Shown here: positions 1 through 64,000 of the stretch, in pieces | Position numbering within the stretch: the first letter of the stretch is position 1 | Layout: every line of letters starts with the position of its first letter | DNA from: Escherichia coli | GTDB taxonomy: Bacteria > Pseudomonadota > Gammaproteobacteria > Enterobacterales > Enterobacteriaceae | Direction: 5' to 3' (one strand) | Length of the DNA stretch: 64,000 nucleotides | NCBI RefSeq assembly: GCF_030384885.1 | Contig: NZ_CP128613.1 | The notes under the pieces: model-generated | What the model was told of the DNA's origin: nothing | Seen by the model: the letters and a program-made list of their open reading frames with translations, nothing else | The model's database searches: none | Made by a program: the position numbers and the translations under genes

Positions 1-1488
<1,488 letters not shown>

Positions 1489-1492
1489 ACCT

Positions 1493-1792
1493 ATGGCGCT
1501 TACAAAAGCTGAAATGTCAGAATATCTGTTTGATAAGCTTGGGCTTAGCAAGCGGGATGCCAAAGAACTGGTTGAACTGTTTTTCGAAGAGATCCGTCGA
1601 GCTCTGGAAAACGGCGAACAGGTGAAACTCTCTGGTTTTGGTAACTTCGATCTGCGTGATAAGAATCAACGCCCGGGACGTAACCCGAAAACGGGCGAGG
1701 ATATTCCCATTACAGCACGGCGCGTGGTGACCTTCAGACCCGGGCAGAAGTTAAAAAGCCGGGTCGAAAACGCTTCGCCCAAAGACGAGTAA
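1493..1792 (+). CDS. ihfA: Integration host factor alpha subunit
   Basis: 99-aa [76 protein letters not shown]..., canonical IHF-alpha/HU fold sequence. Confidence 0.97.
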
Positions 1793-1804
1793 TCTGATCT
1801 AACT

Positions 1805-1834
1805 AAAAAGGCCGCTCTGCGGCCTTTTTTCTTT
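1805..1834 (+). terminator. Rho-independent terminator after ihfA (GGCCGC-TCT-GCGGCC stem plus T-run)
   Basis: aaaaaggccgctctgcggccttttttctttt directly after ihfA stop. Confidence 0.8.
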
Positions 1835-1892
1835 TCACTGTCGAAGAGTCACCGTAAAATCAACGCCATGACACTTCAGCAGAACGGATACC

Positions 1893-2873
1893 ATGCTGAC
1901 ACTTGCCCGCCAACAACAGCGACAAAATATTCGCTGGTTATTATGCCTGTCAGTTTTGATGCTGCTGGCGCTTCTCTTAAGCCTTTGCGCCGGTGAACAA
2001 TGGATTTCGCCAGGTGACTGGTTTACTCCTCGTGGCGAACTGTTCATCTGGCAAATTCGCCTACCACGTACGCTGGCTGTATTGCTGGTTGGTGCGGCGC
2101 TGGCTATATCCGGCGCTGTAATGCAGGCATTGTTTGAAAATCCTCTGGCAGAACCTGGACTACTTGGCGTCTCTAACGGCGCAGGCGTAGGGCTTATCGC
2201 CGCGGTATTGCTTGGGCAAGGGCAATTCCCAAACTGGGCACTAGGGCTGTGTGCGATTGCTGGCGCGCTTATCATCACTTTAATACTCTTACGTTTTGCC
2301 CGTCGTCATCTTTCGACCAGTCGGTTATTGCTGGCTGGTGTTGCATTAGGGATTATCTGTAGCGCACTAATGACGTGGGCTATCTATTTTTCCACCTCTG
2401 TTGATTTACGTCAGCTGATGTACTGGATGATGGGCGGTTTTGGCGGCGTAGACTGGCGGCAAAGTTGGCTGATGCTGGCATTGATACCCGTGTTGTTGTG
2501 GATCTGTTGTCAGTCCAGACCGATGAATATGTTAGCACTTGGCGAGATCTCGGCGCGGCAACTAGGTTTACCCCTGTGGTTCTGGCGCAATGTGCTGGTG
2601 GCAGCGACCGGCTGGATGGTTGGCGTCAGTGTGGCGTTGGCGGGTGCTATCGGCTTTATTGGTCTGGTGATCCCACATATTCTCCGGTTATGTGGTTTGA
2701 CCGATCATCGCGTATTACTTCCCGGCTGCGCGCTGGCAGGGGCGAGCGCATTGCTGCTGGCCGATGTTGTAGCGCGCCTGGCATTAGCTGCCGCAGAGCT
2801 GCCTATTGGCGTGGTCACCGCAACGTTGGGTGCGCCGGTGTTTATCTGGTTATTGTTAAAAGCAGGACGTTAG
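1893..2873 (+). CDS. btuC: Vitamin B12 ABC importer permease
   Basis: 326-aa highly hydrophobic ORF, FecCD-type permease sequence recognised as BtuC; followed by btuE and btuD. Confidence 0.95.
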
Positions 2874-2932
2874 CCGCAAAAGACGGTCTATGATTAAAAG
2901 CTAAGATTTTTACTGACCACCCAGGAGAAACG

Positions 2933-3484
2933 ATGCAAGATTCCATTCTGACGACCGTAGTGAAAGATATCGACGGTGAAGTGGCCACGCTGGAGAAGTA
3001 CGCCGGTAATGTGCTGTTGATTGTCAATGTCGCCTCAAAGTGTGGCTTAACGCCGCAATATGAGCAGTTGGAGAATATTCAGAAAGCCTGGGCCGATCGT
3101 GGTTTTGTGGTGTTGGGATTCCCGTGCAACCAGTTTCTGGAGCAAGAACCGGGCAGCGATGAAGAGATTAAAACTTACTGCACCACTACCTGGGGGGTGA
3201 CGTTCCCGATGTTCAGTAAGATTGAAGTTAATGGCGAAGGACGCCATCCGCTGTATCAAAAATTGATTGCCGCAGCGCCGACGGCAGTCGCGCCGGAAGA
3301 GAGCGGATTCTATGCCCGTATGGTCAGCAAAGGTCGTGCACCGCTGTACCCTGATGATATTTTATGGAATTTTGAGAAATTTTTAGTTGGCAGGGACGGA
3401 TTGGTCATCCAGCGTTTTTCCCCGGATATGACGCCGGAAGATCCCATTGTGATGGAAAGCATTAAACTGGCGTTGGCGAAATAA
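2933..3484 (+). CDS. btuE: Glutathione-peroxidase-family thioredoxin/glutathione peroxidase
   Basis: 183-aa ORF with GPx-family motifs ([26 protein letters not shown]); AGGAG SD; stop overlaps btuD start (TAATG). Confidence 0.95.
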
Positions 3485-4233
3485 TGTCTATTGTGATGCA
3501 GCTACAGGATGTTGCGGAATCAACCCGCCTTGGGCCGCTTTCTGGCGAGGTTCGGGCTGGGGAGATCCTGCATCTGGTGGGGCCGAATGGCGCGGGTAAG
3601 AGTACCTTACTGGCGCGAATGGCCGGAATGACCAGCGGTAAGGGAAGCATTCAGTTCGCGGGGCAACCACTGGAAGCATGGTCCGCAACAAAACTCGCGC
3701 TGCATCGCGCCTATCTTTCACAACAACAGACGCCACCGTTTGCAATGCCGGTCTGGCACTACCTGACACTGCATCAGCACGATAAAACGCGTACCGAACT
3801 ACTGAATGATGTCGCAGGGGCGCTGGCTCTTGATGACAAACTCGGACGTAGCACCAATCAACTTTCCGGCGGCGAATGGCAACGCGTACGTCTTGCTGCG
3901 GTGGTGCTGCAAATCACACCACAAGCCAATCCCGCAGGCCAATTACTACTTCTTGATGAGCCTATGAACAGTCTTGATGTTGCGCAACAAAGTGCGTTAG
4001 ACAAAATTCTGAGCGCGCTGTGTCAGCAAGGACTGGCGATTGTTATGAGCAGTCACGATCTCAACCACACCTTGCGTCATGCGCATCGGGCGTGGTTGCT
4101 AAAAGGTGGAAAAATGCTGGCCAGTGGACGCAGAGAAGAGGTGCTCACGCCGCCAAATCTGGCGCAGGCCTATGGGATGAATTTTCGCCGTCTGGATATC
4201 GAAGGTCACAGAATGCTGATTTCGACCATCTGA
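3484..4233 (+). CDS. btuD: Vitamin B12 ABC importer ATPase
   Basis: 249-aa ORF with Walker [13 protein letters not shown] signature LSGGEWQR, Walker B LLLLDEP. Confidence 0.95.
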
Positions 4234-4310
4234 TTTCATTAGTATCTTGAAAATCGGGTAATTACGACGCTAAATTAATGCAAGAATAAAAAACAGAGGA
4301 ACCGTACGGA

Positions 4311-4775
4311 ATGCGTTTCTGCCTTATTTTGATCACAGCACTGTTTCTGGCCGGGTGTAGCCACCATAAAGCACCGCCGCCAAATGCCAGACTTTCTGAT
4401 TCGATTACCGTTATTGCCGGTTTGAACGACCAGCTACAGAGCTGGCATGGCACGCCGTATCGTTATGGTGGCATGACGCGGCGCGGTGTGGACTGTTCGG
4501 GGTTTGTGGTTGTGACGATGCGCGATCGTTTCGATTTGCAGCTGCCCCGTGAAACCAAACAACAAGCCTCTATCGGCACGCAAATTGATAAAGACGAGTT
4601 GCTGCCTGGTGACCTGGTCTTTTTCAAAACGGGCTCCGGACAAAATGGTTTGCATGTAGGTATTTACGATACCAACAACCAATTTATCCACGCCTCTACC
4701 AGCAAGGGAGTGATGCGTTCCTCACTCGATAATGTCTATTGGCAGAAAAATTTCTGGCAGGCGAGACGAATCTAG
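4311..4775 (+). CDS. nlpC: NlpC/P60-family lipoprotein (peptidoglycan endopeptidase-like)
   Basis: 154-aa ORF with lipoprotein signal and lipobox (LFLAGC), NlpC/P60 catalytic Cys context (GVDCSGFV) and His (GLHVGIY). Confidence 0.93.
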   Translation: MRFCLILITALFLAGCSHHKAPPPNARLSDSITVIAGLNDQLQSWHGTPYRYGGMTRRGVDCSGFVVVTMRDRFDLQLPRETKQQASIGTQIDKDELLPGDLVFFKTGSGQNGLHVGIYDTNNQFIHASTSKGVMRSSLDNVYWQKNFWQARRI

Positions 4776-5021
4776 TATGTCGAAAAATGGACGGCGATGA
4801 TACATCTCCGTCCATTTACTCCTGAATACAGTAGTATTTTACAGACAAAAATACCGTATATGGATTATTCGTTTATAATCAGGATAATCTAATAAAAGGA
4901 CCCCTGAAAAAGTGGTTAACATGGAACAAATGAAAGTTACTCCTTCTGTAATTGTTATGTCTTATGGCCTCATCCCTTTTAGCCGGATACTGAAAAACAT
5001 CCTTCGAGAGGGACGGTTACC

Positions 5022-5735
5022 ATGAAGATTTTTTTGGAGAATCTTTATCGTTCTGATTGCTATTTCCTGCCGATAAGAGATAACCAGCAAGACCTTGTCG
5101 GCGTTGAGTTAATTACCCATTTCTCCAGTGAAGATGGTACGGTTCGTATACCGACGAGTCGGGTTATAGCGCAACTTACCGAGGAGCAACATTGGCAATT
5201 ATTTTCTGAGCAGTTGGAATTGCTAAAATCATGCCAACACTTTTTTATTCAACATAAACTCTTTGCCTGGCTTAATTTAACCCCACAAGTGGCTACTTTA
5301 TTATTAGACAGGGATAATTACGCGGGCGAACTATTAAAATATCCGTTTATTGAACTGTTGATTAATGAGAATTACCCGCATCTCGATGAAGGAAAAGATA
5401 ATCGCGATCTTTTGTCCTTATCGCAAATGTATCCCCTTGTGTTAGGTAATTTGGGCGCAGGCAATAGCACAATGAAAGCGGTTTTTGATGGTCTTTTCAC
5501 CCGCGTCATGCTGGATAAAAGTTTTATTCAGCAACAAATCACGCATCGCTCCTTCGAACCGTTTATTCGTGCGCTCCAGGCGCAAATTTCCCCATGTTGC
5601 AATTGCATCATCGCGGGGGGCATTGATACGCCAGAAATAATGGCACAGATTACCCCCTTTGATTTCCATGCTCTCCAGGGATGCCTGTGGCCTGCCGTTC
5701 CTGTAAATCAGATAACGACGTTGGTTCAGCGATAA
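5022..5735 (+). CDS. ydiV: Anti-FlhD4C2 factor, degenerate EAL-domain protein
   Basis: 237-aa ORF recognised as YdiV (MKIFLENLYRSDCYFLPIRDNQQDLVGVELITHF...); position after nlpC as in E. coli. Confidence 0.92.
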   Translation: MKIFLENLYRSDCYFLPIRDNQQDLVGVELITHFSSEDGTVRIPTSRVIAQLTEEQHWQLFSEQLELLKSCQHFFIQHKLFAWLNLTPQVATLLLDRDNYAGELLKYPFIELLINENYPHLDEGKDNRDLLSLSQMYPLVLGNLGAGNSTMKAVFDGLFTRVMLDKSFIQQQITHRSFEPFIRALQAQISPCCNCIIAGGIDTPEIMAQITPFDFHALQGCLWPAVPVNQITTLVQR

Positions 5736-5758
5736 CCCTCCTGTTTGCTGGTGTTTAA

Positions 5759-7234
<1,476 letters not shown>

Positions 7235-7237
7235 AGG

Positions 7238-7429
7238 CTACTTGGTCAATAGCAGCTTGCCAGCCTGAGTTTTACGGAGCAGATATTCTTGCCCGTCATG
7301 ATCGATAATCAGTTTGCCATCCGGACCTAACAGTGTCTGGCTGGTAATTCGCCGAATGGGCTGCGGGGAGGCGGTCTTGTGATTGGCATCCGTTTCAGGC
7401 GTGAGTTTTCTGCTATCCGTATAACGCAT
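7238..7429 (-). CDS. ydiE: HemP/HmuP-like small protein
   Basis: 63-aa reading frame [63 protein letters not shown] (internal ATG of the 72-aa track ORF); Fur-box-like sequence just upstream. Confidence 0.8.
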
Positions 7430-7440
7430 AAAAATTAATA

Positions 7441-7471
7441 ATAATTGATATAACAATGATTCTTATTATCA
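7441..7471 (-). promoter_or_regulatory. Fur-box-like operator in ydiE promoter region
   Basis: ataattgatataacaatgattcttattatc: AT-rich dyad resembling Fur consensus GATAATGATAATCATTATC, 12-40 nt upstream of ydiE start. Confidence 0.5.
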
Positions 7472-7560
7472 ATATTCTGGCGGGCCAGAGCAAGCAGTAA
7501 TTTGTTGAGAAGACAACAAGTTGCGCAGAAATGCCCATTCCGTCAGGAATGGGCACGCAT

Positions 7561-8607
7561 TCAGAAGCGGGTATCAACCGCAGAGGCGAGTTTTTCGACC
7601 AGGCGTTCGGTATCTTCCCAGCCCAGACACGGGTCGGTAATCGATTGACCGTAAGTGAGCGGCTGACCGCCGACGATTTTTTGCGTTCCTTCGCGCAGGA
7701 AACTTTCCGCCATAATTCCAGCAATCGCCGTAGAGCCATTGCGGATTTGCTGACAAATATCCTCACAAACTTCTAACTGGCGACGATGCTGCTTCTGGCA
7801 GTTGCCGTGGCTGAAATCCACCACCAGATGTTCAGGTAAATCAAACTCGTGCAACGTATCGCAGGCAGCGGCGATATCATCCGCATGGTAATTCGGCTTT
7901 TTGCCGCCACGCATAATAATGTGGCCATACGGATTGCCGCTGGTCTGATAGATGGTCATCTGACCATTTTTGTCTGGCGAGAGGAACATATGGCTGGCGC
8001 GGGCTGCGCGGATAGCATCCACGGCAATCCGCGTGTTGCCATCGGTACCATTTTTAAAACCTACCGGACAGGAGAGTGCCGAAGCCATTTCACGGTGGAT
8101 CTGACTTTCGGTAGTACGTGCGCCAATCGCGCCCCAACTGATTAAATCAGCAATAAACTGACCGGTCACCATATCGAGGAACTCAGTCGCGGTAGGGACG
8201 CCCAGCTCATTGACCTGTAAAAGTAATTTGCGCGCCAGCTCCAGACCGTGATTTACCCGATAGCTGCCGTTTAAATCCGGATCGGAGATTAGCCCTTTCC
8301 AGCCGACTACAGTTCGTGGTTTTTCAAAATAGGTGCGCATTACGATTTCCAGCCGTGACTGGTACTGGTTGCGCAGCGACTGCAGACGGGTGGCGTACTC
8401 CATTGCAGCGGTGAGATCGTGGATCGAGCAGGGGCCAATAATGACCAACAGTCGCTTATCTTCACCATTCAGTATTTTTTCAATTCTGCGGCGGGAGTCG
8501 GTGACATGGGTGGCGACGCCAGGCGTTACGGGATACCGTAGCGCGAGTTCGGCGGGCGTTACCAGGCTCTCAATACGCGCAGTACGGAGTTCGTCAGTTC
8601 TGTTCAT
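7561..8607 (-). CDS. aroH: DAHP synthase, tryptophan-sensitive (3-deoxy-7-phosphoheptulonate synthase)
   Basis: 348-aa ORF MNRTDELRTARIESLVTPAELALRYPVT..., class I DAHP synthase; TrpR operator upstream. Confidence 0.96.
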   Translation of the reverse strand: MNRTDELRTARIESLVTPAELALRYPVTPGVATHVTDSRRRIEKILNGEDKRLLVIIGPCSIHDLTAAMEYATRLQSLRNQYQSRLEIVMRTYFEKPRTVVGWKGLISDPDLNGSYRVNHGLELARKLLLQVNELGVPTATEFLDMVTGQFIADLISWGAIGARTTESQIHREMASALSCPVGFKNGTDGNTRIAVDAIRAARASHMFLSPDKNGQMTIYQTSGNPYGHIIMRGGKKPNYHADDIAAACDTLHEFDLPEHLVVDFSHGNCQKQHRRQLEVCEDICQQIRNGSTAIAGIMAESFLREGTQKIVGGQPLTYGQSITDPCLGWEDTERLVEKLASAVDTRF

Positions 8608-8750
8608 TACAAGTCTCAGAAATTTGTTGCTTCTACGGCAGGACTACCGGGAAGTGATGCGCATCACGATAAACCAATCGCAGCTGATTTCAAGTGCGAG
8701 GTGTGTCACACCTCGCCGGGTGGTTAGCATGATAACAAAAAAACAAGTTA

Positions 8751-8772
8751 ATGCACTAGTTCTCTAGTACAT
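8751..8772 (-). promoter_or_regulatory. TrpR operator of aroH promoter (CTAG-containing dyad)
   Basis: minus-strand ATGTACTAGAGAACTAGTGCAT, matching the trp-repressor operator core GTACTAG..CTAGTAC; overlaps ppsR stop codon. Confidence 0.75.
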
Positions 8773-9597
8773 TCGACGACTAAGGCCCATGATATCAAGG
8801 ATCTTGGTGGCAATCTCTTCTACCGAATAATTGGTACTGTTAATCCATGGGATCTGATTCTTACGGTACAACGCTTCCACTTCCGCGACTTCCATCCTGC
8901 ACTGACGAAGCGAGGCATAGCGACTGTTCTCCCGACGTTCCTCGCGAATCGCCGCCAGACGTTCCGGGTCGATAGTCAGGCCGAACAATTTATGCTGAAG
9001 CGGTTTGAGCGACGCGGGTAGCACCAGATTATCCATATCGTCGGCAATAAAGGGGTAGTTTGCCGCGCGGATACCAAATTGCATTGCCAGATACAGACTG
9101 GTGGGGGTTTTACCACAGCGAGAAACGCCGAGCAGGATCACCTGAGCCTGGTCCAGATTGCGCAACGAAATGCCGTCGTCATGGGCAAGGGTGTAATCAA
9201 TCGCCGCAATGCGCGCATCGTATTTATTGAGATTATTAGGGTTAAGGCCATGGGTACGATGAGCAATCGGCGTTGGATCCAGTTTCATCTCTTGCTGTAG
9301 CGGGGCAACCAGCGCCTGAACGATATCCTGGCAAAAGCCTTCACTTTGCAAGATGATGGCGCGAATCTCCGGCAACACGATGGAGTAGAAGACCAGTGGG
9401 CGCACACCTGTCTGGTGATAAATTGCGTCAATCTGATCCTTCACTGCCCGTGCACGGCTCTCATTTTCGACAAACGGCAGCGTAATGCTGCTGATAGTGA
9501 CGGGAAATTGTGACATTACTGCGTGTCCTAATACCTCCGCAGTTATTGCCGTACCATCAGAAATATAAAAAACGTGGCGATCAACAGCATTATCCAT
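8764..9597 (-). CDS. ppsR: PEP synthetase regulatory protein (bifunctional kinase/pyrophosphorylase)
   Basis: 277-aa [30 protein letters not shown]... with P-loop GVSRCGKT; divergent from ppsA. Confidence 0.95.
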
Positions 9598-9827
9598 TTT
9601 GTTCTTCCCGTAATGCAGACATAATTCTATGAAAGCATAAATTAAAAACGCACAGAAGCGTAGAACGTTATGTCTGGTTTATAAAATGAACCTTCAATTT
9701 TATTTTTTATGAAAACAGCATTTCATTTTTACGGTTTCGTTTATACCGATGGTTTATGTGGAAATTGTCGAAGAGAGCAGATTTGCGCAACGCTGGGATC
9801 AGTCTTAAAAAGTAAAAAAATATATTT

Positions 9828-9843
9828 GCTTGAACGATTCACC
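9828..9843 (+). promoter_or_regulatory. Candidate Cra (FruR) site in ppsA promoter region
   Basis: gcttgaacgattcacc (minus-strand GGTGAATCGTTCAAGC), imperfect palindrome TGAA-N-TTCA type, about 90 nt upstream of ppsA ATG. Confidence 0.45.
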
Positions 9844-9929
9844 GTTTTTTTCATCCGGTTAAATATGCAAAGATAAATGCGCAGAAATGTGTTTCTCAAA
9901 CCGTTCATTTATCACAAAAGGATTGTTCG

Positions 9930-12308
9930 ATGTCCAACAATGGCTCGTCACCGCTGGTGCTTTGGTATAACCAACTCGGCATGAATGATGTAGACAGGGT
10001 TGGGGGCAAAAATGCCTCCCTGGGTGAAATGATTACTAACCTTTCCGGAATGGGTGTTTCCGTTCCGAATGGTTTCGCCACAACCGCCGACGCGTTTAAC
10101 CAGTTTCTGGACCAAAGCGGCGTAAACCAGCGCATTTATGAACTGCTGGATAAAACGGATATTGACGATGTTACCCAGCTTGCGAAAGCGGGCGCGCAAA
10201 TCCGCCAGTGGATTATCGACACTCCCTTCCAGCCTGAGCTGGAAAACGCCATCCGCGAAGCCTATGCACAGCTTTCCGCCGATGACGAAAACGCCTCTTT
10301 TGCGGTGCGTTCCTCCGCTACTGCAGAAGATATGCCGGACGCTTCTTTTGCCGGTCAGCAGGAAACTTTCCTCAACGTTCAGGGTCTTGACGCCGTTCTC
10401 GTGGCAGTGAAACATGTATTTGCTTCTCTGTTTAACGATCGCGCCATCTCTTATCGTGTGCACCAGGGTTACGATCACCGTGGCGTGGCGCTCTCCGCCG
10501 GTGTTCAGCGGATGGTGCGTTCCGACCTCGCATCTTCTGGCGTGATGTTCTCCATTGATACCGAATCCGGCTTTGACCAGGTGGTGTTTATCACTTCCGC
10601 TTGGGGCCTTGGTGAAATGGTCGTGCAGGGCGCGGTTAACCCGGATGAGTTTTACGTACATAAACCGACACTGGCGGCAAATCGCCCGGCTATCGTGCGC
10701 CGCACCATGGGGTCAAAAAAAATCCGCATGGTTTACGCGCCGACCCAGGAGCACGGCAAGCAGGTTAAAATCGAAGACGTACCGCAGGAACAGCGTGACA
10801 TCTTCTCGCTGACCAACGAAGAAGTGCAGGAGCTGGCAAAACAGGCCGTACAAATTGAGAAACACTACGGTCGCCCAATGGATATTGAGTGGGCGAAAGA
10901 TGGCCACACCGGCAAACTGTTCATTGTGCAGGCGCGTCCGGAAACCGTGCGCTCACGCGGTCAGGTCATGGAGCGTTATACGTTGCATTCACAGGGTAAG
11001 ATTATCGCCGAAGGCCGTGCTATCGGTCATCGCATCGGCGCGGGTCCGGTGAAAGTCATTCATGACATCAGCGAAATGAACCGCATTGAACCTGGCGACG
11101 TGCTGGTCACTGACATGACCGACCCAGATTGGGAACCGATCATGAAGAAAGCATCTGCCATCGTCACCAACCGTGGCGGTCGTACCTGTCACGCGGCGAT
11201 TATCGCTCGTGAACTGGGCATTCCGGCGGTAGTGGGCTGTGGTGATGCAACAGAACGGATGAAAGACGGTGAGAACGTCACTGTTTCTTGTGCAGAGGGT
11301 GATACCGGTTACGTCTATGCTGAGTTGCTGGAATTTAGCGTGAAAAGCTCCAGCGTGGAAACGATGCCGGATCTGCCGTTGAAAGTGATGATGAACGTCG
11401 GTAACCCGGACCGTGCTTTCGATTTCGCCTGCCTGCCGAACGAAGGCGTGGGCCTTGCGCGTCTGGAATTTATCATCAACCGTATGATTGGCGTCCACCC
11501 ACGCGCACTGCTTGAGTTTGACGATCAGGAACCGCAGTTGCAAAACGAAATCCGCGAGATGATGAAAGGTTTTGATTCTCCGCGTGAGTTTTACGTTGGT
11601 CGTCTGACTGAAGGGATCGCGACGTTGGGTGCTGCGTTTTATCCGAAGCGTGTCATTGTCCGTCTCTCTGATTTTAAATCGAACGAATACGCCAACCTGG
11701 TCGGTGGTGAACGTTACGAGCCAGATGAAGAGAACCCAATGCTCGGCTTCCGTGGCGCGGGACGTTATGTTTCCGACAGCTTCCGCGACTGCTTCGCACT
11801 GGAGTGTGAAGCGGTGAAACGTGTGCGCAACGACATGGGACTGACCAACGTTGAGATCATGATCCCGTTCGTGCGTACCGTAGATCAGGCGAAAGCGGTG
11901 GTTGAAGAACTGGCGCGCCAGGGGCTGAAACGTGGTGAAAACGGGCTGAAGATCATCATGATGTGTGAAATTCCGTCCAACGCCTTACTGGCAGAGCAGT
12001 TCCTCGAATATTTCGACGGCTTCTCAATTGGCTCAAACGATATGACGCAGCTTGCGCTTGGTCTGGACCGAGACTCCGGCGTGGTGTCTGAACTGTTCGA
12101 TGAGCGCAACGATGCAGTGAAAGCACTGCTGTCGATGGCGATTCGTGCCGCGAAGAAGCAGGGCAAATATGTCGGGATTTGCGGTCAGGGTCCGTCCGAC
12201 CATGAAGACTTTGCCGCCTGGCTGATGGAAGAGGGGATCGATAGCTTGTCCCTGAATCCGGACACTGTGGTACAAACCTGGTTAAGCCTGGCTGAACTGA
12301 AGAAATAA
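9930..12308 (+). CDS. ppsA: Phosphoenolpyruvate synthase
   Basis: 792-aa ORF, PEP-utilising enzyme family with phosphohistidine region ([21 protein letters not shown]). Confidence 0.97.
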
Positions 12309-12316
12309 AATAAATA

Positions 12317-12343
12317 CCCGGCGGCGTTTTGTCGCCGGGTTTA
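12317..12343. terminator. Bidirectional hairpin terminator between convergent ppsA and fadK
   Basis: cccggcg-gcgttttgt-cgccggg followed by ttt; lies between the two convergent stops. Confidence 0.65.
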
Positions 12344-12364
12344 CGTGATCCCCGAGTATGAAAC

Positions 12365-14011
12365 TTATTCAACCTCTTCGCAGATATCCTGAGTTAATCG
12401 CCGCATAATATCTTTCCTTAACAAAAACTTTTGTATTTTACCTGATGCAGTACGTGGTAATTTCTCTGTTACCACAATATGTTCAGGATATTTATATTTT
12501 GCTACCCGTTTACGGCTAAAAAAAGCCACTATGTCTTTCAGCGATATTGAATGATGTGGCGCTTTCAGCACGACATAAGCGCATGAACGTTCACCTAAGC
12601 GTTCATCGGGCATTGCCACAACACAAGCATCATGAATTTTAGGATGCTGTAATAAAATATCTTCCACTTCACGACTGCTAATATTTTCCCCGCCGCGGAC
12701 AATAATATCTTTCTTGCGCCCGGTTATTTTTATATAGCCAGCTTCATCCATTCGGCAGAGATCGCCGCTGTAATACCAGCCTTCTTCATCCAGCGCACGG
12801 GCGGTTAATTCAGGTTCATCAAAATACCCCATAAATACATTGGGGCCACGCGAGGCTTCTTCACCTACACAACCAGGCGGTAAGGTCTTGCGTGCATCAT
12901 CGACCACTTTAATCTCTACGCCTGCGGCAGCGTAACCATCGGTGTTCATAAAGCGCGACAAAGGATCGTCGAGATTTACCACCGCATGCGGCGAACTTTC
13001 TGTGGAACCATAAACACTTAATAATTTAATGCCGCGTTGTTGGCATTCACGCGCCACCTTTTTGGGGATCGTGGTGCCGCCGCAAAGAAAGAAGCGGAGT
13101 GCTGAAAGGTCCGCAGGCTGTTTTTCCAGTAAGTTCAGCAAATCATAGACAAATGGCGTGGCGCCGAGCATACAGGTGCAACGCTGCTGCTCAAGCAGCG
13201 CGAGACACGCATCAGGAGTGAAAATATCTAACAACACGCTGCGAGCACCAATCAAAAAAGGTGCCGTTACGCCATGCAGAAAGCCCGTTGCGTGACCAAG
13301 TGGCGCAGGCATCATAAAGACATCCTGCCAGGTCAGGTTCAGCCGCGCGCAATATGCCCGCTCACTGGCGAGAATATTGTTATGCGTTAGCATCACGCCC
13401 TTTGGCTGCCCCTCAGTTCCGGAGGTAAATAGCACTGCTGCTAATTCATCGCCGTGGACCGTTATTGCCTTAGTCAGTGGGGTATTGTCGGCGATAAGAT
13501 GACTTAACGAGAGGGACGAGGTGGCGGGGGCCAGTTTGTCGACGCCGACGATTTGCTGTAGTTGTGGAAGCTGATTTTGCAGCGGCAGGATTAAATCTAC
13601 CGGACGCGTTTGTTTAAACAACGTCGGTGCAAAGAACATTTTTGCCTGACACTTATTGAGCACCCACACCAGTTCAGCCTCCCGCCAGGAAGGCAACAGC
13701 GGCACGGAAACCGCACCGGTTTTCAGGCAGGCAAGATAGATAACGGTAAATTCACACCAGCCAGGCAGTTGAAAAGCAATGCGATCCCCTGATTCAATAC
13801 CCTTCGCCAGCATCCAGTTTGCCAGACAGCTCGCGGCGTGATCGAGCTCGCTATAGGTGTACGATGCACCATGATTATCGACCACGGCAATTTTATCTGG
13901 CATCGAACGAGCGGTCTGCTGCCAGTAATCGGCCAGCGAAGCATCGCCCCATAATCCTTGTTGACGATAAGCCGCACGACGTTGTTCGTTAAACGTTAAT
14001 GTCACTTTCAT
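12365..14011 (-). CDS. fadK: Short/medium-chain acyl-CoA synthetase (anaerobic)
   Basis: 548-aa frame from internal ATG (MKVTLTFNEQ...) of the 566-aa track ORF; AMP-binding signature FTSGTEGQPKGV. Confidence 0.9.
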   Translation of the reverse strand: MKVTLTFNEQRRAAYRQQGLWGDASLADYWQQTARSMPDKIAVVDNHGASYTYSELDHAASCLANWMLAKGIESGDRIAFQLPGWCEFTVIYLACLKTGAVSVPLLPSWREAELVWVLNKCQAKMFFAPTLFKQTRPVDLILPLQNQLPQLQQIVGVDKLAPATSSLSLSHLIADNTPLTKAITVHGDELAAVLFTSGTEGQPKGVMLTHNNILASERAYCARLNLTWQDVFMMPAPLGHATGFLHGVTAPFLIGARSVLLDIFTPDACLALLEQQRCTCMLGATPFVYDLLNLLEKQPADLSALRFFLCGGTTIPKKVARECQQRGIKLLSVYGSTESSPHAVVNLDDPLSRFMNTDGYAAAGVEIKVVDDARKTLPPGCVGEEASRGPNVFMGYFDEPELTARALDEEGWYYSGDLCRMDEAGYIKITGRKKDIIVRGGENISSREVEDILLQHPKIHDACVVAMPDERLGERSCAYVVLKAPHHSISLKDIVAFFSRKRVAKYKYPEHIVVTEKLPRTASGKIQKFLLRKDIMRRLTQDICEEVE

Positions 14012-14067
14012 TTTGGACTCTCGAAACAGAACATCAGGCCCGAGATACGGGCCTGTGGGATGCATGA

Positions 14068-14361
14068 TTAGCCGTAGCGAAAATCAATACCGAAGGTGCC
14101 TGCGGGATATTGCCACTGTTCGAGAATCGTATTGCCACACAACACCCGACAGGTGCCGCATTCGAGACAACCGGCGGAATCAAAATGTATGTTTCCTGCG
14201 TCATCCTGCTTATACAGTCCGGCAGGGCAAGCTTTCATTAATTTACGGAATTCATTGATATCGGGATTTGCCGCCAGAATGATATGCGGGTGACCCTCAT
14301 CAACATGGAATTTATTGACACCTAATTTGATGTCGACGTTAACCGTAGCGTTCTGGCTCAT
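14068..14361 (-). CDS. ydiT: FixX-like ferredoxin
   Basis: 97-aa ORF with Cys cluster (CPAGLY...DSAGCLECGTCRVLC); start overlaps ydiS stop (ATGA). Confidence 0.9.
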   Translation of the reverse strand: MSQNATVNVDIKLGVNKFHVDEGHPHIILAANPDINEFRKLMKACPAGLYKQDDAGNIHFDSAGCLECGTCRVLCGNTILEQWQYPAGTFGIDFRYG

Positions 14362-15647
14362 AGCGCGGTTGCTCCCTTAATGCCATCTTTCAGCAAGTTG
14401 ATCAGCCCAATTTTCTTCGCATGTCCCATGATCATTTTGCGTACCGGTTGGTTAGGCTTACCGTCGATAGTGAACATTTCGTTCATGATGTCGGCGACCA
14501 TTCGTGGGTATTGGCTAAACAGGCGCGGGTTTTCCATCAGCGCCGGGATCTTGCGAAAATGCTGCATATCACGCATGACGCAACTTTGTTCCAGCTCACG
14601 TTTGTATTGCGCCAGGCTGCTGGCGGAGAAGTCAGCGCGTTCTTTAGCGGCAATCACTGTTGTGGCAGCAGCCTGGGCCGATGCGATGGCTAAATCCATT
14701 CCGCGAACCGTAAAGCCCAGATTGAGGCAGAAACCTGCGGCATCACCGACGATCATCACGCCCTCATTAACCAGCTGCGGCACCATCGCCAGACCGCCTT
14801 CCGGCACCATGTGCGCGGAATATTCAAGCAGTTTGCCGCCGCTAATCAGTGGGCGAATGGCGGGGTGTTGTTTAAAATCTTCCAGCATTTGCGGCACGCT
14901 TTTTTTTGCATGGGCGATATCACCCAATCCACAAACCAGCCCCAACGATACGGAATCCTTGTTGGTATAGAGGAATCCGCCGCCCATCAGGCCGTCAGAA
15001 GGGGAACCGGCAAACAGCCAGGCGGTACCTTCCTCGCCCATAACATTAAAGCGATCGTTGATTTGCTCTGGTGTAAGACCAATAACCTCTTTAACACCAA
15101 CTGCGTAATGATGCGGATCGGAAGCGGGAACCATTCCCAGCGAGCGGCCAAGCATTGAGTTAACGCCATCAGCCAGAATCACTACATTCGCTTCGAGAAT
15201 ATCCTCCCCGGCCTGGACGCCAGTGACCTTGTTTCCTTCACGAACCAGCGCATCGACGCGAACACCCGGGATAAACTGCGCACCCGCCTGTTCGGCTAGT
15301 TCCATCAACCACGGGTCCAGACGATTACGCAATACGGTATAAGACGCGTGTTGCGGAACATCTGGTTGCTCGCGGTGAAAATCGAGGGTAACGGCACTCT
15401 CTTCGGTTAAGAAGGAGATTTTCTCGCGTGTGACCTTGCGTTCTACCGGTGCTGATGCAGCAAAGCCCGGAATGATCGCTTCAAGTGTGTGGGCATAAAG
15501 ACGCCCGCCGGTCATATTTTTGCATCCGGCACTGTCGCCGCGTTCTATCACCAGGACATCCAGCCCGGCTCGCGCCATGACCAGTGCGGCAACGCTACCG
15601 GCAACGCCCGCACCGACCACAATGGCATCAAATTTGTCATCCGACAT
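14358..15647 (-). CDS. ydiS: FixC-like flavoprotein (ETF-quinone oxidoreductase family)
   Basis: 429-aa ORF with N-terminal FAD-binding GxGxxG (VVGAGVAGSVAA). Confidence 0.92.
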   Translation of the reverse strand: MSDDKFDAIVVGAGVAGSVAALVMARAGLDVLVIERGDSAGCKNMTGGRLYAHTLEAIIPGFAASAPVERKVTREKISFLTEESAVTLDFHREQPDVPQHASYTVLRNRLDPWLMELAEQAGAQFIPGVRVDALVREGNKVTGVQAGEDILEANVVILADGVNSMLGRSLGMVPASDPHHYAVGVKEVIGLTPEQINDRFNVMGEEGTAWLFAGSPSDGLMGGGFLYTNKDSVSLGLVCGLGDIAHAKKSVPQMLEDFKQHPAIRPLISGGKLLEYSAHMVPEGGLAMVPQLVNEGVMIVGDAAGFCLNLGFTVRGMDLAIASAQAAATTVIAAKERADFSASSLAQYKRELEQSCVMRDMQHFRKIPALMENPRLFSQYPRMVADIMNEMFTIDGKPNQPVRKMIMGHAKKIGLINLLKDGIKGATAL

Positions 15648-15701
15648 GCGTTATGCTCCCTTCCCGCTGCGTTTACAGCGGGAGATGTGGTTGAAAGGGA
15701 A

Positions 15702-16640
15702 TTAGCGACTCAACTGACTAATCAGGGCAGGGACGACTTTGTAGATATCGCCCACCAGACCGTAGTCGGCATAGTTGAAGATTGGCGCATTTTTATCTTT
15801 ATTAATGGCGACAATCACTTTTGCACCGTTGCCGCCAACCATATGCTGGATCTGCCCGGAGATCCCCAGCGTCAGGTAGAGATCGGATTTCAGCAACACG
15901 CCGGAGACACCGATATAACGTTCACGCTCCATCCAGTTCTCGCCTTCGGCAATTGGACGTGAACAGCCGACTTCAGCATTCAGAACCGCCGCCAGTTCGT
16001 GGACCATTTTCAGGTCATCCTGCGCCGCCAGACCACGACCGACGCCAACCACACGTTTTGCTTTGCTCAGGTCCACGCTGCTTGCCGCTTTCGCACGGCG
16101 TTCGCGACAGAGAATTTCATGACGCGGGGCAACATAAGGTACCGTTTCTGTCGGGCACTGATGAGAGATATCACTGGTGCACGGTTCCTGAACACCGGGT
16201 GCAAGGGTAATGATCGCCAGCGGGCTGTTGATCTTTTCCTGAGCGAACGCTAACCCGCCATACATCCGGTGTTCGGCGCAAATGTGACCATCGACAATAT
16301 CCACCGCCGTGGCATCGTTCACCAGCGCCGCATTCAGTTGCACACTTAACCGTGCTGCCAGAGCTTTACCACGTTTCGTCGCGGCCAACAGCAACATAGC
16401 GGGGTGTTTATCTTTCAGCAGGGCAGCAATGCTTTCGGCGTAATTTTCAGTACGTTGCAGCGCGTCGTTTTGTTCAAGAACATAAATACATTTTGGCCCA
16501 TAAGGCATAACTGCCTGCGCCTGGTCGGTATTTTGTACAATGGCATACACCTGTTGGCCCCATTGCTGAGCGCCGCCAAACAGTTCAGCATAACGTTCAG
16601 GATTATCGCTAAAGACCCAGACGCTGTTTAATTGACTCAT
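15702..16640 (-). CDS. ydiR: Electron-transfer flavoprotein alpha subunit (FixB-like)
   Basis: 312-aa ORF of ETF-alpha family. Confidence 0.92.
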   Translation of the reverse strand: MSQLNSVWVFSDNPERYAELFGGAQQWGQQVYAIVQNTDQAQAVMPYGPKCIYVLEQNDALQRTENYAESIAALLKDKHPAMLLLAATKRGKALAARLSVQLNAALVNDATAVDIVDGHICAEHRMYGGLAFAQEKINSPLAIITLAPGVQEPCTSDISHQCPTETVPYVAPRHEILCRERRAKAASSVDLSKAKRVVGVGRGLAAQDDLKMVHELAAVLNAEVGCSRPIAEGENWMERERYIGVSGVLLKSDLYLTLGISGQIQHMVGGNGAKVIVAINKDKNAPIFNYADYGLVGDIYKVVPALISQLSR

Positions 16641-16659
16641 CGTTTCTTCTCCGTAGGCT

Positions 16660-17424
16660 TCAGTTCAGGGCTTTCTTCAGATGTTCCGCCAGCTCGGCAA
16701 TGGCCTCCGGCGAATCGTTATCGAGAATGATGTGCTTACGTTCTGTTTGCGGCGGTACGCGAATGCCGGTCAGTTCAGCAAGTGGTGTGCTCTGGCTCCA
16801 GCCAATATCACTTGCCTGCCACTGATTTACCGGTTTTTTACCCGCGCCGAGAATGGCTTTCATCGAAGGAATGCGTGGCATGTTAATATCGGAGGTGACG
16901 CAGAGCACGGCTGGAACAGAGAGCTCAATAACTTCAACATCATCTTCAAGCGTGCGTTCAATCACCAGTGTATTGCCCTGACGCTGAATAGCACTCACTG
17001 CATTAATCACCGGAAGTTGCAGAATTTCTCCGACCAGCAAGCCAACCTGCTGGGCATAAAGGTCGCCGGAACCTTCACCAAAGATCAGTAAATCGAAGCC
17101 GATCTTTTCAACTGCTGCCGCCAGCGCCTTTGCGGTATCGAGAGGCAGTGCATGTTCAAGTTGCGCATCCTGCACCAAATACAGGCTATGCGGCCCGCGG
17201 GATAGCACGTCTTTGCGCACTTTCGAGTTCTGCAACAATGAGCCGCCAATGGTCAGCGCGGCTATCTCATCGTCATCTGTTGCAATCTGGCTTGCAGCTT
17301 CAATGGCATTGAGATCGAACTGGCTGATTTTGGCGTCGGCATTGTCGAAATTCAGGGTATATTCTGGAGTGACAACAATGTCCTGTTCTTCAGGCACCAG
17401 CTTAAAGCAGGTTATTATTTTCAT
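16660..17424 (-). CDS. ydiQ: Electron-transfer flavoprotein beta subunit (FixA-like)
   Basis: 254-aa frame from internal ATG (MKIITCFKLVPEEQD...) with SD ctcacaggaga; the track ORF extends 33 codons upstream, which I reject. Confidence 0.9.
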   Translation of the reverse strand: MKIITCFKLVPEEQDIVVTPEYTLNFDNADAKISQFDLNAIEAASQIATDDDEIAALTIGGSLLQNSKVRKDVLSRGPHSLYLVQDAQLEHALPLDTAKALAAAVEKIGFDLLIFGEGSGDLYAQQVGLLVGEILQLPVINAVSAIQRQGNTLVIERTLEDDVEVIELSVPAVLCVTSDINMPRIPSMKAILGAGKKPVNQWQASDIGWSQSTPLAELTGIRVPPQTERKHIILDNDSPEAIAELAEHLKKALN

Positions 17425-17739
17425 GATTTCTCCTGTGAGTCGCATACGGAACCATCTCCGATGGAAGGTAAAAATGGCCTGAAAATAGTGTGCGATAGCG
17501 GTGCGGGGTTTTCGACGGAGCAAGCTGTTTTCCTTGCCAACAATCTTGCAAAAAAAATGCGATCGCTAAAACAAAAGTGCAATTTGCGGCAAAGTTGTTA
17601 TTCCATGACCGTACAATCTTGCATTCAGTGTAAATAATCTTGTTTAGCTCTCGCTAAACGCGGTTGTATAACCGCAATACACGCCGTATTTTATCCGGCA
17701 TATATTGTTTTTGCTTGCTCATGGAATAGGGAGGTTGTC

Positions 17740-18651
17740 ATGTATCAACGCTGTTTTGATAACGCCAGCGAAACGCTGTTTGTCGCCGGTAAAACGCCAC
17801 GGCTTTCACGTTTTGCATTTAGCGATGATCCAAAATGGGAGTCCGGACATCACGTTCATGACAATGAAACCGAGTTGATTTACGTCAAGAAAGGGGTAGC
17901 AAGGTTTACCATCGATTCTTCGTTATATGTCGCGCATGCCGATGACATTGTGGTGATAGAACGTGGCAGGTTGCATGCGGTGGCCTCTGACGTTAACGAT
18001 CCGGCAACGACGTGTACCTGTGCGCTGTACGGCTTTCAGTTTCAGGGGACTGAGGAAAATCAGCTACTGCAACCGCATTCTTGCCCGGTCATTGCCGCAG
18101 GGCAGGGAAAAGAAGTCATTAAAACCTTATTTAATGAGCTAAGTGTGATTTTGCCGCAAAGTAAAAATAGCCAAACATCTTCGTTATGGGACGCATTTGC
18201 CTATACGTTAGCAATTCTTTACTACGAAAACTTTAAAAATGCTTATCGTTCGGAGCAGGGGTATATTAAAAAAGATGTTCTGATAAAAGATATTCTTTTC
18301 TATCTGAATAATAATTATCTCGAAAAAATCACTTTAGAGCAGTTATCGAAAAAATTTCGTGCCAGCGTCAGTTATATCTGCCATGAATTTACCAAAGAGT
18401 ATCGTATTTCCCCTATTAACTATGTTATTCAACGGCGTATGACGGAAGCGAAATGGTCACTCACTAATACTGAATTATCACAGGCAGAGATCTCCTGGCG
18501 TGTGGGTTATGAAAATGTCGATCACTTTGCCAAACTGTTTTTGCGCCATGTCGGCTGTTCGCCCAGCGATTACCGCAGGCAATTTAAAAACTGTTTTGCG
18601 GAACAAGAAATCCTATCTGAATTTCCTCAACCAGTAAGTCTTGCCGGATAA
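17740..18651 (+). CDS. ydiP: AraC/XylS-family transcriptional regulator
   Basis: 303-aa ORF with C-terminal AraC-type HTH region; divergent from ydiQ operon. Confidence 0.9.
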   Translation: MYQRCFDNASETLFVAGKTPRLSRFAFSDDPKWESGHHVHDNETELIYVKKGVARFTIDSSLYVAHADDIVVIERGRLHAVASDVNDPATTCTCALYGFQFQGTEENQLLQPHSCPVIAAGQGKEVIKTLFNELSVILPQSKNSQTSSLWDAFAYTLAILYYENFKNAYRSEQGYIKKDVLIKDILFYLNNNYLEKITLEQLSKKFRASVSYICHEFTKEYRISPINYVIQRRMTEAKWSLTNTELSQAEISWRVGYENVDHFAKLFLRHVGCSPSDYRRQFKNCFAEQEILSEFPQPVSLAG

Positions 18652-18655
18652 ATCT

Positions 18656-18687
18656 GGCGGCGCAGTTTGTTAAGAAGCTGCGCCGCC
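18656..18687. terminator. Bidirectional hairpin between convergent ydiP and ydiO
   Basis: ggcggcgcag-tttgttaagaa-gctgcgccgcc, 10-11 bp GC-rich stem. Confidence 0.6.
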
Positions 18688-18693
18688 TGCAGA

Positions 18694-19845
18694 TTATTTG
18701 TTCTGATAATCTTTCAGGATCTGCCGACCCGCTACGTAAATCATAATTTCGTCTGTACCGCCGCCGATACGTTCACAACGGACATCACGCCAGAAGCGGG
18801 AGACGCGCGCCTCATCGGTATAGCCCAGACCGCCCATGATTTGAATCGCATCATCAATAACTTCCATTGCGGTACGTGCGCAGTACAGTTTTGCCAGCGC
18901 CGCGCTGGTGCGCAGTGACTGATGCTGATCGGCTTGCCATGCCACTTTCAACACCATGTTGCGCATGTTGTCGATCTTAATCGCCATCAGCGCCAGTTTT
19001 TCCTGGATCATCTGGTTATGACCAATGGGTTTACCAAAAGCGATACGTTGGTTGGCATAGCGGGCGGCATCTTCGAATGCGCATTCGGCAAAGCCGGTGC
19101 TGCGCGCGGCGTTGATCAGGCGCTCCATCTCAAAGTTGTACATCACATTGAGGAAACCCATTCCTTCTTCGCCCACCATGTCGCTCTCTTCAACCTCTAC
19201 GTTGTCGAGATAGACTTCGCAGGTGCTGAGCATATGCCAGCCGATTTTATGCAGCGGGTTAATCTTAATGCCGGGCTTACTGGAGTCGACCCACCACAGG
19301 GTGAAGGCTTTTTTGGGATCTTTCGGTTCTGGATCGCGCGCCAGCACCAGCATATATGGGTACTCTTTCGCGCCGGTAATAAAGGTTTTCTGGCCGTTGA
19401 TGTAAACCTTGCCATTTTTACGCGTGTAAGTGGTAGTGGCACTGTTATTGTCTGAGCCTGCGCCTGGTTCCGTCAACGCCAGGGCATAGGCGGGATCACC
19501 CGTTTCCAGGGTGCTCTCTGCCGTTTTACGTAGCTGCTCAGCAGAACCGAAACGGCGCATGCTGTGAATACATTGACCGTTGGTAATCAAAAATGCCGGA
19601 GCACCGCATTTTGACACTTCCATCAGCGCCAACATCTGGGTGACGTAATCCGCAGGGATGCCACCAAATTCTTCCGGCACGCCAAGCATAGAAATGCCGT
19701 TATCCGCCAGTGCCCGCATAAACTCACGCGGGTATGTCCCGTTTTGATCGCAGGTGCGGAAATACTCTTCCGGGAAGTTGGTCGTAATCAACTCGCGAAT
19801 ACTGGCCAGCAGCAGTTCTTGTTCTTCAGTTAAAGAAAAATCCAT
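18694..19845 (-). CDS. ydiO: Acyl-CoA dehydrogenase family protein
   Basis: 383-aa frame from internal ATG (MDFSLTEEQELL...) with SD aacaggagta; ACAD-family sequence. Confidence 0.9.
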   Translation of the reverse strand: MDFSLTEEQELLLASIRELITTNFPEEYFRTCDQNGTYPREFMRALADNGISMLGVPEEFGGIPADYVTQMLALMEVSKCGAPAFLITNGQCIHSMRRFGSAEQLRKTAESTLETGDPAYALALTEPGAGSDNNSATTTYTRKNGKVYINGQKTFITGAKEYPYMLVLARDPEPKDPKKAFTLWWVDSSKPGIKINPLHKIGWHMLSTCEVYLDNVEVEESDMVGEEGMGFLNVMYNFEMERLINAARSTGFAECAFEDAARYANQRIAFGKPIGHNQMIQEKLALMAIKIDNMRNMVLKVAWQADQHQSLRTSAALAKLYCARTAMEVIDDAIQIMGGLGYTDEARVSRFWRDVRCERIGGGTDEIMIYVAGRQILKDYQNK

Positions 19846-19858
19846 CGTGATACTCCTG

Positions 19859-21454
19859 TTAATGAGCCGCTTCAGGCAGGACAAAACCCATCGCCGCATC
19901 GATAAATAATCTTTCGTCCATCAGTTTGAGTTCTGGTGAAATCACTGGGGTGAAATCCATTTTGTCGAGAATATCTTTTTGTAAATCGACGCCAGGGGCG
20001 ATTTCGATTAAATGCAGGCCGTCTTCTTTTAGCGTGAATACGGCGCGCTCAGTGATATAACGAACATCCAGCCCTCGCTCGAGAGCGATTTTTCCGCTGA
20101 AAGTAATTTCCGGTAGTTCCCGAATAAATTTCTTCACCCGTCCTTCCTGGACGATATTTAATTTGCCGTCGGTAATTTCTGTTTTTAAACTGCCCGCAGT
20201 TAACGTGCCGCAGAAAACGATTTTCTTCGAAGTGGCACTGATATCAATAAATCCACCGGTGCCCATGATTTTACCATTGAATTTATGCACGCCGACGTTA
20301 CCGTGCTGGTCGACTTCAGCAAAACTCAAATAACAAACATCCAGACCGCCACCGTGATAAAAATCAAACTGGGACGTCATATCCAGAATGGCACGGGTAT
20401 TCACGTTCGCGCCAAAGGCGATACCCTGTGAAGTAATACCGCCAATTGGGCCTGTTTCTACCGTCAGAATAAAGTCATCAGCACAACCTTCTTCCCGGGC
20501 GACCAGGCCAATGCCGTCAGCAATACCGACGCCGACATTCCCCACCGCGCCTTTACGCATTTCGAATAATGCGCGCCGCGCAACTAATTTACGTTGGTTT
20601 AGGGGCAGGCTAAGTTTGGTACTGTCATCAAGGGTGAAGTCACCAGAAATAAAGCGGTTAACCGGCGCACCGCCATACAGTTGGGTTTGATCCGGATCGA
20701 CCACCACAATATCCACCAGATAACCCGGAATACGGACAGATTTAGGATGCAGCGTGGCTTTCTTAACCATTTTCTGCACCTGCATCATCACAATACCGCC
20801 GTTATTGTGCACCGCCTGAGCAATAACCAATGCGTCGAGATACATCACCTCATCTTCAAAAGTGGCGTAGCCTTCGCTGTCGCAGGTGGTAGCGCGAATG
20901 AAGGCGATATCTGGCGCTATCGCTTTGTAATAGAGATATTCTTTGTTATCAAACTCGACCAGTTTAATCAGGTCTTCTTTAGTGACTTCATTCAGTTTGC
21001 CGCCTTGCTGGCGTGGATCGACAAATGTTCCGATGCCAATATCACTAATAATACCAGGCTGGTGGGCTGCGGCGGCGCGTAAGGTTTGTGTAAGTACACC
21101 TTGTGGATAGTTATAAGCAATAATTTTATTTTGTTCTGCGAGATCAGAAATACGCGGCGATTGTCCCCAGTGACCGCATAATGCCCATTTCACCAGACCT
21201 TCTTGTGCCAGCGGACTAATACCACGGTCGGCGCGATCGCCAAGCCCTGTTGGACTAATAATCGATAAATTACGTGGTGTTTGAGTCTGTTTATATTTAT
21301 CAGCAAGAGCAGTAATTAACGTGGTGGCTTCCAGAATACCGCCGCCAGCGCCTAACACACAAAGTGTTGCTTCGTCGGGAATATAATTCACCGCTTCCTG
21401 TGCCGACAGGACCGGCACTCGTCCATTAATACGAGGTGGTTTTACAGGTTTCAT
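19859..21454 (-). CDS. ydiF: Family I CoA-transferase (acetate/short-chain acyl-CoA transferase, fused alpha-beta)
   Basis: 531-aa ORF recognised as YdiF. Confidence 0.92.
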   Translation of the reverse strand: MKPVKPPRINGRVPVLSAQEAVNYIPDEATLCVLGAGGGILEATTLITALADKYKQTQTPRNLSIISPTGLGDRADRGISPLAQEGLVKWALCGHWGQSPRISDLAEQNKIIAYNYPQGVLTQTLRAAAAHQPGIISDIGIGTFVDPRQQGGKLNEVTKEDLIKLVEFDNKEYLYYKAIAPDIAFIRATTCDSEGYATFEDEVMYLDALVIAQAVHNNGGIVMMQVQKMVKKATLHPKSVRIPGYLVDIVVVDPDQTQLYGGAPVNRFISGDFTLDDSTKLSLPLNQRKLVARRALFEMRKGAVGNVGVGIADGIGLVAREEGCADDFILTVETGPIGGITSQGIAFGANVNTRAILDMTSQFDFYHGGGLDVCYLSFAEVDQHGNVGVHKFNGKIMGTGGFIDISATSKKIVFCGTLTAGSLKTEITDGKLNIVQEGRVKKFIRELPEITFSGKIALERGLDVRYITERAVFTLKEDGLHLIEIAPGVDLQKDILDKMDFTPVISPELKLMDERLFIDAAMGFVLPEAAH

Positions 21455-21597
21455 TGTTAATTCCTGATTCAGGTGTGATTTTCCCTACGCCAGATGGAGA
21501 ATTAGCGCACAGAGACTCACGAAATATTTTTATTAAATACGGTTGAATATATTTTTTTGTTCGGCGGGGGAGGGTATTCCCGCCGAAATATTATTGC

Positions 21598-22356
21598 TTA
21601 TGCCTGATGTAAAATAGTTAATACCGTGCGCAAATCATTTACCGAGATTTGCCCTGGCGCAGAGGCTTTTTTTACCGCACCAAAAGTTGCCGCCGAGCCA
21701 AATACTTCACCAGCCAGACGAGAAATTACGCCAGTTTTTGCCATCGACATCGTGATGATTGGACGATCGGCATACTGCTCCTGCATCTCCAGGGTCGCAG
21801 CAAGCAACGTCAGCACATCGCTGGTACTTTGCGGCATCAGCGCAATCTTAGGAATATCGGCATCGAAGGACTGCATTTTGCGCAGACGGGCAATGATTTC
21901 TTCGGCTTCCGGCGTTTTATGGAAGTCATGGTTGGACATGACAACTTTCACATCATGCGCGTGGGCGTAGGCGACGGTTTCTTTAACCTGATCATCGCCG
22001 GTAAATAACTCCAGATCGATCATATCAACCAGGCCACTATCGATGGCTGCACGATTGAGTGCAATATAAGCCTCGGTGGAAATCGCCTGCTCGCCGCCTT
22101 CTTTGGCACTGCGGAAGGTAAACAGCAGCGGTTTTTCTGGCATGGTTTCACGGAGAATTTTTGCCGCTGCCATGACAGACTCCACATTGGAGAGGTCGGC
22201 ATAGTGGTCAACACGCCATTCCAGAATATCAAAGTCCGCTTCACGATAGGCGAGAGCTTCGGATTTCACGCTGGCGATATCTTTCGCCATCAGCGAGACG
22301 ATGATTTTAGGTGCGCCCGTACCAATGACGAGATCTTTTACAGTTACGGTTTTCAT
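21598..22356 (-). CDS. aroD: 3-dehydroquinate dehydratase, type I
   Basis: 252-aa [55 protein letters not shown]... Confidence 0.96.
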
Positions 22357-22386
22357 TTTTTACCCTTTCTGCACGCGGTCAGCCTG

Positions 22387-23253
22387 TCAGGCACCAAACC
22401 CCATGACCTGTTTAACATATTCCAGAGGGAAATCTTTGCCAGTCCATAACGTGAACTGTTCAGCCCCTTGCCACAACAACATGCCGTATCCATCAATCGT
22501 TTTGCAACCAGCTTGTTGCGCCTGCTGCAATAACTTCGTCATATGCGGGTTATACACGCATTCAGTGACCAGAAGTCCCGGATGTAACAGACTGATATCA
22601 TTAACCAATGATTCATTCTCAAGGGGTTTCATACCCACTTTTGTGCCATTGGTTAAAATGTCGGCGGAAGCCAGGGCTTCAGCAAAGGCTTGCTGATCGG
22701 CGAGATCGGTGACTGTCACGACGCAATCGGTGTTTTCGTTAACCCGCTGCGCGAAGGCGAGGGCTTTATCGAAGAACTCATCCCGACGGTTAAAGAGTTT
22801 AATTTCTTTTAAACCTTCAATTGCCCCCTGCGCGCCAATCGCCGTTGAGGCACCTCCGGCCCCTAACAGCACCATCGTTTTGCCTTTGATATCAAAACCG
22901 CTCTCTTTAATGGCGCGAATATGCCCCGTGCCGTCGGTGTTATAGCCACGCAGATAGCCATCATCATTAACGATGGTGTTGATGGCCCCCACCAGTTTGG
23001 CAGCTGGTGTTAATTCATCAACATATTCACACGCCAGTTGTTTGTTCGGCATTGATACACCAGTTCCGCGCATTTTTAGAGCTTTTAATCCTTCAATTGC
23101 TCCGGGAAAGCTATCGTTATCCACTTCAAAGGCCATATAGGTAAATGGCAATCCCGCTTTTTCTAAGGCTTTATTCTGCATTTCGGGCGATAAACTGTGG
23201 CGGATAGGATAGGCCATCAACCCAATCAATTCGTATTTTGCGGTAACATCCAT
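22387..23253 (-). CDS. ydiB: Quinate/shikimate dehydrogenase, NAD(P)-dependent
   Basis: 288-aa ORF of the AroE/YdiB family with GAGGA nucleotide-binding motif. Confidence 0.94.
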
Positions 23254-23264
23254 AATTAACTCCT

Positions 23265-24530
23265 TTAACCTCTATGCTTAATTGTGTTTAACCGGGTGCT
23301 AAATTTACGCTCGCCAAACCGCACATCATTTTCAGGAATAATGAAAACGCGGTAATAGCGGATAAAAACAATAATTGCGGTAATCAGGGCCAGCAGCGCG
23401 AAAGTAAAATCGAGAACAATGATATATTGCAGGCCGATGTTCGACAGATAACCGGTAATCAGCGGAATAACAAAGTTAGCCAGTCCACCCATCATCATAT
23501 AAATACTGGTGACTTTGGCTTTGCTTTTGGGGAAAAACTCTGACATGACCGAAACGCCGAGCTGTAAAATGCCGCCAGCCGCTGAGAAACCGATAACAAA
23601 GGCTCCGGCATTACACACCAGTGGAGAAGGGTACAGGTAGATAATGGCAGCTGTTATTGTTGCCAGTGCAGAGTTAAATACATTAGCCCAGATGGGCCGG
23701 ACCATTTTTTTCAGTAGTGCGGCAAAAATAAAGACACAGACCAACGAGCCCATACTGTAATAAGAGATGGTTTTTAATGCCTCAGCTTCTGACATACCAG
23801 CAAAAGCCATCGCATATTTGGGCATCCACACCACAATCACATAAAAGGTCGAGAATGCGGCTACACCGAACAGTACCGATGAAACACCTTCCAGCCAGAC
23901 TAATGGTTTGCTGTTCATTTGTGGTAATTCATGAGCTACGCTGGCGTCCACCAACTGGCTGGGGAATTTGCTTTTCAACAGCATCAACGTGATCAGTAAA
24001 AATAGGATGCCTGGAATAATCAGCCCATAGCCGTACCAGATATTATTGAGCAACATATAGCTCACTAGCATTGGATAGAACATTTGTCCAAATGACACCA
24101 TTGCTTTAACCAGTATGACTGCCGAACCGGAGGCTTTCGGAAAGCATTCCATTAGCGCGGGGTAACCACCCGTATCCAATGCTGAGTTAGCGATACCTAC
24201 GCACACTGCCAGACAGTAGGCGAGAGTTAAATTCGGGCAAGCGGGAATACCAAAGAAGAATAGCAGATACATTATTACTGCCATTAATATTACCGCCCGA
24301 CGACCAAACTTATCGGAGATCACACCGAAGAATAAAATACTGATCAATCGCCCCAAACCGATACCGGAAATTAAATAGGCAATGCCCGCGTTGTCAGTAG
24401 AAAACTTTTCTGCCAGAGATGACATATTTTGGGCAAGCGTTATAACACTAATGCCGTGCAGGAAATAGCTGAAGTAAATACAAAGAACAGCCAGGATAAA
24501 TGGCGTGCTGAAAGCCTTATTTTGAGACAT
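23265..24530 (-). CDS. ydiN: MFS transporter
   Basis: about 421-aa 12-TM hydrophobic ORF; I chose the ATG with AAGGAG SD (track ORF starts 2 codons earlier at GTG). Confidence 0.88.
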
Positions 24531-24756
24531 TTTCACAGCTCCTTGCTGAAAGATAATTTCGTTACCGTACGTATTGTTCTCCGACGGTTTACATAATTAC
24601 TATACTGAAGATGATTTTCCCTGGGTACATGGCATAAAGTTTATGTTTCCAGGAATATTGCATGTCATAGTTTGTTTTTTATCGCGATTTTCCTTAGTTG
24701 GCGCAGAAAGAGTTATTTATCCGTAAGATCTTGCATGACCTGAAAAGAATATTGCA

Positions 24757-25971
24757 TTACCCACCCGGAGCGACATTTTCCTTTAGCGAGTGATGCCACG
24801 TTTCTTTGCGGCTGCGTAAGCCGATAAACAGTGCCAGTAAAAAGCCGATGGCAGCGATGGCGGTATCGAACCACATAATATCGGCAATACTTCTTTGGGA
24901 CAGATGAGCCGTAATCAACGGAATAGTAAAGGTCGCAATACTGCCCGCACTGTAATAGATCCCTGTAGCTTTACCTTTAGCGTAGGGGAAACGTTCAGCC
25001 ATTAATGTCAGGCCAATTTGCACAACACCTCCAGCAGAGGTAAAACCAATGACAAAAGCAAATATTATCACCACATAAAATGTGGGATGCAGACAGACGG
25101 TAAACAGAGCAATAAATGAGATAAAGGTGTACAGCATCAGTAATGTTGTTGGGCGAACGGTATTACGAATGAGTGGAGCGGTAATAAATACACAAAGCAG
25201 CGAACCCACGGTGTAGATACTGAGTAGTTTGATCGACATAGTGTATGACATGCCTGCAACAAATTGTCCGTACTGTGCCAGCCACTGGCTAACCAGATAA
25301 AAGGTTGCCATTGAGATATAGCCATATAAGGTATAACTGGCTAAATCGATAATTGAACAGCGATGTTCCGTAGAGTTGGTGGCTTTCTCTATGACAGGTA
25401 AGCGACGACCCGGATGTGGTGGGAACGTACAACGGTATAAAAACAGAGCGTTAATAAACATAATGCCTGCGGCAATCATAAAGGACCAGCCGAACCACAG
25501 TTCAGCCCACACTAACAGGCTGATGATTAGCGGTAATAAAAATTGCCCGCTGGAAACAAATGCTTTAATTAAAATATTAGCTGTACCCGGTGAACGTGGA
25601 AAAGCTTCCATCAAACTGGGATAGGTGCCTGCATCGAGAAAACTGTTTGCCATTCCCGCCAGAAAGCCCAAACCATAAGCGATAATGATGTTATTGGTGT
25701 GCAGGATGCCAAAAAAGAAGGCCATATAGCAGCACATCCCGAGCATGATAAAAGGGCGGCGACCAAAGCGATCGGATAATAATCCTGCAAAAAGCAAGAC
25801 ACTTAATCGACCAATACCCAGCGATGAGATAACTATTGAGACGCCTGCGGCATTAGTCTGCCAAAGCGTCTCCAGCGAGGCCATATTCAGGCTCATCAAA
25901 ATGACGCCCATACCATGCACCAGGTAATTAAAATACAACCCAAGTGCGGTAGGGAAATAGGGATTTTTCAT
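24757..25971 (-). CDS. ydiM: MFS transporter
   Basis: 404-aa hydrophobic ORF, paralogous in architecture to ydiN. Confidence 0.9.
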   Translation of the reverse strand: MKNPYFPTALGLYFNYLVHGMGVILMSLNMASLETLWQTNAAGVSIVISSLGIGRLSVLLFAGLLSDRFGRRPFIMLGMCCYMAFFFGILHTNNIIIAYGLGFLAGMANSFLDAGTYPSLMEAFPRSPGTANILIKAFVSSGQFLLPLIISLLVWAELWFGWSFMIAAGIMFINALFLYRCTFPPHPGRRLPVIEKATNSTEHRCSIIDLASYTLYGYISMATFYLVSQWLAQYGQFVAGMSYTMSIKLLSIYTVGSLLCVFITAPLIRNTVRPTTLLMLYTFISFIALFTVCLHPTFYVVIIFAFVIGFTSAGGVVQIGLTLMAERFPYAKGKATGIYYSAGSIATFTIPLITAHLSQRSIADIMWFDTAIAAIGFLLALFIGLRSRKETWHHSLKENVAPGG

Positions 25972-26069
25972 AGGTTCTACTTAGCAAAGGTGCTTTAAAA
26001 AGTGAAGCGATGTTGTGTCAGCATCCGTTCATTATTGTTGTAACAACGACAATTCCTTTCTTTGGAAAA

Positions 26070-26426
26070 TTAACAAAGGCGCTCCAGATCGTGTGCATAT
26101 AATTCAGCGGCTACCGATTGATAGATCTTCCAGTCAATAAAATTGCCATCAGGGTAGACACGTTGAAACGCGGTTAAGTCAGGGAAAAAACGCATGGTGT
26201 TGTTGCCGATGTGGTTATTTATTTTCTCTATGATGGCATGAAGATGTTTTTTTCGTTGCTGTCGCATAGCCAACAGTTGCTCGACCACACGATCAGGAAT
26301 GGCGCATTTGCCATTTTCCCACTGACGCCAGCTTTCACTGTCACCGGTCTGGGCAATCCAGGTCGCGCATTCATCAATAGTCATGGCAAAAATATGGCGG
26401 AGTGCCTGGAGTTCATAAGCGTTCAT
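26070..26426 (-). CDS. ydiL: Uncharacterised protein YdiL
   Basis: 118-aa frame from internal ATG (MNAYELQALRHIF...); the track ORF begins at an upstream TTG. Confidence 0.85.
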   Translation of the reverse strand: MNAYELQALRHIFAMTIDECATWIAQTGDSESWRQWENGKCAIPDRVVEQLLAMRQQRKKHLHAIIEKINNHIGNNTMRFFPDLTAFQRVYPDGNFIDWKIYQSVAAELYAHDLERLC

Positions 26427-26563
26427 CGTGTAATGGCTGCATGAAATAAACAATAAAATATAAATAACATTATCAGCCTGCTGACGGCTTGAAGAGAGTC
26501 ACAGTATCTTGTGCAACATTATTGGAAAGAGTGAGGGGCGAGGTAGCGAAGCGGAAAAATGTT

Positions 26564-26669
26564 AAAAAAAAGCCCATCGTGGGAGATGGGCAAAGACTAC
26601 ACACAGCAATTCGTTGTTTCACTCAGGGGATTTCCATGCTTATAAATCAATATGTTGATTTATAACCGT
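26564..26669 (-). ncRNA. rprA: RprA small regulatory RNA (RpoS translational activator)
   Basis: minus-strand sequence ACGGTTATAAATCAACATATTGATTTATAAGCATGGAAATCCCCTGAGTGAAACAACGAATTGCTGTGTGTAGTCTTTGCCCATCTCCCACGATGGGCTTTTTTTT matches RprA as I remember it, with terminal hairpin and U-tract; located in ydiL-ydiK intergenic region. Confidence 0.9.
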
Positions 26670-26854
26670 GAGCTAATAGTAGGCATACGGACTTTTTGCG
26701 TCGATCAGATTCGTCTCATTAGTTTAAAAACTGTAAAGAATTTGCGACAGGTACTACCAGCTGAAAGGCGGTAAGCAGGAAAATATAGTGAAGAGCAAGC
26801 AAATATCAATTAGCGGTGGTTAACAATCAGGCGGCAGAGCCGCCTGATGAGAAA

Positions 26855-27967
26855 TTACTTATTCGGTTTCTCGATTTCGCCAAGTTCTTCGAGAATTTCT
26901 TCCGGTTGGTCCGTCGGCGGCGGGACTTCTTCCACCCACGCGGCAAACAGACGCCAGGAAACGGCTAACAGAACCGGACCAATAAACAGACCGATCATCC
27001 CGAAAGCAATCAAACCACCAATAACGCCAGAGAGGATCAGGATCAGCGGTAAATCGGCACCCATGCGAATTAACATTGGGCGGATGACGTTATCCAGCGT
27101 GCCAACCACACCACTCCATACCAGTAATACCGTGCCCCAGGTGGTATCGCCGGTCCAGTAAAGCCAGATGATCGCCGGAATCAGCACCGGCAGCGGGCCA
27201 AGTTGGACAAGGCAGGAGAGGATCATTAACACCGTGAGCAAAGTTGCATAAGGTACGCCGGATACCGCGAGGCCGATACCACCAAGCACTGCCTGTACTA
27301 ACGCAGTCACCACAACACCCAGCGCCACTGCGCGGATAGCTTGTGCCGCTAGCAGCACGGCGGCATCTCCACGAACGCCTGCCAGACGGGTAGCAAAATG
27401 GCGAATGCCTTGCGCCACTTGTTCACCGCGCCAGTACAGCAGGGCGCTGAAGAGAAGCATCAGCGCACAATGCACCATAAAGCGCCCGATATGCGCCGCC
27501 TGCCCAACGAACCAGGTGGTGGTGGTGCCAATATAAGGACGGAGTTTCGCCATGATCGCCGTACCCCCCATATCCAGCAAGTTGTGCCAGCCTGCATATA
27601 GCTTCGCGCCAATCACCGGAATGGTATTAAGCCACGCCAGATCGGGTAACGTCATGTCACCGCTGGAAATAGCTTTAATAAGCGGGCCGCTGCCATCGAC
27701 AATACTGTTAACCAACAAGGCAATAGGGATGATAAACACCATCACTAATAACAGCGTCATCACCAGAACGGCGAGAGAGCGGCGGCCAAACATGATCTTT
27801 TGCAAACGTAACAATACCGGCCAGGTAGCGATAACCACCGTACCGGCCCATGCGAAACCGAGAATAAAGGGTTGAACAATCCACAGACATGCCACAATCA
27901 TGATGGCTAAAAACAGCACCGAAAGCAGAATTTGTGCGACATCCCTGGGCTGACGAACATTTACCAT
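26855..27967 (-). CDS. ydiK: AI-2E/PerM-family membrane transporter
   Basis: 370-aa hydrophobic ORF. Confidence 0.9.
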   Translation of the reverse strand: MVNVRQPRDVAQILLSVLFLAIMIVACLWIVQPFILGFAWAGTVVIATWPVLLRLQKIMFGRRSLAVLVMTLLLVMVFIIPIALLVNSIVDGSGPLIKAISSGDMTLPDLAWLNTIPVIGAKLYAGWHNLLDMGGTAIMAKLRPYIGTTTTWFVGQAAHIGRFMVHCALMLLFSALLYWRGEQVAQGIRHFATRLAGVRGDAAVLLAAQAIRAVALGVVVTALVQAVLGGIGLAVSGVPYATLLTVLMILSCLVQLGPLPVLIPAIIWLYWTGDTTWGTVLLVWSGVVGTLDNVIRPMLIRMGADLPLILILSGVIGGLIAFGMIGLFIGPVLLAVSWRLFAAWVEEVPPPTDQPEEILEELGEIEKPNK

Positions 27968-28353
27968 AACTACTTTTCACCTTTTTTGTGCGTCAAATCG
28001 TCGACGCGACGTGAACACGCGAAACTCACCTGCATAATGATGAGCAATTTCAGCGGTTTTTAACAGGCCGATTCTGCCCTTAATTCTGATGGGCGTGTTA
28101 GAAAAAAATGTGGTACAACAAATCAGGCAACACGCAAACGATTTACTCGTCGTATTTCAAATTGCATGTGCTGCGGCTACGTTCGTTCACCCCAGTCACT
28201 TACTTTTGTAAGCTCCTGGAGTTCACTCGCTTGCCGCCTTCCTGCAACTCGAAATCCATAGAGTAAACAAACATCACCTTTCAGTGCGCTATTAGAAGCC
28301 TGAAAGAACAGTGTATCGATCTACATCACAGACCGCAGGAAAGGGTCAATATA

Positions 28354-31300
28354 ATGATTCCACAGATTTCCCAGGCACCCGGCGTCGTTCAATTGGTGCT
28401 TAATTTTTTGCAAGAGCTGGAGCAACAGGGTTTTACTGGCGATACGGCGACAAGTTATGCCGATCGTCTGACAATGTCGACCGACAACAGTATTTACCAA
28501 CTTCTCCCCGATGCAGTGGTATTTCCGCGTTCGACCGCAGATGTGGCGCTGATCGCTCGTCTTGCCGCGCAGGAACGCTATTCATCGCTGATCTTTACCC
28601 CCCGCGGCGGCGGCACCGGCACTAACGGTCAGGCGCTCAACCAGGGGATTATTGTTGATATGTCCCGCCATATGAACCGCATCATCGAAATTAACCCTGA
28701 AGAGGGCTGGGTGCGCGTTGAGGCCGGGGTGATAAAAGATCAACTCAATCAGTACCTGAAACCGTTCGGCTACTTTTTTGCGCCGGAGCTTTCGACCAGC
28801 AACCGGGCAACGCTCGGCGGGATGATCAATACCGATGCATCCGGTCAGGGATCGCTGGTCTATGGCAAAACGTCAGATCACGTACTTGGCGTACGCGCGG
28901 TGTTGTTGGGGGGCGATATTCTCGATACGCAACCCTTACCCGTCGAACTGGCAGAAACGCTGGGTAAAACCAATACCGCAATCGGGCGAATTTATAACAC
29001 GGTTTATCAACGTTGCCGTCAGCAACGCCAGTTAATCATCAACAACTTCCCCAAACTTAACCGCTTTCTTACCGGTTACGATCTGCGTCATGTCTTTAAC
29101 GATGAGATGACCGAGTTCGACCTGACGCGCATTCTGACGGGTTCAGAAGGGACGCTGGCCTTCATTACCGAAGCGCGGCTGGATATTACGCCCTTGCCTA
29201 AAGTGCGCCGTCTGGTGAACGTCAAATATGACTCTTTTGACTCCGCGCTGCGTAACGCGCCGTTTATGGTTGAGGCGAGGGCGCTTTCGGTAGAGACGGT
29301 GGACTCAAAAGTGCTGAATCTGGCGCGGGAAGATATTGTCTGGCATTCCGTCAGCGAGTTGATTACCGATGTGCCTGACAAAGAAATGCTCGGGCTGAAC
29401 ATTGTGGAATTTGCTGGTGATGATGAGACGCTGATTGATGAGCGGGTAAATGCACTCTGTGCGCGGTTGGATGAACTGATTGCCAGCCAACAGGCAGGTG
29501 TGATTGGCTGGCAGGTGTGCCGCGAACTGGCGGGTGTTGAACGTATCTATGCGATGCGCAAAAAAGCCGTTGGTCTGCTTGGCAATGCCAAAGGTGCCGC
29601 TAAGCCAATTCCGTTTGCTGAGGATACCTGCGTACCGCCGGAACATCTGGCCGATTATATTGCTGAATTTCGCGCGCTGCTCGACAGCCACGGCTTAAGC
29701 TACGGTATGTTCGGTCACGTCGATGCAGGTGTCTTGCACGTCCGTCCGGCGCTGGATATGTGCGATCCACAACAAGAGATTTTGATGAAGCAAATCTCTG
29801 ATGATGTAGTGGCGTTGACTGCGAAATACGGTGGTTTGTTGTGGGGCGAACACGGTAAAGGTTTTCGTGCCGAATACAGCCCGGCGTTTTTCGGTGAGGT
29901 ACTTTACGGCGAATTACGTAAAGTCAAAGCGGCATTTGATCCACAAAACCGGCTCAACCCAGGGAAAATTTGCCCACCGGAAGGTATCGACGCGCCTATG
30001 ATGAAAGTGGACGCGGTGAAGCGTGGCACATATGATCGACAGATCCCCATCGCGGTACGCCAGCAGTGGCGCGGGGCAATGGAGTGTAATGGCAACGGTT
30101 TATGCTTCAACTTTGATGCCCGCAGTCCGATGTGCCCGTCGATGAAGATCACCCAGAACCGGATTCATTCACCGAAAGGACGCGCAACGCTGGTGCGTGA
30201 GTGGCTGCGTTTGTTGGCAGATCGCGGCGTTGACCCACTCAAACTGGAACAAGAACTGCCTGAATCCGGCGTCAGTTTGCGGACGTTAATTGCCCGCACG
30301 CGCAATAGCTGGCATGCGAATAAAGGCGAATATGACTTCTCACACGAAGTCAAAGAGGCGATGTCGGGCTGTCTGGCCTGTAAAGCTTGTTCGACCCAGT
30401 GCCCCATCAAAATTGATGTGCCGGAGTTTCGCTCTCGTTTCCTGCAGCTCTATCACACACGTTATTTACGCCCATTACGTGACCATTTGGTGGCAACGGT
30501 TGAGAGCTACGCGCCGCTGATGGCACGCGCGCCGAAAACCTTTAACTTCTTCATTAACCAGCCGCTGGTGCGCAAACTCTCGGAAAAACATATTGGCATG
30601 GTTGATTTGCCGCTGCTGTCGGTCCCCTCGCTGCAACAACAAATGGTGGGGCATCGCTCGGCAAACATGACGCTGGAACAGCTTGAAGCTCTCAATGCAG
30701 AGCAGAAAGCGCGCACGGTGTTGGTGGTGCAGGACCCCTTTACCAGCTATTACGATGCGCAAGTGGTGGCGGATTTTGTCCGTCTGGTCGAAAAATTAGG
30801 TTTCCAGCCCGTGTTACTGCCATTTTCGCCGAATGGCAAAGCCCAGCATATCAAAGGCTTTCTTAATCGTTTTGCGAAGACGGCGAAAAAAACGGCGGAT
30901 TTTCTCAACCGAATGGCGAAATTGGGAATGCCAATGGTGGGCGTCGATCCAGCGCTGGTACTTTGTTATCGCGATGAATATAAACTGGCTCTGGGCGAGG
31001 AGCGTGGCGAGTTTAAGGTCTTACTGGCGAATGAATGGTTGGCAAGCATACTTGAGTCACAGCCAGTGGCTACAGTCAGCGGTGAATCATGGTATTTCTT
31101 TGGTCACTGTACCGAGGTTACCGCTTTGCCGGGCGCGCCAGCACAATGGGCTGCGATATTTGCCCGTTTTGGCGCGAAACTGGAAAATGTCAGCGTGGGT
31201 TGCTGCGGCATGGCAGGGACTTACGGACATGAAGCGAAAAACCATAAAAATTCGCTCGGGATCTATGAGTTATCCTGGCATCAGGTGATGCAGCGACTGC

Positions 31301-31410
31301 CGCGTAACCGCTGTCTGGCGACCGGATATTCCTGCCGTAGTCAGGTCAAACGGGTTGAAGGCACGGGGGTACGCCATCCTGTGCAGGCTTTACTGGAGAT
31401 TATTAAATGA
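28354..31410 (+). CDS. ydiJ: FAD-linked oxidoreductase fused to Fe-S/CCG domains (GlcD-GlcF-like; putative D-2-hydroxyacid dehydrogenase)
   Basis: 1018-aa ORF: N-terminal PCMH-type FAD-binding region (RGGGTGTNGQA), C-terminal ferredoxin-type CLACKACSTQCP and CCG motif GCCGMAG. Confidence 0.92.
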   Translation: MIPQISQAPGVVQLVLNFLQELEQQGFTGDTATSYADRLTMSTDNSIYQLLPDAVVFPRSTADVALIARLAAQERYSSLIFTPRGGGTGTNGQALNQGIIVDMSRHMNRIIEINPEEGWVRVEAGVIKDQLNQYLKPFGYFFAPELSTSNRATLGGMINTDASGQGSLVYGKTSDHVLGVRAVLLGGDILDTQPLPVELAETLGKTNTAIGRIYNTVYQRCRQQRQLIINNFPKLNRFLTGYDLRHVFNDEMTEFDLTRILTGSEGTLAFITEARLDITPLPKVRRLVNVKYDSFDSALRNAPFMVEARALSVETVDSKVLNLAREDIVWHSVSELITDVPDKEMLGLNIVEFAGDDETLIDERVNALCARLDELIASQQAGVIGWQVCRELAGVERIYAMRKKAVGLLGNAKGAAKPIPFAEDTCVPPEHLADYIAEFRALLDSHGLSYGMFGHVDAGVLHVRPALDMCDPQQEILMKQISDDVVALTAKYGGLLWGEHGKGFRAEYSPAFFGEVLYGELRKVKAAFDPQNRLNPGKICPPEGIDAPMMKVDAVKRGTYDRQIPIAVRQQWRGAMECNGNGLCFNFDARSPMCPSMKITQNRIHSPKGRATLVREWLRLLADRGVDPLKLEQELPESGVSLRTLIARTRNSWHANKGEYDFSHEVKEAMSGCLACKACSTQCPIKIDVPEFRSRFLQLYHTRYLRPLRDHLVATVESYAPLMARAPKTFNFFINQPLVRKLSEKHIGMVDLPLLSVPSLQQQMVGHRSANMTLEQLEALNAEQKARTVLVVQDPFTSYYDAQVVADFVRLVEKLGFQPVLLPFSPNGKAQHIKGFLNRFAKTAKKTADFLNRMAKLGMPMVGVDPALVLCYRDEYKLALGEERGEFKVLLANEWLASILESQPVATVSGESWYFFGHCTEVTALPGAPAQWAAIFARFGAKLENVSVGCCGMAGTYGHEAKNHKNSLGIYELSWHQVMQRLPRNRCLATGYSCRSQVKRVEGTGVRHPVQALLEIIK

Positions 31411-31817
31411 TATGGAAACGAAAAATCACCCTGGAAGCACTGAATGCCATGGGTGAAGGAAACATGGTGGGGTTACTGGATATTCGCTTTGAACATATTG
31501 GTGATGACACCCTTGAAGCGACAATGCCAGTAGACTCGCGGACAAAGCAGCCTTTCGGGTTGCTGCATGGAGGCGCGTCTGTGGTGCTAGCCGAAAGTAT
31601 CGGTTCCGTTGCCGGTTATTTATGTACCGAAGGTGAGCAAAAGGTGGTTGGTCTGGAAATCAATGCTAACCACGTCCGCTCGGCACGAGAAGGGCGGGTG
31701 CGCGGCGTATGCAAACCGTTGCATCTCGGTTCGCGTCACCAGGTCTGGCAGATTGAAATCTTCGATGAGAAAGGGCGTTTGTGCTGTTCGTCACGATTAA
31801 CGACCGCCATTTTGTGA
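31407..31817 (+). CDS. menI: Hotdog-fold thioesterase, 1,4-dihydroxy-2-naphthoyl-CoA hydrolase
   Basis: 136-aa ORF; start overlaps ydiJ stop (ATGA). Confidence 0.92.
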   Translation: MIWKRKITLEALNAMGEGNMVGLLDIRFEHIGDDTLEATMPVDSRTKQPFGLLHGGASVVLAESIGSVAGYLCTEGEQKVVGLEINANHVRSAREGRVRGVCKPLHLGSRHQVWQIEIFDEKGRLCCSSRLTTAIL

Positions 31818-31916
31818 CGTTGTCACCAGAAAAGTGTGACGCATATTGCTTTTGGTCATTATCTGCACAGTAAACGGTGGTATACTGTGCAGGTCTTGTC
31901 TAAAAGCGAGGATGCT

Positions 31917-32105
31917 ATGTCTACTCAACTTGATCCCACCCAGCTGGCCATTGAATTTTTACGCCGTGACCAGAGCAATCTTTCACCTGCCCAATATCTC
32001 AAACGTCTGAAACAATTAGAACTTGAATTTGCTGACCTGCTTACTCTCTCTTCTGCTGAATTAAAAGAAGAAATCTACTTTGCCTGGCGTTTGGGCGTGC
32101 ATTGA
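31917..32105 (+). CDS. ydiH: Small uncharacterised protein YdiH
   Basis: 62-aa frame from internal ATG (MSTQLDPTQLAIEFLRRDQSNL...) with GAGGA SD; track ORF extends 27 codons upstream. Confidence 0.78.
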   Translation: MSTQLDPTQLAIEFLRRDQSNLSPAQYLKRLKQLELEFADLLTLSSAELKEEIYFAWRLGVH

Positions 32106-32259
32106 TCCTGACGTAATGCCGCGAGTTCGCCAAATCGGCCTGGATTAATCTTCGTCCAGGTTCGAGGGCCTTCTTAATACTGCTTATCTACCCGCCTGAT
32201 AACGTTCAAAAATAATACAGATCGCAGTTTGTGCTAAAACAGCGGCTTAGCTTTATGAG

Positions 32260-32360
32260 ACTATTCTTATCGCCCCTTCAAGAGCTAAGCCACTGTGAGT
32301 GCCGGAGATAAGCGCCGGATGGGGTAGAAACCCTTAAGCCTGTGATGCACAGACTTAAGG
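32260..32360 (+). ncRNA. rydB: Candidate RydB-like small RNA locus (boundaries approximate)
   Basis: ydiH-sufA intergenic region; 5' hairpin (gccgg-agataagc-gccgg) and terminator-like hairpin aaacccttaag-cctgtgatgcacaga-cttaagggttt followed by tcttatttct; RydB is known to map between ydiH and sufA, exact sequence not recalled. Confidence 0.45.
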
Positions 32361-32593
32361 GTTTTCTTATTTCTGAACGCTGCAATTTTTTACCTATCTC
32401 TTAAATAGTCATTTTCAATACAACTTTTTCTTTTTCATCACAGCCTTAATGCTCCTTAGATAATAATCATTATCTAACAATGAGATACCTAATTCTTAGC
32501 GTGCCTGTTAACCCACACATCAGGGTCTATGCTTATTAAAAGCAGGCAAAAAGCATGTTTTACGGTAAAGCCCCTGCGTTTGCTGGGTTGAAC

Positions 32594-32608
32594 TGATAAT
32601 CATTATCA
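32594..32608 (+). promoter_or_regulatory. Fur box in sufA promoter
   Basis: TGATAATCATTATCA, near-perfect Fur consensus core, about 45-60 nt upstream of sufA ATG. Confidence 0.75.
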
Positions 32609-32653
32609 CTAACATGCTGTTATACGCTGAAAGCGATGAAGTGAGGTAAATCG

Positions 32654-33022
32654 ATGGACATGCATTCAGGAACCTTTAATCCACAGGATTTCGCCTGGCA
32701 GGGCTTAACGCTGACACCTGCTGCCGCGGTCCACATCCGTGAGCTGGTGGCAAAGCAGCCGGGTATGGTAGGCGTGCGCTTAGGCGTGAAGCAAACGGGC
32801 TGCGCGGGCTTTGGCTATGTGCTCGACAGTGTTAGCGAGCCAGACAAAGACGATCTGCTGTTTGAACACGACGGCGCGAAGCTGTTTGTCCCGCTGCAAG
32901 CGATGCCGTTTATTGATGGCACGGAAGTCGATTTCGTTCGTGAAGGACTTAATCAGATATTCAAATTTCACAACCCTAAAGCCCAGAATGAATGTGGCTG
33001 TGGCGAAAGCTTTGGGGTATAG
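32654..33022 (+). CDS. sufA: Fe-S cluster A-type carrier
   Basis: 122-aa ORF with C-terminal CGCGESF motif. Confidence 0.96.
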
Positions 33023-33030
33023 GCGGTACT

Positions 33031-34518
33031 ATGTCTCGTAATACTGAAGCAACTGACGATGTCAAAACCTGGACCGGCGGCCCGCTGAATTATAAAGAAG
33101 GATTCTTCACCCAGTTAGCCACCGATGAGCTGGCAAAGGGGATAAACGAAGAGGTGGTGCGCGCAATTTCGGCGAAGCGTAATGAGCCGGAGTGGATGCT
33201 GGAATTTCGTCTCAACGCCTATCGCGCATGGCTGGAGATGGAAGAACCGCACTGGTTGAAAGCGCACTACGACAAGCTGAATTATCAGGATTACAGCTAC
33301 TACTCAGCACCATCGTGCGGTAATTGTGACGACAACTGCGCGTCTGAACCCGGTGCGGTGCAGCAAACTGGCGCGAACGCCTTTTTAAGTAAAGAGGTGG
33401 AGGCGGCGTTTGAGCAGTTGGGCGTTCCCGTGCGGGAAGGCAAAGAGGTGGCGGTGGATGCCATTTTCGACTCTGTTTCGGTTGCCACCACTTATCGCGA
33501 AAAACTGGCGGAGCAGGGAATTATTTTCTGTTCCTTTGGTGAGGCGATCCACGATCACCCGGAACTGGTGCGTAAATATCTCGGCACCGTGGTGCCGGGG
33601 AATGACAACTTCTTTGCCGCGCTTAATGCGGCGGTAGCCTCTGACGGTACGTTTATTTATGTGCCTAAAGGCGTGCGCTGCCCGATGGAACTTTCCACCT
33701 ATTTTCGCATTAACGCGGAAAAAACCGGGCAGTTTGAGCGCACCATTCTGGTGGCCGACGAAGACAGCTACGTCAGCTACATTGAAGGCTGTTCCGCTCC
33801 GGTGCGTGACAGCTATCAGTTACACGCGGCGGTGGTGGAAGTCATCATCCATAAAAACGCCGAGGTGAAATACTCCACGGTACAAAACTGGTTCCCTGGC
33901 GATAACAACACCGGCGGTATTCTCAACTTCGTCACCAAGCGTGCGTTGTGCGAAGGCGAAAACAGCAAAATGTCATGGACGCAATCAGAAACCGGGTCAG
34001 CGATTACGTGGAAATATCCCAGTTGCATTTTGCGCGGCGATAACTCCATCGGTGAGTTTTACTCAGTGGCACTGACCAGCGGTCATCAGCAGGCGGATAC
34101 CGGCACCAAGATGATCCATATTGGTAAAAACACCAAATCGACCATCATCTCTAAAGGGATCTCAGCCGGACACAGCCAGAACAGTTATCGCGGCTTAGTG
34201 AAAATCATGCCGACGGCAACCAATGCACGTAACTTCACCCAGTGCGACTCAATGCTGATAGGCGCTAATTGTGGGGCGCATACTTTCCCGTATGTCGAAT
34301 GTCGCAATAACAGCGCGCAACTGGAGCACGAGGCAACGACATCACGTATTGGTGAAGATCAACTGTTTTACTGCCTGCAACGCGGGATCAGCGAAGAAGA
34401 CGCCATCTCGATGATTGTTAACGGCTTTTGCAAAGACGTGTTCTCGGAACTGCCGCTGGAATTTGCCGTTGAAGCACAAAAACTCCTCGCCATCAGTCTT
34501 GAACACAGCGTCGGATAA
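33031..34518 (+). CDS. sufB: Fe-S cluster assembly scaffold SufB
   Basis: 495-aa frame from ATG at 33031 ([17 protein letters not shown]...); track ORF starts 13 codons earlier inside sufA. Confidence 0.95.
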
Positions 34519-34527
34519 GGAATAAAC

Positions 34528-35274
34528 ATGTTAAGTATTAAAGATTTACACGTCAGCGTGGAAGATAAAACTATCCTGCGCGGATTAAGCCTCGACGTTC
34601 GTCCCGGCGAAGTTCACGCCATTATGGGGCCAAACGGTTCTGGCAAAAGTACCTTATCGGCAACGCTTGCCGGACGCGAAGATTATGAAGTGACGGCTGG
34701 CACGGTTGAGTTTAAAGGCAAAGATTTGCTTGCGCTGTCGCCGGAAGATCGTGCAGGTGAAGGCATCTTTATGGCCTTCCAGTATCCGGTGGAAATTCCC
34801 GGCGTCAGTAACCAGTTTTTCCTGCAAACGGCACTTAATGCGGTGCGCAGCTATCGCGGCCAGGAAACGCTCGACCGCTTTGATTTTCAGGATTTGATGG
34901 AAGAGAAAATCGCTCTCCTGAAGATGCCGGAGGATTTATTAACCCGTTCGGTAAACGTTGGTTTTTCCGGCGGCGAGAAAAAGCGCAACGATATTTTGCA
35001 AATGGCGGTGTTGGAACCGGAGTTATGCATTCTTGATGAGTCGGACTCCGGGCTGGATATTGACGCATTAAAAGTGGTTGCCGATGGCGTGAACTCGCTG
35101 CGTGACGGCAAGCGTTCATTCATCATTGTTACGCACTACCAACGCATTCTCGACTACATCAAACCTGATTACGTCCATGTGCTGTATCAGGGACGAATTG
35201 TGAAATCCGGCGATTTCACGTTGGTCAAACAACTGGAGGAGCAGGGTTATGGCTGGCTTACCGAACAGCAGTAA
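34528..35274 (+). CDS. sufC: Fe-S cluster assembly ATPase SufC
   Basis: 248-aa ORF with Walker A GPNGSGKST and ABC-type motifs. Confidence 0.96.
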   Translation: MLSIKDLHVSVEDKTILRGLSLDVRPGEVHAIMGPNGSGKSTLSATLAGREDYEVTAGTVEFKGKDLLALSPEDRAGEGIFMAFQYPVEIPGVSNQFFLQTALNAVRSYRGQETLDRFDFQDLMEEKIALLKMPEDLLTRSVNVGFSGGEKKRNDILQMAVLEPELCILDESDSGLDIDALKVVADGVNSLRDGKRSFIIVTHYQRILDYIKPDYVHVLYQGRIVKSGDFTLVKQLEEQGYGWLTEQQ

Positions 35275-36520
35275 CGCGCTGCAACAGTGGCATCACTTGT
35301 TTGAAGCTGACGGAGCGAAACGCTCCCCGCAAGCACAGCAGCATTTACAACAATTGCTGCGTACCGGACTGCCGACACGCAAACATGAGCACTGGAAATA
35401 TACGCCGCTGGAAGGGCTGACCAATAGCCAGTTTGTCAGCATTGCGGGAGAGATATCCCCACAGCAGCGAGATGCCTTAGCGTTAACGTTAGACGCTGTG
35501 CGGCTGGTGTTTGTCGATGGACGTTACGTGCCCGCGCTGAGCGATGCAACTGAAGGCAGCGGATATGAAGTGAGCATTAACGATGACCGCCAGGGGTTAC
35601 CCGACGCTATTCAGGCGGAAGTGTTTCTGCATTTAACGGAAAGCCTGGCGCAAAGCGTGACGCATATCGCCGTGAAGCGCGGTCAACGACCGGCAAAGCC
35701 ATTGCTGTTAATGCATATCACCCAGGGTGTGGCAGGTGAAGAGGTGAACACTGCCCATTACCGACATCATCTGGATCTGGCGGAAGGTGCCGAAGCGACG
35801 GTGATCGAACATTTTGTCAGCCTTAATGATGCTCGTCATTTCACCGGAGCGCGCTTTACCATCAATGTCGCAGCGAACGCCCACTTGCAGCATATCAAGC
35901 TGGCGTTTGAAAACCCGGTCAGTCACCACTTTGCCCATAACGATTTGTTGCTGGCTGACGATGCCACTGCATTTAGCCACAGTTTCCTGCTGGGTGGCGC
36001 AGTATTACGACACAACACCAGTACGCAACTCAATGGCGAAAACAGCACGCTGCGGATCAATAGCCTGGCGATGCCGGTGAAAAATGAAGTGTGTGATACC
36101 CGCACCTGGCTGGAACACAATAAAGGTTTTTGTAACAGCCGACAGTTGCACAAAACTATCGTCAGCGACAAAGGCCGCGCGGTATTTAACGGTTTGATCA
36201 ACGTCGCGCAGCACGCCATCAAAACGGATGGTCAGATGACCAACAATAATTTGCTGATGGGCAAATTGGCAGAAGTGGATACGAAACCGCAGCTGGAAAT
36301 CTATGCAGATGATGTGAAATGCAGCCACGGCGCGACGGTGGGGCGTATTGATGATGAACAGATGTTCTATCTGCGCTCGCGTGGGATCAATCAGCAGGAT
36401 GCCCAGCAGATGATCATTTACGCCTTTGCTGCCGAACTGACGGAAGCACTGCGTGATGAGGGGCTTAAACAGCAGGTGCTGGCCCGAATCGGTCAACGAC
36501 TGCCAGGAGGTGCAAGATGA
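35249..36520 (+). CDS. sufD: Fe-S cluster assembly protein SufD
   Basis: 423-aa ORF; start overlaps the 3' end of sufC by 26 nt. Confidence 0.93.
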
Positions 36521-37737
36521 CTTTTTCCGTCGACAAAGTGCGGGCCGACTTTCCGGTGCTTTCTCGTGAGGTAAACGGTTTGCCGCTGGCTTATCTCGAC
36601 AGCGCCGCCAGTGCGCAGAAACCAAGCCAGGTGATTGACGCCGAGGCCGAGTTTTATCGTCATGGCTACGCGGCGGTGCATCGCGGTATTCATACCTTAA
36701 GCGCCCAGGCGACCGAGAAAATGGAGAACGTGCGCAAGCGGGCATCGTTGTTTATCAACGCCCGTTCGGCGGAAGAGCTGGTGTTCGTCCGCGGCACGAC
36801 GGAAGGGATCAATCTGGTCGCCAATAGCTGGGGCAACAGCAATGTGCGGGCGGGCGATAACATCATCATCAGTCAGATGGAGCACCACGCTAACATTGTC
36901 CCCTGGCAGATGCTTTGTGCACGCGTTGGCGCAGAGCTGCGTGTGATCCCTCTCAACCCCGACGGTACGCTGCAACTGGAGACGCTGCCTACGCTGTTTG
37001 ATGAGAAAACTCGCCTGCTGGCAATTACCCATGTCTCCAACGTGCTTGGGACAGAAAATCCGCTGGTGGAGATGATCACGCTTGCGCATCAACATGGCGC
37101 AAAAGTACTGGTGGATGGCGCTCAGGCGGTGATGCATCATCCGGTGGACGTTCAGGCGCTAGATTGCGATTTTTACGTGTTCTCCGGGCATAAACTGTAT
37201 GGCCCCACTGGAATTGGCATTCTTTATGTCAAAGAAGCCTTGTTGCAGGAGATGCCGCCGTGGGAAGGGGGCGGTTCTATGATCGCCACCGTCAGCCTGA
37301 GTGAAGGGACTACCTGGACTAAAGCACCGTGGCGGTTTGAAGCCGGCACACCCAATACCGGAGGCATCATTGGTCTTGGCGCGGCACTCGAGTATGTTTC
37401 GGGGCTGGGGCTTAATAATATAGCCGAGTATGAACAGAATCTGATGCACTACGCGCTATCACAGCTGGAATCTGTACCGGATCTCACTCTCTATGGTCCC
37501 CAGAACAGACTTGGCGTTATTGCTTTTAATCTTGGTAAACACCACGCCTATGATGTTGGCAGTTTTCTCGATAACTACGGCATTGCTGTGCGTACCGGAC
37601 ATCACTGCGCTATGCCATTAATGGCCTATTACAACGTCCCTGCTATGTGTCGGGCGTCGCTGGCCATGTATAACACCCATGAAGAAGTTGATCGTCTGGT
37701 GACCGGATTGCAACGTATTCATCGTTTGCTGGGATAA
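36517..37737 (+). CDS. sufS: Cysteine desulfurase (PLP-dependent, group II)
   Basis: 406-aa ORF, class V aminotransferase family; ATGA overlap with sufD. Confidence 0.96.
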
Positions 37738-37749
37738 CAGGGAGGCACT

Positions 37750-38166
37750 ATGGCTGTATTGCCGGATAAAGAAAAATTGCTGCGTAATTTTTTACGCTGC
37801 GCCAATTGGGAAGAGAAATATCTCTACATTATTGAGCTGGGCCAGCGTCTGCCAGAATTACACGACGAAGACAGAAGCCCGCAAAATAGCATCCAGGGCT
37901 GCCAGAGTCAGGTATGGATTGTGATGCGTCAAAATGCGCAGGGAATTATTGAATTACAGGGCGACAGCGATGCGGCCATTGTGAAAGGGCTTATTGCGGT
38001 CGTCTTTATTCTTTACGATCAAATGACACCGCAGGATATTGTCAATTTCGATGTGCGCCCGTGGTTTGAAAAAATGGCGCTCACCCAACATCTCACCCCA
38101 TCACGCTCACAAGGTCTGGAAGCGATGATTAGCGCAATTCGCGCCAAAGCCGCTGCACTTAGCTAA
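37750..38166 (+). CDS. sufE: Cysteine desulfuration sulfur acceptor SufE
   Basis: 138-aa ORF. Confidence 0.95.
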
Positions 38167-38314
38167 ACTAAAGGGACAGCTTTCATCCGGTGGACTCACA
38201 TTGCCGGGTGGTCAATGTTTACACTGGCCTGCACAGGAGTGTTTTGGTTTCAGGTGAACATAAGCGCCATCCGACGTTTCAGCGTGAGTCTCCGGCAAAT
38301 ACAGGAGGTTTACA

Positions 38315-39319
38315 ATGAAACGCGCGTCTTTGCTTACACTCACGCTTATCGGCGCTTTTAGCGCCATCCAGGCTGCCTGGGCGGTTGATTATCCGCTACC
38401 ACCAACCGGAAGCCGACTGGTTGGGCAAAATCAAACGTATACGGTGCAAGAAGGGGATAAAAACCTTCAGGCCATCGCCCGACGTTTTGATACTGCGGCA
38501 ATGTTGATACTTGAAGCCAATAACACTATCGCTCCGGTGCCAAAACCCGGTACGACGATAACGATTCCTTCGCAATTGTTATTGCCTGATGCGCCGCGTC
38601 AGGGGATTATCGTTAACCTTGCAGAGCTGCGCCTTTATTATTATCCGCCGGGAGAAAATATCGTGCAGGTCTATCCGATAGGTATTGGATTGCAGGGGCT
38701 GGAAACGCCGGTGATGGAAACGCGTGTGGGGCAGAAAATCCCTAATCCAACCTGGACGCCAACGGCGGGCATTCGTCAGCGTTCGCTGGAGCGTGGCATT
38801 AAATTACCGCCAGTCGTTCCTGCCGGGCCAAATAACCCGCTAGGACGTTACGCACTGCGCCTCGCGCATGGTAATGGCGAATACCTCATTCATGGCACCA
38901 GTGCGCCGGACAGCGTCGGTTTGCGTGTCAGTTCAGGGTGTATTCGCATGAATGCACCGGATATTAAAGCCTTGTTCTCCAGCGTGCGGACGGGAACGCC
39001 GGTGAAAGTGATCAACGAACCGGTGAAATATTCCGTGGAACCGAACGGGATGCGTTATGTGGAAGTACATCGACCACTATCAGCAGAAGAACAGCAGAAC
39101 GTTCAGACAATGCCTTACACACTGCCAGCAGGCTTCACGCAATTTAAAGATAATAAGGCTGTAGACCAGAAGTTAGTCGATAAAGCGTTGTATCGTCGGG
39201 CAGGGTATCCAGTTGCCGTGAGCACTGGCGCAACGCCTGTAGCCAGCAATGCGCCTTCAGTAGATTCAGCGCAGAATGGTGAACCAGAGCAAGGGAATAT
39301 GTTACGCGCGACGCAGTAG
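38315..39319 (+). CDS. ldtE: L,D-transpeptidase with LysM domain
   Basis: 334-aa ORF with signal peptide, LysM-like region and YkuD catalytic region ([20 protein letters not shown]). Confidence 0.93.
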
Positions 39320-39334
39320 CGGTAAATGGCAGGC

Positions 39335-39366
39335 AAAAAAATGGCGCACAATGTGCGCCATTTTTC
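39335..39366. terminator. Bidirectional rho-independent terminator between ldtE and lpp
   Basis: aaaaaaa-atggcgcac-aatg-tgcgccat-ttttt: perfect hairpin flanked by A-run and T-run. Confidence 0.8.
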
Positions 39367-39381
39367 ACTTCACAGGTACTA

Positions 39382-39630
<249 letters not shown>

Positions 39631-39872
39631 CTAGATTGAGTTAATCTCCATGTAGCGTTACAAGTATTACACAAAGTTTTTTATGTTGAGAATATTTTTT
39701 TGATGGGAAGGCACTTATTTTTGATCGTTCGCTCAAAGAAGCATCGAACGCTGGGTTTTAGATAAAAAAATTGAGAGAAAACAGGATGCTTCCATCGGAT
39801 TCATCTTAGATAAAGTGGGATTATATAGCGAAATCCGATTTGATTTTTTATTGCTTCTGGTTATCGATTAAA

Positions 39873-39897
39873 TAAAAAAAGCGCCCATCAGGGCGCT
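39873..39897 (-). terminator. Rho-independent terminator of pykF
   Basis: minus strand: gaagcgccc-tgat-gggcgcttt followed by TTTTTTATTT. Confidence 0.8.
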
Positions 39898-39928
39898 TCG
39901 ATATACAAATTAATTCACAAAAGCAATA

Positions 39929-41341
39929 TTACAGGACGTGAACAGATGCGGTGTTAGTAGTGCCGCTCGGTACCAGTGCACCAGAAACCATAACTACGAC
40001 GTCACCTTTGTGTGCCAGACCGCTCTGCAGAGCCAGTTCTTTACCCAGACGGTAGAAATCATCAGTAGAAGTGATTTCTTTAACCAGCTGCGGCACAACG
40101 CCTTTGCTCAGTACCAACTGATGAGCCGTTTTTTCGTTGGTGGTCAGTGCCAGGATGGTGGCATCCGGGAAGTATTTACGTACTGCACGAGCAGATTTAC
40201 CGCCCTGGGTAGCAACCACGATCAGCGGAGCATCCAGTTTTTCAGCAGTTTCAACCGCGCCACGGCATACTGCTTCGGTAATGCGCAGTTTACGGTTGTC
40301 ATTGTTGAACTCGAGACGGCTGTTCATAACGCGGTCGGTACGTTCGCAGATGGTCGCCATGATAGAAACTGCTTCCAACGGGTATTTACCTTTTGCGGAT
40401 TCACCAGACAGCATTACTGCGTCAGTACCGTCGAGGATGGCGTTCGCAACGTCACCGGCTTCTGCGCGAGTCGGGCGTGGGTTTTTGATCATTGAATCGA
40501 GCATCTGGGTCGCAGTGATAACGACTTTACGTGCACGGATACATTTTTCGATCATCATCTTCTGGGCGAAGATAACTTCTTCAACCGGGATCTCAACGCC
40601 CAGGTCGCCACGCGCAACCATGATGCCGTCGGAGGCTTCGAGGATTTCGTCGAAGTTGTTCAGGCCTTCCTGGTTTTCGATTTTGGAGATGATTTGGATG
40701 TTTTCACCACCGTGTGCTTTCAGATGCTCACGGATTTCGATAACGTCAGAACGCTTACGAATAAAGGAGGCAGCAACAAAGTCTACGCCTTGTTCGCAAC
40801 CGAAGATCAGGTCTTGTTTGTCTTTTTCAGCCAGTGCTGGCAGGGCAATGGAAACACCCGGCAGGTTCACACCTTTGTTTTCGCCCAGGTCGCCGTTGTT
40901 CAGTACTTTACAGATAACTTTGTTACCTTCAATAGCGGTAACTTCCATACCGATCAGACCATCGTCAACCAGTACGGTGTTGCCAACAGACAGGTCGGTA
41001 GTGAAACCTTCATACGTTACCGCAACCATTTCGCTGTTGCCGATAACAGATTTATCAGTGGTGAAAGTAAAGGTCTGACCGGCTTTCAGAGAAACGTCGT
41101 TACCGCCTTCCAGTTTCATAGTGCGGATTTCTGGACCTTTGGTATCAAGCAGGATAGCGGCAGTTTTACCGGTTTTGCTCATCACGTTGCGCAGATTCTG
41201 AATGCGCTGACCGTGTTCTGCATAGTCACCATGAGAGAAGTTCAGACGCATAACGTTCATGCCAGCGTCCAGCATTTTAGCTAACATCTCTTCAGATTCG
41301 GTTTTCGGTCCGATGGTGCAAACAATTTTGGTCTTTTTCAT
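39929..41341 (-). CDS. pykF: Pyruvate kinase I (fructose-1,6-bisphosphate activated)
   Basis: 470-aa frame from internal ATG ([44 protein letters not shown]...); track ORF carries a 72-codon N-terminal extension, which I reject. Confidence 0.96.
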
Positions 41342-41546
41342 GACAGTCTTAGTCTTTAAGTTGAGAAGGATGGGAGAAACTTGCTTTCTGGGCGCACTGC
41401 CGGAAAGCGAATCCGGTATTACGAAAGTGGTGGTGCCTCGCTCTAAGGATAGGTGACATCGAAAAAGCGTGCAGAGGAATGTGTGCTTGTGTCTCAGCCC
41501 AACGTGAGTGCCTGTTTTTGAGTCGTTGAGTTCTACAGTCCAAAGT

Positions 41547-41562
41547 GCTGAAACCATTCAAG
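41547..41562 (-). promoter_or_regulatory. Candidate Cra (FruR) operator upstream of pykF
   Basis: GCTGAAACCATTCAAG, 14/16 match to my recollection of the Cra consensus GCTGAAACGTTTCAAG, about 205 nt upstream of pykF ATG. Confidence 0.45.
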
Positions 41563-41897
41563 AGTCAATTGGCGCGCATTATACGCTGAAATTAATCCAA
41601 AAGGAAAACAAAAACAGCGTTTCAAAAAATATACAACTTGTAAGACAATAAATTGTTATCAAAGATTTAACGTTACAGGGAAAGGGTTACGCAAAAACCT
41701 CGTTGTTTGCGCAACGTCTGGTGCCTGGGTTGTCAGTGTGAGGATAAGTGAGAGTTCATCCGGTGTATAAATACATCATCGCTCAATTGCTACAGTGAAA
41801 ATAATTTATCGCGTTATTTGTCTGATTTTGTTTGGTTTTTGTTTAATTGGTTAGATTGATATATGCTGATAGTTGGCATGATAAATAGGTATAAAGA

Positions 41898-42107
41898 ATG
41901 GGAAACCGGACAAAAGAGGATGAACTGTACCGAGAAATGTGCAGAGTTGTCGGTAAAGTTGTGCTGGAAATGCGCGATCTGGGGCAGGAACCAAAGCATA
42001 TTGTTATCGCAGGCGTATTACGTACAGCATTAGCCAATAAACGCATTCAGCGCAGTGAGCTGGAAAAGCATGCGATGGAAACCGTCATTAACGCACTGGT
42101 TAAATGA
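41898..42107 (+). CDS. fumD: Small fumarase-like protein FumD (YdhZ)
   Basis: 69-aa ORF MGNRTKEDELYREMCRVVGKVVLEMRDLGQEPKHIVIAGVLRTALANKRIQRSELEKHAMETVINALVK. Confidence 0.85.
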   Translation: MGNRTKEDELYREMCRVVGKVVLEMRDLGQEPKHIVIAGVLRTALANKRIQRSELEKHAMETVINALVK

Positions 42108-42112
42108 CCATT

Positions 42113-42139
42113 CAGGATGAGGCGGTAAGCTTCATCCTG
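42113..42139 (+). terminator. Hairpin terminator after fumD
   Basis: caggatgag-gcggtaagc-ttcatcctg followed by atattctt. Confidence 0.55.
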
Positions 42140-42347
42140 ATATTCTTAGTTCAGTTGCAGTCCAGTTAATCATTCTAAATAACAACTGCTGAAATTATAC
42201 AAATTTCGGTATGTATTTTAATTTATAGCGCTAATGTTATTTTTATTATCTGTAATGAAAGTCACAAATAATTGTCGGATCAGTTAAATTCATATCAAAT
42301 GATAATAAATATCACTTCACTTATATTTTTTTTCTTTGTGTTTTTAA

Positions 42348-42361
42348 TTGATAACGATCAA
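42348..42361 (+). promoter_or_regulatory. FNR box (TTGAT-N4-ATCAA) upstream of ydhY operon
   Basis: TTGATAACGATCAA, perfect match to FNR consensus half-sites, about 200 nt upstream of ydhY ATG in an AT-rich region. Confidence 0.8.
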
Positions 42362-42562
42362 TGTTAAGAACTCAGAATAATCACATTATTTTTTCTCCTA
42401 ACCATAAAGGATTAGTTTATCAGCGTTAAATCTTTTCTCATACACTATCGGGTTAGGGAAAATATCTGGTGTTGGGGACAGAGTCAGCAGCGTATTAGTT
42501 GAATGCTTAATATCAGGCTGCTGAATTGTCAGCACTGTGTTTGCGAAGAGGATGCGAAATAA

Positions 42563-45312
<2,750 letters not shown>

Positions 45313-45324
45313 GGAATGGGTGAG

Positions 45325-45975
45325 ATGAACCATCAGGATGTCTTGCCGTTAGCGGAAATCAGCGAAATTGACGAGGCGAAGCGGCAATGGTTGCAGGGGA
45401 TGCGCCACCCCGTTGATACGGTAATTGAAGACATCACAGAACCAGAACCTGCTGAAATCCTGGCAGAGTTCATTCGCCAGCATTCTGCGGCTGGGCAGCT
45501 GGTGGCGCGCGCCGTGTTTCTCTCGCCACCCTATTCGGTTGCAGAAGAGGAACTGTCAGTTTTGCTGGAAAACATTAAGCAGAACGGAGACTACGCGGAT
45601 ATCGCGTGTATGACGGGAAGCCAGGATGATTACTATTACTCAACGCAGGCCATGAGTGAAAACTACGCGGCGATGTCTTTGCAAGTTGTGGAGCAGGACA
45701 TTTGTCGCGCTATTGCACACGCCGTTCGTTTTGAGTGCCAGACGTATCCTCGTCCTTACAAAGTCGCCATGCTGATGCAAGCGCCATATTACTTCCAGGA
45801 AGCGCAGATTGAAGCCGCGATCGCCGCGATGGATGTTGCACCTGAATATGCCGATATACGGCAGGTGGAGTCATCGACGGCGGTGTTGTACTTGTTTAGC
45901 GAGCGATTTATGACCTATGGCAAAGCTTATGGCTTATGCGAATGGTTCGAGGTAGAGCAGTTTCAGAACCCCTGA
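45325..45975 (+). CDS. ydhW: Uncharacterised protein YdhW
   Basis: about 216-aa acidic ORF; start chosen at second in-frame ATG with better SD spacing (the ATG at 45316 is also possible). Confidence 0.8.
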   Translation: MNHQDVLPLAEISEIDEAKRQWLQGMRHPVDTVIEDITEPEPAEILAEFIRQHSAAGQLVARAVFLSPPYSVAEEELSVLLENIKQNGDYADIACMTGSQDDYYYSTQAMSENYAAMSLQVVEQDICRAIAHAVRFECQTYPRPYKVAMLMQAPYYFQEAQIEAAIAAMDVAPEYADIRQVESSTAVLYLFSERFMTYGKAYGLCEWFEVEQFQNP

Positions 45976-46038
45976 AATTTCAGGGAGATGTCATGGATAG
46001 GGTGGACATTAGCAGCCACTGCATTAGGGGATAATCAG

Positions 46039-46707
46039 ATGTCCTTCACTCGACGCAAATTTGTTCTGGGGATGGGAACAGTAATCTTTTTTACTGGTTC
46101 TGCGTCTTCTCTGTTAGCGAACACGAGGCAAGAAAAGGAAGTTCGGTATGCCATGATTCATGACGAGTCACGGTGCAATGGCTGTAATATTTGCGCCCGC
46201 GCATGCCGTAAAACTAACCACGTCCCCGCTCAGGGAAGCCGTTTATCGATAGCACACATACCGGTCACCGATAACGACAACGAAACGCAGTATCACTTTT
46301 TTCGCCAGTCATGCCAGCACTGTGAAGATGCTCCTTGCATCGACGTTTGCCCAACAGGAGCGTCATGGCGTGATATGCAGGGGATCGTGCGGGTAGAAAA
46401 ATCGCAGTGCATCGGCTGCAGTTATTGCATTGGCGCTTGCCCGTATCAGGTTCGCTACCTTAACCCTGTCACTAAAGTGGCAGATAAATGTGATTTCTGC
46501 GCTGAGTCCCGACTAGCAAAAGGCTTTCCGCCCATTTGCGTTAGCGCCTGCCCGGAACATGCATTGATCTTTGGTCGCGAAGATAGCCCAGAAATTCAAG
46601 CGTGGTTGCAAGAAAATAAATATTATCAATATCAGCTACCTGGTGCCGGGAAACCGCATCTGTATCGCCGATTCGGTCAACATTTGATTAAAAAGGAAAA
46701 TGTATGA
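46039..46707 (+). CDS. ydhX: Tat-exported 4x[4Fe-4S] ferredoxin-like subunit
   Basis: 222-aa frame with twin-arginine signal (SFTRRKFVLGMG) and four Cys clusters (CNGCNICARAC, CQHCEDAPCIDVCP, CIGCSYCIGACP, CDFC...CVSACP). Confidence 0.88.
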   Translation: MSFTRRKFVLGMGTVIFFTGSASSLLANTRQEKEVRYAMIHDESRCNGCNICARACRKTNHVPAQGSRLSIAHIPVTDNDNETQYHFFRQSCQHCEDAPCIDVCPTGASWRDMQGIVRVEKSQCIGCSYCIGACPYQVRYLNPVTKVADKCDFCAESRLAKGFPPICVSACPEHALIFGREDSPEIQAWLQENKYYQYQLPGAGKPHLYRRFGQHLIKKENV

Positions 46708-47489
46708 ACCCGTCGCAACATGCTGAACAGTTTCAGAGCCAGTTGGTGAACTATGTGCCACAGTTCACTCCCGAATTTTGGCCGGTGTGGTTGATCATTG
46801 CCGGACTATTGCTGGTTGGGATGTGGTTGGTGCTGGGGCTGCATGCCTTGCTTCGTGCTCGTGGCGTGAAGAAATCAGCCACCGATCATGGTGAGAAGAT
46901 TTATCTTTACAGCAAAGCGGTCAGATTATGGCACTGGTCGAATGCGTTACTCTTTGTATTGTTGCTGGCAAGTGGGCTGATAAATCACTTTGCGCTGGTG
47001 GGAGCAACTGCGGTTAAAAGTCTGGTTGCGGTGCATGAAGTTTGCGGATTTTTGTTACTGGCATGCTGGCTCGGCTTTGTTCTGATCAATGCCGTTGGGG
47101 GTAATGGTCACCACTATCGCATTCGTCGTCAGGGTTGGCTGGAGCGAGCGGCAAAACAAACGCGATTTTATTTGTTTGGCATTATGCAGGGGGAAGAACA
47201 TCCTTTCCCGGCAACAACACAGTCTAAATTTAATCCCTTACAGCAGGTCGCCTATGTTGGTGTCATGTATGGATTGCTGCCGTTGTTACTATTGACGGGG
47301 CTGCTGTGTCTCTATCCGCAAGCCGTGGGAGATGTGTTTCCTGGCGTAAGATACTGGTTATTTCAGGCGCATTTTGCTCTGGCATTTATAAGCCTCTTTT
47401 TTATCTTCGGTCATCTTTATCTTTGCACCACGGGGCGTACGCCACACGAAACCTTTAAAAGCATGGTCGATGGCTATCACCGGCACTAA
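46704..47489 (+). CDS. ydhU: PhsC/cytochrome-b-like integral membrane subunit
   Basis: 261-aa hydrophobic ORF with conserved His residues in TM helices; ATGA overlap with ydhX. Confidence 0.88.
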   Translation: MNPSQHAEQFQSQLVNYVPQFTPEFWPVWLIIAGLLLVGMWLVLGLHALLRARGVKKSATDHGEKIYLYSKAVRLWHWSNALLFVLLLASGLINHFALVGATAVKSLVAVHEVCGFLLLACWLGFVLINAVGGNGHHYRIRRQGWLERAAKQTRFYLFGIMQGEEHPFPATTQSKFNPLQQVAYVGVMYGLLPLLLLTGLLCLYPQAVGDVFPGVRYWLFQAHFALAFISLFFIFGHLYLCTTGRTPHETFKSMVDGYHRH

Positions 47490-47492
47490 CGA

Positions 47493-48308
47493 ATGATCAT
47501 TACACGAGCAGACCTGCGAGAATGGCGTATCGGAGCGGTGATGTATCGCTGGTTCCTGCGCCATTTCCCACGCGGCGGTAGTTATGCCGATATTCATCAT
47601 GCACTTATTGAGGAAGGATATACGGACTGGGCGGAGAGTCTGGTTGAGTATGCGTGGAAAAAATGGCTGGCGGATGAAAACTTCGCGCATCAGGAAGTTT
47701 CTTCTATGCAAAAACTGGCCATAGATCCCGGAGGAGAGAGACCATTTTGCAGTCAGTTTGCCCGCAGCGACGATCATGCTCGCATCGGCTGTTGTGAGGA
47801 TAATGCCAGAATCGCAACTGCTGGGTATGCCGCGCAAATTGCCAGTATGGGTTATAGCGTGCGGATTGGAAGTGTCGGCTTTAACAGTCACATTGGCAGC
47901 TCCGGTGAACGCGCACGGGTTGCTGTAACCGGTAATTCTTCGCGGATAAGCAGCGCTGGAGATAGTAGTCGGATTGCGAATACCGGAATGCGAGTACGCG
48001 TTTGCACATTGGGTGAACGGTGTCATGTCGCCAGTAATGGTGACCTGGTGCAAATCGCCAGCTTTGGCGCAAACGCCAGAATTGCCAACAGCGGCGACAA
48101 TGTACACATCATTGCCAGCGGTGAAGATTCAACAATAGTGAGCACGGGCGTGGTCGACTCAATTATTCTCGGGCCAGGGGGAAGCGCCGCACTGGCATAT
48201 CATGACGGCGAAAGAGTTCGCTTCGCCGTCGCCATTGAAGGTGAAAACAATATTCGAGCCGGAGTCCGCTATCGCCTTAATGAACAGCATCAGTTTGTTG
48301 AGTGCTGA
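47493..48308 (+). CDS. ydhT: Uncharacterised protein with 15 tandem nonapeptide repeats
   Basis: 271-aa ORF; residues about 90-225 form 15 consecutive 9-residue units of pattern x-[R/H/Q]-[I/V]-x-x-x-G-x-x. Confidence 0.88.
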   Translation: MIITRADLREWRIGAVMYRWFLRHFPRGGSYADIHHALIEEGYTDWAESLVEYAWKKWLADENFAHQEVSSMQKLAIDPGGERPFCSQFARSDDHARIGCCEDNARIATAGYAAQIASMGYSVRIGSVGFNSHIGSSGERARVAVTGNSSRISSAGDSSRIANTGMRVRVCTLGERCHVASNGDLVQIASFGANARIANSGDNVHIIASGEDSTIVSTGVVDSIILGPGGSAALAYHDGERVRFAVAIEGENNIRAGVRYRLNEQHQFVEC

Positions 48309-48313
48309 TAGCT

Positions 48314-49924
48314 TTACATTTGATCAAACGAAAGACGCCGACGAGCACGGGATGCAGGCTTTACGACCGCCTGAGCCATCGCCTCACCAATTTCTGCACA
48401 TGCCGTAAGTCCCTGTACGAATGGCCGGTCGTGCATCAACCAGGGCAACGCGCCGAACGCTACGCGCCCACGAATTTCTTCGGGTTGCTGTAGCGTATAA
48501 TCTTCGCCAACATCCGGGATTTCATCGCCTGTTTTCTGTAATTGTTCGCGTAGCCCTGGGAAAGGAATGTCTTTCACTTTGAGCGGACGCTGCCCGCGGG
48601 CATCAATAAAAACGTCAAACGAGTAGCTATTGTTTTCCGTTTTCAGGACGGTGCGCGACTCATTAATTTCCATTTCGTAGTCTTCACCGAGGGCGAGAAT
48701 ATGAATGATTCCCGCTTCACGTAAGGCCAGTAGTCGACGAATAGACTCTGAAGGGATTGCCGCATAATTATCGATGAAAACCCGGGCAAGGCCTTTACTG
48801 AACCGTTTATGGTCGTGTTCATTCAGATGAGGAACAATTTCCTGTACGGCTTCATGCAGGCGCAGAATGACATAACGCCAGGGAACAGTATGTTTTTCTC
48901 GTTTATTGCGTTCGACTTCCTGGAGATTTTTTTCTGCCCAGTCGAATGGGTCGCGTTGTTTGCGCTCGGCAAACCAGGCTTGAGCAAAGGAATCGACATT
49001 CAGGCTCTCTAAGGCTATGCGTTGGCTCCAGTCTAGATCAGCAAATTTGATTTCCTCTACTATTAATTCGAATACTCGATCCAAAAGGCCCTCTTCGCCT
49101 TTTTGAATCTCCGCATTTAATGCCTGTTCAGTGACGATGTGTAAGGGCTCGTAGGGAATAGGGCAATAGAAATCGGCTTCCGGTAAAATACCCGTGCGTG
49201 ACATTAGCGTAATACTTAGCTTTTCACTTGTGTTATTGAGTTGATAAATAACATGTTGTTTATCATCTTCAATAAATGAACCATGTTGAATAGCCACTGC
49301 CATTGCCGCATCCAGTCCGCTCAAGGATGTTCCCATAATACCCACGTTACACGCATCAACCTTTGCTTCCATCAGGCCTGACCACGGGCTGGGAAAATAC
49401 GTTCTGGTTGCTTCTTCTTCATCAGGCCAGACGTGACCCGTCGCGATCACCGCTAAATCAAACGTCTCGATGGGTAAATCCTGATTTGTAGCGAGCATGA
49501 CGCCAGCATTTATAATTTTCAGATCGGTAACCTGGCATGATTCATAAACAGCCACTGCAAATTTTTGCTGTCGTGCCTGGTCTACTAATCGTAAAAATTG
49601 ATCGCGGAAATATTCGCCCAGCAGAATTCGCGGTAAAAACTGGCGATCGTGCAAGGTTTCTTTTTTAACGCCATAACGCTGGAGATGGCTGGCTTCTTGC
49701 TTTTGTAGCCATTCGAGATATGTACAAGAAATCGGCGGTATTTCAATACTGGCAATATTTGCCAGCATCAGTTTTGAGTTTTCCTCATCACTGTATGGCA
49801 TCCCGACACCGGCTTCGTCAGCCTGCTCGAAGATAGAAATAGAAAGTGGAGTTTGTTGCTGTAGAAGCGAGAATAAGGTGTAGATCCCCGTAGGCCCGGC
49901 ACCCACAATAGCAATTTTTTTCAT
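48314..49924 (-). CDS. ydhS: FAD/NAD(P)-binding oxidoreductase-like protein
   Basis: 536-aa ORF with N-terminal Rossmann motif (IAIVGAGPTGIYT). Confidence 0.9.
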   Translation of the reverse strand: MKKIAIVGAGPTGIYTLFSLLQQQTPLSISIFEQADEAGVGMPYSDEENSKLMLANIASIEIPPISCTYLEWLQKQEASHLQRYGVKKETLHDRQFLPRILLGEYFRDQFLRLVDQARQQKFAVAVYESCQVTDLKIINAGVMLATNQDLPIETFDLAVIATGHVWPDEEEATRTYFPSPWSGLMEAKVDACNVGIMGTSLSGLDAAMAVAIQHGSFIEDDKQHVIYQLNNTSEKLSITLMSRTGILPEADFYCPIPYEPLHIVTEQALNAEIQKGEEGLLDRVFELIVEEIKFADLDWSQRIALESLNVDSFAQAWFAERKQRDPFDWAEKNLQEVERNKREKHTVPWRYVILRLHEAVQEIVPHLNEHDHKRFSKGLARVFIDNYAAIPSESIRRLLALREAGIIHILALGEDYEMEINESRTVLKTENNSYSFDVFIDARGQRPLKVKDIPFPGLREQLQKTGDEIPDVGEDYTLQQPEEIRGRVAFGALPWLMHDRPFVQGLTACAEIGEAMAQAVVKPASRARRRLSFDQM

Positions 49925-50049
49925 TGTTACTTACCTGTACGCATTCTTTCGAATTTAGTGTTATCAGATAAGTTTGGTTGAAATTTTTAGAATTTGAGAA
50001 ATTTCAGACAGGGATGAAAAGGGCGCTAACCGCCCTTGGTTAAAATCAG

Positions 50050-50355
50050 TCAGGCGAGTTTTGCCTGATTGATTTGACTCAGTGGCTCATTGACATCGAA
50101 AACTTTGGCGACAACTTCCTCAACGCCGAGATTTTTCAGTCGGGCAGTATGTTTTTCCAGATAGGCAAGGGCGCTTTTTTCATCAGTGAAAAGGTAGATC
50201 CCACCGGCTTCGTGGTTCTTTTCACTTTCTGTCCATACCTTCCACAGAAAACCAGGTTCCTGATTAATCGACTCAGCAAGCGGTTTAAGCTGCTCAGCCA
50301 TTGCGTCGCCAAATGGGCCATTAAAAGCAAAATGAAGTTGTAACAAAGTTGCCAT
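50050..50355 (-). CDS. ydhR: Small Dabb/antibiotic-biosynthesis-monooxygenase-like protein
   Basis: 101-aa ORF; terminator hairpin downstream (aagggcg-gttag-cgccctt). Confidence 0.85.
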
Positions 50356-50462
50356 AGCGATTCTCCTTCTGATAACGCATACGAAGACAGTGTAAATCTT
50401 TTAACGTATTGGATACAGAGAAGAAACAGAGGGAAAAAGGAGAAGACCAGATTAAGAAAATC

Positions 50463-50539
50463 TGGTGCGTCCGAGTGGACTCGAACCACCGACCCCCACC
50501 ATGTCAAGGTGGTGCTCTAACCAACTGAGCTACGGACGC
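50463..50539 (-). tRNA. valW: tRNA-Val (anticodon GAC)
   Basis: minus strand GCGTCCGTAGCTCAGTTGGTTAGAGCACCACCTTGACATGGTGGGGGTCGGTGGTTCGAGTCCACTCGGACGCACCA: 77 nt, cloverleaf-compatible, encoded CCA; copy assignment valV vs valW inferred from gene order. Confidence 0.95.
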
Positions 50540-50543
50540 AGGA

Positions 50544-50620
50544 TGGTGCGTTCAATTGGACTCGAACCAACGACCCCCACCATGTCAAGGTGGTGCTCTA
50601 ACCAACTGAGCTATGAACGC
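50544..50620 (-). tRNA. valV: tRNA-Val (anticodon GAC)
   Basis: minus strand GCGTTCATAGCTCAGTTGGTTAGAGCACCACCTTGACATGGTGGGGGTCGTTGGTTCGAGTCCAATTGAACGCACCA: 77 nt, differs from its neighbour in acceptor and T stems; 4-nt spacer. Confidence 0.95.
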
Positions 50621-50928
50621 AACGTTGTAGGTGACAACGGGGACGAATATTAGCGGCAGAGTGGGAAGGTGGCAAGAGGCAAAACGTAATTTTCTGCGGT
50701 ATTTCGACCGTTTGCAGAGCTTTTAAGCAAATTGGCTATATTTTGTTGATTTGCAAGGGCGATTTTTATTCAGGATCGCATTTACATCTGACACAACCCA
50801 ATAATCTGTGTATCAGAGTTTAAACAGAGTTGTTTGCCACCATCTCAAAATCTGTCGTGGATAAATCCTCCGTAGCCTTTACACTTATGTAGCAATAAAG
50901 GCACACAGATGCAGCAAAGGAATAAATC

Positions 50929-52185
50929 ATGGGATCTGATGCGAAAAACTTGATGAGCGACGGGAACGTGCAAATTGTTAAGACCGGCGAGGTCATTGGC
51001 GCGACGCAACTTACTGAAGGTGAGTTAATTGTTGAAGCTGGCGCAAGAGCCGAAAATACCGTGGTCACGGGGGCCGGTTGGTTGAAAGTGGCAACCGGTG
51101 GGATCGCCAAATGCACACAGTACGGCAACAATGGCACGCTATCGGTCAGTGACGGTGCCATTGCCACAGATATTGTTCAGTCAGAGGGAGGCGCAATTAG
51201 TCTCTCTACGCTCGCTACGGTTAATGGCCGCCATCCAGAAGGTAAATTTAGCGTTGATCAGGGTTATGCCTGCGGTTTGTTGCTGGAAAATGGCGGTAAC
51301 CTGCGTGTACTGGAAGGCCATCGCGCGGAAAAAATCATTCTCGATCAAGAGGGCGGCCTGTTGGTCAATGGGACAACCTCAGTGGTCGTGGTAGATGAAG
51401 GTGGTGAATTGTTGGTGTATCCAGGTGGGGAAGCCAGCAATTGTGAGATTAATCAGGGCGGCGTTTTTATGCTGGCGGGGAAAGCCAGTGATACATTGCT
51501 TGCTGGTGGCACCATGAATAATCTCGGTGGTGAAGACTCTAACACTATTGTTGAGAATGGAGCCATTTATCGTCTGGGGACGGATGGCCTTCAGCTCTAT
51601 AGTTCCGGTAAGACGCAAAACCTGTCCGTTAATGTGGGTGGTCGGGCTGAAGTGCATGCTGGTACGCTGGAAAACGCGGTAATACAAGGTGGGACAGTGA
51701 TCTTGTTGTCACCCACCAGCGCGGACGAAAATTTTGTCGTAGAGGAAGATCGCGCACCGGTTGAACTGACCGGGAGTGTTGCATTACTGGACGGCGCTTC
51801 AATGATTATTGGCTATGGCGCAGATCTGCAACAATCATCGATTACTGTACAGCAGGGCGGTGTGTTGATTTTCGATGGCAGTACGGTAAAAGGTGACAGT
51901 GTCACTTTCAATATTGGTAACATCAATCTGAATGGTGGAAAACTGTGGCTGATCACTGATGCGGCAACGCATGTGCAACTGAAAGTGAAACACCTGCGCG
52001 GAGAGGGAGCGATTTGCCTGCAAACCAGTGCGAAAGAGATTTCACCTGACTTCATCAATGTTAAAGGGGATGTTAACGGTGATATACACGTTGAGATAAC
52101 CGATGCCAGTCGGCAAACTTTGTGTAACGCACTGAAATTACAGCCAGACGAAGACGGGATTGGCGCAACGCTCCAGCCTGCGTAA
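50929..52185 (+). CDS. ydhQ: Autotransporter-passenger-like beta-helix repeat protein lacking a translocator barrel
   Basis: 418-aa Gly/Asn/Val-rich ORF with imperfect repeats typical of AIDA-type passenger beta-helices; no C-terminal beta-barrel-length region. Confidence 0.87.
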   Translation: MGSDAKNLMSDGNVQIVKTGEVIGATQLTEGELIVEAGARAENTVVTGAGWLKVATGGIAKCTQYGNNGTLSVSDGAIATDIVQSEGGAISLSTLATVNGRHPEGKFSVDQGYACGLLLENGGNLRVLEGHRAEKIILDQEGGLLVNGTTSVVVVDEGGELLVYPGGEASNCEINQGGVFMLAGKASDTLLAGGTMNNLGGEDSNTIVENGAIYRLGTDGLQLYSSGKTQNLSVNVGGRAEVHAGTLENAVIQGGTVILLSPTSADENFVVEEDRAPVELTGSVALLDGASMIIGYGADLQQSSITVQQGGVLIFDGSTVKGDSVTFNIGNINLNGGKLWLITDAATHVQLKVKHLRGEGAICLQTSAKEISPDFINVKGDVNGDIHVEITDASRQTLCNALKLQPDEDGIGATLQPA

Positions 52186-52225
52186 AAACACAGGCGCAAC
52201 CCGTGAAGGTTGCGCCTTATCTTTA

Positions 52226-53620
<1,395 letters not shown>

Positions 53621-53813
53621 TTATATGAGAGACTAAAAAGCCGCCTGAATGGGCAGCAAAAAGAAGAAGCAGGGGAAATTCAGTCTATTGTAGCGAGGAT
53701 TTATTAATTCTCCAGTGAAAAAATAGCCATTCTTACCCCTTCACTGGTAAGGGCGTTTTCCACCTGCTATTGTGCTGAACAGAATGTCTTAACTGATTTC
53801 AGGAGTTGTAAGT

Positions 53814-54455
53814 ATGTTTACGGGGATTGTACAGGGCACCGCAAAACTGGTGTCGATTGACGAGAAACCAAATTTTCGCACGCATGTGGTGGAGTTACCC
53901 GACCACATGCTGGACGGTCTGGAAACCGGTGCGTCCGTGGCGCATAACGGTTGCTGCCTGACCGTGACGGAGATTAACGGCAACCATGTCAGTTTTGACC
54001 TGATGAAAGAAACGTTACGTATTACCAATCTTGGCGATTTAAACGTGGGGGATTGGGTAAATGTTGAGCGGGCGGCGAAATTTAGCGATGAAATTGGCGG
54101 ACACTTAATGTCAGGTCATATTATGACCACCGCTGAAGTGGCTAAAATATTAACCTCGGAAAATAATCGCCAGATCTGGTTTAAAGTCCAGGATAGTCAG
54201 CTGATGAAATATATCCTGTACAAAGGATTTATTGGCATCGACGGTATTAGCCTGACCGTCGGCGAAGTCACGCCAACGCGTTTTTGCGTCCATTTAATTC
54301 CGGAAACACTGGAACGCACGACTCTTGGGAAGAAAAAACTCGGCGCACGCGTCAATATTGAGATCGATCCACAAACTCAGGCAGTGGTAGATACGGTAGA
54401 ACGTGTGCTGGCGGCACGAGAAAATGCCATGAATCAACCAGGTACAGAAGCCTGA
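53814..54455 (+). CDS. ribC: Riboflavin synthase
   Basis: 213-aa [33 protein letters not shown]... with the internal duplication typical of riboflavin synthase; AGGAG SD. Confidence 0.95.
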
Positions 54456-54461
54456 TCTGAA

Positions 54462-54484
54462 ATCGCCCCCGGAGCGGGGGCGAT
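54462..54484. terminator. Bidirectional hairpin terminator between ribC and cfa
   Basis: atcgcccccg-gag-cgggggcgat between convergent stops. Confidence 0.7.
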
Positions 54485-54494
54485 AGAATAGCCT

Positions 54495-55643
54495 CTAGCG
54501 AGCGACTCGAAGGCCGTTTTCGACTCCGCGAGAGAACACCACCTGCCAGAGCTGAATATCACGGGCGCGGAAAGCACCTGCACAGGCATTCAGATAATAG
54601 GTAAACATCCGTTTAAAGCGTTCACTGTAGTTATCCGCAATTTCTGGCCATGCGGCGAGGAAACGTTCATACCACGCCATCAACGTAGTATCGTAATCAG
54701 CACCGAAGTTATGCCAGTCTTCCATCACAAAGTGGGGTTCGCTGGACTGAGCAATCTGGCGTACAGAGGGCAGGCAACCGTTCGGGAAAATATATTTATT
54801 AATCCAGGGATCAACATTCAGATCGGTTTTTTTCGAACCGATAGTATGGAGCAGGAATATACCTTCCGGTTTCAAATTACGATCCACCACCGCAAAATAG
54901 GTATCGTAATTTTTCGGTCCGACGTGCTCGAACATCCCCACAGAAACAATACGATCAAACTGGTCGTTCAGGTCACGATAATCTTGCAGCAAAATGGTGA
55001 CATCCAGGCCTTCACAGCGTTCCTGAGCCATTTTTTGCTGTTCAGCAGAAATGGTGACGCCCACCACGCTTACGTCATAGTTAGACGCCATGTAATGCGC
55101 CAGTCCGCCCCAACCACAGCCAATATCCAGTACGCGCATCCCTGGTTTTAACTGCAATTTTTCACAAATCATTTTGAGCTTCGCCTGCTGGGCAGATTCC
55201 AGATTATCGGCATCTTTCCAGTAAGCGCAGGAATATTGCATGAAGGGATCAAGCATGCGGCTGAACAAGTCATTACCCAAATCGTAATGCTCTTTGCCGA
55301 CTATCCAGGCACGTTTTTTACTCTGCAGATTGAAGAGACGAGCGCCGGCAATACGCAGCGTGTCTTTGAAATGATGGGGGAGTTGGTTCTCGAGACCTGC
55401 GCGTAAGACTTTGCTAAAAAACATATCCAGTCGGTCACATTCCCACCAGCCATCCATATAACTTTCGCCTAACCCCAAAGAGCCTTCCTGCAGAACGCGT
55501 TTAAAAAAATCGGGGTTTTTGACACGAATATCCGCCGGGGCAGAACCGTTAATGGCTATACCGGCACGGCTAAGTAATTCGTTGGCGATACGGTACCAGT
55601 TGTCATCCGGTACACTGACTTCTTCTATACACGATGAACTCAT
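54495..55643 (-). CDS. cfa: Cyclopropane-fatty-acyl-phospholipid synthase
   Basis: 382-aa ORF with SAM-methyltransferase motif (VLDIGCGWGG). Confidence 0.95.
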   Translation of the reverse strand: MSSSCIEEVSVPDDNWYRIANELLSRAGIAINGSAPADIRVKNPDFFKRVLQEGSLGLGESYMDGWWECDRLDMFFSKVLRAGLENQLPHHFKDTLRIAGARLFNLQSKKRAWIVGKEHYDLGNDLFSRMLDPFMQYSCAYWKDADNLESAQQAKLKMICEKLQLKPGMRVLDIGCGWGGLAHYMASNYDVSVVGVTISAEQQKMAQERCEGLDVTILLQDYRDLNDQFDRIVSVGMFEHVGPKNYDTYFAVVDRNLKPEGIFLLHTIGSKKTDLNVDPWINKYIFPNGCLPSVRQIAQSSEPHFVMEDWHNFGADYDTTLMAWYERFLAAWPEIADNYSERFKRMFTYYLNACAGAFRARDIQLWQVVFSRGVENGLRVAR

Positions 55644-55933
55644 AGTTTCTCCATCACTGGTCGGTGATCAGAACCTTAAAACAGCGTAGACGCTTTTTGG
55701 GCTTTGTGAGAAATATCGCAGAAAAATCCGCGAGTCTATAATCCGACGTAGAACAGAGGGAAAGGAGGAACCCTTGCCGAAATGACCATCCATAGTGAGT
55801 CGGGAACGATCCTGTCCCCGTAAAAACATAATATTTATCGTAGCTTTAACAACTCGAAATTAGTATAGGCCGCTAATTTCAATCATACAACAAAATTTTG
55901 TTAGCAGCCTAAGTATAAGCATATCGATATAGA

Positions 55934-57145
55934 TCAGTGTGATTCGCTATGAGCGACTTCGGCATTGCCATGATTCTGGCAGTCTACTTCTTCACAACGT
56001 TGCATCATGTAACCCAGAGCGACCAGCACTACTGTTGATAACATCACGCTGGTGGTGGTGAGCAATGGCGTGCTGATACTGATAAGCCAGGAAACTACCA
56101 GACTTGCGAGGAAGCACAGACCCAGTTGTAGAGTGTTCTGCAACGCTGCGGCGCGACCAGTTGCATGTGGGAAAGGACGCAGTGCCTGGGCGACAACAAT
56201 CGGGTAGATCGCGCCGTTGGCAATCGCCATCACACAGAATGGGATCAGGATTTCGGCCAGCGACACATGGCTAATGAAGCCCGCAGCCCAGGTCGCAATG
56301 ACGCTGACAGCAAACAGCACCAGCAACCACGGTAATAACTGCTTGCCTTGCCATTTTTGTAGTGCGGCGCGACAGCCATAGCCACCAATCAGAAACGCGA
56401 TAGTTTGCGGGACATAGCTTAAACCAATCACTGCCGGGCTGTAACCCATTTCGCTAAGGATGAACGGTGAACCGGTCAGCCATGCAAAAAAACTGGCTGA
56501 ACAGGCCGCGTATACCAGCACGTTGCCGCGATAGGTTTTAGAACGTAGCAGATCGGTAAAGGTCAGACCATCCTGACTATTGTTACGGGCCTTCGTCGTG
56601 GGTTTGAGCCAGAAAATAGGCAGAATCAGCACCACGGTAATGGCAAACAGGGTGGCGAATATCGCCTGCCAGGAAAAATGGACCAGCAGCCAGCTTCCTA
56701 ACAGAGGAGCCAGTGCCGGAGATAGACCCACCAGCGGCATGATGGTCGCAAAAATACGGTTAACTTTCTGTGAAGGATAATAATCTGTCACTAATGCTTG
56801 CCAGATAACCGCCGCGGCGCAGACACCTACAGCCTGTACAAAACGCAATACCAGCAGCGTGGCGGCGTTTTCAACCCACAGCATCCCCAGACTACCTAAC
56901 GCAAAAATTGTCAGGCCGATGAATAACACCGGTTTACGACCATAACGGTCGGAGAGCGGCCCCCACAGAAGCTGGGCTGCGGCAAATCCGGCAAGGAACA
57001 GACTAAGGCTGGCACTGACAGCAGACGCAGGCGTTTGCAGGTCGGCCTGTATGGCGGCGAAAGCAGGCAGATACATATCGGTTGCCAGAAAACCGAGTAC
57101 GCTCAAACCTGCCAGCCAGACTAAAAATCTTTTCCCAGGTTGCAT
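55934..57145 (-). CDS. ydhC: MFS transporter (Bcr/CflA-type)
   Basis: 403-aa hydrophobic ORF. Confidence 0.9.
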
Positions 57146-57257
57146 GTATATTCTCTAAATCTCTCAATTAAACACCGCCGCAAAGTGTAGGGAGTGAAAT
57201 TAGTGTTGTGAAACGGTAATATTTGATGACTGGTTTCAAAAATTTTGCAGGCAGACT

Positions 57258-58190
57258 ATGTGGTCAGAATATTCACTCGAAGTTGTTGATGCGGTAGCGC
57301 GTAATGGTAGTTTTAGCGCTGCAGCCCAGGAGTTGCATCGCGTTCCTTCTGCGGTCAGCTATACCGTGCGTCAGCTGGAAGAGTGGCTGGCGGTGCCTCT
57401 GTTTGAACGACGTCACCGTGATGTGGAACTGACCGCTGCCGGAGCGTGGTTTCTCAAAGAAGGGCGCTCTGTTGTCAAAAAAATGCAGATCACTCGGCAG
57501 CAATGTCAGCAGATAGCGAACGGCTGGCGCGGTCAGTTAGCTATCGCAGTGGATAATATTGTCAGGCCAGAACGTACACGGCAGATGATCGTTGATTTTT
57601 ATCGCCATTTTGATGATGTCGAACTTCTTGTCTTTCAGGAAGTGTTCAACGGTGTCTGGGATGCGCTTTCCGACGGGCGCGTGGAACTGGCGATTGGCGC
57701 AACACGCGCGATTCCGGTAGGCGGTCGTTATGCCTTCCGGGATATGGGGATGCTAAGCTGGAGTTGCGTTGTTGCCAGCCACCACCCGCTGGCGTTGATG
57801 GATGGCCCGTTCAGCGATGATACGTTGCGCAACTGGCCGTCATTGGTGCGCGAAGACACCTCGCGAACGCTACCTAAACGTATTACCTGGTTGCTGGATA
57901 ACCAAAAAAGACTTGTCGTGCCTGACTGGGAATCATCGGCAACCTGTATCTCGGCAGGATTATGCATAGGGATGGTGCCAACACATTTCGCCAAACCGTG
58001 GCTTAATGAGGGGACGTGGGTAGCATTAGAACTGGAAAACCCCTTTCCGGATTCGGCATGTTGTCTGACATGGCAGCAAAATGATATGTCGCCTGCGTTA
58101 ACCTGGTTGCTTGAGTATCTCGGCGATAGTGAGACGCTGAATAAGGAGTGGCTGCGGGAGCCGGAAGAGACTCCCGCAACGGGTGATTAA
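57258..58190 (+). CDS. punR: LysR-family transcriptional regulator
   Basis: 310-aa ORF with N-terminal LysR HTH; divergent from ydhC (punC). Confidence 0.9.
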
Positions 58191-59212
58191 CGACGATAGT
58201 CTCGGAACGGGCCGTCAGCCACGGAGCGGCGTTCAATCAAGCGCGGATGCACTTCAATGGACTGCGGTTCTTCACGTTTGTTGACGATACGATCCAACAG
58301 CATGTTGAACGCTGTTTCACCCAGCGAATCTTTTGGCTGATGGATCGTGGTCAGCGCCGGCGTAAAATAGCGGGCGTTGCGCACGTTATCATAACCGATC
58401 AGCGAAACATCCTGCGGGACGCGCAGACCCATTTCATCAGCAGCACAAAGTGCGCCCATTGCCATGATATCGCCACCACAGAAGACGGCAGTAGGGCGAT
58501 GCGGCTGCGACAGTATTTGCTGCATGGCGCGATAACCGGATTCAGGTTCAAAGTCACCCTGTACAATCCAGCTTTCCGGCACCTTGATCATCGCTTCTTC
58601 CATCGCCTTCATAAAACCGGCAAGGCGGCCTGCGCCAGTGTTACGTTCCAGCGGGCCGGGGATAACGCCGATTTCGCGGTGACCGCGTTCAATCAGATAA
58701 CGCCCGGCCATGTAGCCGCCTTCGAACGCGTTATCAATGACCGCATCGGTGAAGTCAGCTTTTGCTTCACCCCAGTCCATTACCACCATTGGGATATGGC
58801 GATACTCTTCCAGCATCGTCAGCAACGGCTCTGGGTACTCAGAACACATCACCAGCAGACCATCGACGCGTTTTTGCGCCATCATCGACAGATAAGCCCG
58901 CTGTTTCTCAAGATTGTTCCACGCATTACCCAGAATCAGGGTGTAACCTTTCTGGAAGCAATTTTTTTCAACCGCTTCAATTATCTCGGCAAAATAGGCC
59001 GCTTCGCTGCTGGTCGCCAGCAAACCGATAGACTTGGTGTGGTTAACCTTCAGGCTACGCGCCACCGCGCTAGGGGAGTAGTGTAATTCTTTGATCGCTG
59101 CCCACACGGCGTTGCGCGTTTCTTCAGCGACGAAACGTGTTTTGTTGATTACGTGTGACACAGTTGTAGTGGAAACGTTTGCTCGTTTCGCTACATCTTT
59201 TATTGTTGCCAT
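58187..59212 (-). CDS. purR: Purine repressor (LacI family)
   Basis: 341-aa [68 protein letters not shown]... Confidence 0.97.
59171..59186 (-). promoter_or_regulatory. PUR-box-like operator inside the 5' end of purR coding region
   Basis: minus strand GAGCAAACGTTTCCAC, matching PurR-box core CAAACGTTT; lies in codons about 9-14 of purR. Confidence 0.6.
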
Positions 59213-59253
59213 TCCATTTCACTCCAGACCCTAACTTCAGCTCCTGCAAAATC

Positions 59254-59274
59254 GCAAGGTAAACGTTTGCCTTT
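59254..59274 (-). promoter_or_regulatory. PUR-box-like operator in purR leader
   Basis: minus strand AAGGCAAACGTTTACCTTGC, about 45-60 nt upstream of purR ATG. Confidence 0.6.
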
Positions 59275-59510
59275 ACACACCTTACGCACAACAAAAGTGT
59301 TGCGGTACGCCGGAAAAACGACACGGAGCGTCAGGAAGGGGTCAATGGCCAGTACGCAAATAGTGTAAGCGTGGAATTTTGGCCGATCTTGACGAAAAGG
59401 GGAAGTGGTAAAAACACTTATCATTATAAATGACGGGAGATTTTTTCATCACAGTGTGTAAAAATGCGTAATATCACTTTTTGTGTGGTAATAAAAAAGG
59501 AGAAAACTTG

Positions 59511-59600
59511 ATGAGCACCGACCTTAAATTTTCACTGGTAACAACGATTATCGTCCTCGGTTTGATCGTAGCCGTGGGTTTGACTGCCGCGCTGCACTGA
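59511..59600 (+). CDS. ynhF: 29-aa single-TM small membrane protein
   Basis: ATG preceded by AGGAG SD (aaaaaaggagaaaacttg ATG); encodes MSTDLKFSLVTTIIVLGLIVAVGLTAALH; below the size cut-off of the supplied ORF track. Confidence 0.75.
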   Translation: MSTDLKFSLVTTIIVLGLIVAVGLTAALH

Positions 59601-59765
59601 TTTCCTCTCGAGGGAGCGCGTTCTCCCTCGCATCTCCTTCCTGTTTGTTAGCAAAATGGCAAAAGTGTTTTCTCTTTTTGTTATTTTCATTTTTTTGTGA
59701 TTGCTGTCATGCTTTCGCCACTTTAATGAATATCGCGTAATGACGCGAAGAGGTGGAGATAAGGC

Positions 59766-60935
59766 ATGAAGATTAACTATCCGTTGCTGGCGCTGGCGAT
59801 TGGCGCGTTTGGTATCGGGACAACGGAGTTCTCGCCAATGGGCTTGTTGCCCGTCATTGCGCGCGGTGTGGATGTCTCGATTCCCGCTGCCGGAATGTTA
59901 ATCAGTGCCTATGCAGTTGGCGTAATGGTTGGCGCGCCGCTGATGACGCTTCTACTTTCTCATCGTGCCCGCCGCAGTGCGTTGATTTTCCTGATGGCAA
60001 TTTTCACGCTCGGCAACGTACTTTCCGCCATCGCGCCGGATTATATGACCCTGATGCTTTCACGCATTTTGACCAGCCTGAATCACGGAGCATTTTTTGG
60101 TTTGGGTTCAGTTGTGGCCGCAAGCGTGGTGCCAAAACATAAACAGGCCAGCGCAGTTGCCACTATGTTTATGGGGTTAACCCTGGCAAATATCGGTGGC
60201 GTTCCGGCAGCGACCTGGTTGGGCGAAACCATCGGCTGGCGGATGTCATTTCTGGCAACGGCGGGGCTGGGCGTGATTTCAATGGTAAGTCTGTTCTTCT
60301 CATTACCTAAAGGTGGAGCAGGGGCGCGACCTGAAGTGAAAAAAGAGCTGGCGGTATTAATGCGTCCGCAGGTGCTGTCTGCATTGCTGACGACGGTACT
60401 GGGGGCTGGTGCAATGTTTACCCTCTACACCTATATCTCTCCGGTACTGCAAAGCATTACCCACGCAACGCCGGTGTTCGTCACGGCAATGCTGGTGCTG
60501 ATTGGTGTCGGATTCTCTATCGGTAACTATCTCGGCGGCAAACTGGCAGATCGTTCAGTTAACGGCACGTTGAAAGGCTTTTTGTTGCTGCTGATGGTGA
60601 TTATGCTGGCAATCCCGTTCCTGGCCCGCAATGAGTTCGGCGCAGCTATTAGCATGGTGGTGTGGGGAGCTGCAACCTTTGCGGTCGTACCGCCGTTACA
60701 GATGCGCGTGATGCGTGTCGCCAGTGAAGCGCCTGGTCTGTCTTCATCAGTCAATATTGGTGCCTTTAATCTTGGAAATGCGCTGGGAGCAGCTGCTGGT
60801 GGTGCGGTAATTTCCGCTGGGCTGGGATACAGTTTTGTGCCGGTGATGGGGGCGATTGTCGCGGGACTGGCATTATTGCTGGTGTTTATGTCAGCCAGAA
60901 AACAACCTGAGGCAGTTTGCGTTGCCAACAGCTAA
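59766..60935 (+). CDS. ydhP: MFS transporter
   Basis: 389-aa hydrophobic ORF. Confidence 0.9.
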   Translation: MKINYPLLALAIGAFGIGTTEFSPMGLLPVIARGVDVSIPAAGMLISAYAVGVMVGAPLMTLLLSHRARRSALIFLMAIFTLGNVLSAIAPDYMTLMLSRILTSLNHGAFFGLGSVVAASVVPKHKQASAVATMFMGLTLANIGGVPAATWLGETIGWRMSFLATAGLGVISMVSLFFSLPKGGAGARPEVKKELAVLMRPQVLSALLTTVLGAGAMFTLYTYISPVLQSITHATPVFVTAMLVLIGVGFSIGNYLGGKLADRSVNGTLKGFLLLLMVIMLAIPFLARNEFGAAISMVVWGAATFAVVPPLQMRVMRVASEAPGLSSSVNIGAFNLGNALGAAAGGAVISAGLGYSFVPVMGAIVAGLALLLVFMSARKQPEAVCVANS

Positions 60936-60944
60936 TTAAACAAA

Positions 60945-60970
60945 AACGCAGAAGGATAACCTTCTGCGTT
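60945..60970. terminator. Hairpin terminator after ydhP (also positioned downstream of convergent sodB)
   Basis: aacgcagaagg-ataa-ccttctgcgtt with A-run upstream and short T context. Confidence 0.6.
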
Positions 60971-60998
60971 ACAGTTGCTGGCAACGTGCGATTTATCT

Positions 60999-61060
60999 TG
61001 CCGGATGCGGTGTTAACGCTTCATCCGAGTTGGCATGGTAAGCGAAGCGCATCAGGCAAT
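60999..61060. repeat. REP/BIME-like repetitive extragenic palindrome
   Basis: GCCGGATGCGGTGTTAACGCTTCATCCG resembles enterobacterial REP consensus, followed by an inverted partial unit (AGCGCATCAGGCAATG). Confidence 0.55.
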
Positions 61061-61080
61061 GTTGCATTTGCCATCAGTTA

Positions 61081-61662
61081 TTATGCAGCGAGATTTTTTG
61101 CTACGAATTCCCAGTTCACCAGCGCCCAGAAGTGCTCCAGATAGCCAGGACGTGCATTGCGATAGTCGATGTAATAAGCGTGTTCCCAGACATCAACGGT
61201 CAGCAGTGGAGTCGCATCGGTGGTCAGCGGAGTACCCGCGTTAGAGGTTGAAACGATAGCCAGCTTGCCATCGCTGTTTTTCACCAGCCAGGTCCAGCCA
61301 GAACCAAAGTTTTTGATCGCTGCATCAGTAAACTGAGCTTTGAAATCGGCAAAGCTGCCAAAAGATGCGGCGATAGCTTCAGCGACTTTTCCAGTCGGTT
61401 CGCCACCCGCGTTCGGTGCCAGGCAGTTCCAGTAGAAAGTATGGTTCCAGACCTGAGCTGCGTTGTTGAATACGCCACCTTCAGAGCTGCGAATAATCTC
61501 TTCCAGTGATTTACCTTCAAACGCGGTACCTTTAATCAGGTTGTTCAGGTTAGTCACATAAGTCTGATGATGCTTGCCGTAGTGATACTCGATGGTTTCC
61601 GCAGAAATGTGCGGTGCCAGAGCATCTTTAGCATATGGTAGTGCAGGTAATTCGAATGACAT
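61081..61662 (-). CDS. sodB: Iron superoxide dismutase
   Basis: 193-aa [48 protein letters not shown]..., Fe/Mn-SOD family. Confidence 0.97.
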
Positions 61663-61789
61663 TGCTACTCTCCTTTATTATTAATTTGCATACGTACAAT
61701 AGCCTTATTGTGCGTATGGATAGGGTAGCAAATTAAAAGGTGAGACAAAAGATGAACTTACCCTGTTGCCGTAACAACAGGGTAAAGTT

Positions 61790-62617
61790 TTAGCGAAGTG
61801 TTTTTGGGGTCATTACCCGGCGAGCGCCAACATAGTGGCGCTGCCAGTAGTCTTCACTGAGAGAAGTGATTTGAATTTCCTGACCCGTACGCGGTGACTG
61901 AATAAATTTGCCGTTGCCGACATACACGCCGACATGATCGGCTGTACCGCGTCCCTGAGTACGGAAGAAGACCAGGTCGCCGTTTTTCAGTTCACTACGT
62001 TCGATAGGTGCTGCATCACGCAGGTGATACATTTCATTCGCCGTACGCGGAATACGAATTTTCACCAAATCTTTATAAGCGTAATAAACCAGGCCGCTGC
62101 AATCAAAACCGGTACGCGGTGAGCTGCCACCCCAACGATATGGCTTACCAATTTGCTGCATCAGTTTATTCATTGCCACTTTTGTAGCTTTTTGCACCTT
62201 CGCTTTGTGTGCGTCGGCAAGGGTTCCTGACGCGGCATTTTTGACTTTCACACAATGCGATTTATAGCCCTTACGTTTGGTACACTTTTCGGTAAAGCTG
62301 GCTGAGGCCGTTTTATTGACGACGTGTTTGCTGCGAGTTTTGGCGTTTTTAGAAGCGGTAATGGAAGATTTTTTAACGGAAGAAGCGGTTTTGCTTTTGG
62401 TCGTACTTTTACTGGCGGCTTTTTTCGCTGTTTTCTGGCTGGCTTTCTGGGTCTTTTTGGTGGTTGCCGTACTTTTCTTTTTATCTGCTTTTTTGGTGAT
62501 ATGAGTGGTAGCAGAACTCTCCCTGGCTTGCTTTGAAGCATGGGCCATAGGCGTTAAAGGCAGGGTGGTAAAAAGTAAAGCACAGAGCGTGATCGAAATA
62601 CGGTTTATCCGCGCCAC
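61790..62617 (-). CDS. mepH: NlpC/P60-family peptidoglycan D,D-endopeptidase with K/S/T-rich low-complexity linker
   Basis: 275-aa ORF (GTG start): signal peptide, about 70-residue Lys/Ser/Thr-rich segment, C-terminal NlpC/P60 domain (GFDCSGLVYYAY...HVGVYVGNG). Confidence 0.9.
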   Translation of the reverse strand: MARINRISITLCALLFTTLPLTPMAHASKQARESSATTHITKKADKKKSTATTKKTQKASQKTAKKAASKSTTKSKTASSVKKSSITASKNAKTRSKHVVNKTASASFTEKCTKRKGYKSHCVKVKNAASGTLADAHKAKVQKATKVAMNKLMQQIGKPYRWGGSSPRTGFDCSGLVYYAYKDLVKIRIPRTANEMYHLRDAAPIERSELKNGDLVFFRTQGRGTADHVGVYVGNGKFIQSPRTGQEIQITSLSEDYWQRHYVGARRVMTPKTLR

Positions 62618-62951
62618 TGAGCGTCCCTCTGTTAAGGCAGGTCTATCATGCCTGCGTCTGATTTACAAAACTTGATGATTCTAATGCATAGAAGAAGAGA
62701 AAGTTAATAGCTTTTATTGTTAAAAAATACGTTTCGTCGGCGAGCGCAAAAAAATGCAGCAGTGGAAGCTAAAAATGGTTATAAATACGCCAGTTTGCCG
62801 TGCGTCAGGGAAGAAACGAATATTTGAAATGCAACAAATAGAACAAAGGGATAAAATAGCAAAAGCGTGATGAAAATGTTATTTTCCGATGCCGCACTGA
62901 CCCGCTACAATGTCAGATTACAGCCGTAAAGAAGTTTGAGGAAGCAAGACA

Positions 62952-63299
62952 ATGAGCACCACTATCGAAAAAATCCAACGCCAGATTGCTGAAAACCCGA
63001 TCCTGCTGTACATGAAAGGTTCACCGAAACTGCCGAGCTGCGGTTTCTCTGCCCAGGCAGTCCAGGCGCTTGCCGCATGTGGCGAACGTTTTGCCTATGT
63101 TGATATCCTGCAGAATCCGGACATTCGTGCGGAACTGCCGAAATATGCTAACTGGCCGACCTTCCCGCAACTGTGGGTTGACGGCGAGCTGGTCGGCGGT
63201 TGTGATATTGTGATCGAAATGTATCAGCGTGGCGAACTGCAGCAGCTGATCAAAGAAACTGCCGCTAAATACAAGTCTGAAGAGCCGGACGCTGAATAA
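62952..63299 (+). CDS. grxD: Monothiol glutaredoxin (Grx4)
   Basis: 115-aa ORF with CGFS active site (PSCGFSAQAV). Confidence 0.96.
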   Translation: MSTTIEKIQRQIAENPILLYMKGSPKLPSCGFSAQAVQALAACGERFAYVDILQNPDIRAELPKYANWPTFPQLWVDGELVGGCDIVIEMYQRGELQQLIKETAAKYKSEEPDAE

Positions 63300-63313
63300 T
63301 CCGTCCTGCAATA

Positions 63314-63341
63314 CTGACGGATGCGAACGGGCATCCGTCAG
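63314..63341. terminator. Bidirectional hairpin terminator between grxD and lhr
   Basis: ctgacggatgc-gaacgg-gcatccgtcag, 11-bp perfect stem. Confidence 0.7.
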
Positions 63342-63349
63342 TCCTTTCT

Positions 63350-64000
63350 CTATCCCCAATCCAGTCCTTGTGGCGAACTTGAAAATCCCGCCTCACGCAG
63401 CAGCGTAAACATCGGCGTTTGCCGGACCGGTAGGTCATTCACTTCTGTTAGCGTAAAGCGCAGCCGTGGTTCGCGACGCAGTGCGGTAGTCAGCGCGTGG
63501 AAAATCTCTGGGGCGAGTAATTCCTCTTTTTCCTGCCAGACCAGCATTTTTTTGCCACCTTGCGCCAGATAGAGTAACAATTTGCCGCCAGAAACGACCA
63601 CCAGCGCACCCGCCCGACGCGTTGGTATCAGCGTTGCCGGATGTGCAGGCCAGGGCAGAAGATTTCCCCATGCATTAGCCGGATCGTTGGCAGAGAGCGC
63701 CACTGGTGTATAGTGGCGCGTTTGCGTGGCTTGTGTCGCCAGATCGCGCAATCGGTCAATAGTCAGACGTTCAGCGAATTGCGCGCCACCCAGACCTTCT
63801 ACAAAACGACCTCGCATAATTCGCCCGGAGTCTTCCATACTTCGACAAAGCGTTTGCATCGATGGAAACCCGCCAGGGATATTTTCGGCTATCACCGCCT
63901 GACGACTGATGATGCCGTAGCGGTCGAGCATATTTTCCGCCAGCGCCAGCATCCTTTCGGTATCGTTTAGTGGCTCCACCTGCAATAACGACCAGCGTCC
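63350..64000 (-). CDS. lhr: Lhr-type large ATP-dependent helicase, C-terminal end (5' part outside window)
   Basis: reading frame open to the window edge on the minus strand; C-terminal sequence recognised as Lhr; the track's M at 63985 is a TTG inside the longer gene. Confidence 0.85.
   Translation of the reverse strand, partial: GRWSLLQVEPLNDTERMLALAENMLDRYGIISRQAVIAENIPGGFPSMQTLCRSMEDSGRIMRGRFVEGLGGAQFAERLTIDRLRDLATQATQTRHYTPVALSANDPANAWGNLLPWPAHPATLIPTRRAGALVVVSGGKLLLYLAQGGKKMLVWQEKEELLAPEIFHALTTALRREPRLRFTLTEVNDLPVRQTPMFTLLREAGFSSSPQGLDWG

Follow-up and report, generated by a model that had tools for sequence, protein, structure and literature searches.

A small upstream open reading frame ending on the ydiV (rflP) start codon is conserved across enterobacterial genera and is probably a translated control element

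The DNA analyzed here is a 64,000-nt stretch from Escherichia coli (contig NZ_CP128613.1), referred to below as the window, in which the local gene order is btuD (3484-4233), nlpC (4311-4775), a 246-nt spacer, ydiV/rflP (5022-5735) and selO (5798-7234). Over the queried sequence it matches E. coli strain 2013C-4282 at 100% identity. RefSeq annotation of identical or near-identical records describes the ydiV product as an anti-FlhD4C2 factor of 237 aa with a degenerate EAL domain, and YdiV homologues carry PF00563. All of the leader features described below lie, like ydiV itself, on the plus strand. YdiV (RflP), by acting against FlhD4C2, sets whether enterobacteria build flagella, and both the nutrient-tuned bistability of Salmonella and the stochastic flagellar pulses of E. 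coli rest on it.

Directly 5´ of ydiV, within the nlpC-ydiV spacer, a small upstream open reading frame (uORF) runs into the ydiV start codon. An earlier note on this DNA had placed a 34-codon ORF between the ATG at 4921-4923 and the TGA at 5023-5025, its stop overlapping the ydiV ATG at 5022-5024 (ccATGAag), and these coordinates are correct. Read from ATG 4921, the frame encodes MEQMKVTPSVIVMSYGLIPFSRILKNILREGRLP. The same frame offers three starts: GTG 4912-4914, which is the earliest possible start of the open frame (37 codons; a candidate from the sequence, and the start given in a mechanical ORF list, with a 37-aa product), ATG 4921 (34 codons) and ATG 4930 (31 codons). K-12 is identical over 4886-5040, leaving the uORF unchanged there, and position 4921 of the window corresponds to 1,792,121 on the minus strand of NC_000913.3. 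The curated K-12 record has no gene at the uORF, nor do about 5,400 E. coli genomes as annotated in RefSeq; gene callers have occasionally predicted products of 34 and 37 aa, which occur as nameless entries in protein collections. A comparison with Rfam returned only three weak, chance-level hits, all far under the gathering scores, and a full-text literature search, using the peptide sequence and the ydiV uORF, found no publication describing a ydiV/rflP uORF.

Judged from E. coli by itself, the uORF is not beyond chance: on first-order Markov resampling of the same sequence, the 29 interior codons are open by chance in 17.5% of cases. The ATGA overlap (5022-5025) is automatic once the frame is open, because the second codon of ydiV, AAG, begins with A. 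Since the E. coli ORF alone lies within chance, the significance of the uORF arises only through comparison across species. For that comparison, one genome per species (GTDB representatives) was searched with an alignment of diverse YdiV proteins, which gave 58 loci; S. enterica subsp. enterica and E. fergusonii were added, for 60 usable species-level loci.

An ATG-initiated ORF of 30-33 codons that ends on the ydiV start is present at 50 of the 60 loci. The ending is the same ATGA overlap in 43, and a 1-nt overlap, TAATG or TGATG, in 7 (Salmonella, the C. amalonaticus group and C. sedlakii); elsewhere the ORF ends 14-17 nt inside ydiV (3 loci) or 7-16 nt upstream of it (2 loci), or there is none (5 loci). 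Lengths cluster tightly, with 31 codons at 34 loci, 30 at 8 and 33 at 8, as do the starts, with 41 loci starting at exactly -92 and 8 at -98. The form at -92 corresponds in the window to 4930-5025, 31 codons (MKVTPSVIVMSYGLIPFSRILKNILREGRLP) followed by TGA. Stop codons are depleted in this frame only: in the 93 nt before ydiV at the 58 loci, the uORF frame holds 23 stops, several of which are merely the terminal stop placed one codon early, compared with 147 and 86 in the two alternative frames; loci free of stops number 46 for the uORF frame, compared with 4 and 9 for the others. Clade representatives share only 47% nucleotide identity over the uORF, yet each of the 16 tested has the frame open; the product of their chance probabilities is 10^-9.6 if the lineages are independent, a figure to be read as an upper bound on significance since the lineages share ancestry.

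The length change between major clades is in-frame and amounts to two codons (31 compared with 33), and K. sacchari, Phytobacter and E. albertii, which have a 1-nt shift, nevertheless keep an ORF that starts at the same ATG and spans 25-36 codons. The uORF is truncated or missing in Siccibacter, in E. fergusonii, where an 8-codon remnant is left, and in a few others. The earlier note had proposed conservation in related genera as a check, and the frame and the stop/start overlap are indeed retained in Salmonella (30 codons, TAATG) and Citrobacter (31 codons, ATGA), and likewise in Enterobacter, Kosakonia, Trabulsiella, Buttiauxella and others; the species-representative scan returned no ydiV locus from Klebsiella. 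Since most enterobacterial genera have kept the uORF open, at the same length and preceded by a ribosome-binding site of its own, we regard it as a probable translated control element, the depletion of stops in this one frame lending indirect support to its translation.

The comparison also bears on where the uORF starts. The earlier note had taken 4921 as the start; the conserved ATG is instead 4930, which opens the 31-codon form, and the ATG at 4921-4923 is specific to one lineage, created by an A-to-T change (T4922). In relatives, AAGGA stands 4-5 nt before the conserved ATG, with a predicted pairing to the anti-Shine-Dalgarno (anti-SD) sequence of about -5.3 to -6.2 kcal/mol, and the consensus at this Shine-Dalgarno (SD) is TAAAAAGGAAAAAATG. 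Escherichia E69 (aacaAGGAAcaaATG) and E. albertii (AAGGAAaaaATG) have AAGGAA before the conserved ATG; E. coli and E. whittamii, which like E1V33 read aacaTGGAAcaaATG, have ATGGAA there, as do two related species representatives. On this alignment, ATG 4921 is a derived A-to-T change inside an ancestral AAGGAA SD, a change that added the in-frame ATG and weakened the SD of the conserved start from about -5.4 to -3.3 kcal/mol, leaving in E. coli a TGGAA of which GGAA at 4923-4926 is the remnant. The pairing before ATG 4921 is -3.0 kcal/mol, as weak as had been noted. The strongest of the three, -5.3 kcal/mol with an 11-nt spacer, precedes GTG 4912; it belongs to an AAGGA (4896-4900) in A-rich sequence at the putative leader's 5´ end, which Escherichia, Citrobacter and Salmonella have conserved in the form AAAAAAGGA(c/a)CC. 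In E. coli either ATG, 4921 or 4930, may serve as the start.

Column by column across 17 clade representatives, conservation peaks at the uORF initiation region (TaAaAaGGAAaAAATGAAa); this region, with consensus TAAAAAGGAAAAAATGAAA, is the best-conserved element of the comparison with other species. GGA occupies the position of the uORF SD in 10 of the 17 representatives. A second conserved stretch, TGCCGG...CCC...G.GGGGCtGgCgC.ATGAT, lies near ydiV.

The encoded peptide itself is not conserved. Substitutions within clades at codon positions 1, 2 and 3 number 55, 52 and 76 for the uORF (p = 0.06) and 173, 106 and 458 for ydiV, and pN/pS is 0.85 within and 0.91 between clades for the uORF as against 0.18 for ydiV. 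The uORF values are no better than those of the two alternative frames, so that no purifying selection on the peptide was seen by this measure; between-clade amino-acid identity is 22% in each of the three frames. Conservation among the 17 representatives is flat across codon positions (0.62, 0.61 and 0.64), with no codon periodicity. Codon-position counts, pN/pS and identity by frame thus give no sign of amino-acid-level selection, and we set aside the idea of a functional small protein, although a hydrophobic central stretch is present in many versions of the peptide. We also rejected the idea that the uORF is a relic of an N-terminal extension of YdiV: the homologues all begin at the same Met, and a 274-aa form is the product of a rare variant (14 database members) in which a 1-nt insertion fuses the frame to ydiV.

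Because the peptide is without detectable selection, only the act of translation in cis can matter. The comparison indicates that start, SD, frame, length and stop position are kept by selection across genera and that the peptide is not. This conservation of start, SD, openness, length and stop is the signature expected of a cis-acting uORF for which translation, rather than its product, would matter.

The junction with ydiV is arranged accordingly. The predicted ydiV SD (GAGAGGGA, 5006-5013; -8.3 kcal/mol) lies within the last codons of the uORF, 9-16 nt upstream of its stop, and the G-rich block around it, G.GGGGCTGG, is conserved across genera. With the uORF stop on the ydiV AUG and the ydiV SD inside the end of the uORF, the arrangement supports termination-reinitiation. 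A dependence on re-initiation might be expected to leave a stronger ydiV SD in species that lack the uORF, and this was not found (-5.7 kcal/mol with and -5.5 without the uORF, p = 0.93). The ydiV SD is moderate everywhere and no stronger where the uORF is absent, and strict dependence on re-initiation is therefore not indicated.

We found little to suggest that the leader works through a conserved fold. The ydiV SD of E. coli is predicted to pair with an upstream UCCCUUUU, no more stably than in shuffled sequence; the E. coli leader as a whole folds no better than its shuffles (z -0.51), and most single-sequence folds pair the SD, at z values of -1.4 to +1.3. RNAalifold on 36 species gave no consensus structure. 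The anti-SD helix taken from the E. coli fold is 63% paired, compared with 61% in shuffles, with no significant covariation, and a hairpin derived from the consensus (UGCCGG/CUGGCA plus CCC/GGG) is 76% paired, compared with 74%, with little covariation. Conserved RNA structure was accordingly dropped as a line of evidence, although the ydiV SD may be modestly paired. Apparent compensating 7-nt indels between E. coli and Citrobacter were also discarded, since MAFFT aligns the region without gaps, with GCCGGAT of E. coli opposite ACAGGAT of Citrobacter.

Upstream of the uORF, the spacer holds signals that may define the ydiV transcript. A strong hairpin at 4787-4815, 12 nt past the nlpC stop and followed by UUUAC, is a candidate terminator or stabilizer parting nlpC from the ydiV leader; it is predicted at -19.3 kcal/mol (z -4.4) in the window, and in K-12 it forms a perfect 15-bp stem (-25.1 kcal/mol, z -7.8). 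Further downstream, 4861-4888 is a candidate ydiV-proximal promoter or operator, reading TGGAT..N..TATAAT and overlapping a widely conserved AGGATAA/GATAAT; its promoter-like motifs, TATAAT at 4874-4879 and AGGATAAT at 4881-4888, lie 40-55 nt 5´ of the uORF. A motif of the form aaaCTGG(a/c)TA-N13-15-cCAGGATAA is found at about -165 to -135 in most genera. The candidate at 4861-4888 was not flagged by a consensus promoter scan. Either predicted -10 element would put the transcription start near 4886-4896, upstream of all of the uORF starts.

For Salmonella, an rflP 5´ end has been mapped by 5´RACE to -230, and transcripts from the nlpC promoter also reach rflP (bioRxiv 10.1101/2020.05.29.124750). 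We located the G at -230 in the Salmonella sequence; Salmonella transcripts from -230 or from the nlpC promoter therefore include the uORF. Earlier bioinformatic predictions, cited in the same study, would place the E. coli start about 80 nt upstream of ydiV, inside the uORF (bioRxiv 10.1101/2020.05.29.124750).

Within E. coli, the uORF and the ydiV start lie in a nearly invariant block. Of 5417 genomes, 5398 match positions 4900-5030 at 99% identity or better, compared with 15 genomes for the equal-sized block on the 5´ side (4769-4899) and 114 for that on the 3´ side (5031-5161), all blocks being 131 nt. Four strains with one mismatch carry three distinct uORF variants, all missense (S9Y, V12I and S21N in the 34-codon numbering), and none of these three sampled variants loses the start or gains a stop. 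Invariance at every codon position exceeds what a peptide-independent uORF would need, and points to an additional constraint at the RNA level.

The earlier note had stated that ydiV is controlled post-transcriptionally, and the literature agrees: nutrients act on ydiV partly post-transcriptionally, YdiV translation in Salmonella is regulated by CsrA, and E. coli ydiV is transcribed, poorly translated at home and well translated in Salmonella (PMC4173784). A CsrA binding site is listed near the SD of S. Typhimurium ydiV (PMC4066749), and expression of stm1344 is lowered by CsrA (PMC5622320). An E. coli csrA mutant shows a log2 increase of 1.21 in ydiV ribosome footprints and of 0.77 in RNA; the change in translation efficiency, 0.44, is not significant, and CsrA CLIP-seq in E. 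coli shows no peak at ydiV (PMC5694010). The E. coli leader holds 4 GGA motifs, no significant excess over the 2.7 expected (P = 0.29), and the GGA at the uORF SD is the sole one whose position is conserved. CsrA input at the ydiV leader is possible.

On balance, and with moderate confidence, we favor the reading that this is a peptide-independent regulatory uORF translationally coupled to ydiV, in the manner of idlP-iraD. The main feature of the nlpC-ydiV leader would then be a uORF of about 31 codons from ATG 4930, with an extra in-frame ATG at 4921, that is translated into a peptide functionless in itself. A ribosome on the uORF would travel across the ydiV initiation region, unfold it, and terminate at AUGA, on the ydiV AUG and just past the ydiV SD, tying ydiV translation in cis to that of the uORF by termination-reinitiation, by opening of local structure, or by both. 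Regulators acting at the A-rich AAGGA initiation region of the uORF could thereby set YdiV synthesis indirectly, with CsrA the obvious candidate. In this scheme we infer that the uORF is translated, lies on the E. coli ydiV transcript, is positively coupled to ydiV and serves as the route for CsrA.

The closest precedent is idlP (ORF27)-iraD, in which the uORF, 27 codons long and with its stop overlapping the start of iraD, is repressed by CsrA, all of the repression being passed on through coupling (PMC5574718, PMC7652899). As in idlP-iraD, a short ORF (31 compared with 27 codons) sits in a long leader with its stop overlapping the start of a regulatory gene, and we propose that here too a regulator acts at the uORF initiation region, its effect relayed by translational coupling. 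Experiments demonstrated that idlP is translated, that CsrA has four sites there, that a structure sequesters the SD and that dependence on coupling is full (Park et al. 2017, PMC5574718), whereas the ydiV uORF is known from sequence comparison. E. coli ydiV also differs from idlP-iraD in having no CsrA CLIP-seq peak, no conserved sequestering structure and a moderate SD of its own.

Other systems share parts of this architecture. In E. coli uof-fur, reportedly described by Vecerek, Moll and Blasi in 2007, a 28-codon uORF is said to be coupled to a global regulator and to be the point of control by the trans-acting RNA RyhB. The ydiV uORF resembles uof-fur in being a short uORF before a regulator gene; we know of no small-RNA partner for the ydiV leader comparable to RyhB. 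Sensory or arrest leader peptides (tnaC, secM, speFL, mgtL and toiL) likewise offer a short leader ORF and cis control of the downstream gene. They rely, however, on conserved peptide motifs or diagnostic codons, whereas the ydiV uORF peptide is unconserved and we saw in it no conserved run of regulatory codons. The junction itself is identical to the ATGA and TAATG gene overlaps of operons, which generally support re-initiation by the terminating ribosome, except that the upstream cistron here is a 31-codon leader frame without conservation at the protein level.

The same geometry could work in the opposite direction. If ribosomes on the last uORF codons cover the ydiV SD and AUG, more uORF translation would give less YdiV, a reading we consider unlikely. 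The position of the ydiV SD inside the uORF, a functional-looking SD in all species that is no stronger in those lacking the uORF, and the poor translation of E. coli ydiV (PMC4173784) would all fit such an inhibitory uORF. The stop/start overlap, kept in 50 of the 60 loci, is a geometry tied to positive coupling, as in idlP-iraD, and speaks against it, as does the fact that a pure decoy would need no stop on the AUG; with the overlap automatic once the frame is conserved, this is weak evidence.

Alternatively, the leader could be an untranslated RNA element whose conserved sequences either fold into a structure or are bound by CsrA, a small RNA or some other factor, with the open frame as a by-product. 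The even conservation across codon positions, a pN/pS of about 0.9 and the nucleotide invariance of the block in E. coli are what such an element would show, and the A-rich AAGGA is also a CsrA-type motif in the leader of a gene that CsrA regulates. An RNA element of this kind would not, however, account for stop depletion confined to one frame, an ATG at a fixed distance with a properly spaced SD, or a between-clade length change that is in-frame only, and the ORF is open even through its poorly conserved 5´ half. The lack of an Rfam match, of a consensus structure and of significant covariation in the two hand-built helices weighs in the same direction, and we judge this explanation improbable as well.

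A small protein with its own function, acting in trans, might explain the slight third-position excess within clades and the hydrophobic stretch; with pN/pS values like those of the other frames and far from that of ydiV, between-clade amino-acid identity the same in all frames, and only nameless database entries, we give it very little credence. A chance ORF without function, as the E. coli sequence alone, the weak SDs at all of the starts and the absence from curated annotation would allow, is scarcely tenable given the conservation of frame, length and start across species and the invariance across E. coli, and the low between-clade identity argues against an artefact of shared ancestry with little divergence.

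The coupled, peptide-independent uORF that we favor belongs to a known kind of element, exemplified by idlP-iraD, to which ydiV would contribute a second natural case, one with unusually wide support across the phylogeny. It also illustrates that comparative frame conservation can find regulatory uORFs missed by screens for protein-level conservation. For ydiV, the uORF is a concrete and previously undescribed cis element that can be tested by a handful of point mutations, and it addresses how YdiV levels are set post-transcriptionally and why E. coli ydiV is transcribed yet poorly translated (PMC4173784).

A wider role is conceivable, though rather doubtful at present: the uORF leader may be the cis element through which nutrient and growth status feeds into the motility decision, with uORF translation gating YdiV through CsrA, another trans-acting factor, or both. 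If so, such a trans-acting factor could account for the nucleotide-invariant block in E. coli, and the same factor could account for the poor translation of ydiV in E. coli as against its good translation in Salmonella. In that case the A-to-T change in the Escherichia lineage would be one contributor to the way motility in E. coli and in Salmonella responds oppositely to nutrients.

A very stable hairpin (4787-4815) lies 12 nt past the nlpC stop codon. The window version has a folding energy of -19.3 kcal/mol (z -4.4), and the K-12 version forms a perfect 15-bp stem (-25.1 kcal/mol, z -7.8). The hairpin is followed on its 3´ side only by UUUAC. We consider this structure a candidate weak terminator or RNA-stabilising element, and it may set the level of read-through from nlpC into the ydiV leader.

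Farther downstream, and still 5´ of the upstream ORF (uORF) whose stop codon overlaps the ydiV start, lies the motif aaaCTGG(a/c)TA-N13-15-cCAGGATAA(gct), found at 4861-4888 in the window and at approximately -165 to -135 in the ydiV loci of the comparative set (L003-L060), where it is kept in nearly all genera. This motif could be a promoter, with CTGGAT as the -35 and GATAAT as the -10 element, or alternatively could be a dyad operator for some regulator. A perfect TATAAT is present in E. coli, Citrobacter, and Salmonella, and the motif is also kept in genera lacking TATAAT.

The last third of the uORF holds a cluster of rare Arg and Ile codons at codon positions 19-29 (4984-5016); in E. coli these are CGG, ATA, CGA, and CGG. 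The codon aligned with codon 19 is AGG or AGA in Citrobacter, Trabulsiella, and Kosakonia. This cluster could slow ribosomes directly ahead of the ydiV start, or it may simply follow from conservation of the CAGGAT/CCGGAT nucleotides. A consensus scan also returned a terminator-like hairpin of five pairs with a T-run on the minus strand (4998-5015), within the uORF and the ydiV Shine-Dalgarno region. It is probably no more than the A-run at 4993-4997 read on the opposite strand, and the number of terminator-like matches in the region, two found for 1.0 expected, is at chance level. In a rare natural E. coli variant (homologue P0002, 274 aa, 14 database members), a 1-nt insertion where this A-run meets a C (approximately 4993-4999) places ydiV in one continuous frame with the uORF, starting at GTG 4912, such that the predicted product is YdiV with an N-terminal extension, MVNMEQ...ILKNHPSRGTVTMKIFLEN....

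Protein comparisons (P0010-P0076, L066) indicate that YdiV evolution is fast and uneven. E. coli YdiV (5022-5735) shares only 73-82% identity with homologues from other Escherichia species, and E. fergusonii YdiV is only 48% identical to it, about the same distance as for Citrobacter and Salmonella. In contrast to the protein, the adjoining leader is near-invariant within E. coli. The window strain itself carries rare alleles flanking this leader: its ydiV 5´ region is matched at ≥99% identity in only 114 of approximately 5,400 genomes, and its nlpC-proximal spacer in only 15.

The locus is rearranged in one genome, E. coli ECJXMCRH7 (NZ_CP067342.1, 2237242-2240304; L063), where nlpC is partial and frameshifted, selO is partial, a 125-aa hypothetical protein occupies the place expected for ydiV, and the sequence matching the leader is limited to about 60 nt (86% identity). 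Four other loci, L029 and L045 (Enterobacteriaceae UBA7338 and Escherichia sp. ESNIH1) and L054 and L057 (Siccibacter), encode ydiV homologues without the uORF. The region 5´ of ydiV is different and shorter in all four, and in L029 and L045, no more than about 60 nt separates the cccAGGATAAtct motif from the ydiV start. These four loci are natural experimental comparators lacking the uORF.

Follow-up and report, generated by a model that had tools for sequence, protein, structure and literature searches.

HemP, HmuP and ChuP are small haem-binding proteins that act as positive regulators of TonB-dependent receptor genes (PMC9131926). In Ensifer and Chromobacterium their action is thought to proceed via a GCCAGCC-rich HmuP-responsive element (HPRE) in the 5' UTR of the receptor gene, and ChuP controls also a siderophore receptor that is encoded elsewhere in the genome (PMC9131926). 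YdiE of Escherichia coli resembles HemP of Burkholderia multivorans, HmuP of Bradyrhizobium and Ensifer and ChuP of Chromobacterium (PMC9131926) in its Pfam family, its size and the Fur/iron control of its gene; those proteins are encoded beside the receptor they act on, and ydiE stands beside no such target. A search of the literature for haem, RNA or DNA binding by YdiE, or for any assigned function, found none.

The control of ydiE by Fur is well documented. Its Fur site was predicted earlier by two independent studies (PMC3136457). In the Fur ChIP-exo and Δfur RNA-seq analysis of nine E. coli strains by Gao et al. in 2023, ydiE was among the 36 core Fur-regulon genes (PMC10164565). ChIP-exo Fur peaks for ydiE were reported in MG1655 and W3110, and the W3110 peak (1791295-1791307) was listed as intergenic with mode 'R', i.e. 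repressor (PMC10164565, supplementary file 3). Upon deletion of fur, the log2 fold change of ydiE was +2.87 in MG1655 and +8.14 in W3110, and lay between +2.2 and +8.1 in eight of the nine strains. The exception was BL21(DE3), with a log2 value of –1.10; ydiE was the sole core Fur-regulon gene going down in this strain, which was flagged by the authors with no explanation (PMC10164565). In a Salmonella fur mutant ydiE (STM1346) was up 7.4-fold, and both the Fur site and the homology to HemP were remarked on by the authors; use of host haem by Salmonella is not known (PMC3212961). It was also reported that ydiE is induced by iron restriction in egg white in an Fe-Fur dependent manner (PMC5428311), and that it is induced in uropathogenic E. 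coli during infection (PMC9239202). Given this in vivo binding and expression, the Fur site and its interpretation were already known.

The site analysed here lies in a stretch of 64,000 nucleotides of E. coli DNA, the whole of which is referred to as the window. Of 5426 complete E. coli genomes, 5422 contain the 421 bases around the site, and the match to strain 2013C-4282, onto whose annotation the window maps one-to-one, is 100%. The window is ordinary E. coli core chromosome. Rfam matches at gathering score were obtained at 1734-1892, 26562-26669, 50339-50620 and 59213-59603 (STnc540, RprA, two tRNA-Val and STnc550), all of which are expected in this region of E. coli; the antisense family HPnc0260 overlaps the two tRNA-Val genes, and STnc550 lies upstream of cydH/ydhP.

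In the mapped annotation ydiE (hemP in PGAP) occupies 7238..7429 on the minus strand and encodes a protein of 63 aa of the HemP/HmuP family. Its upstream neighbour is aroH (7561..8607, minus strand; Pfam DAHP synthase), past which come ppsR (minus strand) and then ppsA (plus strand). The downstream neighbour is the convergent selO (ydiU; 5798..7234, plus strand; Pfam SelO), and ydiV lies at 5022-5735 on the plus strand. Only 3 nt (7235..7237) separate the two convergent stop codons, that of selO at 7232-7234 and that of ydiE at 7238-7240. An earlier note on this DNA had placed an AT-rich, Fur-box-like dyad upstream of a HemP-like ydiE and downstream of aroH, which is correct when read on the minus strand (ydiE, 7429..7238). 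The assignment to the HemP family was borne out as well: residues 27-63 of YdiE matched Pfam PF10636 with 55.9 bits (gathering cut-off 25; E = 3.7e-15). Crystallography has yielded the structure of E. coli YdiE (PDB 4YNX); 2LOJ is the Salmonella orthologue and 2JRA a relative. As the note had also said, the arrangement is that of an orphan with no haem transporter in the locus, and no operon of TonB receptor, HemS and ABC transporter genes headed by hemP was found in the window, the convergent selO following 3 nt past ydiE.

Inspection of the dyad, quoted in the earlier note as 7441-7471 on the plus strand, showed both a Fur match and real dyad symmetry. The core 19-bp Fur box, in the ydiE sense strand, is GATAATAAGAATCATTGTT (7470..7452, minus strand). 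It agrees with the consensus GATAATGATAATCATTATC at 15 of 19 positions, and with these 4 mismatches it is the best 19-mer of the site; the ydiE ATG (7429) follows after 22 nt, and the aroH stop codon precedes it by 91 nt. A Fur box is recognised by the 19-bp GATAATGATAATCATTATC or by an array of NATWAT hexamers, and the 19-bp form is found at 7470..7452. Overlapping matches with 5 mismatches, shifted by 6 nt (7476..7458) and on the opposite strand (7452-7470, plus strand), stretch the operator to about 7444-7476. The interval of the earlier note contained the whole 19-mer but lay a few bases closer to ydiE than the best operator does. This extended AT-rich operator (7444..7476) is made up of the overlapping 6-nt-shifted matches and of ATTGATA/TATCAAT dyads (inverted repeats I1, I3 and I5), and its length is enough for two overlapping Fur dimers. 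Complementarity is 100% between the ATTGATA/TATCAAT arms at 7444-7450/7467-7473 and 86% between arms of 14 nt at 7431-7444/7463-7476.

W3110 and the window are identical across the box, and transfer of the published W3110 peak placed it at 7449..7461 of the window. Reading of the W3110 record sequence showed that the peak spans the right half of the box, AATCATTGTTATA. The site is the same locus with the same sequence as the ydiE Fur site described in E. coli (PMC10164565) and Salmonella (STM1346, PMC3212961). Compared with K-12, the operator of the window strain is unchanged and a few bases of the promoter spacer differ (tggcccgccag vs tggtcagccat). A second Fur ChIP-exo peak of W3110, listed as 'ydiU, ydiV, intragenic' (1793696-1793708; PMC10164565), corresponds by coordinate transfer to about 5048-5060 of the window and falls just inside the ydiV start, where the nearby consensus is weak (6 mismatches, at 5037-5055 and 4986-5004).

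In the whole 64 kb, Fur consensus matches with ≤4 mismatches numbered five, at three loci, against 0.19 expected from dinucleotide shuffles of the window. The strongest cluster of the window was observed at 32589-32613, with 3-4 mismatches in matches that overlap on the two strands; sufA (32654-33022) begins 40-65 nt downstream of it. sufA is a known Fur target with a ChIP-exo peak (PMC10164565), and because its cluster is among the three matching loci it serves as a positive control. The sufA box is like the ydiE box in consensus quality (3-4 mismatches), in its position just upstream of the gene and in its ChIP-exo peak, but it belongs to a different operon, and sufA is further controlled by regulators other than Fur. 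The sRNA gene rydB (32272-32332) is located near this cluster. Elsewhere in the window, the Fur-box-like 19-mer GATATTGATAATATTTATT (46615-46633, 4 mismatches) lies inside the 3' end of ydhX, ~70 nt before phsC/ydhU; ydhV and ydhY of the same operon belong to the Fur-2 iModulon (PMC10164565).

The aroH-ydiE spacer is 131 bp long. In the sense direction it contains a hairpin, a moderately conserved stretch ending in CTTGCTC, 17 variable nt, GATAATAAGAATCATTGTT, 22 AT-rich bases and the ATG, which has no Shine-Dalgarno sequence upstream. Hexamer pairs were scored by hand, and the best sigma-70 pair in the spacer (8/12) was TTGCTC/17 nt/GATAAT. The candidate –10 hexamer GATAAT (7465..7470, minus strand) is inside the Fur box and present in all loci, and the conserved candidate –35 hexamer TTGCTC (7488..7493, minus strand) lies exactly 17 nt upstream of it. 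A generic promoter and terminator scan of 7200-7700 gave no matches, since the –35 element fits at only 3 of 6 positions, which is too weak for the threshold. The spacer also contains the pair ATAAGA/17 nt/TATTAT, which would start transcription almost at the ATG and give a nearly leaderless mRNA; with this pair the Fur box would cover the –35 element and the spacer. In the most economical model the Fur box would contain the –10 element and transcription would start near 7458; under either pair the Fur box would sit on the candidate core promoter. This agrees with the earlier note, which had the dyad overlap the likely ydiE promoter: it overlaps the best candidate hexamer pair. A literature search on start-site mapping in E. 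coli returned no experimental ydiE transcription start site.

Just past the aroH stop codon, a perfect 10-bp stem with a 4-nt loop (7532..7555, minus strand; repeat I2) has a stem that is conserved across genera. It is probably the aroH terminator, insulating ydiE from aroH transcription. aroH did not rise alongside ydiE in Δfur strains (PMC10164565). At the other end of ydiE, an RNA stem-loop at 7207-7276 on the minus strand (GGCUGG..AGCUGCU / AGCAGCU..CCAGCC) encloses the convergent stop codons of ydiE and selO. It has a folding energy of –22.3 kcal/mol with a z-score of only –1.9, and no U-run follows it. Examination of this stem-loop revealed no obvious intrinsic terminator of ydiE, so derepressed transcription may run antisense into selO.

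On this arrangement, Fe2+-Fur dimers would occupy ~30 bp (7444-7476) when iron is plentiful, and the bound Fur would cover the –10 GATAAT and the likely start near 7458, so that RNA polymerase would be excluded. When iron is scarce, Fur would leave and the 63-aa HemP-family YdiE would be made. Fur binding and repression at ydiE are published, and the geometry of promoter occlusion is deduced from sequence and conservation. Iron repression through Fur, the expectation of the earlier note, agrees with the ChIP-exo peak and the Δfur rises in E. coli (PMC10164565) and with the 7.4-fold rise in Salmonella (PMC3212961); a lack of iron or Fur dependence, which the note had named as the result that would speak against it, was thus already contradicted in published work on both organisms. 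What the note missed is that the site is known at textbook level, and why the gene is an orphan.

Conservation was scanned with one genome per species. Escherichia, Salmonella and Citrobacter contributed 13 loci, of which 12 could be used. The order ppsR-aroH-ydiE-selO was found in all 12 usable loci, with ydiV as well in 11. In the upstream alignment the mean column identity is 61%, yet TTGATAATAA-N-AATCATTGT is invariant in the 13 orphan loci, a block of 21 bp that stays unchanged across the three genera while its flanks vary. CTTG is also invariant and the next C nearly so, and TTGC/TTGT lies exactly 17 nt upstream of GATAAT in 16 of 16 full-length loci. The site is recognisably orthologous in the four operon loci described below, which bring the comparison of the box to 17 loci of Escherichia, Salmonella, Citrobacter and Enterobacter. 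A contig assigned to 'Streptomyces sp. NTH33' (NZ_POTZ01001146.1, L003; 417 bp, coverage 0.8) encodes YdiE and the SelO C-terminus with 96-98% amino-acid identity to E. coli; contaminating E. coli DNA in a Streptomyces assembly is almost certainly its source.

A HMMER search of the full database gave 300 relatives of HemP, and the contexts of the closest ones outside the ydiE group were inspected. In Enterobacter sp. BIGb0383 the order is ppsA-ppsR-aroH-hemP, followed by genes for a TonB receptor, HemS/ChuX, a periplasmic binding protein, a FecCD permease and an ABC ATPase, and then by the convergent selO. E. bugandensis has aroH-hemPRSTUV, and ppsA-ppsR-aroH-hemPRSTUV-selO-ydiV was found both in Citrobacter freundii and in a contig that carries the HemP protein assigned by its sources to Lelliottia amnigena. 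A complete hemP-hemR-hemS-hemT-hemU-hemV is thus present in the slot between aroH and selO (or a replacement of selO) in C. freundii, Lelliottia and Enterobacter. The place of the 3-nt ydiE-selO spacer of E. coli is taken by hemR-hemS-hemT-hemU-hemV (~5.7 kb) in C. freundii, Lelliottia and BIGb0383. Among the other HemP homologues, five of seven informative contexts were haem operons headed by hemP.

The promoters of these operons align with the ydiE promoter, with a CTTGCC candidate –35 element, equal spacing and the Fur box GATAATGATTATCATTGTT. Features common to the window and the hemPRSTUV/hmuP'RSTUV operons, known from Yersinia and found here in C. freundii, Lelliottia and Enterobacter, are hemP as first gene, the chromosomal slot, the candidate –35 element, the 17-nt spacing and a Fur box over the candidate –10 hexamer. 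The window differs from these operons in having no hemR, hemS, hemT, hemU and hemV, no HPRE-like hemP-hemR spacer, and the Fur box GATAATAAGAATC where the operons have GATAATGATTATC. The same split was seen across the loci, where the orphan boxes read GATAATAA-N-AATC and those of the operons GATAATGATTATC. The proteins divide likewise. All orphan YdiE proteins (loci L002-L014; Escherichia, Salmonella and five Citrobacter lineages) have GK, IIDH, LLRKT and KLLLTK, whereas all operon-linked HemP proteins (L019, L021, L029, L018 and L024) have GR, IIEH, LLR[RQ]T and KLILTK; the residues GK, IIDH, RKT and LLLTK are thus specific to the orphans. Because GR, IIEH and LILTK of the operon type occur also in a distant outgroup operon, the orphan state was taken as derived.

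The flanks of the C. freundii operon are closer to those of other Citrobacter, Salmonella and Escherichia (AroH 92-96%, SelO 82-84%) than to those of Enterobacter (AroH 84-89%, SelO 73%). Being nearest to the orphan-bearing group, they indicate that a lineage within this group still holds the operon. These comparisons give good support to the inference that ydiE and its Fur operator remain from a hemPRSTUV operon that lost ~5.7 kb. Escherichia, Salmonella and several Citrobacter lineages would have lost the transport genes and kept hemP (ydiE) with its operator; with the transport genes gone from the slot, only 3 nt now separate the stop codons of ydiE and selO. For the reading as a whole, namely that the dyad is a genuine Fur operator of the ydiE promoter and that promoter and operator are orthologous to those of the hemPRSTUV operon whose transport genes were lost, we estimate a probability of about 0.9.

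The ydiE-selO spacers are of 3 nt in E. coli and of 2-7 nt in several Citrobacter. Longer ones occur in C. sedlakii (45 nt) and in Salmonella, where the 36 nt include a hairpin. The spacers differ by lineage, yet the orphan residues are shared; the operon may have been lost once or several times. Likewise, the orphan-type residues and Fur boxes, set against the grouping of the C. freundii flanks, may reflect one loss that then spread, or convergence. The 3-nt spacer of E. coli holds no remnants of the deleted operon. In the 36-nt spacer of Salmonella (L008 6193-6228) the hairpin is formed by GCCAGCAGA/TCTGCTGGC. This spacer starts with CGCCAGC, like the start of the HPRE, and holds ACGATTCT, which is like the 3' end of C. 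freundii hemV, in the right order relative to CGCCAGC. These matches may be scars of the deletion end-points, although they are too short to be more than suggestive.

Other readings of the site have to be weighed against this one. An AT-rich dyad in a promoter-like spacer could match the Fur consensus by chance and serve no specific regulator. The core is 84% A+T, and Fur-like words are commoner there than window-wide; shuffling of the core alone therefore lifts the probability of a Fur match from P = 0.0012, obtained by shuffling the 131-bp spacer, to P = 0.009. Even at the composition of the core, P is still 0.009, the 21-bp block is invariant over three genera between variable flanks, and the ChIP-exo peak on the site together with Fur-dependent expression refutes this reading in vivo. 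Chance is an unlikely source of the match, and the reading as a whole can practically be dismissed. The dyad might instead serve chiefly for H-NS, OmpR, the Rcs system or some other regulator, with Fur in a secondary role. Rcs control of Salmonella ydiE has been published, as listed by Troxell et al. (PMC3212961), OmpR regulates Yersinia hemR genes according to the title of PMC6158557, and the BL21 anomaly suggests additional inputs. The conserved block is, however, precisely the Fur consensus and not generic AT-rich DNA, and the effect of Fur is large, reaching 8 log2 units (PMC10164565), which makes a secondary role for Fur very improbable.

It could further be argued that Fur still binds, but that ydiE and its box are inert leftovers of the deleted haem operon and the protein is functionless. 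The transport genes are indeed gone, the reported lack of host-haem use in Salmonella (PMC3212961) is compatible with such a state, and the literature found assigns no function to YdiE. Against it stands the selection acting on the gene. Between the window and its Salmonella or Citrobacter orthologues, dN/dS over the C-terminal 38 codons of ydiE, which cover the HemP domain, was 0.02-0.05, with synonymous sites near or at saturation, and 5422 of 5426 E. coli genomes have the ORF intact. ydiE is under strong purifying selection and is not decaying. The operator and the promoter spacing are invariant as well, whereas an inert relic would have decayed. We consider inert leftovers unlikely; given the low dN/dS and the invariant operator, YdiE must still act under iron limitation.

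If ydiE is the selected remainder of a haem operon, a target elsewhere in the genome may be considered. The haem receptor gene chuA is present in 2251 of 5426 E. coli genomes (41%), at a locus other than that of ydiE; no hemP gene is annotated in this chu locus. A sequence resembling the HPRE, CGCCAGCCACCCAGG...AGGCAGCCAGCG, was seen between hemP and hemR in Enterobacter and C. freundii. It was found that the chuA 5' UTR carries CGCCAGCCACCC...AGGCAGCCAGC (also written CGCCAGCCACCC...GGCAGCCAGC), both blocks of which are invariant relative to the Enterobacter hemP-hemR spacers. In strain PS10-3 (L028 6841-6878) the element reads CGCCAGCCACCCCGG...CCCAGGCAGCCAGC and lies ~30-70 nt upstream of the chuA ATG. 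The published FourU thermometer follows it directly; the authors of that work gave no explanation for the remaining chuA UTR (PMC3660397). In the window the HPRE-like pattern GCCAGCC-N10-30-CAGCCAGC gave no match. A 45-aa ORF in the chuA 5' UTR (L028 6647-6784), behind the chuA Fur box, was considered as a degenerate or second hemP and rejected, since Pfam gave no match at E ≤ 10 and tblastn against three HemP proteins showed no similarity.

YdiE is the only HemP-family protein found that chu-positive E. coli could use on the chuA element. It might thus be a relocated regulator that acts in trans on this element in chu/shu strains (41% of E. coli, and Shigella), and on another iron-limitation target in chu-negative E. 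coli and in Salmonella. We put this forward tentatively, with the odds against it, and the action on the chuA element is speculative. Among the literature matches listed, none names ydiE together with chuA, shuA, hemR or hmuR. Because ydiE is equally conserved in the ~58% of E. coli without chuA and in Salmonella, chuA cannot be its only role. Another iron-limitation target would fit the GK, IIDH, RKT and LLLTK residues that the orphans share and their very low dN/dS.

The Fur site itself adds nothing to what was known: ydiE was predicted as a Fur target as early as 2001, its regulation by iron and Fur was known from 2003 on, and ChIP-exo has now confirmed it as a core member of the E. coli Fur regulon. 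What is added here is an evolutionary reason for the orphan state, the probable loss of hemRSTUV from a conserved slot between aroH and selO, together with the finding that the leftover ydiE is still under selection, and a testable idea for a protein annotated without a function. YdiE is induced in every E. coli in iron starvation and in urinary-tract infection, and the ydiE promoter, being compact, invariant and Fur-controlled, could serve as a reporter.

Follow-up and report, generated by a model that had tools for sequence, protein, structure and literature searches.

The operator through which the tryptophan repressor TrpR controls aroH overlaps the stop codon of ppsR, the gene immediately upstream. 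This locus raises the question of whether the overlap couples the two genes or is a matter of packing alone. The original prediction, made for a stretch of 64,000 nucleotides of an Escherichia coli genome (hereafter, the window), had proposed a possible point of interference or read-through coupling between PEP-synthase regulation and aromatic biosynthesis. The overall best explanation, which we consider very probable, is that the site is the classical operator of the promoter aroHp1, its left half lying in the end of ppsR by compact packing and without a regulatory link between the genes. Sequence features, positions, conservation, synonymous constraint and the absence of a canonical terminator were computed here. 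The genes and sites at the junction, in window coordinates, are as follows.

8764..9597, minus strand: ppsR (ydiA) coding sequence, 277 amino acids, C-terminus ...RRMY (open reading frame list, RefSeq annotation, Pfam PF03618 on homologues)

8764..8766, minus strand: ppsR stop codon TAG, within the CTAG core of the left half-site (sequence, open reading frame list, RefSeq annotation)

8751..8772, minus strand: 22-bp TrpR operator dyad ATGTACTAGAGAACTAGTGCAT (K-12 identity, trp operator pattern, conservation in 72/80 species)

8770..8753, minus strand: 18-bp core of the dyad, GTACTAGAGAACTAGTGC, with the dyad centre between 8762 and 8761 (8761.5)

7561..8607, minus strand: aroH coding sequence, Trp-sensitive DAHP synthase, 348 amino acids (open reading frame list, RefSeq annotation)

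The two genes lie on the same strand, separated by 156 bp, with ppsA divergently oriented upstream of ppsR and with hemP and selO downstream of aroH. A 2.4-kb part of the window matches E. coli strain 2013C-4282 at 100% identity, and in that strain RefSeq names ppsR and aroH. Identity of at least 99% to the 2.4 kb between positions 7400 and 9800 was found in only 8 of 5,423 complete E. coli genomes, the rest falling between 95% and 99%. With so few genomes at this level of identity, the window represents an uncommon E. coli lineage, in which the dyad is nevertheless unchanged.

Read along the minus strand from 8772 to 8751, the dyad is ATGTACTAGAGAACTAGTGCAT, the plus strand letters at 8751-8772 being ATGCACTAGTTCTCTAGTACAT. 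In its left half, the dyad takes both its outer part and its CTAG core from the final Met-Tyr-stop of ppsR, ATG-TAC-TAG, and the three bases of the stop codon are common to gene and operator. The prediction of an aroH TrpR operator spanning the ppsR stop is borne out by the location of the dyad, the position of the TAG (8766..8764, minus strand), the annotation of both genes, and the identity to E. coli K-12 MG1655, which extends to all 22 bases of the dyad, in a junction that aligns with 99% identity over 221 bp. Compared with the aroH region of K-12, the gene pair is the same, and the dyad, the extended -10 element of aroHp1 and the leader are identical or nearly so. The differences amount to four point changes in the flanks, two of them within the T-rich spacer, and none is substantial.

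The pattern GTACTAGNNNNCTAGTNC has a single match, with 0 mismatches, in the 64-kb window, where about 5e-4 exact matches are expected by chance (arithmetic on 14 specified bases); a shuffle control allowing up to 2 mismatches gave 0.38. The core GTACTAGAGAACTAGTGC is also the sole match in the window to GNACTAG-N4-CTAGTNC, that is, to inverted GNACT half-sites with CTAG cores. The operator of trpEDCBA, GAACTAGTTAACTAGTAC, retains this inverted repeat with its two CTAG cores and equals the aroH core at 14 of 18 positions. It differs in placement, covering the -10 element and the start of its promoter, whereas the aroH dyad covers a -35 region and coding sequence. The trp promoter-operator sequence was verified upstream of trpL in E. 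coli genomes; the 45-mer directly upstream of trpL shows 95-100% identity in 5,168 of 5,426 genomes. A 34-mer comprising the aroH dyad and its flanks matched 719 of 5,426 genomes, a count that is not a census of the dyad, because polymorphism in the flanks breaks the 28-base search word. A text search of the literature for the literal operator sequence returned 0 matches.

We take the dyad at 8751-8772 to be the long-known classical TrpR operator of aroHp1. The K-12 aroH operator and promoter are said to have been treated in classical papers by Zurawski in 1981, Grove and Gunsalus in 1987, Kumamoto in 1987, and Klig in 1988, of which the last two reportedly include TrpR footprinting or repression at this operator. 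To our knowledge, these papers, which predate the ydiA/ppsR naming, do not discuss the overlap with the stop codon. Judged by its sequence, the dyad is the TrpR operator of aroHp1, with TrpR binding taken from the literature on the identical K-12 sequence. TrpR repression, the two promoters and the read counts of the transcription start sites (TSSs) given below likewise come from the literature. The operator, TrpR regulation of aroH in E. coli (PMC5343134), and both aroH promoters, which are reportedly described in Hudson et al. 1991, are textbook or database knowledge and already known.

The elements between the dyad and the aroH leader are the following.

8736..8746, minus strand: T-run TTGTTTTTTTG of the aroHp1 spacer, beginning 4 nt past the dyad stem

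8729..8737, minus strand: extended -10 element of aroHp1, TGTTATCAT, with TATCAT at 8734..8729 (read from the sequence)

8725/8724, minus strand: aroHp1 TSS as given in databases, K-12 1788317/8 (guide-RNA offsets -70 and -91, mapped via the K-12 alignment)

8696..8717, minus strand: GC-rich hairpin GGCGAGGTGTGACACACCTCGC, -14.2 kcal/mol, between the aroHp1 start and the aroHp2 -35 element

8666..8693, minus strand: aroHp2 promoter TTGAAA-N16-TATCGT (promoter scan; conserved across Enterobacterales; experimental TSS just downstream)

8658, minus strand: aroHp2 TSS, giving a 51-nt 5' UTR, K-12 1788383/4 (Kim et al. 2012, 414 reads; guide offsets agree)

8654..8667, no strand assigned: CRP-type palindrome GTGATGCGCATCAC over the aroHp2 start, fitting the CRP core TGTGA-N6-TCACA

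The names aroHp1 and aroHp2 are database names used in a CRISPRa study, and the guide-RNA offsets in the supplement of that study were mapped through the K-12 alignment. The first promoter adjoins the operator, and the second lies 66 bp further downstream. The extended -10 element TGTTATCAT stands 18 nt after the dyad, and a TAnnnT hexamer is found 17-19 nt past the dyad in 65 of 79 junctions. Relative to the start of aroHp1, the operator is centred at about -37, within the core promoter, and relative to that of aroHp2, at -103.5; TrpR can therefore occlude aroHp1 only. The modest range of repression reported for aroH fits this arrangement. The sole aroH TSS in Kim et al. 2012 (M9 glucose, mid-log phase) is at the aroHp2 position, with the upstream sequence ...TTGAAATCAGCAGCGATTGGTTTATCGTGATGCGCA; the published table keeps only TSSs with at least 50% of the strongest signal and is silent on the activity of aroHp1, and its read counts represent one condition and are semi-quantitative.

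Several further elements accompany the two promoters. The GC-rich hairpin GGCGAGGTGTGACACACCTCGC begins 7-8 nt past the aroHp1 start and ends right before the aroHp2 -35 element, with no U-tract after it. Hairpins that are equally strong and unrelated in sequence occupy the same place in Enterobacter, Lelliottia, Leclercia, Silvania, and Erwinia. The E. coli hairpin could be a 5' stabiliser of the aroHp1 mRNA or a relic of an ancestral ppsR terminator. In ETEC, tabulated CRP ChIP-seq sites include AGTGATGCGCATCACG at aroH, and the same table contains a variant of the hairpin stretch, TGCGAGGTGTGTCACA. The position of the CRP-type site over the start suggests that cAMP-CRP may repress aroHp2. 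A second CRP-type palindrome (for example, TGTGATGCGCATCACA) is present just upstream of the aroHp2 -35 element in L024, L025, L032, L054, L070, and other loci of the comparative set introduced below; in several genera (Kosakonia, Phytobacter, and others), it stands at the place of the GC-rich hairpin of E. coli. The 5' end of the aroHp2 transcript (8630-8654, minus strand) can form a small hairpin, CUUC-C-CGGUA-GUCC-UGCCG-UA-GAAG, at -7.0 kcal/mol, of which RNAalifold on 70 sequences retains a 4-bp core, with compensatory changes at two pairs, including GC to AU in 5 sequences. No RNA family in Rfam matched the junction or the leader at E <= 1.

The comparative set consisted of one genome per species, yielding 80 Enterobacteriaceae loci with PpsR at 90-100% identity; with the window, these give the 81 tabulated junctions. 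In all 80 loci, aroH lies downstream of ppsR on the same strand, usually 125-170 bp away, and the PpsR C-terminus RRMY is found throughout. The dyad is conserved at the orthologous position: the strict form G.ACT-N8-AGT.C, anchored on Met-Tyr-stop, is present in 72 of the 80 loci, and four near-matches bring the overlap to 76 of 80. None of the 72 departs from GTACT on the left side or from CTAGT on the right, whereas the four central bases vary freely. The ppsR stop is TAA at 64 of the 81 junctions and TAG at 16 (Escherichia, the Citrobacter freundii group, Franconibacter, and L033). Klebsiella, with a TAA stop, and Shimwellia, with a TGA stop, show the overlap too.

The final Tyr codon of ppsR, Tyr277, is TAC in 78 of the 80 species, compared with 57-85% for the major codon at the five other invariant Tyr positions, and it ranks in the top 2% of the 189 degenerate codons for invariant residues. 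Both TAT exceptions, L033 and L036, are loci where the overlap is gone or degenerate, and the neighbouring Arg-Arg codons vary widely. The near fixation of TAC, with TAT appearing only where the overlap has been lost, points to a dual constraint, coding and operator, on this codon.

We also considered, and rejected, compensation between the stop codon and the right half-site, with a weaker right half accompanying a TAG stop: GTGC, GTTC, and GTAC all fit GNAC, the outer G is lost only in GTAT, the form of three Escherichia species, and the variants are distributed along phylogenetic lines. As a separate observation, the gap is about 30 bp shorter, at 125-126 bp, in the Citrobacter freundii group (L007, L008, L010-L013, L016), which retains the dyad, the -10 element of aroHp1, and the TATTGT/palindrome but has neither the GC hairpin nor the -35 element of aroHp2. 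Apart from this group, the aroHp2 motif is seen by eye in nearly all genera (alignment and listing).

The few loci in which the overlap has been lost show to which gene the dyad belongs. Two of them, from Kosakonia-like lineages, carry an insertion between ppsR and aroH.

L033, 3332-3695: insertion locus, about 0.2 kb

L040, 3332-4945: insertion locus, about 1.5 kb

In both, an intact GTACTAACAAGCTAGTAC has kept its usual spacing to the aroH -10 element, whereas the end of ppsR, which in L033 now reads TAT TAG, has been left behind. The relocated dyad contains the motif GTACTAA, which L040 also has at the ppsR end, a picture reminiscent of a duplicated junction. In L070, a complete, non-overlapping dyad, GAACTAGTAAGCTAGTAC, lies 20 nt downstream of the ppsR stop. 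In L036 (Intestinirhabdus alba), the stop has become CAA followed by TAA, which makes PpsR one residue longer (...MYQ), and the left half-site is degenerate; in this locus, unrelated sequence has taken the place of the region upstream of aroHp2. Because the dyad stays with aroH after the insertions, its function lies with aroH, and the overlap with ppsR can be dispensed with.

The five outgroup genomes that we compared, from Erwinia, Pantoea, Dickeya, Serratia, and Yersinia, all keep the order ppsA (divergent), ppsR, DAHP synthase, and PpsR homologues in other Enterobacterales families also end in ...M[Y/F]. A dyad at the ppsR stop is absent from all five, the ppsR ends reading ATGTATTAATTAGTG, ATGTACTGACCTCAC, ATGTATTAATTGATC, ATGTTCTGATTCGCG, and ATGTTTTAAAGGTGT, respectively. 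This agrees with a published statement (PMC5343134) that only E. coli and its close relatives place aroH under TrpR control. A block consisting of TTGAAw-N16-TAnnGT, then GTGATnnnnATCAC, and then the UTR hairpin is common to E. coli and the outgroups except Dickeya. The aroHp2 block (8654-8693, minus strand, including the palindrome GTGATGCGCATCAC) is thus conserved more deeply than the TrpR dyad, reaching Erwinia, Pantoea, Serratia, and Yersinia. The simplest reading of these five genomes, we infer, is that aroHp2 is the older promoter and that the TrpR-controlled aroHp1 was added in the ancestor of Enterobacteriaceae. The ppsR codons probably came first and supplied the left half-site, as their sequences suggest; loss of the dyad in the outgroups, instead of gain in Enterobacteriaceae, is formally conceivable.

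Whether the overlap has regulatory consequences depends on what leaves ppsR, which has two weak mapped starts.

9622 and 9627, minus strand: weak ppsR TSSs, 25 and 30 nt upstream of the ATG (Kim et al. 2012, 7 and 8 reads; upstream sequence located in the window)

The original prediction had transcription or translation running out of ppsR through the operator. For transcription, this probably holds, no convincing terminator having been found, and for translation it does not, as ribosomes stop within the left half of the dyad. A strong terminator between ppsR and aroH, which according to the prediction would make the two transcripts independent, was sought by consensus scan, by folding, in Term-seq tables, and across the 81 junctions, and none was found. 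RNA polymerase leaving ppsR must therefore cross the operator, and we infer that transcription begun at ppsR probably continues through it and across both aroH promoters.

Such read-through would matter if ppsR transcription supplied TrpR-independent aroH mRNA or displaced TrpR or RNA polymerase at aroHp1, and PEP-synthase regulation would then be linked to DAHP synthesis. The pair has the outward features of an operon, namely, adjacent co-directional genes with a 156-bp gap and no canonical terminator; the Term-seq tables of Adams et al. 2021 contain no sense 3' end at the junction, five families of Enterobacterales share the ppsA-ppsR-aroH synteny, and DAHP synthase uses PEP as a substrate. 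However, aroH appears not to depend on the ppsR promoter: two promoters serve it directly, and the reads at the ppsR TSSs number 7-8 vs 414 at aroHp2, roughly 50-fold fewer. At this ratio, aroH mRNA would rise by no more than a few per cent if every ppsR transcript read through, and, by the general rules of transcriptional interference, ppsR would fire too rarely to occlude aroHp1 effectively. The layout resembles tandem-promoter interference (promoter occlusion), in that an upstream unit reads into downstream promoters, from ppsR to aroHp1 to aroHp2, but for occlusion to be effective the upstream promoter would have to be the stronger one, and here, at ppsR, it is by far the weaker. Moreover, the dyad still looks functional where insertions of 0.2-1.5 kb part ppsR from aroH, and outgroups have the synteny without the overlap. 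No entries for ppsR or aroH were found in the supplements of SMRT-Cappable-seq and Cappable-seq, the latter searched also by coordinate prefix. Given the read counts and the behaviour of the dyad after insertions, the proposed interference or read-through coupling is unsupported, and we regard a meaningful coupling of this kind as unlikely. Coupling appears to be negligible, and the overlap appears to reflect compact genome packing rather than a regulatory link.

Alternatively, the operator might double as the terminator of ppsR, the dyad hairpin and the U-rich run behind it ending the ppsR mRNA. In the consensus scan, the dyad together with the displaced T-run of the aroHp1 spacer is the sole terminator-like site on the minus strand, and the hairpin, with a 10-bp stem and -10.3 kcal/mol, is followed by AACUUGUUUUUUUG. 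Yet G-C pairs make up only 3 of the 10 in the stem, and a U-tract does not follow the stem directly, AAC and UUG preceding a U7 run that begins 6 nt past it. The regional fold is no better than that of shuffled sequences (z = -0.87), and the terminator criterion is passed by only 2 of the 81 Enterobacteriaceae junctions, the window and one Citrobacter. The Term-seq tables of Adams et al. 2021 hold no sense-strand 3' end for ppsR or aroH. In addition, the UAG lies in the left arm, where a terminating ribosome would be expected to cover the hairpin. In these tables and junctions, neither a mapped 3' end nor a conserved hairpin with U-tract, as expected of an intrinsic terminator, was found, and a terminator role of the dyad, which we consider very improbable, was rejected as weak and not conserved. 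Elsewhere in the region, the same Term-seq table places a strong antisense 3' end inside ppsR (window position ~9394, plus strand; K-12 1787648, minus strand), with no U-tract in the upstream 60 nt.

A roadblock by tryptophan-bound TrpR, which by analogy might stall RNA polymerase about 15-25 nt before the ppsR stop and so generate a stop-less mRNA and tmRNA-tagged, degraded PpsR, is in our view highly improbable. Its geometry fits, the operator lying on the 3' end of a co-directional upstream open reading frame, and at the low level of ppsR transcription single polymerases would lack a trailing partner to push them through. However, TrpR-operator complexes are short-lived, which speaks against a roadblock; the overlap is dispensable in L033, L040, and L070, and there is no obvious physiological logic for lowering PpsR at high tryptophan. 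The precedents are LacI at O3 (Abo et al. 2000) and CcpA/cre roadblocks that feed trans-translation. At the 3' end of lacI, as at ppsR, a repressor site is located on the end of a co-directional upstream gene, before the regulated promoter; there, however, LacI blocks its own gene and SsrA tagging has been shown (Abo et al. 2000), whereas ppsR is unrelated to TrpR and the resemblance is one of geometry. Were such a roadblock real, tryptophan status would feed into the level of PpsR, the regulator of PEP synthase, in the manner of lacI/O3 but on an unrelated gene, and this would be a second natural case of operator-induced trans-translation in E. coli.

The preferred reading, a classical aroHp1 operator packed into the end of ppsR, can be laid out as follows. 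Tryptophan-bound TrpR sits on the -35 region of aroHp1, the upstream aroH promoter, and thereby represses it. The left half-site, GTACTAG, is spelled by the final Tyr codon of ppsR together with its stop, and the TrpR-controlled promoter begins directly at the end of the gene. The arrangement most likely dates from the ancestor of Enterobacteriaceae, in which the ppsR terminus ATG-TAY-TAR would already have resembled a TrpR half-site; a right half, CTAGTAC, arising 6 bp downstream, together with a new -10 element, would have completed aroHp1 upstream of the older aroHp2. Since then, the third position of the Tyr codon and the stop codon would have been under double constraint, from coding and from the operator. 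The few transcripts of ppsR probably extend into aroH, and their contribution would be small compared with those of aroHp2 and derepressed aroHp1.

On present evidence, the overlap is of little importance for the physiology of E. coli, and in Enterobacteriaceae ppsR is a gene without a canonical terminator of its own. The new material consists only of the comparative evidence for exaptation and dual constraint. By this evidence, the junction offers a small, clean example of a regulatory site that was probably born from the last codons of a neighbouring gene and then came to constrain them, at the synonymous position of a Tyr codon and in the choice of stop codon.

Follow-up and report, generated by a model that had tools for sequence, protein, structure and literature searches.

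Cra (FruR) operators of ppsA and pykF recovered from a 64,000-nucleotide stretch of Escherichia coli DNA

The stretch of DNA analysed here, which we call the window, is 64,000 nucleotides long, comes from Escherichia coli and carries ppsA, the gene for phosphoenolpyruvate (PEP) synthase, next to the divergently oriented ppsR, which encodes the regulatory kinase of the same enzyme; the neighbouring genes on either side are aroH and one for a medium-chain fatty-acid-CoA ligase. The spacer between the two (9598-9929) is 332 nt long and has a GC content of 33.1%, against 49.6% for the window as a whole. An earlier note on this DNA had described an AT-rich 332-nt spacer separating ppsA from its regulatory kinase gene, and this description proved exact in its coordinates, both genes being confirmed by their profiles. 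At 95-100% identity the spacer is present in 5420 of the 5426 complete E. coli genomes, and K-12 MG1655 differs from the strain of the window at two spacer positions only (9612 and 9732). The window also contains pykF, the gene of pyruvate kinase I, whose ATG is at 41341 and which is separated from fumD by an intergenic region of 556 nt. The genes and the regulatory features discussed below are collected in Table 1.

Table 1. Genes and proposed regulatory features at the ppsR-ppsA and pykF loci (window coordinates)
Feature	Position	Strand	Basis
ppsR, PEP synthase regulatory kinase/phosphorylase	8764-9597	-	NCBIfam NF049928, 430.6 bits, above equivalog cut-off
Cra (FruR) activator operator of the ppsA promoter, GCTTGAACGATTCACC	9828-9843	-	Consensus match, conservation, published position
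G+T-tract directly 3' of the Cra box, covering the -35 region	9844-9851	+	Conservation 0.7-0.9; -35 role proposed from the 17-nt spacing to the -10
Predicted extended -10 of the ppsA promoter, TGc + AAAGAT	9866-9874	+	Conservation pattern
Predicted ppsA transcription start	9881	+	Box centre plus 45.5; 7 nt past the predicted -10
ppsA, phosphoenolpyruvate synthase	9930-12308	+	NCBIfam NF005057 and TIGR01418, E = 0, above equivalog cut-offs
pykF, pyruvate kinase I	39929-41341	-	NCBIfam NF006664, 992.6 bits
Cra (FruR) repressor operator of pykF, GCTGAAACCATTCAAG	41547-41562	-	Consensus match, conservation; -221 to -206 from the ATG
pykF distal promoter, -10 TATAAT at 41583-41578, start 41572 (-231 from the ATG)	41572-41583	-	Match to listed promoter

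The RefSeq record of K-12 annotates no regulatory features in the ppsR-ppsA spacer, and Rfam gave no match in this spacer or in the region upstream of pykF. Elsewhere in the window Rfam matches at gathering score were obtained for STnc540 at 1734-1892 (+), RprA at 26562-26669 (-), rydB at 32272-32332 (+) and STnc550 at 59213-59603 (+), as well as, at 50339-50501 (+) and 50466-50620 (-), for HPnc0260, overlapping a tRNA region, plus two tRNAs. The ppsA and pykF control regions are free of all of these.

Candidate Cra (FruR) sites were scored by published consensus strings and by the fruB operators, which we read from K-12. On its minus strand the box in front of ppsA reads GGTGAATCGTTCAAGC, and it can be divided as GGTGAATCG·TTCAAGC, that is, into a perfect TGAATCG half and a degenerate distal half. 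Of the two halves, the one nearer to the promoter is the good half-site (plus-strand CGATTCA, 9835-9841), the distal half resembles fruB O2 minus one T, and the whole box is unchanged in K-12 MG1655, both strain differences falling outside it. The earlier note had called this site a Cra-type palindrome; the type is right, and the palindrome is overstated, as just one of the halves, that towards the promoter, is a good half-site. The box upstream of pykF, which reads CTTGAATGGTTTCAGC in gene orientation, is identical to fruB O1 (GCTGAAACGTTTCAAG, read from K-12) at 14 of 16 positions, and to the ppsA box at 11 of 16 in the same orientation and 8 of 16 in the opposite one. A related site with a 14/16 match had been claimed here: the site is indeed present, 206-221 nt 5' of the pykF ATG, but the number does not apply to its comparison with the ppsA site (11/16), and it evidently referred to fruB O1. 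A full-text literature search for the ppsA and pykF operators as exact strings returned no relevant paper.

For phylogenetic footprinting of the ppsA region we took one genome per species and obtained 80 loci with PpsR of at least 90% identity, all from Enterobacteriaceae. The divergent arrangement is present in 78 of them, with about 320-575 nt between the genes, and two loci are too short to tell. When the 79 distinct spacers were aligned, the mean identity to the window was 0.64 and that of the Cra 16-mer of ppsA was 0.949; five 16-mers are better conserved, all of them overlapping the box, and the top-conserved block of the spacer is 9826-9851. The heptamer CGATTCA is invariant (79 of 79 spacers). 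The distal half is GCTTGAA in most spacers and GCTTACA in 28 of the 79, Enterobacter, Lelliottia, Kluyvera, Leclercia and Silvania being among the latter. If FruR binds asymmetrically, one half of its site should be strong and fixed and the other weak and tolerant of change, as is seen here. Several species have enlarged ppsR-ppsA spacers (575 nt in Intestinirhabdus alba, 451 in Buttiauxella sp. B2 and 392 in Siccibacter, against about 330), which implies insertions; in those parts that were examined, these species have an intact Cra box and ppsA-proximal promoter.

For pykF, metagenome contigs were scanned with a DNA pattern for the N-terminus of PykF, which gave 120 loci. Orthologues down to about 86% PykF identity retain the box at an unchanged distance from the ATG (about -220 to -240); below about 85% it is absent. 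Across 56 distinct upstream regions with a mean of 0.63 it scores 0.969 and ranks first of 385 16-mers, and it varies only at outer positions and at one central base; the TATAAT just 5' of it is conserved as well. Both sites are thus conserved in the orthologous promoters of relatives, and each box is the block with the highest conservation in its intergenic region. This conservation means functional constraint and is silent on which protein binds.

The conservation pattern also outlines a promoter for ppsA. The G+T-tract directly downstream of the box would cover the -35 region, and the promoter is without a good -35 hexamer. Conservation of at least 0.9 is found at the TG of 9866-9867, at A9870 (-11) and at T9874 (-7), the remaining positions of the hexamer being variable, from which we infer a promoter of the extended -10 type with its start at 9881. 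A 49-nt leader would follow from this start, with the Shine-Dalgarno sequence AAGGA at about 9919-9923; the AAAAGGATTGTT ahead of the ppsA ATG is nearly invariant. If transcription begins at 9881, the Cra box has its centre (9835.5) exactly at -45.5, equal to the published value: in PMC7897506, with reference to Nègre et al. 1998, the ppsA operator of EcFruR is located at -45.5 and the activation is described as Class I. A generic sigma-70 scan of the spacer yielded two matches against 1.5 expected, neither of them for the ppsA promoter, and its failure to detect this promoter fits with a weak, activator-dependent promoter of the extended -10 type.

A Cra site between divergent genes could also be a shared, bidirectional element that regulates ppsR as well, and joint control of ppsR and ppsA was implied by the title of the earlier note. 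It would agree with such a role that the genes are divergent, with a spacer of about 330 nt and a layout conserved in 78 species, and that PpsR and PpsA act together. However, the Cra box is 231-246 nt away from the ppsR ATG and about 145-215 nt upstream of the candidate ppsR promoters (a -10 at 9629-9624 and the scan match at 9726-9697), the ppsR-proximal half of the spacer has separate conserved elements of its own, and in the literature that we searched we found no report linking Cra with ppsR or with ydiA. We found no evidence for the joint control and regard a regulation of ppsR through this box as quite improbable.

Two elements stand out on the ppsR side. The first is a 17-nt block, TGAAAGCATAAATTAAA (9630-9646; TTTAATTTATGCTTTCA on the ppsR strand), which is conserved at about 0.9 in the 79 Enterobacteriaceae spacers and fills exactly the 17 nt upstream of a candidate ppsR -10 of the TAGAAT/GATAAT type (9629-9624), the expected -35 position of this candidate promoter not being conserved; the block may be an operator placed inside the ppsR core promoter. 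The second is a perfect inverted repeat, ATGAAA-N6-TTTCAT (9709-9726), with arms that are conserved and a centre that is variable in most genera, which is a signature of a dimeric DNA-binding protein. It overlaps the minus-strand promoter predicted by the scan at 9726-9697 (-35 ATGAAA, -10 TAAAAT), and related AATGAAAC half-motifs are seen at about 9685-9692 in other genera. Further copies of either element within the window do not exceed chance. An RNA element in the conserved block of the ppsR leader was considered and rejected (RNAalifold found 0 pairs over 24 species), and neither 9630-9646 nor 9709-9726 has a conserved RNA structure or an Rfam match. It is possible, although on balance rather unlikely, that the two elements are operators of an undescribed transcriptional control, separate from Cra, of PpsR, the kinase that regulates PpsA.

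On the ppsA side, the conserved block might be mainly a core-promoter or UP-like element, or a site of another LacI-family member or of an unrelated factor, with Cra binding as an incidental property. The block does extend past the 16-mer into the T-tract (9826-9851), and SELEX studies report binding of CRP and of PdhR to the ppsA region. Nevertheless, its invariant core CGATTCA is exactly the Cra half-site with the central CG, and no good candidate for the other two proteins appeared in the spacer: the best CRP-like matches (7/10, at 9757-9772 and 9794-9809) lie elsewhere and are poorly conserved, and the reported PdhR box is at 9961-9975, inside the ppsA coding sequence. There, the PdhR-type palindrome TTGGTATAACCAA, in ppsA codons 11-16 (LWYNQL), corresponds to the SELEX site AgTTGGTtatACCAAag listed for ppsA/ppsR (PMC7660256), which means that a PdhR site reported as intergenic is in fact coding. 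In addition, a passage of Lehning et al. cites EcoCyc for the ppsA promoter being regulated by Cra exclusively (PMC5555440). An element of another kind, with Cra as a bystander, thus appears very improbable to us, and a Cra operator remains the preferred reading of the block.

How far the resemblance to Cra consensus sequences carries by itself is a separate matter. With the symmetric core TGAATCGATTCA and up to three mismatches allowed, there are 33 matches in the window against 31.3 expected. The asymmetric consensus RSTGAAWCSNTHHW has three matches in 64 kb against 0.57 expected, and three of 100 shuffles reach that number; the matches are the ppsA box and the pykF box, both perfect, and one within the pykF coding sequence. 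This asymmetric FruR consensus, reportedly Ramseier's of 1995, is said to have been built partly on the ppsA and pykF sites. Since it derives in part from the same sites, the test by matching is partly circular. The third perfect match, AGTGAAACCTTCAT at 41000-41013, is probably a chance one.

Against the published Cra logo GCTGAANCGNTTCA (PMC8085971, PMC5888115) the ppsA box matches at 10 of 12 positions, and 13 sites of the window, on both strands, score at least as high, against about 4.6 in shuffles; the pykF box matches at 11 of 12, a score reached at two sites of the window where 0.1 would be expected. There are 11 locations with a match of 10/12 or better, only three of them outside long ORFs, and two of these three are the ppsA and pykF boxes. 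Among the other matches, GCTGAGTCGATTAA (10/12, minus strand, 50264-50277) lies outside coding sequence, close to two tRNA genes, and GCTGAACAGTTTCA (11/12, 46722-46735) is at the start of the gene of a thiosulfate reductase cytochrome b subunit (46704-47489). Both boxes, then, match the Cra recognition sequence, written as RSTGAAWC·SNTHHW or as GCTGAANCGNTTCA, and for the ppsA site the sequence resemblance alone is not significant. That both 16-mers resemble a degenerate consensus by chance and have no regulatory role is nonetheless a practically negligible possibility: it would account for the background count of the symmetric core and for the 13 sites at or above the ppsA score where about 5 are expected, but it is contradicted decisively by conservation (0.95 against 0.64 at ppsA; 0.97 against 0.63, rank 1 of 385, at pykF), by the agreement of both positions with published promoter architecture and by a published reporter study that used a promoter with a scrambled site and a Δcra strain.

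At pykF the position of the box can be related to a promoter predicted in earlier work. A FruR-associated promoter at -231 is mentioned in PMC2759082, in a passage citing Bledig et al. 1996, and the promoter sequence listed there from that work is matched exactly by the window. In this distal promoter GCGTATAATGCG is conserved at 0.7-0.9, and relative to the start of the promoter the box occupies +11 to +26, a repressor position. At both genes, the site is accordingly placed as the direction of regulation demands, with transcription starts that are either predicted here or taken from the literature. The 5'RACE experiments of Olvera et al., however, detected starts at -34, -80 and -97 and none at -231 (PMC2759082), which makes the repression geometry at pykF less certain. 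For the Cra site of pykF the same authors quote a position 197 nt 5' of the ATG (PMC2759082), a slight discrepancy with the -206 to -221 of the box in the window. The pykF leader also contains long, highly conserved blocks at 41441-41501 (-160 to -100) and 41353-41371 (-30 to -12), ATGTCACCTATCCTTAG at 0.95 being an example, which lie around the -80 and -97 starts of Olvera et al. 2009. These blocks may be additional promoters or leader elements.

We consider it nearly certain that the two boxes are the characterised E. coli Cra operators of ppsA, for activation, and of pykF, for repression. The 16-mer at ppsA we take, from its -45.5 position, to be the footprinted operator of this gene. The sequences, positions, consensus matches, footprints and promoter geometry come from our own analysis; Cra binding, effector release, dependence on cra and the -45.5 position come from the literature. 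There, Cra is described as an activator of ppsA and a repressor of pykF (PMC9948231, PMC5555440, PMC8085971, PMC5888115). A GFP reporter of the ppsA promoter gave 16-fold more signal on acetate than on glucose (PMC5555440), and in that sensor study it was paired with a ppsA promoter carrying a scrambled Cra site, and the wild type was compared with a Δcra strain. In a passage of PMC7897506, which cites Ramseier 1993 and Nègre 1998, FruR is stated to boost ppsA transcription in vitro, and fructose-1-phosphate (F1P) to interfere with EcFruR binding. Conservation, the -45.5 geometry proposed here and the literature agree in supporting the earlier suggestion of a Cra (FruR) site placed to activate ppsA.

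These data and the literature are best explained by the following course of events. At low glycolytic flux free Cra (FruR), a protein of the LacI/GalR family, occupies both sites. At ppsA, bound at -45.5 and directly 5' of a promoter whose -35 is weak and whose predicted -10 is of the extended type, it aids RNA polymerase, in the published mechanism by Class I activation via the alpha C-terminal domain; at pykF, bound just 3' of the distal start (+11 to +26), it would block transcription, presumably in a roadblock mode. When sugar is plentiful, fructose-1-phosphate and fructose-1,6-bisphosphate free Cra from DNA, and ppsA expression goes down and that of pykF up. As the effects of Cra on the two genes are opposite, one flux-sensing regulator sets the direction of the PEP-pyruvate step, to which the divergently encoded PpsR adds post-translational control of PpsA. 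The proposal in the earlier note that opposing gluconeogenic and glycolytic genes are placed under one regulator is borne out both by the literature, with ppsA activated and pykF repressed, and by the footprints.

Cra sites at ppsA and pykF have been known since the 1990s, and their confirmation adds no new biology; the ppsA promoter with its Cra site already serves as a biosensor of glycolytic flux (PMC5555440, PMC9948231). What was recovered is the design in which flux-sensing Cra controls both enzymes of the opposing PEP-pyruvate step, ppsA and pykF. The case also demonstrates that real operators can be picked from raw sequence, with a consensus match that is insignificant alone here, and that phylogenetic footprinting separates the ppsA and pykF sites cleanly from chance matches.

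In comparison with the systems already described, the ppsA box is at the same locus as the FruR/Cra operator of E. coli ppsA (Ramseier et al. 1993, 1995; Nègre et al. 1998, J Mol Biol 276:355), with no difference between them, and the pykF box is at the same locus as the FruR/Cra operator of pykF (Bledig, Ramseier & Saier 1996, J Bacteriol 178:280), immediately 3' of the promoter listed from that work. The canonical Cra sites are the fruB operators O1 (GCTGAAACGTTTCAAG) and O2 (GCTGAATCGTTTCAAT), the cores of which are printed in PMC4050194; the central CG and the half-site TGAAWCG are found in them as in the ppsA and pykF boxes. Of the 11 positions of GGTGAATCGTT, the strong half of the ppsA box, 10 agree with fruB O2. 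The fruB sites, however, are near-perfect palindromes and cooperative repressor sites, whereas the ppsA box has a degenerate distal half and is an activator site at -45.5.

Follow-up and report, generated by a model that had tools for sequence, protein, structure and literature searches.

The ydi acyl-CoA genes of Escherichia coli belong to a wider conserved module with shikimate-pathway genes that points to a ring acid as substrate

Analyzing a 64-kb stretch of the E. coli chromosome (the window), we show that the ydi genes and the adjacent ydiN-ydiB-aroD genes make up one conserved, co-regulated unit. Gene content, paralogy, synteny with shikimate genes (whether kept or rearranged) and a common operator were all observed directly. 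The module points to a plant-derived ring acid, and not to butyrate alone, as its native substrate. Our best explanation, to which we assign a probability of roughly one half, is that quinate is converted via (dehydro)shikimate to a CoA thioester whose ring is reduced by YdiO with electrons from YdiQRST.

The initial annotation had considered the substrate of these genes to be essentially unknown. However, published work, as summarized elsewhere, assigns them to anaerobic fatty-acid or butyrate oxidation (Campbell 2003; Gulevich 2016; Bronner 2018), even though reviews still rate the evidence as thin. Since the cluster has already been published as an "anaerobic beta-oxidation/butyrate" system, the original observation is not new; what is new here is the wider module, including the shikimate genes.

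Organization of the locus

The window is 100% identical to the chromosome of E. coli strain 2013C-4282 (NZ_CP027579.1), and its positions 12000 to 22000 are matched in 5425 of 5426 complete genomes. RefSeq places the seven ydi/fad genes exactly where the initial annotation had put them (Table 1), with an open reading frame of fadK that extends to an older start at 14065, and NCBIfam agrees with the family assignment of every fadK/ydi gene. What did not hold was the description of two converging minus-strand operons: ydiF-ydiO and ydiQRST-fadK lie in tandem on one strand and are therefore not convergent. Rather, it is ydiP, being encoded on the opposite strand, that is convergent with ydiO and divergent from ydiQ.

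The 42-bp ydiP-ydiO spacer carries a strong bidirectional hairpin (−22.6 kcal/mol with a z-score of −4.5 on one strand, −28.5 kcal/mol with a z-score of −6.2 on the other), and the 315-bp ydiP-ydiQ spacer is regulatory. Of two additional hairpins, the one between ydiT and fadK (−18.8 kcal/mol; z-score, −2.6) is followed by a partly U-rich tail, and the one between aroD and ydiF (−16.6 kcal/mol; z-score, −4.0) by an A-rich tail. Because the latter lacks a U-tract, transcriptional read-through into ydiF is plausible.

Table 1. Genes and candidate regulatory elements, by window position
Feature	Position	Strand	Basis
fadK (ydiD), AMP-forming acyl-CoA ligase, 548 aa	12365-14011	-	RefSeq
Hairpin in ydiT-fadK spacer, possible attenuator	14035-14055	-	Folding energy
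ydiT, FixX-like ferredoxin	14068-14361	-	RefSeq, NCBIfam
ydiS, FixC-like ETF:quinone oxidoreductase	14358-15647	-	RefSeq, NCBIfam
ydiR, ETF alpha subunit	15702-16640	-	RefSeq, NCBIfam
ydiQ, ETF beta subunit	16660-17424	-	RefSeq, NCBIfam
Candidate -10 region of ydiQ promoter, CGCACACTATTTTCAG	17479-17494	-	Invariant in six-genome alignment
Promoter-proximal 39-bp AraC-type operator of ydiQ, TTGCAAGATTGTTGGCAAGGAAAACAGCTTGCTCCGTCG	17513-17551	-	Conservation, PWM
Distal ydiQ operator pair, AAACAAGATTATTTAC and ATGCAAGATTGTACGG, 21 bp apart	17609-17645	-	Conserved spacing
ydiP, AraC-family regulator, cupin ligand-binding domain and two HTH motifs	17740-18651	+	RefSeq, Pfam
FNR-consensus site TTGACGTAAATCAA within ydiP coding sequence	17875-17888	.	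Consensus match
Bidirectional terminator hairpin, ydiP/ydiO convergent spacer	18652-18693	.	Folding energy
ydiO, CaiA-like acyl-CoA dehydrogenase or enoyl-CoA reductase, 383 aa	18694-19845	-	RefSeq, NCBIfam
ydiF, fused family I CoA-transferase	19859-21454	-	RefSeq
Hairpin 3′ of aroD, without U-tract	21560-21587	-	Folding energy
aroD, type I 3-dehydroquinate dehydratase	21598-22356	-	TIGR01093 match
ydiB, NAD-dependent quinate/shikimate dehydrogenase	22387-23253	-	NF009390 match
ydiN, MFS transporter, first gene of ydiN-ydiB-aroD(-ydiF-ydiO) unit	23265-24530	-	RefSeq
Second 39-bp operator copy, 5′ of ydiN	24625-24663	-	PWM, 15.5 bits
Two more boxes 5′ of ydiN, ATGCAATATTCTTTTC and ATGCAAGATCTTACGG, 21 bp apart	24719-24757	-	Geometry

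Protein families and paralogy

The proposed likeness to the carnitine cai/fix system was borne out, as an acyl-CoA dehydrogenase (ACAD), a FixABCX-like ETF, an ETF-QO with its ferredoxin, an AMP-ligase and a CoA-transferase are all present. Identities to the K-12 cai/fix proteins are 48% for YdiO-CaiA, 54% for YdiQ-FixA, 45% for YdiR-FixB, 61% for YdiS-FixC, 63% for YdiT-FixX and 29% for FadK-CaiC. Correspondingly, the ydi proteins have CaiA, FixA, FixB, FixC and FixX as their second-best NCBIfam matches, FixX being the sole match of YdiT, and the third-best models for YdiO, YdiR and YdiQ are the acryloyl-CoA reductase subunits AcrC, AcrA and AcrB. FadK matches NF004758 (1075.7 bits), followed by cyclohexanecarboxylate-CoA ligase TIGR03208 (426.6 bits). 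Among solved structures, the best relatives are Thermotoga maritima FixC for YdiS (7KOE, 239 bits) and CarD of the caffeyl-CoA reductase-Etf complex for YdiQ (6FAH). YdiF is itself a solved protein (2AHU/2AHV/2AHW) and forms lactyl-CoA in vitro. In YdiO, Glu241 is invariant within an EMERL motif, and the usual position of the catalytic Glu holds GGG. YdiP contains the Pfam domains Cupin_2, AraC_binding and HTH_18, while AroD and YdiB clearly exceed the cut-offs of TIGR01093 (292 versus 139 bits) and NF009390 (669.9 versus 349 bits).

Linkage to shikimate genes across genomes

The order ydiN-ydiB-aroD-ydiF-ydiO-(ydiP)-ydiQRST-fadK was kept wherever the flanking sequence sufficed (45 genomes, at least 10 Enterobacterales genera), with YdiO being 91 to 93% identical in Yersinia, Serratia and Dickeya. 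In the betaproteobacterium Sutterella, the block was horizontally acquired (identity of YdiO, 80 to 84%; of AroD, 68 to 71%) and is rearranged, yet retains ydiN-ydiB-aroD-ydiF-ydiO as well as ydiQRST and the ligase. Metagenomic relatives carry shikimate dehydrogenase/dehydroquinase genes between the ETF and FixC genes of one operon. One example is locus L053, a single operon of the order ydiN-ydiF-ydiO-ydiQ-ydiR-ydiB-aroD-ydiS-ydiT with a divergent YdiP homologue; another is L056 (MFS-ydiF-ydiO-ETFbeta-ETFalpha-DHQase I-FixC-FixX-ligase). In both, the MFS gene directly precedes ydiF, and L054 reads SDH-ydiF-ydiO. In Firmicutes, YdiF homologues (63 to 65% identity, in Sedimentibacter and a 33%-GC genome) adjoin a type II dehydroquinase, which is non-homologous to AroD.

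Overall, a dehydroquinase and/or shikimate dehydrogenase gene occurs in all contexts of the YdiF/YdiO orthogroup bar one stand-alone YdiO copy; no shikimate genes were found near YdiO-like proteins (62 to 68% identity) paired with CaiB-type transferases. In Serratia, Brenneria, Symbiopectobacterium and Prodigiosinella, the extended cluster also contains the shikimate kinase gene aroL. In E. coli, AroD serves biosynthesis as the housekeeping dehydroquinase, and the position of its gene within Enterobacterales could be of historical origin. The rearranged non-enterobacterial operons, however, argue against a merely historical placement. While the genes of the module as first delimited stand, its boundary at ydiF was too narrow, because ydiN, ydiB and aroD belong to it by conserved context and operator; the functional unit runs past ydiF into these genes, to 24663 if the ydiN operator is counted.

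An operator common to ydiQ and ydiN

The promoter-proximal ydiQ operator is nearly invariant across 10 Enterobacterales genera (PWM score, 53.1 bits), and the 21-bp spacing of the distal pair was kept in 10/10 genera examined. The invariant block downstream of these operators is a candidate -10 region of the ydiQ promoter. With a PWM trained on ydiQ operators only, the 64-kb window contained a single additional site of at least 12 bits, upstream of ydiN; shuffled windows reached a maximum of 8.8 bits. The ydiN-upstream operator was present in 10 of 13 Enterobacterales loci sampled (13.5 to 24.4 bits) and in five further ones (18 scanned overall). The two more distant ydiN boxes lie 73 bp from the proximal box, and this 21-bp plus 73-bp geometry matches the ydiQ promoter. 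Operator boxes and a YdiP homologue also occur together in the distant locus L053, and YdiP is the presumed operator-binding protein. The predicted co-regulation of both operons is supported in that they have a common operator, although its second copy lies upstream of ydiN; none was found directly upstream of ydiF.

ChIP-exo of YdiP in glucose minimal medium gave no site at ydiQ or ydiN; the sites that it did report, at sdhC, uxaB, secG and cspA, were all weak. A separate study ties YdiP to cold-shock genes. The FNR site within ydiP is identical to the 'ydiP/ydiQ' site from FNR ChIP-chip (PMC1802558) and was not conserved in other genera.

A proposed route and its alternatives

In the proposed route, the regulon would comprise P(ydiN)-ydiN-ydiB-aroD-ydiF-ydiO together with P(ydiQ)-ydiQRST-fadK and, located between the two, the gene of the AraC-type regulator YdiP. 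It would follow the logic of cai/fix and car, in which the working form of a carboxylic acid is its CoA thioester and redox chemistry takes place at the alpha,beta double bond. YdiN would import quinate or shikimate, YdiB would oxidize quinate to 3-dehydroquinate, AroD would dehydrate the latter to 3-dehydroshikimate, and YdiB might then reduce this to shikimate. Both 3-dehydroshikimate and shikimate are cyclohex-1-ene-1-carboxylates, i.e., alpha,beta-unsaturated acids. FadK would make the first CoA thioester at the cost of ATP, after which YdiF would pass CoA from product back to new substrate. The CaiA-like flavoenzyme YdiO would reduce the C1=C2 double bond in the ring of the enoyl-CoA, using electrons that YdiS and YdiT draw from the quinol pool or NADH and pass on through the ETF YdiQR, and would thereby yield dihydroshikimate or its 3-oxo analogue. 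If true, the module would be an electron sink akin to carnitine or caffeate respiration. We infer which acid is involved, that it is reduced and where the electrons come from.

We count in favor of this reading the synteny, horizontal transfer, operon embedding, type II replacement, context specificity and common operator; the missing terminator between aroD and ydiF, whose hairpin lacks a U-tract; the second-best model of FadK together with its reported in vitro optimum of C6 to C8; the use of an alpha-hydroxy acid, lactate, by YdiF; and the reductive nature of the closest characterized relatives (CaiA-FixABCX, AcrABC and CarCDE). In addition, ydiQ, ydiR, ydiS and ydiT are among the ∼50 most changed genes of a shikimate-accumulating aroK aroL strain. 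Hydroaromatic acids, mentioned in passing as candidate inducers by the initial annotation, are now the best-supported lead. Counted against it are the reported fatty-acid/butyrate genetics, the possibly historical position of aroD, the YdiP ChIP-exo sites and cold-shock link, the missing ydiF operator and the non-conserved FNR site.

Chief among the rivals, and in our view a possible but doubtful account, is the published one of short-chain fatty-acid oxidation, in which the adjacency of aroD/ydiB is functionally meaningless. Here, the acid is activated by FadK or YdiF, YdiO converts acyl-CoA to enoyl-CoA, electrons leave the ETF via YdiS/YdiT for quinone and finally nitrate or tetrathionate, and FadIJ, encoded elsewhere, complete the cycle. 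Genetic work, as summarized in reviews, ties fadK/ydiQRST to anaerobic fatty-acid use in E. coli and butyrate use in Salmonella: a fadD fadK double mutant showed no anaerobic fatty-acid use, FadK was most active on C6 to C8 in vitro, Salmonella ydiQRSTD reportedly allows anaerobic butyrate oxidation when an electron acceptor is present, and S. Typhi has reportedly lost the operon by deletion. That such use occurs only with an external acceptor implies oxidation, not reduction. YdiS is ETF-QO-like, Nuccio and Baumler group ydiFO, ydiQRST and fadHIJK as one pathway, and Gulevich 2016 places ydiO and ydiQRST in this complex, at least by its title. However, not one of more than 50 neighborhoods contained a gene for a hydratase, a hydroxyacyl-CoA dehydrogenase or a thiolase, whereas dehydroquinase and/or shikimate dehydrogenase genes occur in all but one of the YdiF/YdiO orthogroup contexts; fatty-acid oxidation leaves unexplained both the shikimate genes between the ETF and FixC genes and the common ydiQ/ydiN operator. 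A 2022 review states, moreover, that YdiQR is without supporting evidence, that the anaerobic induction of fadK could not be repeated and that control by FadR or CRP is absent; deletion or overexpression of ydiO had minimal effect in reverse beta-oxidation strains.

The gene context would equally suit the reverse direction, in which a saturated alicyclic acid from other gut microbes (e.g., dihydroshikimate or hydroxycyclohexanecarboxylate) is oxidized, YdiO returning its CoA ester to shikimoyl-CoA with electrons going to quinone, and shikimate entering aromatic amino-acid synthesis or proceeding via YdiB and AroD. The quinone-linked ETF-QO homologue, the reported acceptor requirement and aroL in the extended clusters of the four genera above fit this idea. 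We nonetheless consider it improbable, as the closest characterized paralogues are reductive, at least 10 genes are a heavy investment for salvage, and Sutterella, an asaccharolytic respirer, has no evident reason to retain the cluster for that purpose. There is a similarly slim chance that the substrate is another small acid, be it lactate/acrylate on a route resembling the acrylate pathway or some dietary enoate, with the shikimate genes tied to the module by regulation or chromosomal history only. YdiF is indeed Pct-like and a lactyl-CoA former in vitro, and Acr subunits rank third for three ydi proteins, but lactoyl-CoA dehydratase is absent, and this explanation fails on two unrelated dehydroquinase folds beside YdiF homologues in different phyla.

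Comparison with known systems

Carnitine caiTABCDE/fixABCX, whose proteins are true paralogues of the ydi proteins (45 to 63% identity), likewise combines an ACAD-family enoyl-CoA reductase (CaiA), ETF, FixC and FixX with a priming AMP-forming ligase, a CoA-recycling CoA-transferase, a substrate transporter and, as in the route proposed here, a dehydration step generating the enoyl group. The ydi module differs by its family I rather than family III CoA-transferase (YdiF versus CaiB), its AraC-type regulator in place of CaiF, an MFS instead of a BCCT transporter and an alicyclic polyol acid as proposed substrate instead of a betaine; it lacks a crotonase such as CaiD, so that the double bond would arise on the free acid via YdiB and AroD.

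Caffeate respiration by carABCDE of Acetobacterium woodii (6FAH) similarly uses a CoA-transferase, an ATP-dependent ligase for priming only and an ACAD-type reductase with EtfBA on a plant-derived alpha,beta-unsaturated acid, as we propose for ydi, but CarCDE is a soluble electron-bifurcating complex without a FixC/FixX partner. With the acrylate pathway of Clostridium propionicum (Pct, lactoyl-CoA dehydratase, AcrABC), the module shares a Pct-like transferase, ACAD and ETF and, if our proposal is right, the logic of alpha-hydroxy acid to enoyl-CoA to saturated acyl-CoA; unlike that pathway, it has no radical 2-hydroxyacyl-CoA dehydratase, and the C1-OH of quinate would leave via a 3-keto intermediate (YdiB, AroD). 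Published anaerobic beta-oxidation (fadK, ydiO, ydiQRST, fadIJ; Salmonella ydiQRSTD) involves the same genes and the same acyl-CoA/enoyl-CoA chemistry, yet is oxidative, acts on a straight-chain acid and leaves the quinate/shikimate linkage unaccounted for. Finally, classical quinate/shikimate clusters (qui, qsu, qa) also comprise a quinate/shikimate dehydrogenase, a dehydroquinase, a transporter and a dedicated regulator; in contrast to their route via dehydroshikimate dehydratase to protocatechuate, the ydi cluster has no gene for that dehydratase and instead encodes CoA-thioester and ETF enzymes.

A larger module around the ydi ETF genes

The ETF-linked acyl-CoA cluster described in the initial annotation is already known, and its place and gene families were given correctly, since RefSeq placement agrees and NCBIfam confirms each family. 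The two minus-strand units do not converge, as had been worded, but lie in tandem on the same strand; ydiP is convergent with ydiO across a 42-bp spacer carrying a strong bidirectional hairpin, and divergent from ydiQ, 315 bp away. In addition, the comparisons below show that the unit was mis-bounded, the module being larger than 12365-21454. What is new here is this larger module, the existence of rearranged operons that interleave shikimate and electron-transfer genes, and a shared operator.

Genes of the ydi region as placed by RefSeq annotation (window coordinates)
Gene	Position	Strand
fadK	12365-14011	-
ydiT	14068-14361	-
ydiS	14358-15647	-
ydiR	15702-16640	-
ydiQ	16660-17424	-
ydiP	17740-18651	+
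ydiO	18694-19845	-
ydiF	19859-21454	-
aroD, ydiB, ydiN, ydiM	directly upstream of ydiF	-

A scan for YdiO using one genome per species returned 45 loci, and the order ydiN-ydiB-aroD-ydiF-ydiO-(ydiP)-ydiQRST-fadK was kept in every one with enough flank. The genera concerned are Escherichia, Citrobacter, Kosakonia, Intestinirhabdus, Yersinia, Serratia, Dickeya, Brenneria, Prodigiosinella and Symbiopectobacterium. Compared to their E. coli counterparts, YdiO (91-93% identity) and YdiF (87-90%) of Yersinia, Serratia and Dickeya are unusually well conserved; for YdiP the value is only 64-70%. The two shikimate-type enzymes score well above the cut-offs of their family models, with 669.9 bits for YdiB against equivalog NF009390 (cut-off 349) and 292 bits for AroD against TIGR01093 (cut-off 139).

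The copy found in the betaproteobacterium Sutterella (YdiO 80-84%, AroD 68-71% identity) is horizontally acquired. Here, ydiN-ydiB-aroD-ydiF-ydiO is intact, but ydiQRST plus the ligase gene have been relocated and now lie divergently on its opposite side. In the Sutterella wadsworthensis locus (L038), 1.36 kb without an ORF of at least 90 aa separates the divergent ydiQ and ydiN (3655-5018), and no YdiP homologue was found near the cluster.

Neighboring genes vary. In Yersiniaceae and Pectobacteriaceae, ydiN is faced by a divergent LysR gene (loci L022-L029, L032, L039 and L045; at about 3.2-4.7 kb), and a shikimate kinase gene, aroL, lies between ydiL and ydiM in Serratia, Brenneria, Symbiopectobacterium and Prodigiosinella (L023, L026, L032, L039 and L045; at about 0.8-2.1 kb). 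E. coli has neither at its ydiN locus.

Within E. coli, the window is 100% identical to the chromosome of strain 2013C-4282, and the 10-kb region was matched in 5425 of 5426 complete genomes. The ydiQRST-fadK segment of this strain (12365-17424) is unique among the 5426 genomes, with ∼95.5% DNA identity to K-12 and Sakai, as compared to 97.3-97.9% for the ydiO-ydiN segment (18694-24530); this difference suggests either that the ETF operon is a recombinant allele or that the lineage is divergent. Coverage of ydiQRST-fadK falls below 80% in ∼1% of E. coli genomes. In E. coli strain E69 (L047), ppsA follows ydiF after ∼1.4 kb, with ydiO through fadK seemingly deleted. Enterobacter sp. EA-1 (L046) yielded only fragmentary, lower-identity matches to ydiO, ydiQ, ydiR, aroD and fadK, so its cluster looks pseudogenised.

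Rearranged operons and the reach of the shikimate association

One example of rearrangement is given by a metagenomic locus of 42% GC (L053), in which a single co-directional operon reads ydiN-ydiF-ydiO-ydiQ-ydiR-ydiB-aroD-ydiS-ydiT, next to a divergently transcribed YdiP homologue. Identities to E. coli are 69% (ydiN), 70% (ydiF), 83% (ydiO), 77% (ydiB) and 69% (aroD). Locus L056 shows the order MFS-ydiF-ydiO-ETFbeta-ETFalpha-DHquinase_I-FixC-FixX-AMP-ligase, and locus L054 the order shikimate dehydrogenase-ydiF (76%)-ydiO (89%).

Sedimentibacter acidaminivorans and a 33%-GC genome have YdiF homologues (63-65% identity) in a five-gene set that includes a type II dehydroquinase, the fold of which is unrelated to AroD. 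In this set, conserved in low-GC anaerobes (L055, 10001-14082; L059, 8001-12011), the YdiF-like CoA-transferase and the type II dehydroquinase are joined by a MaoC dehydratase, a reductase of the ApbA/PanE type and a ∼130-aa hypothetical protein; the set may represent a CoA-dependent route of quinate/shikimate fermentation.

The association with shikimate genes is specific to the YdiF/YdiO orthogroup, since more distant YdiO-like proteins (62-68% identity), which occur in Desulfovibrio, E. albertii and a JGI genome, lie in modules with CaiB-type transferases and without shikimate genes. It fades at 61% identity for YdiF, as the Cloacibacillus homologue is surrounded by an NMO-type reductase, MaoC and TRAP transporters, without a dehydroquinase. 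The sister-family modules of the Desulfovibrio type (L050, L051 and L058) combine a family III CoA-transferase, MFS transporter, ETF beta and alpha, FixC, FixX, AMP-ligase and a metallo-beta-lactamase-fold protein; the E. albertii version (L052) instead features another ACAD along with an AraC regulator and a desulfoferrodoxin. One YdiO homologue of 74% identity (P0027) is a stand-alone gene adjoining an aldo-keto reductase.

A shared operator upstream of ydiQ and ydiN

The ydiP-ydiQ spacer contains a distal box pair, AAACAAGATTnTTT and ATGCAAGATnnTnCG, exactly 21 bp apart in 10 of the 10 genera examined, as well as a proximal element with almost no variation, TTGCAAGATnGTTGGnAAnnAAAACAnnTTnnCnnGTCG, after which comes a conserved -10-like block. 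Using a 39-bp weight matrix trained on ydiQ-proximal elements only, we obtained two sites of at least 12 bits in the 64-kb window: the ydiQ operator itself (17513-17551, 53.1 bits) and a site ∼95 bp upstream of ydiN (24625-24663, 15.5 bits), both with the core TGCAAGAT. The maximum in 20 shuffled windows was 8.8 bits. An 18-bp matrix trained without E. coli gave the same picture; it also yielded a weaker box match (13.4 bits) at 26511-26528 on the plus strand, between ydiL and the rprA sRNA gene.

The ydiN element can be aligned across genera, scoring 13.6 bits in E. whittamii, 21.2 and 24.4 in Citrobacter, 23.9 in an Enterobacterales MAG, 16.7 in Yersinia, 15.9 in Dickeya, 21.5 in Serratia, 13.5 in Brenneria and 16.0 in Prodigiosinella, with a weaker site of 11.8 bits on a Sutterella-like contig. 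In E. coli, the three boxes upstream of ydiN have the same 21-bp and 73-bp spacing as in the ydiQ promoter. This shared operator supports the view that the ydiN-led unit and ydiQRST-fadK are regulated together. The co-regulation considered in the initial annotation is thus supported by operators at ydiQ and ydiN, but box and matrix scans found no operator copy directly upstream of ydiF.

YdiP, with its ligand-binding domain and double HTH (Pfam Cupin_2, AraC_binding, HTH_18 and HTH_AraC), is the obvious but unproven binder of the 39-bp operators. The box pair adjoins the YdiP homologue gene in L053 and is absent in L054 and L056, both of which are without a YdiP homologue. Direct-repeat operators of the AraC/XylS family have half-sites spaced at ∼21 bp and a proximal site abutting the -35 element; the ydi boxes fit this scheme, with a 21-bp spacing in all ten genera and a proximal element that ends beside the -10-like block. 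A YdiP ChIP-exo experiment performed in glucose medium, without inducer, reported only weak sites elsewhere and none at the ydiQ and ydiN operators. One study linked YdiP to cold-shock genes.

As for ydiF itself, the hairpin that follows aroD (-16.6 kcal/mol) is not accompanied by a U-tract, making read-through from aroD into ydiF plausible. Downstream of this hairpin, the aroD-ydiF spacer (21455-21597) holds an inverted repeat, GAATATT-N7-9-AATATTC, kept in Escherichia, Citrobacter and Kosakonia, which another regulator, of dimeric type, could use as its operator at ydiF-ydiO. A consensus scan of 12200-26500 gave sigma-70 promoter and terminator matches no more often than in shuffles.

FNR was considered as a conserved regulator and rejected: the 'ydiP/ydiQ' site reported by ChIP-chip corresponds to a sequence within the ydiP coding region (17875-17888), which is the sole consensus site and is missing from other genera. 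Elsewhere in the window, a perfect FNR palindrome, TTGATAACGATCAA, occurs at 42348-42361 between fumD and ydhY, ∼200 bp upstream of the latter; presumably it is the FNR site already known for the ydhY operon.

Enzyme families and their relatives

The analogy with the carnitine cai/fix system drawn in the initial annotation is borne out. Compared to K-12 proteins, YdiO is 48% identical to CaiA, and YdiQ, YdiR, YdiS and YdiT are 54%, 45%, 61% and 63% identical to FixA, FixB, FixC and FixX, respectively; for FadK and CaiC the value is 29%. CaiA, FixA, FixB and FixC are the second-best NCBIfam models for YdiO, YdiQ, YdiR and YdiS, FixX is the sole match for YdiT, and acryloyl-CoA reductase subunits rank third for YdiO, YdiQ and YdiR. 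YdiO scores 452 bits against the CaiA model NF002885, under the cut-off of 540, and so is a paralogue of CaiA rather than CaiA itself. The second-best family model for FadK is cyclohexanecarboxylate-CoA ligase.

Among solved structures, the best relative of YdiS is T. maritima FixC, and that of YdiQ is CarD of the caffeyl-CoA reductase complex. The top three matches of YdiQ are all bifurcating ETFs (CarD, 87 bits; LctB, 62; C. difficile EtfB, 61), followed by human ETF-beta (53 bits) and the lower-scoring bifurcating ETFs 4KPU and 7KOE (∼44 bits). Both YdiO and CaiA have GGG or SGG at the usual position of the ACAD catalytic Glu and instead an invariant Glu241 in an EMERL motif, which we take to be the alternative helix-G site of the catalytic base, as in isovaleryl-CoA and long-chain acyl-CoA dehydrogenases. 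A physiologically reductive direction under anaerobiosis is indicated only indirectly, by the FNR ChIP site and the behavior of the paralogues.

Quinate and shikimate as candidate electron acceptors

In reviews and citing papers, an anaerobic beta-oxidation route is ascribed to fadK, ydiO and ydiQRST (Campbell 2003; Morgan-Kiss 2004; Gulevich 2016), and anaerobic butyrate use to Salmonella ydiQRSTD, the operon being deleted in S. Typhi (Bronner 2018). Such an oxidative role is a serious rival, backed by genetic work, related in these reviews, in which anaerobic growth on fatty acids or butyrate requires these genes. Genes for a hydratase, hydroxyacyl-CoA dehydrogenase or thiolase, however, occur in none of the neighborhoods examined, and according to one review neither FadR nor CRP controls fadK. 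This review also states that the role of YdiQR lacks experimental support and that anaerobic induction of fadK was not reproduced. The published accounts themselves describe the evidence as thin, with little functional information on ydiO, the effect of which was minimal in reverse beta-oxidation strains; YdiF makes lactyl-CoA in vitro. Through enzyme promiscuity, an oxidative role could also coexist with one in quinate/shikimate metabolism.

Genomic context together with the cis-regulatory elements constitutes strong evidence for a hydroaromatic substrate, and a quinate/shikimate electron sink yielding dihydroshikimate would be the most economical reading. Specifically, we propose, at a probability of roughly one in three (0.35), that dietary quinate/shikimate serves as an intracellular electron acceptor in E. 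coli, many further Enterobacterales and Sutterella of the gut, its CoA thioester being reduced to dihydroshikimate via YdiO, YdiQRST, YdiF and FadK, fed by YdiB and AroD. Direction, exact substrate and electron donor are what we infer.

YdiB and AroD strip the C1 hydroxyl of quinate, an alpha-hydroxy acid, via a 3-keto intermediate, which is textbook shikimate-pathway chemistry; the resulting 3-dehydroshikimate and shikimate are both alpha,beta-unsaturated. The ligase FadK would then prime the CoA thioester, the CoA-transferase YdiF would recycle CoA, and the CaiA-like flavoenzyme YdiO would reduce the enoyl-CoA with electrons from the FixABCX-like YdiQRST. Dietary quinate or shikimate is in plentiful supply, deriving from the chlorogenic acid of plants and coffee; reduction of quinate to dihydroshikimate is known from lactobacilli, and shikimate is turned into cyclohexanecarboxylate by the gut flora.

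In the literature searched, we found no paper linking ydiN/ydiB with ydiF/ydiO/ydiQ, and nothing relevant on dihydroshikimate or on shikimate/quinate together with ACAD, ETF or CoA-transferase. In a preprint about anaerobic respiration in the gut (Little et al., bioRxiv 10.1101/2022.12.26.521950), shikimate comes up 11 times in an electron-acceptor context. In addition, ydiQ, ydiR, ydiS and ydiT are among ∼50 significantly changed genes in a shikimate-accumulating aroK aroL strain, evidence that is circumstantial because the study had no non-producing control.

Implications

The E. coli 'y-ome' has long included ydiO, ydiF, ydiQRST, ydiP and ydiN, along with the question of what ydiB does physiologically. 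One hypothesis now spans them all, with defined operators and candidate substrates, turning an open annotation problem into a directly testable one. If true, it would account for the position of aroD in this operon and for the retention of YdiB by E. coli, which cannot grow on quinate, and it would recast the 'butyrate' account of Salmonella ydiQRSTD, including the operon deletion in S. Typhi. It has long been known that quinate and shikimate are turned into cyclohexanecarboxylate in the gut, and then into hippurate by the host; the proposed route would supply the first enzymatic step of this conversion, and dietary polyphenol metabolism and host hippurate would thereby be tied to Enterobacterales and Sutterella. 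If it is wrong, conserved shikimate-pathway enzymes inside an ETF operon still call for explanation.

Comparison with known systems

The ydi locus shares a quinate/shikimate dehydrogenase and a dehydroquinase with classical clusters for quinate/shikimate catabolism. In contrast to these, which use a dehydroshikimate dehydratase to form protocatechuate, it does not contain a gene for this enzyme, none being annotated between selO and ydiK.

Its likeness to cai/fix lies in the presence of both a CaiA-like reductase of the ACAD family and a FixABCX-like set of ETF beta, ETF alpha, ETF-QO-like flavoprotein and ferredoxin. The cai system relies on a CaiB-type family III CoA-transferase, whereas the ydi cluster has none; YdiF, itself the solved protein 2AHU, belongs to another fold family (family I, Pfam CoA_trans) with an analogous role. 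Likewise, CaiD, the crotonase-type dehydratase acting on the CoA ester, is without a counterpart, as neither the cluster in the window nor any of the 45 loci has an ECH/crotonase gene; we propose that AroD would be its functional substitute, acting on the free acid.

Reduction of crotonobetaine and caffeate requires a priming ligase, a recycling CoA-transferase, a CaiA-like flavoenzyme and a FixABCX-like electron supply, and the ydi set has exactly these parts; a quinate/shikimate electron sink is the reading we favor. If true, a plant-derived ring acid would join carnitine, caffeate and acrylate on the short list of CoA-dependent electron sinks.
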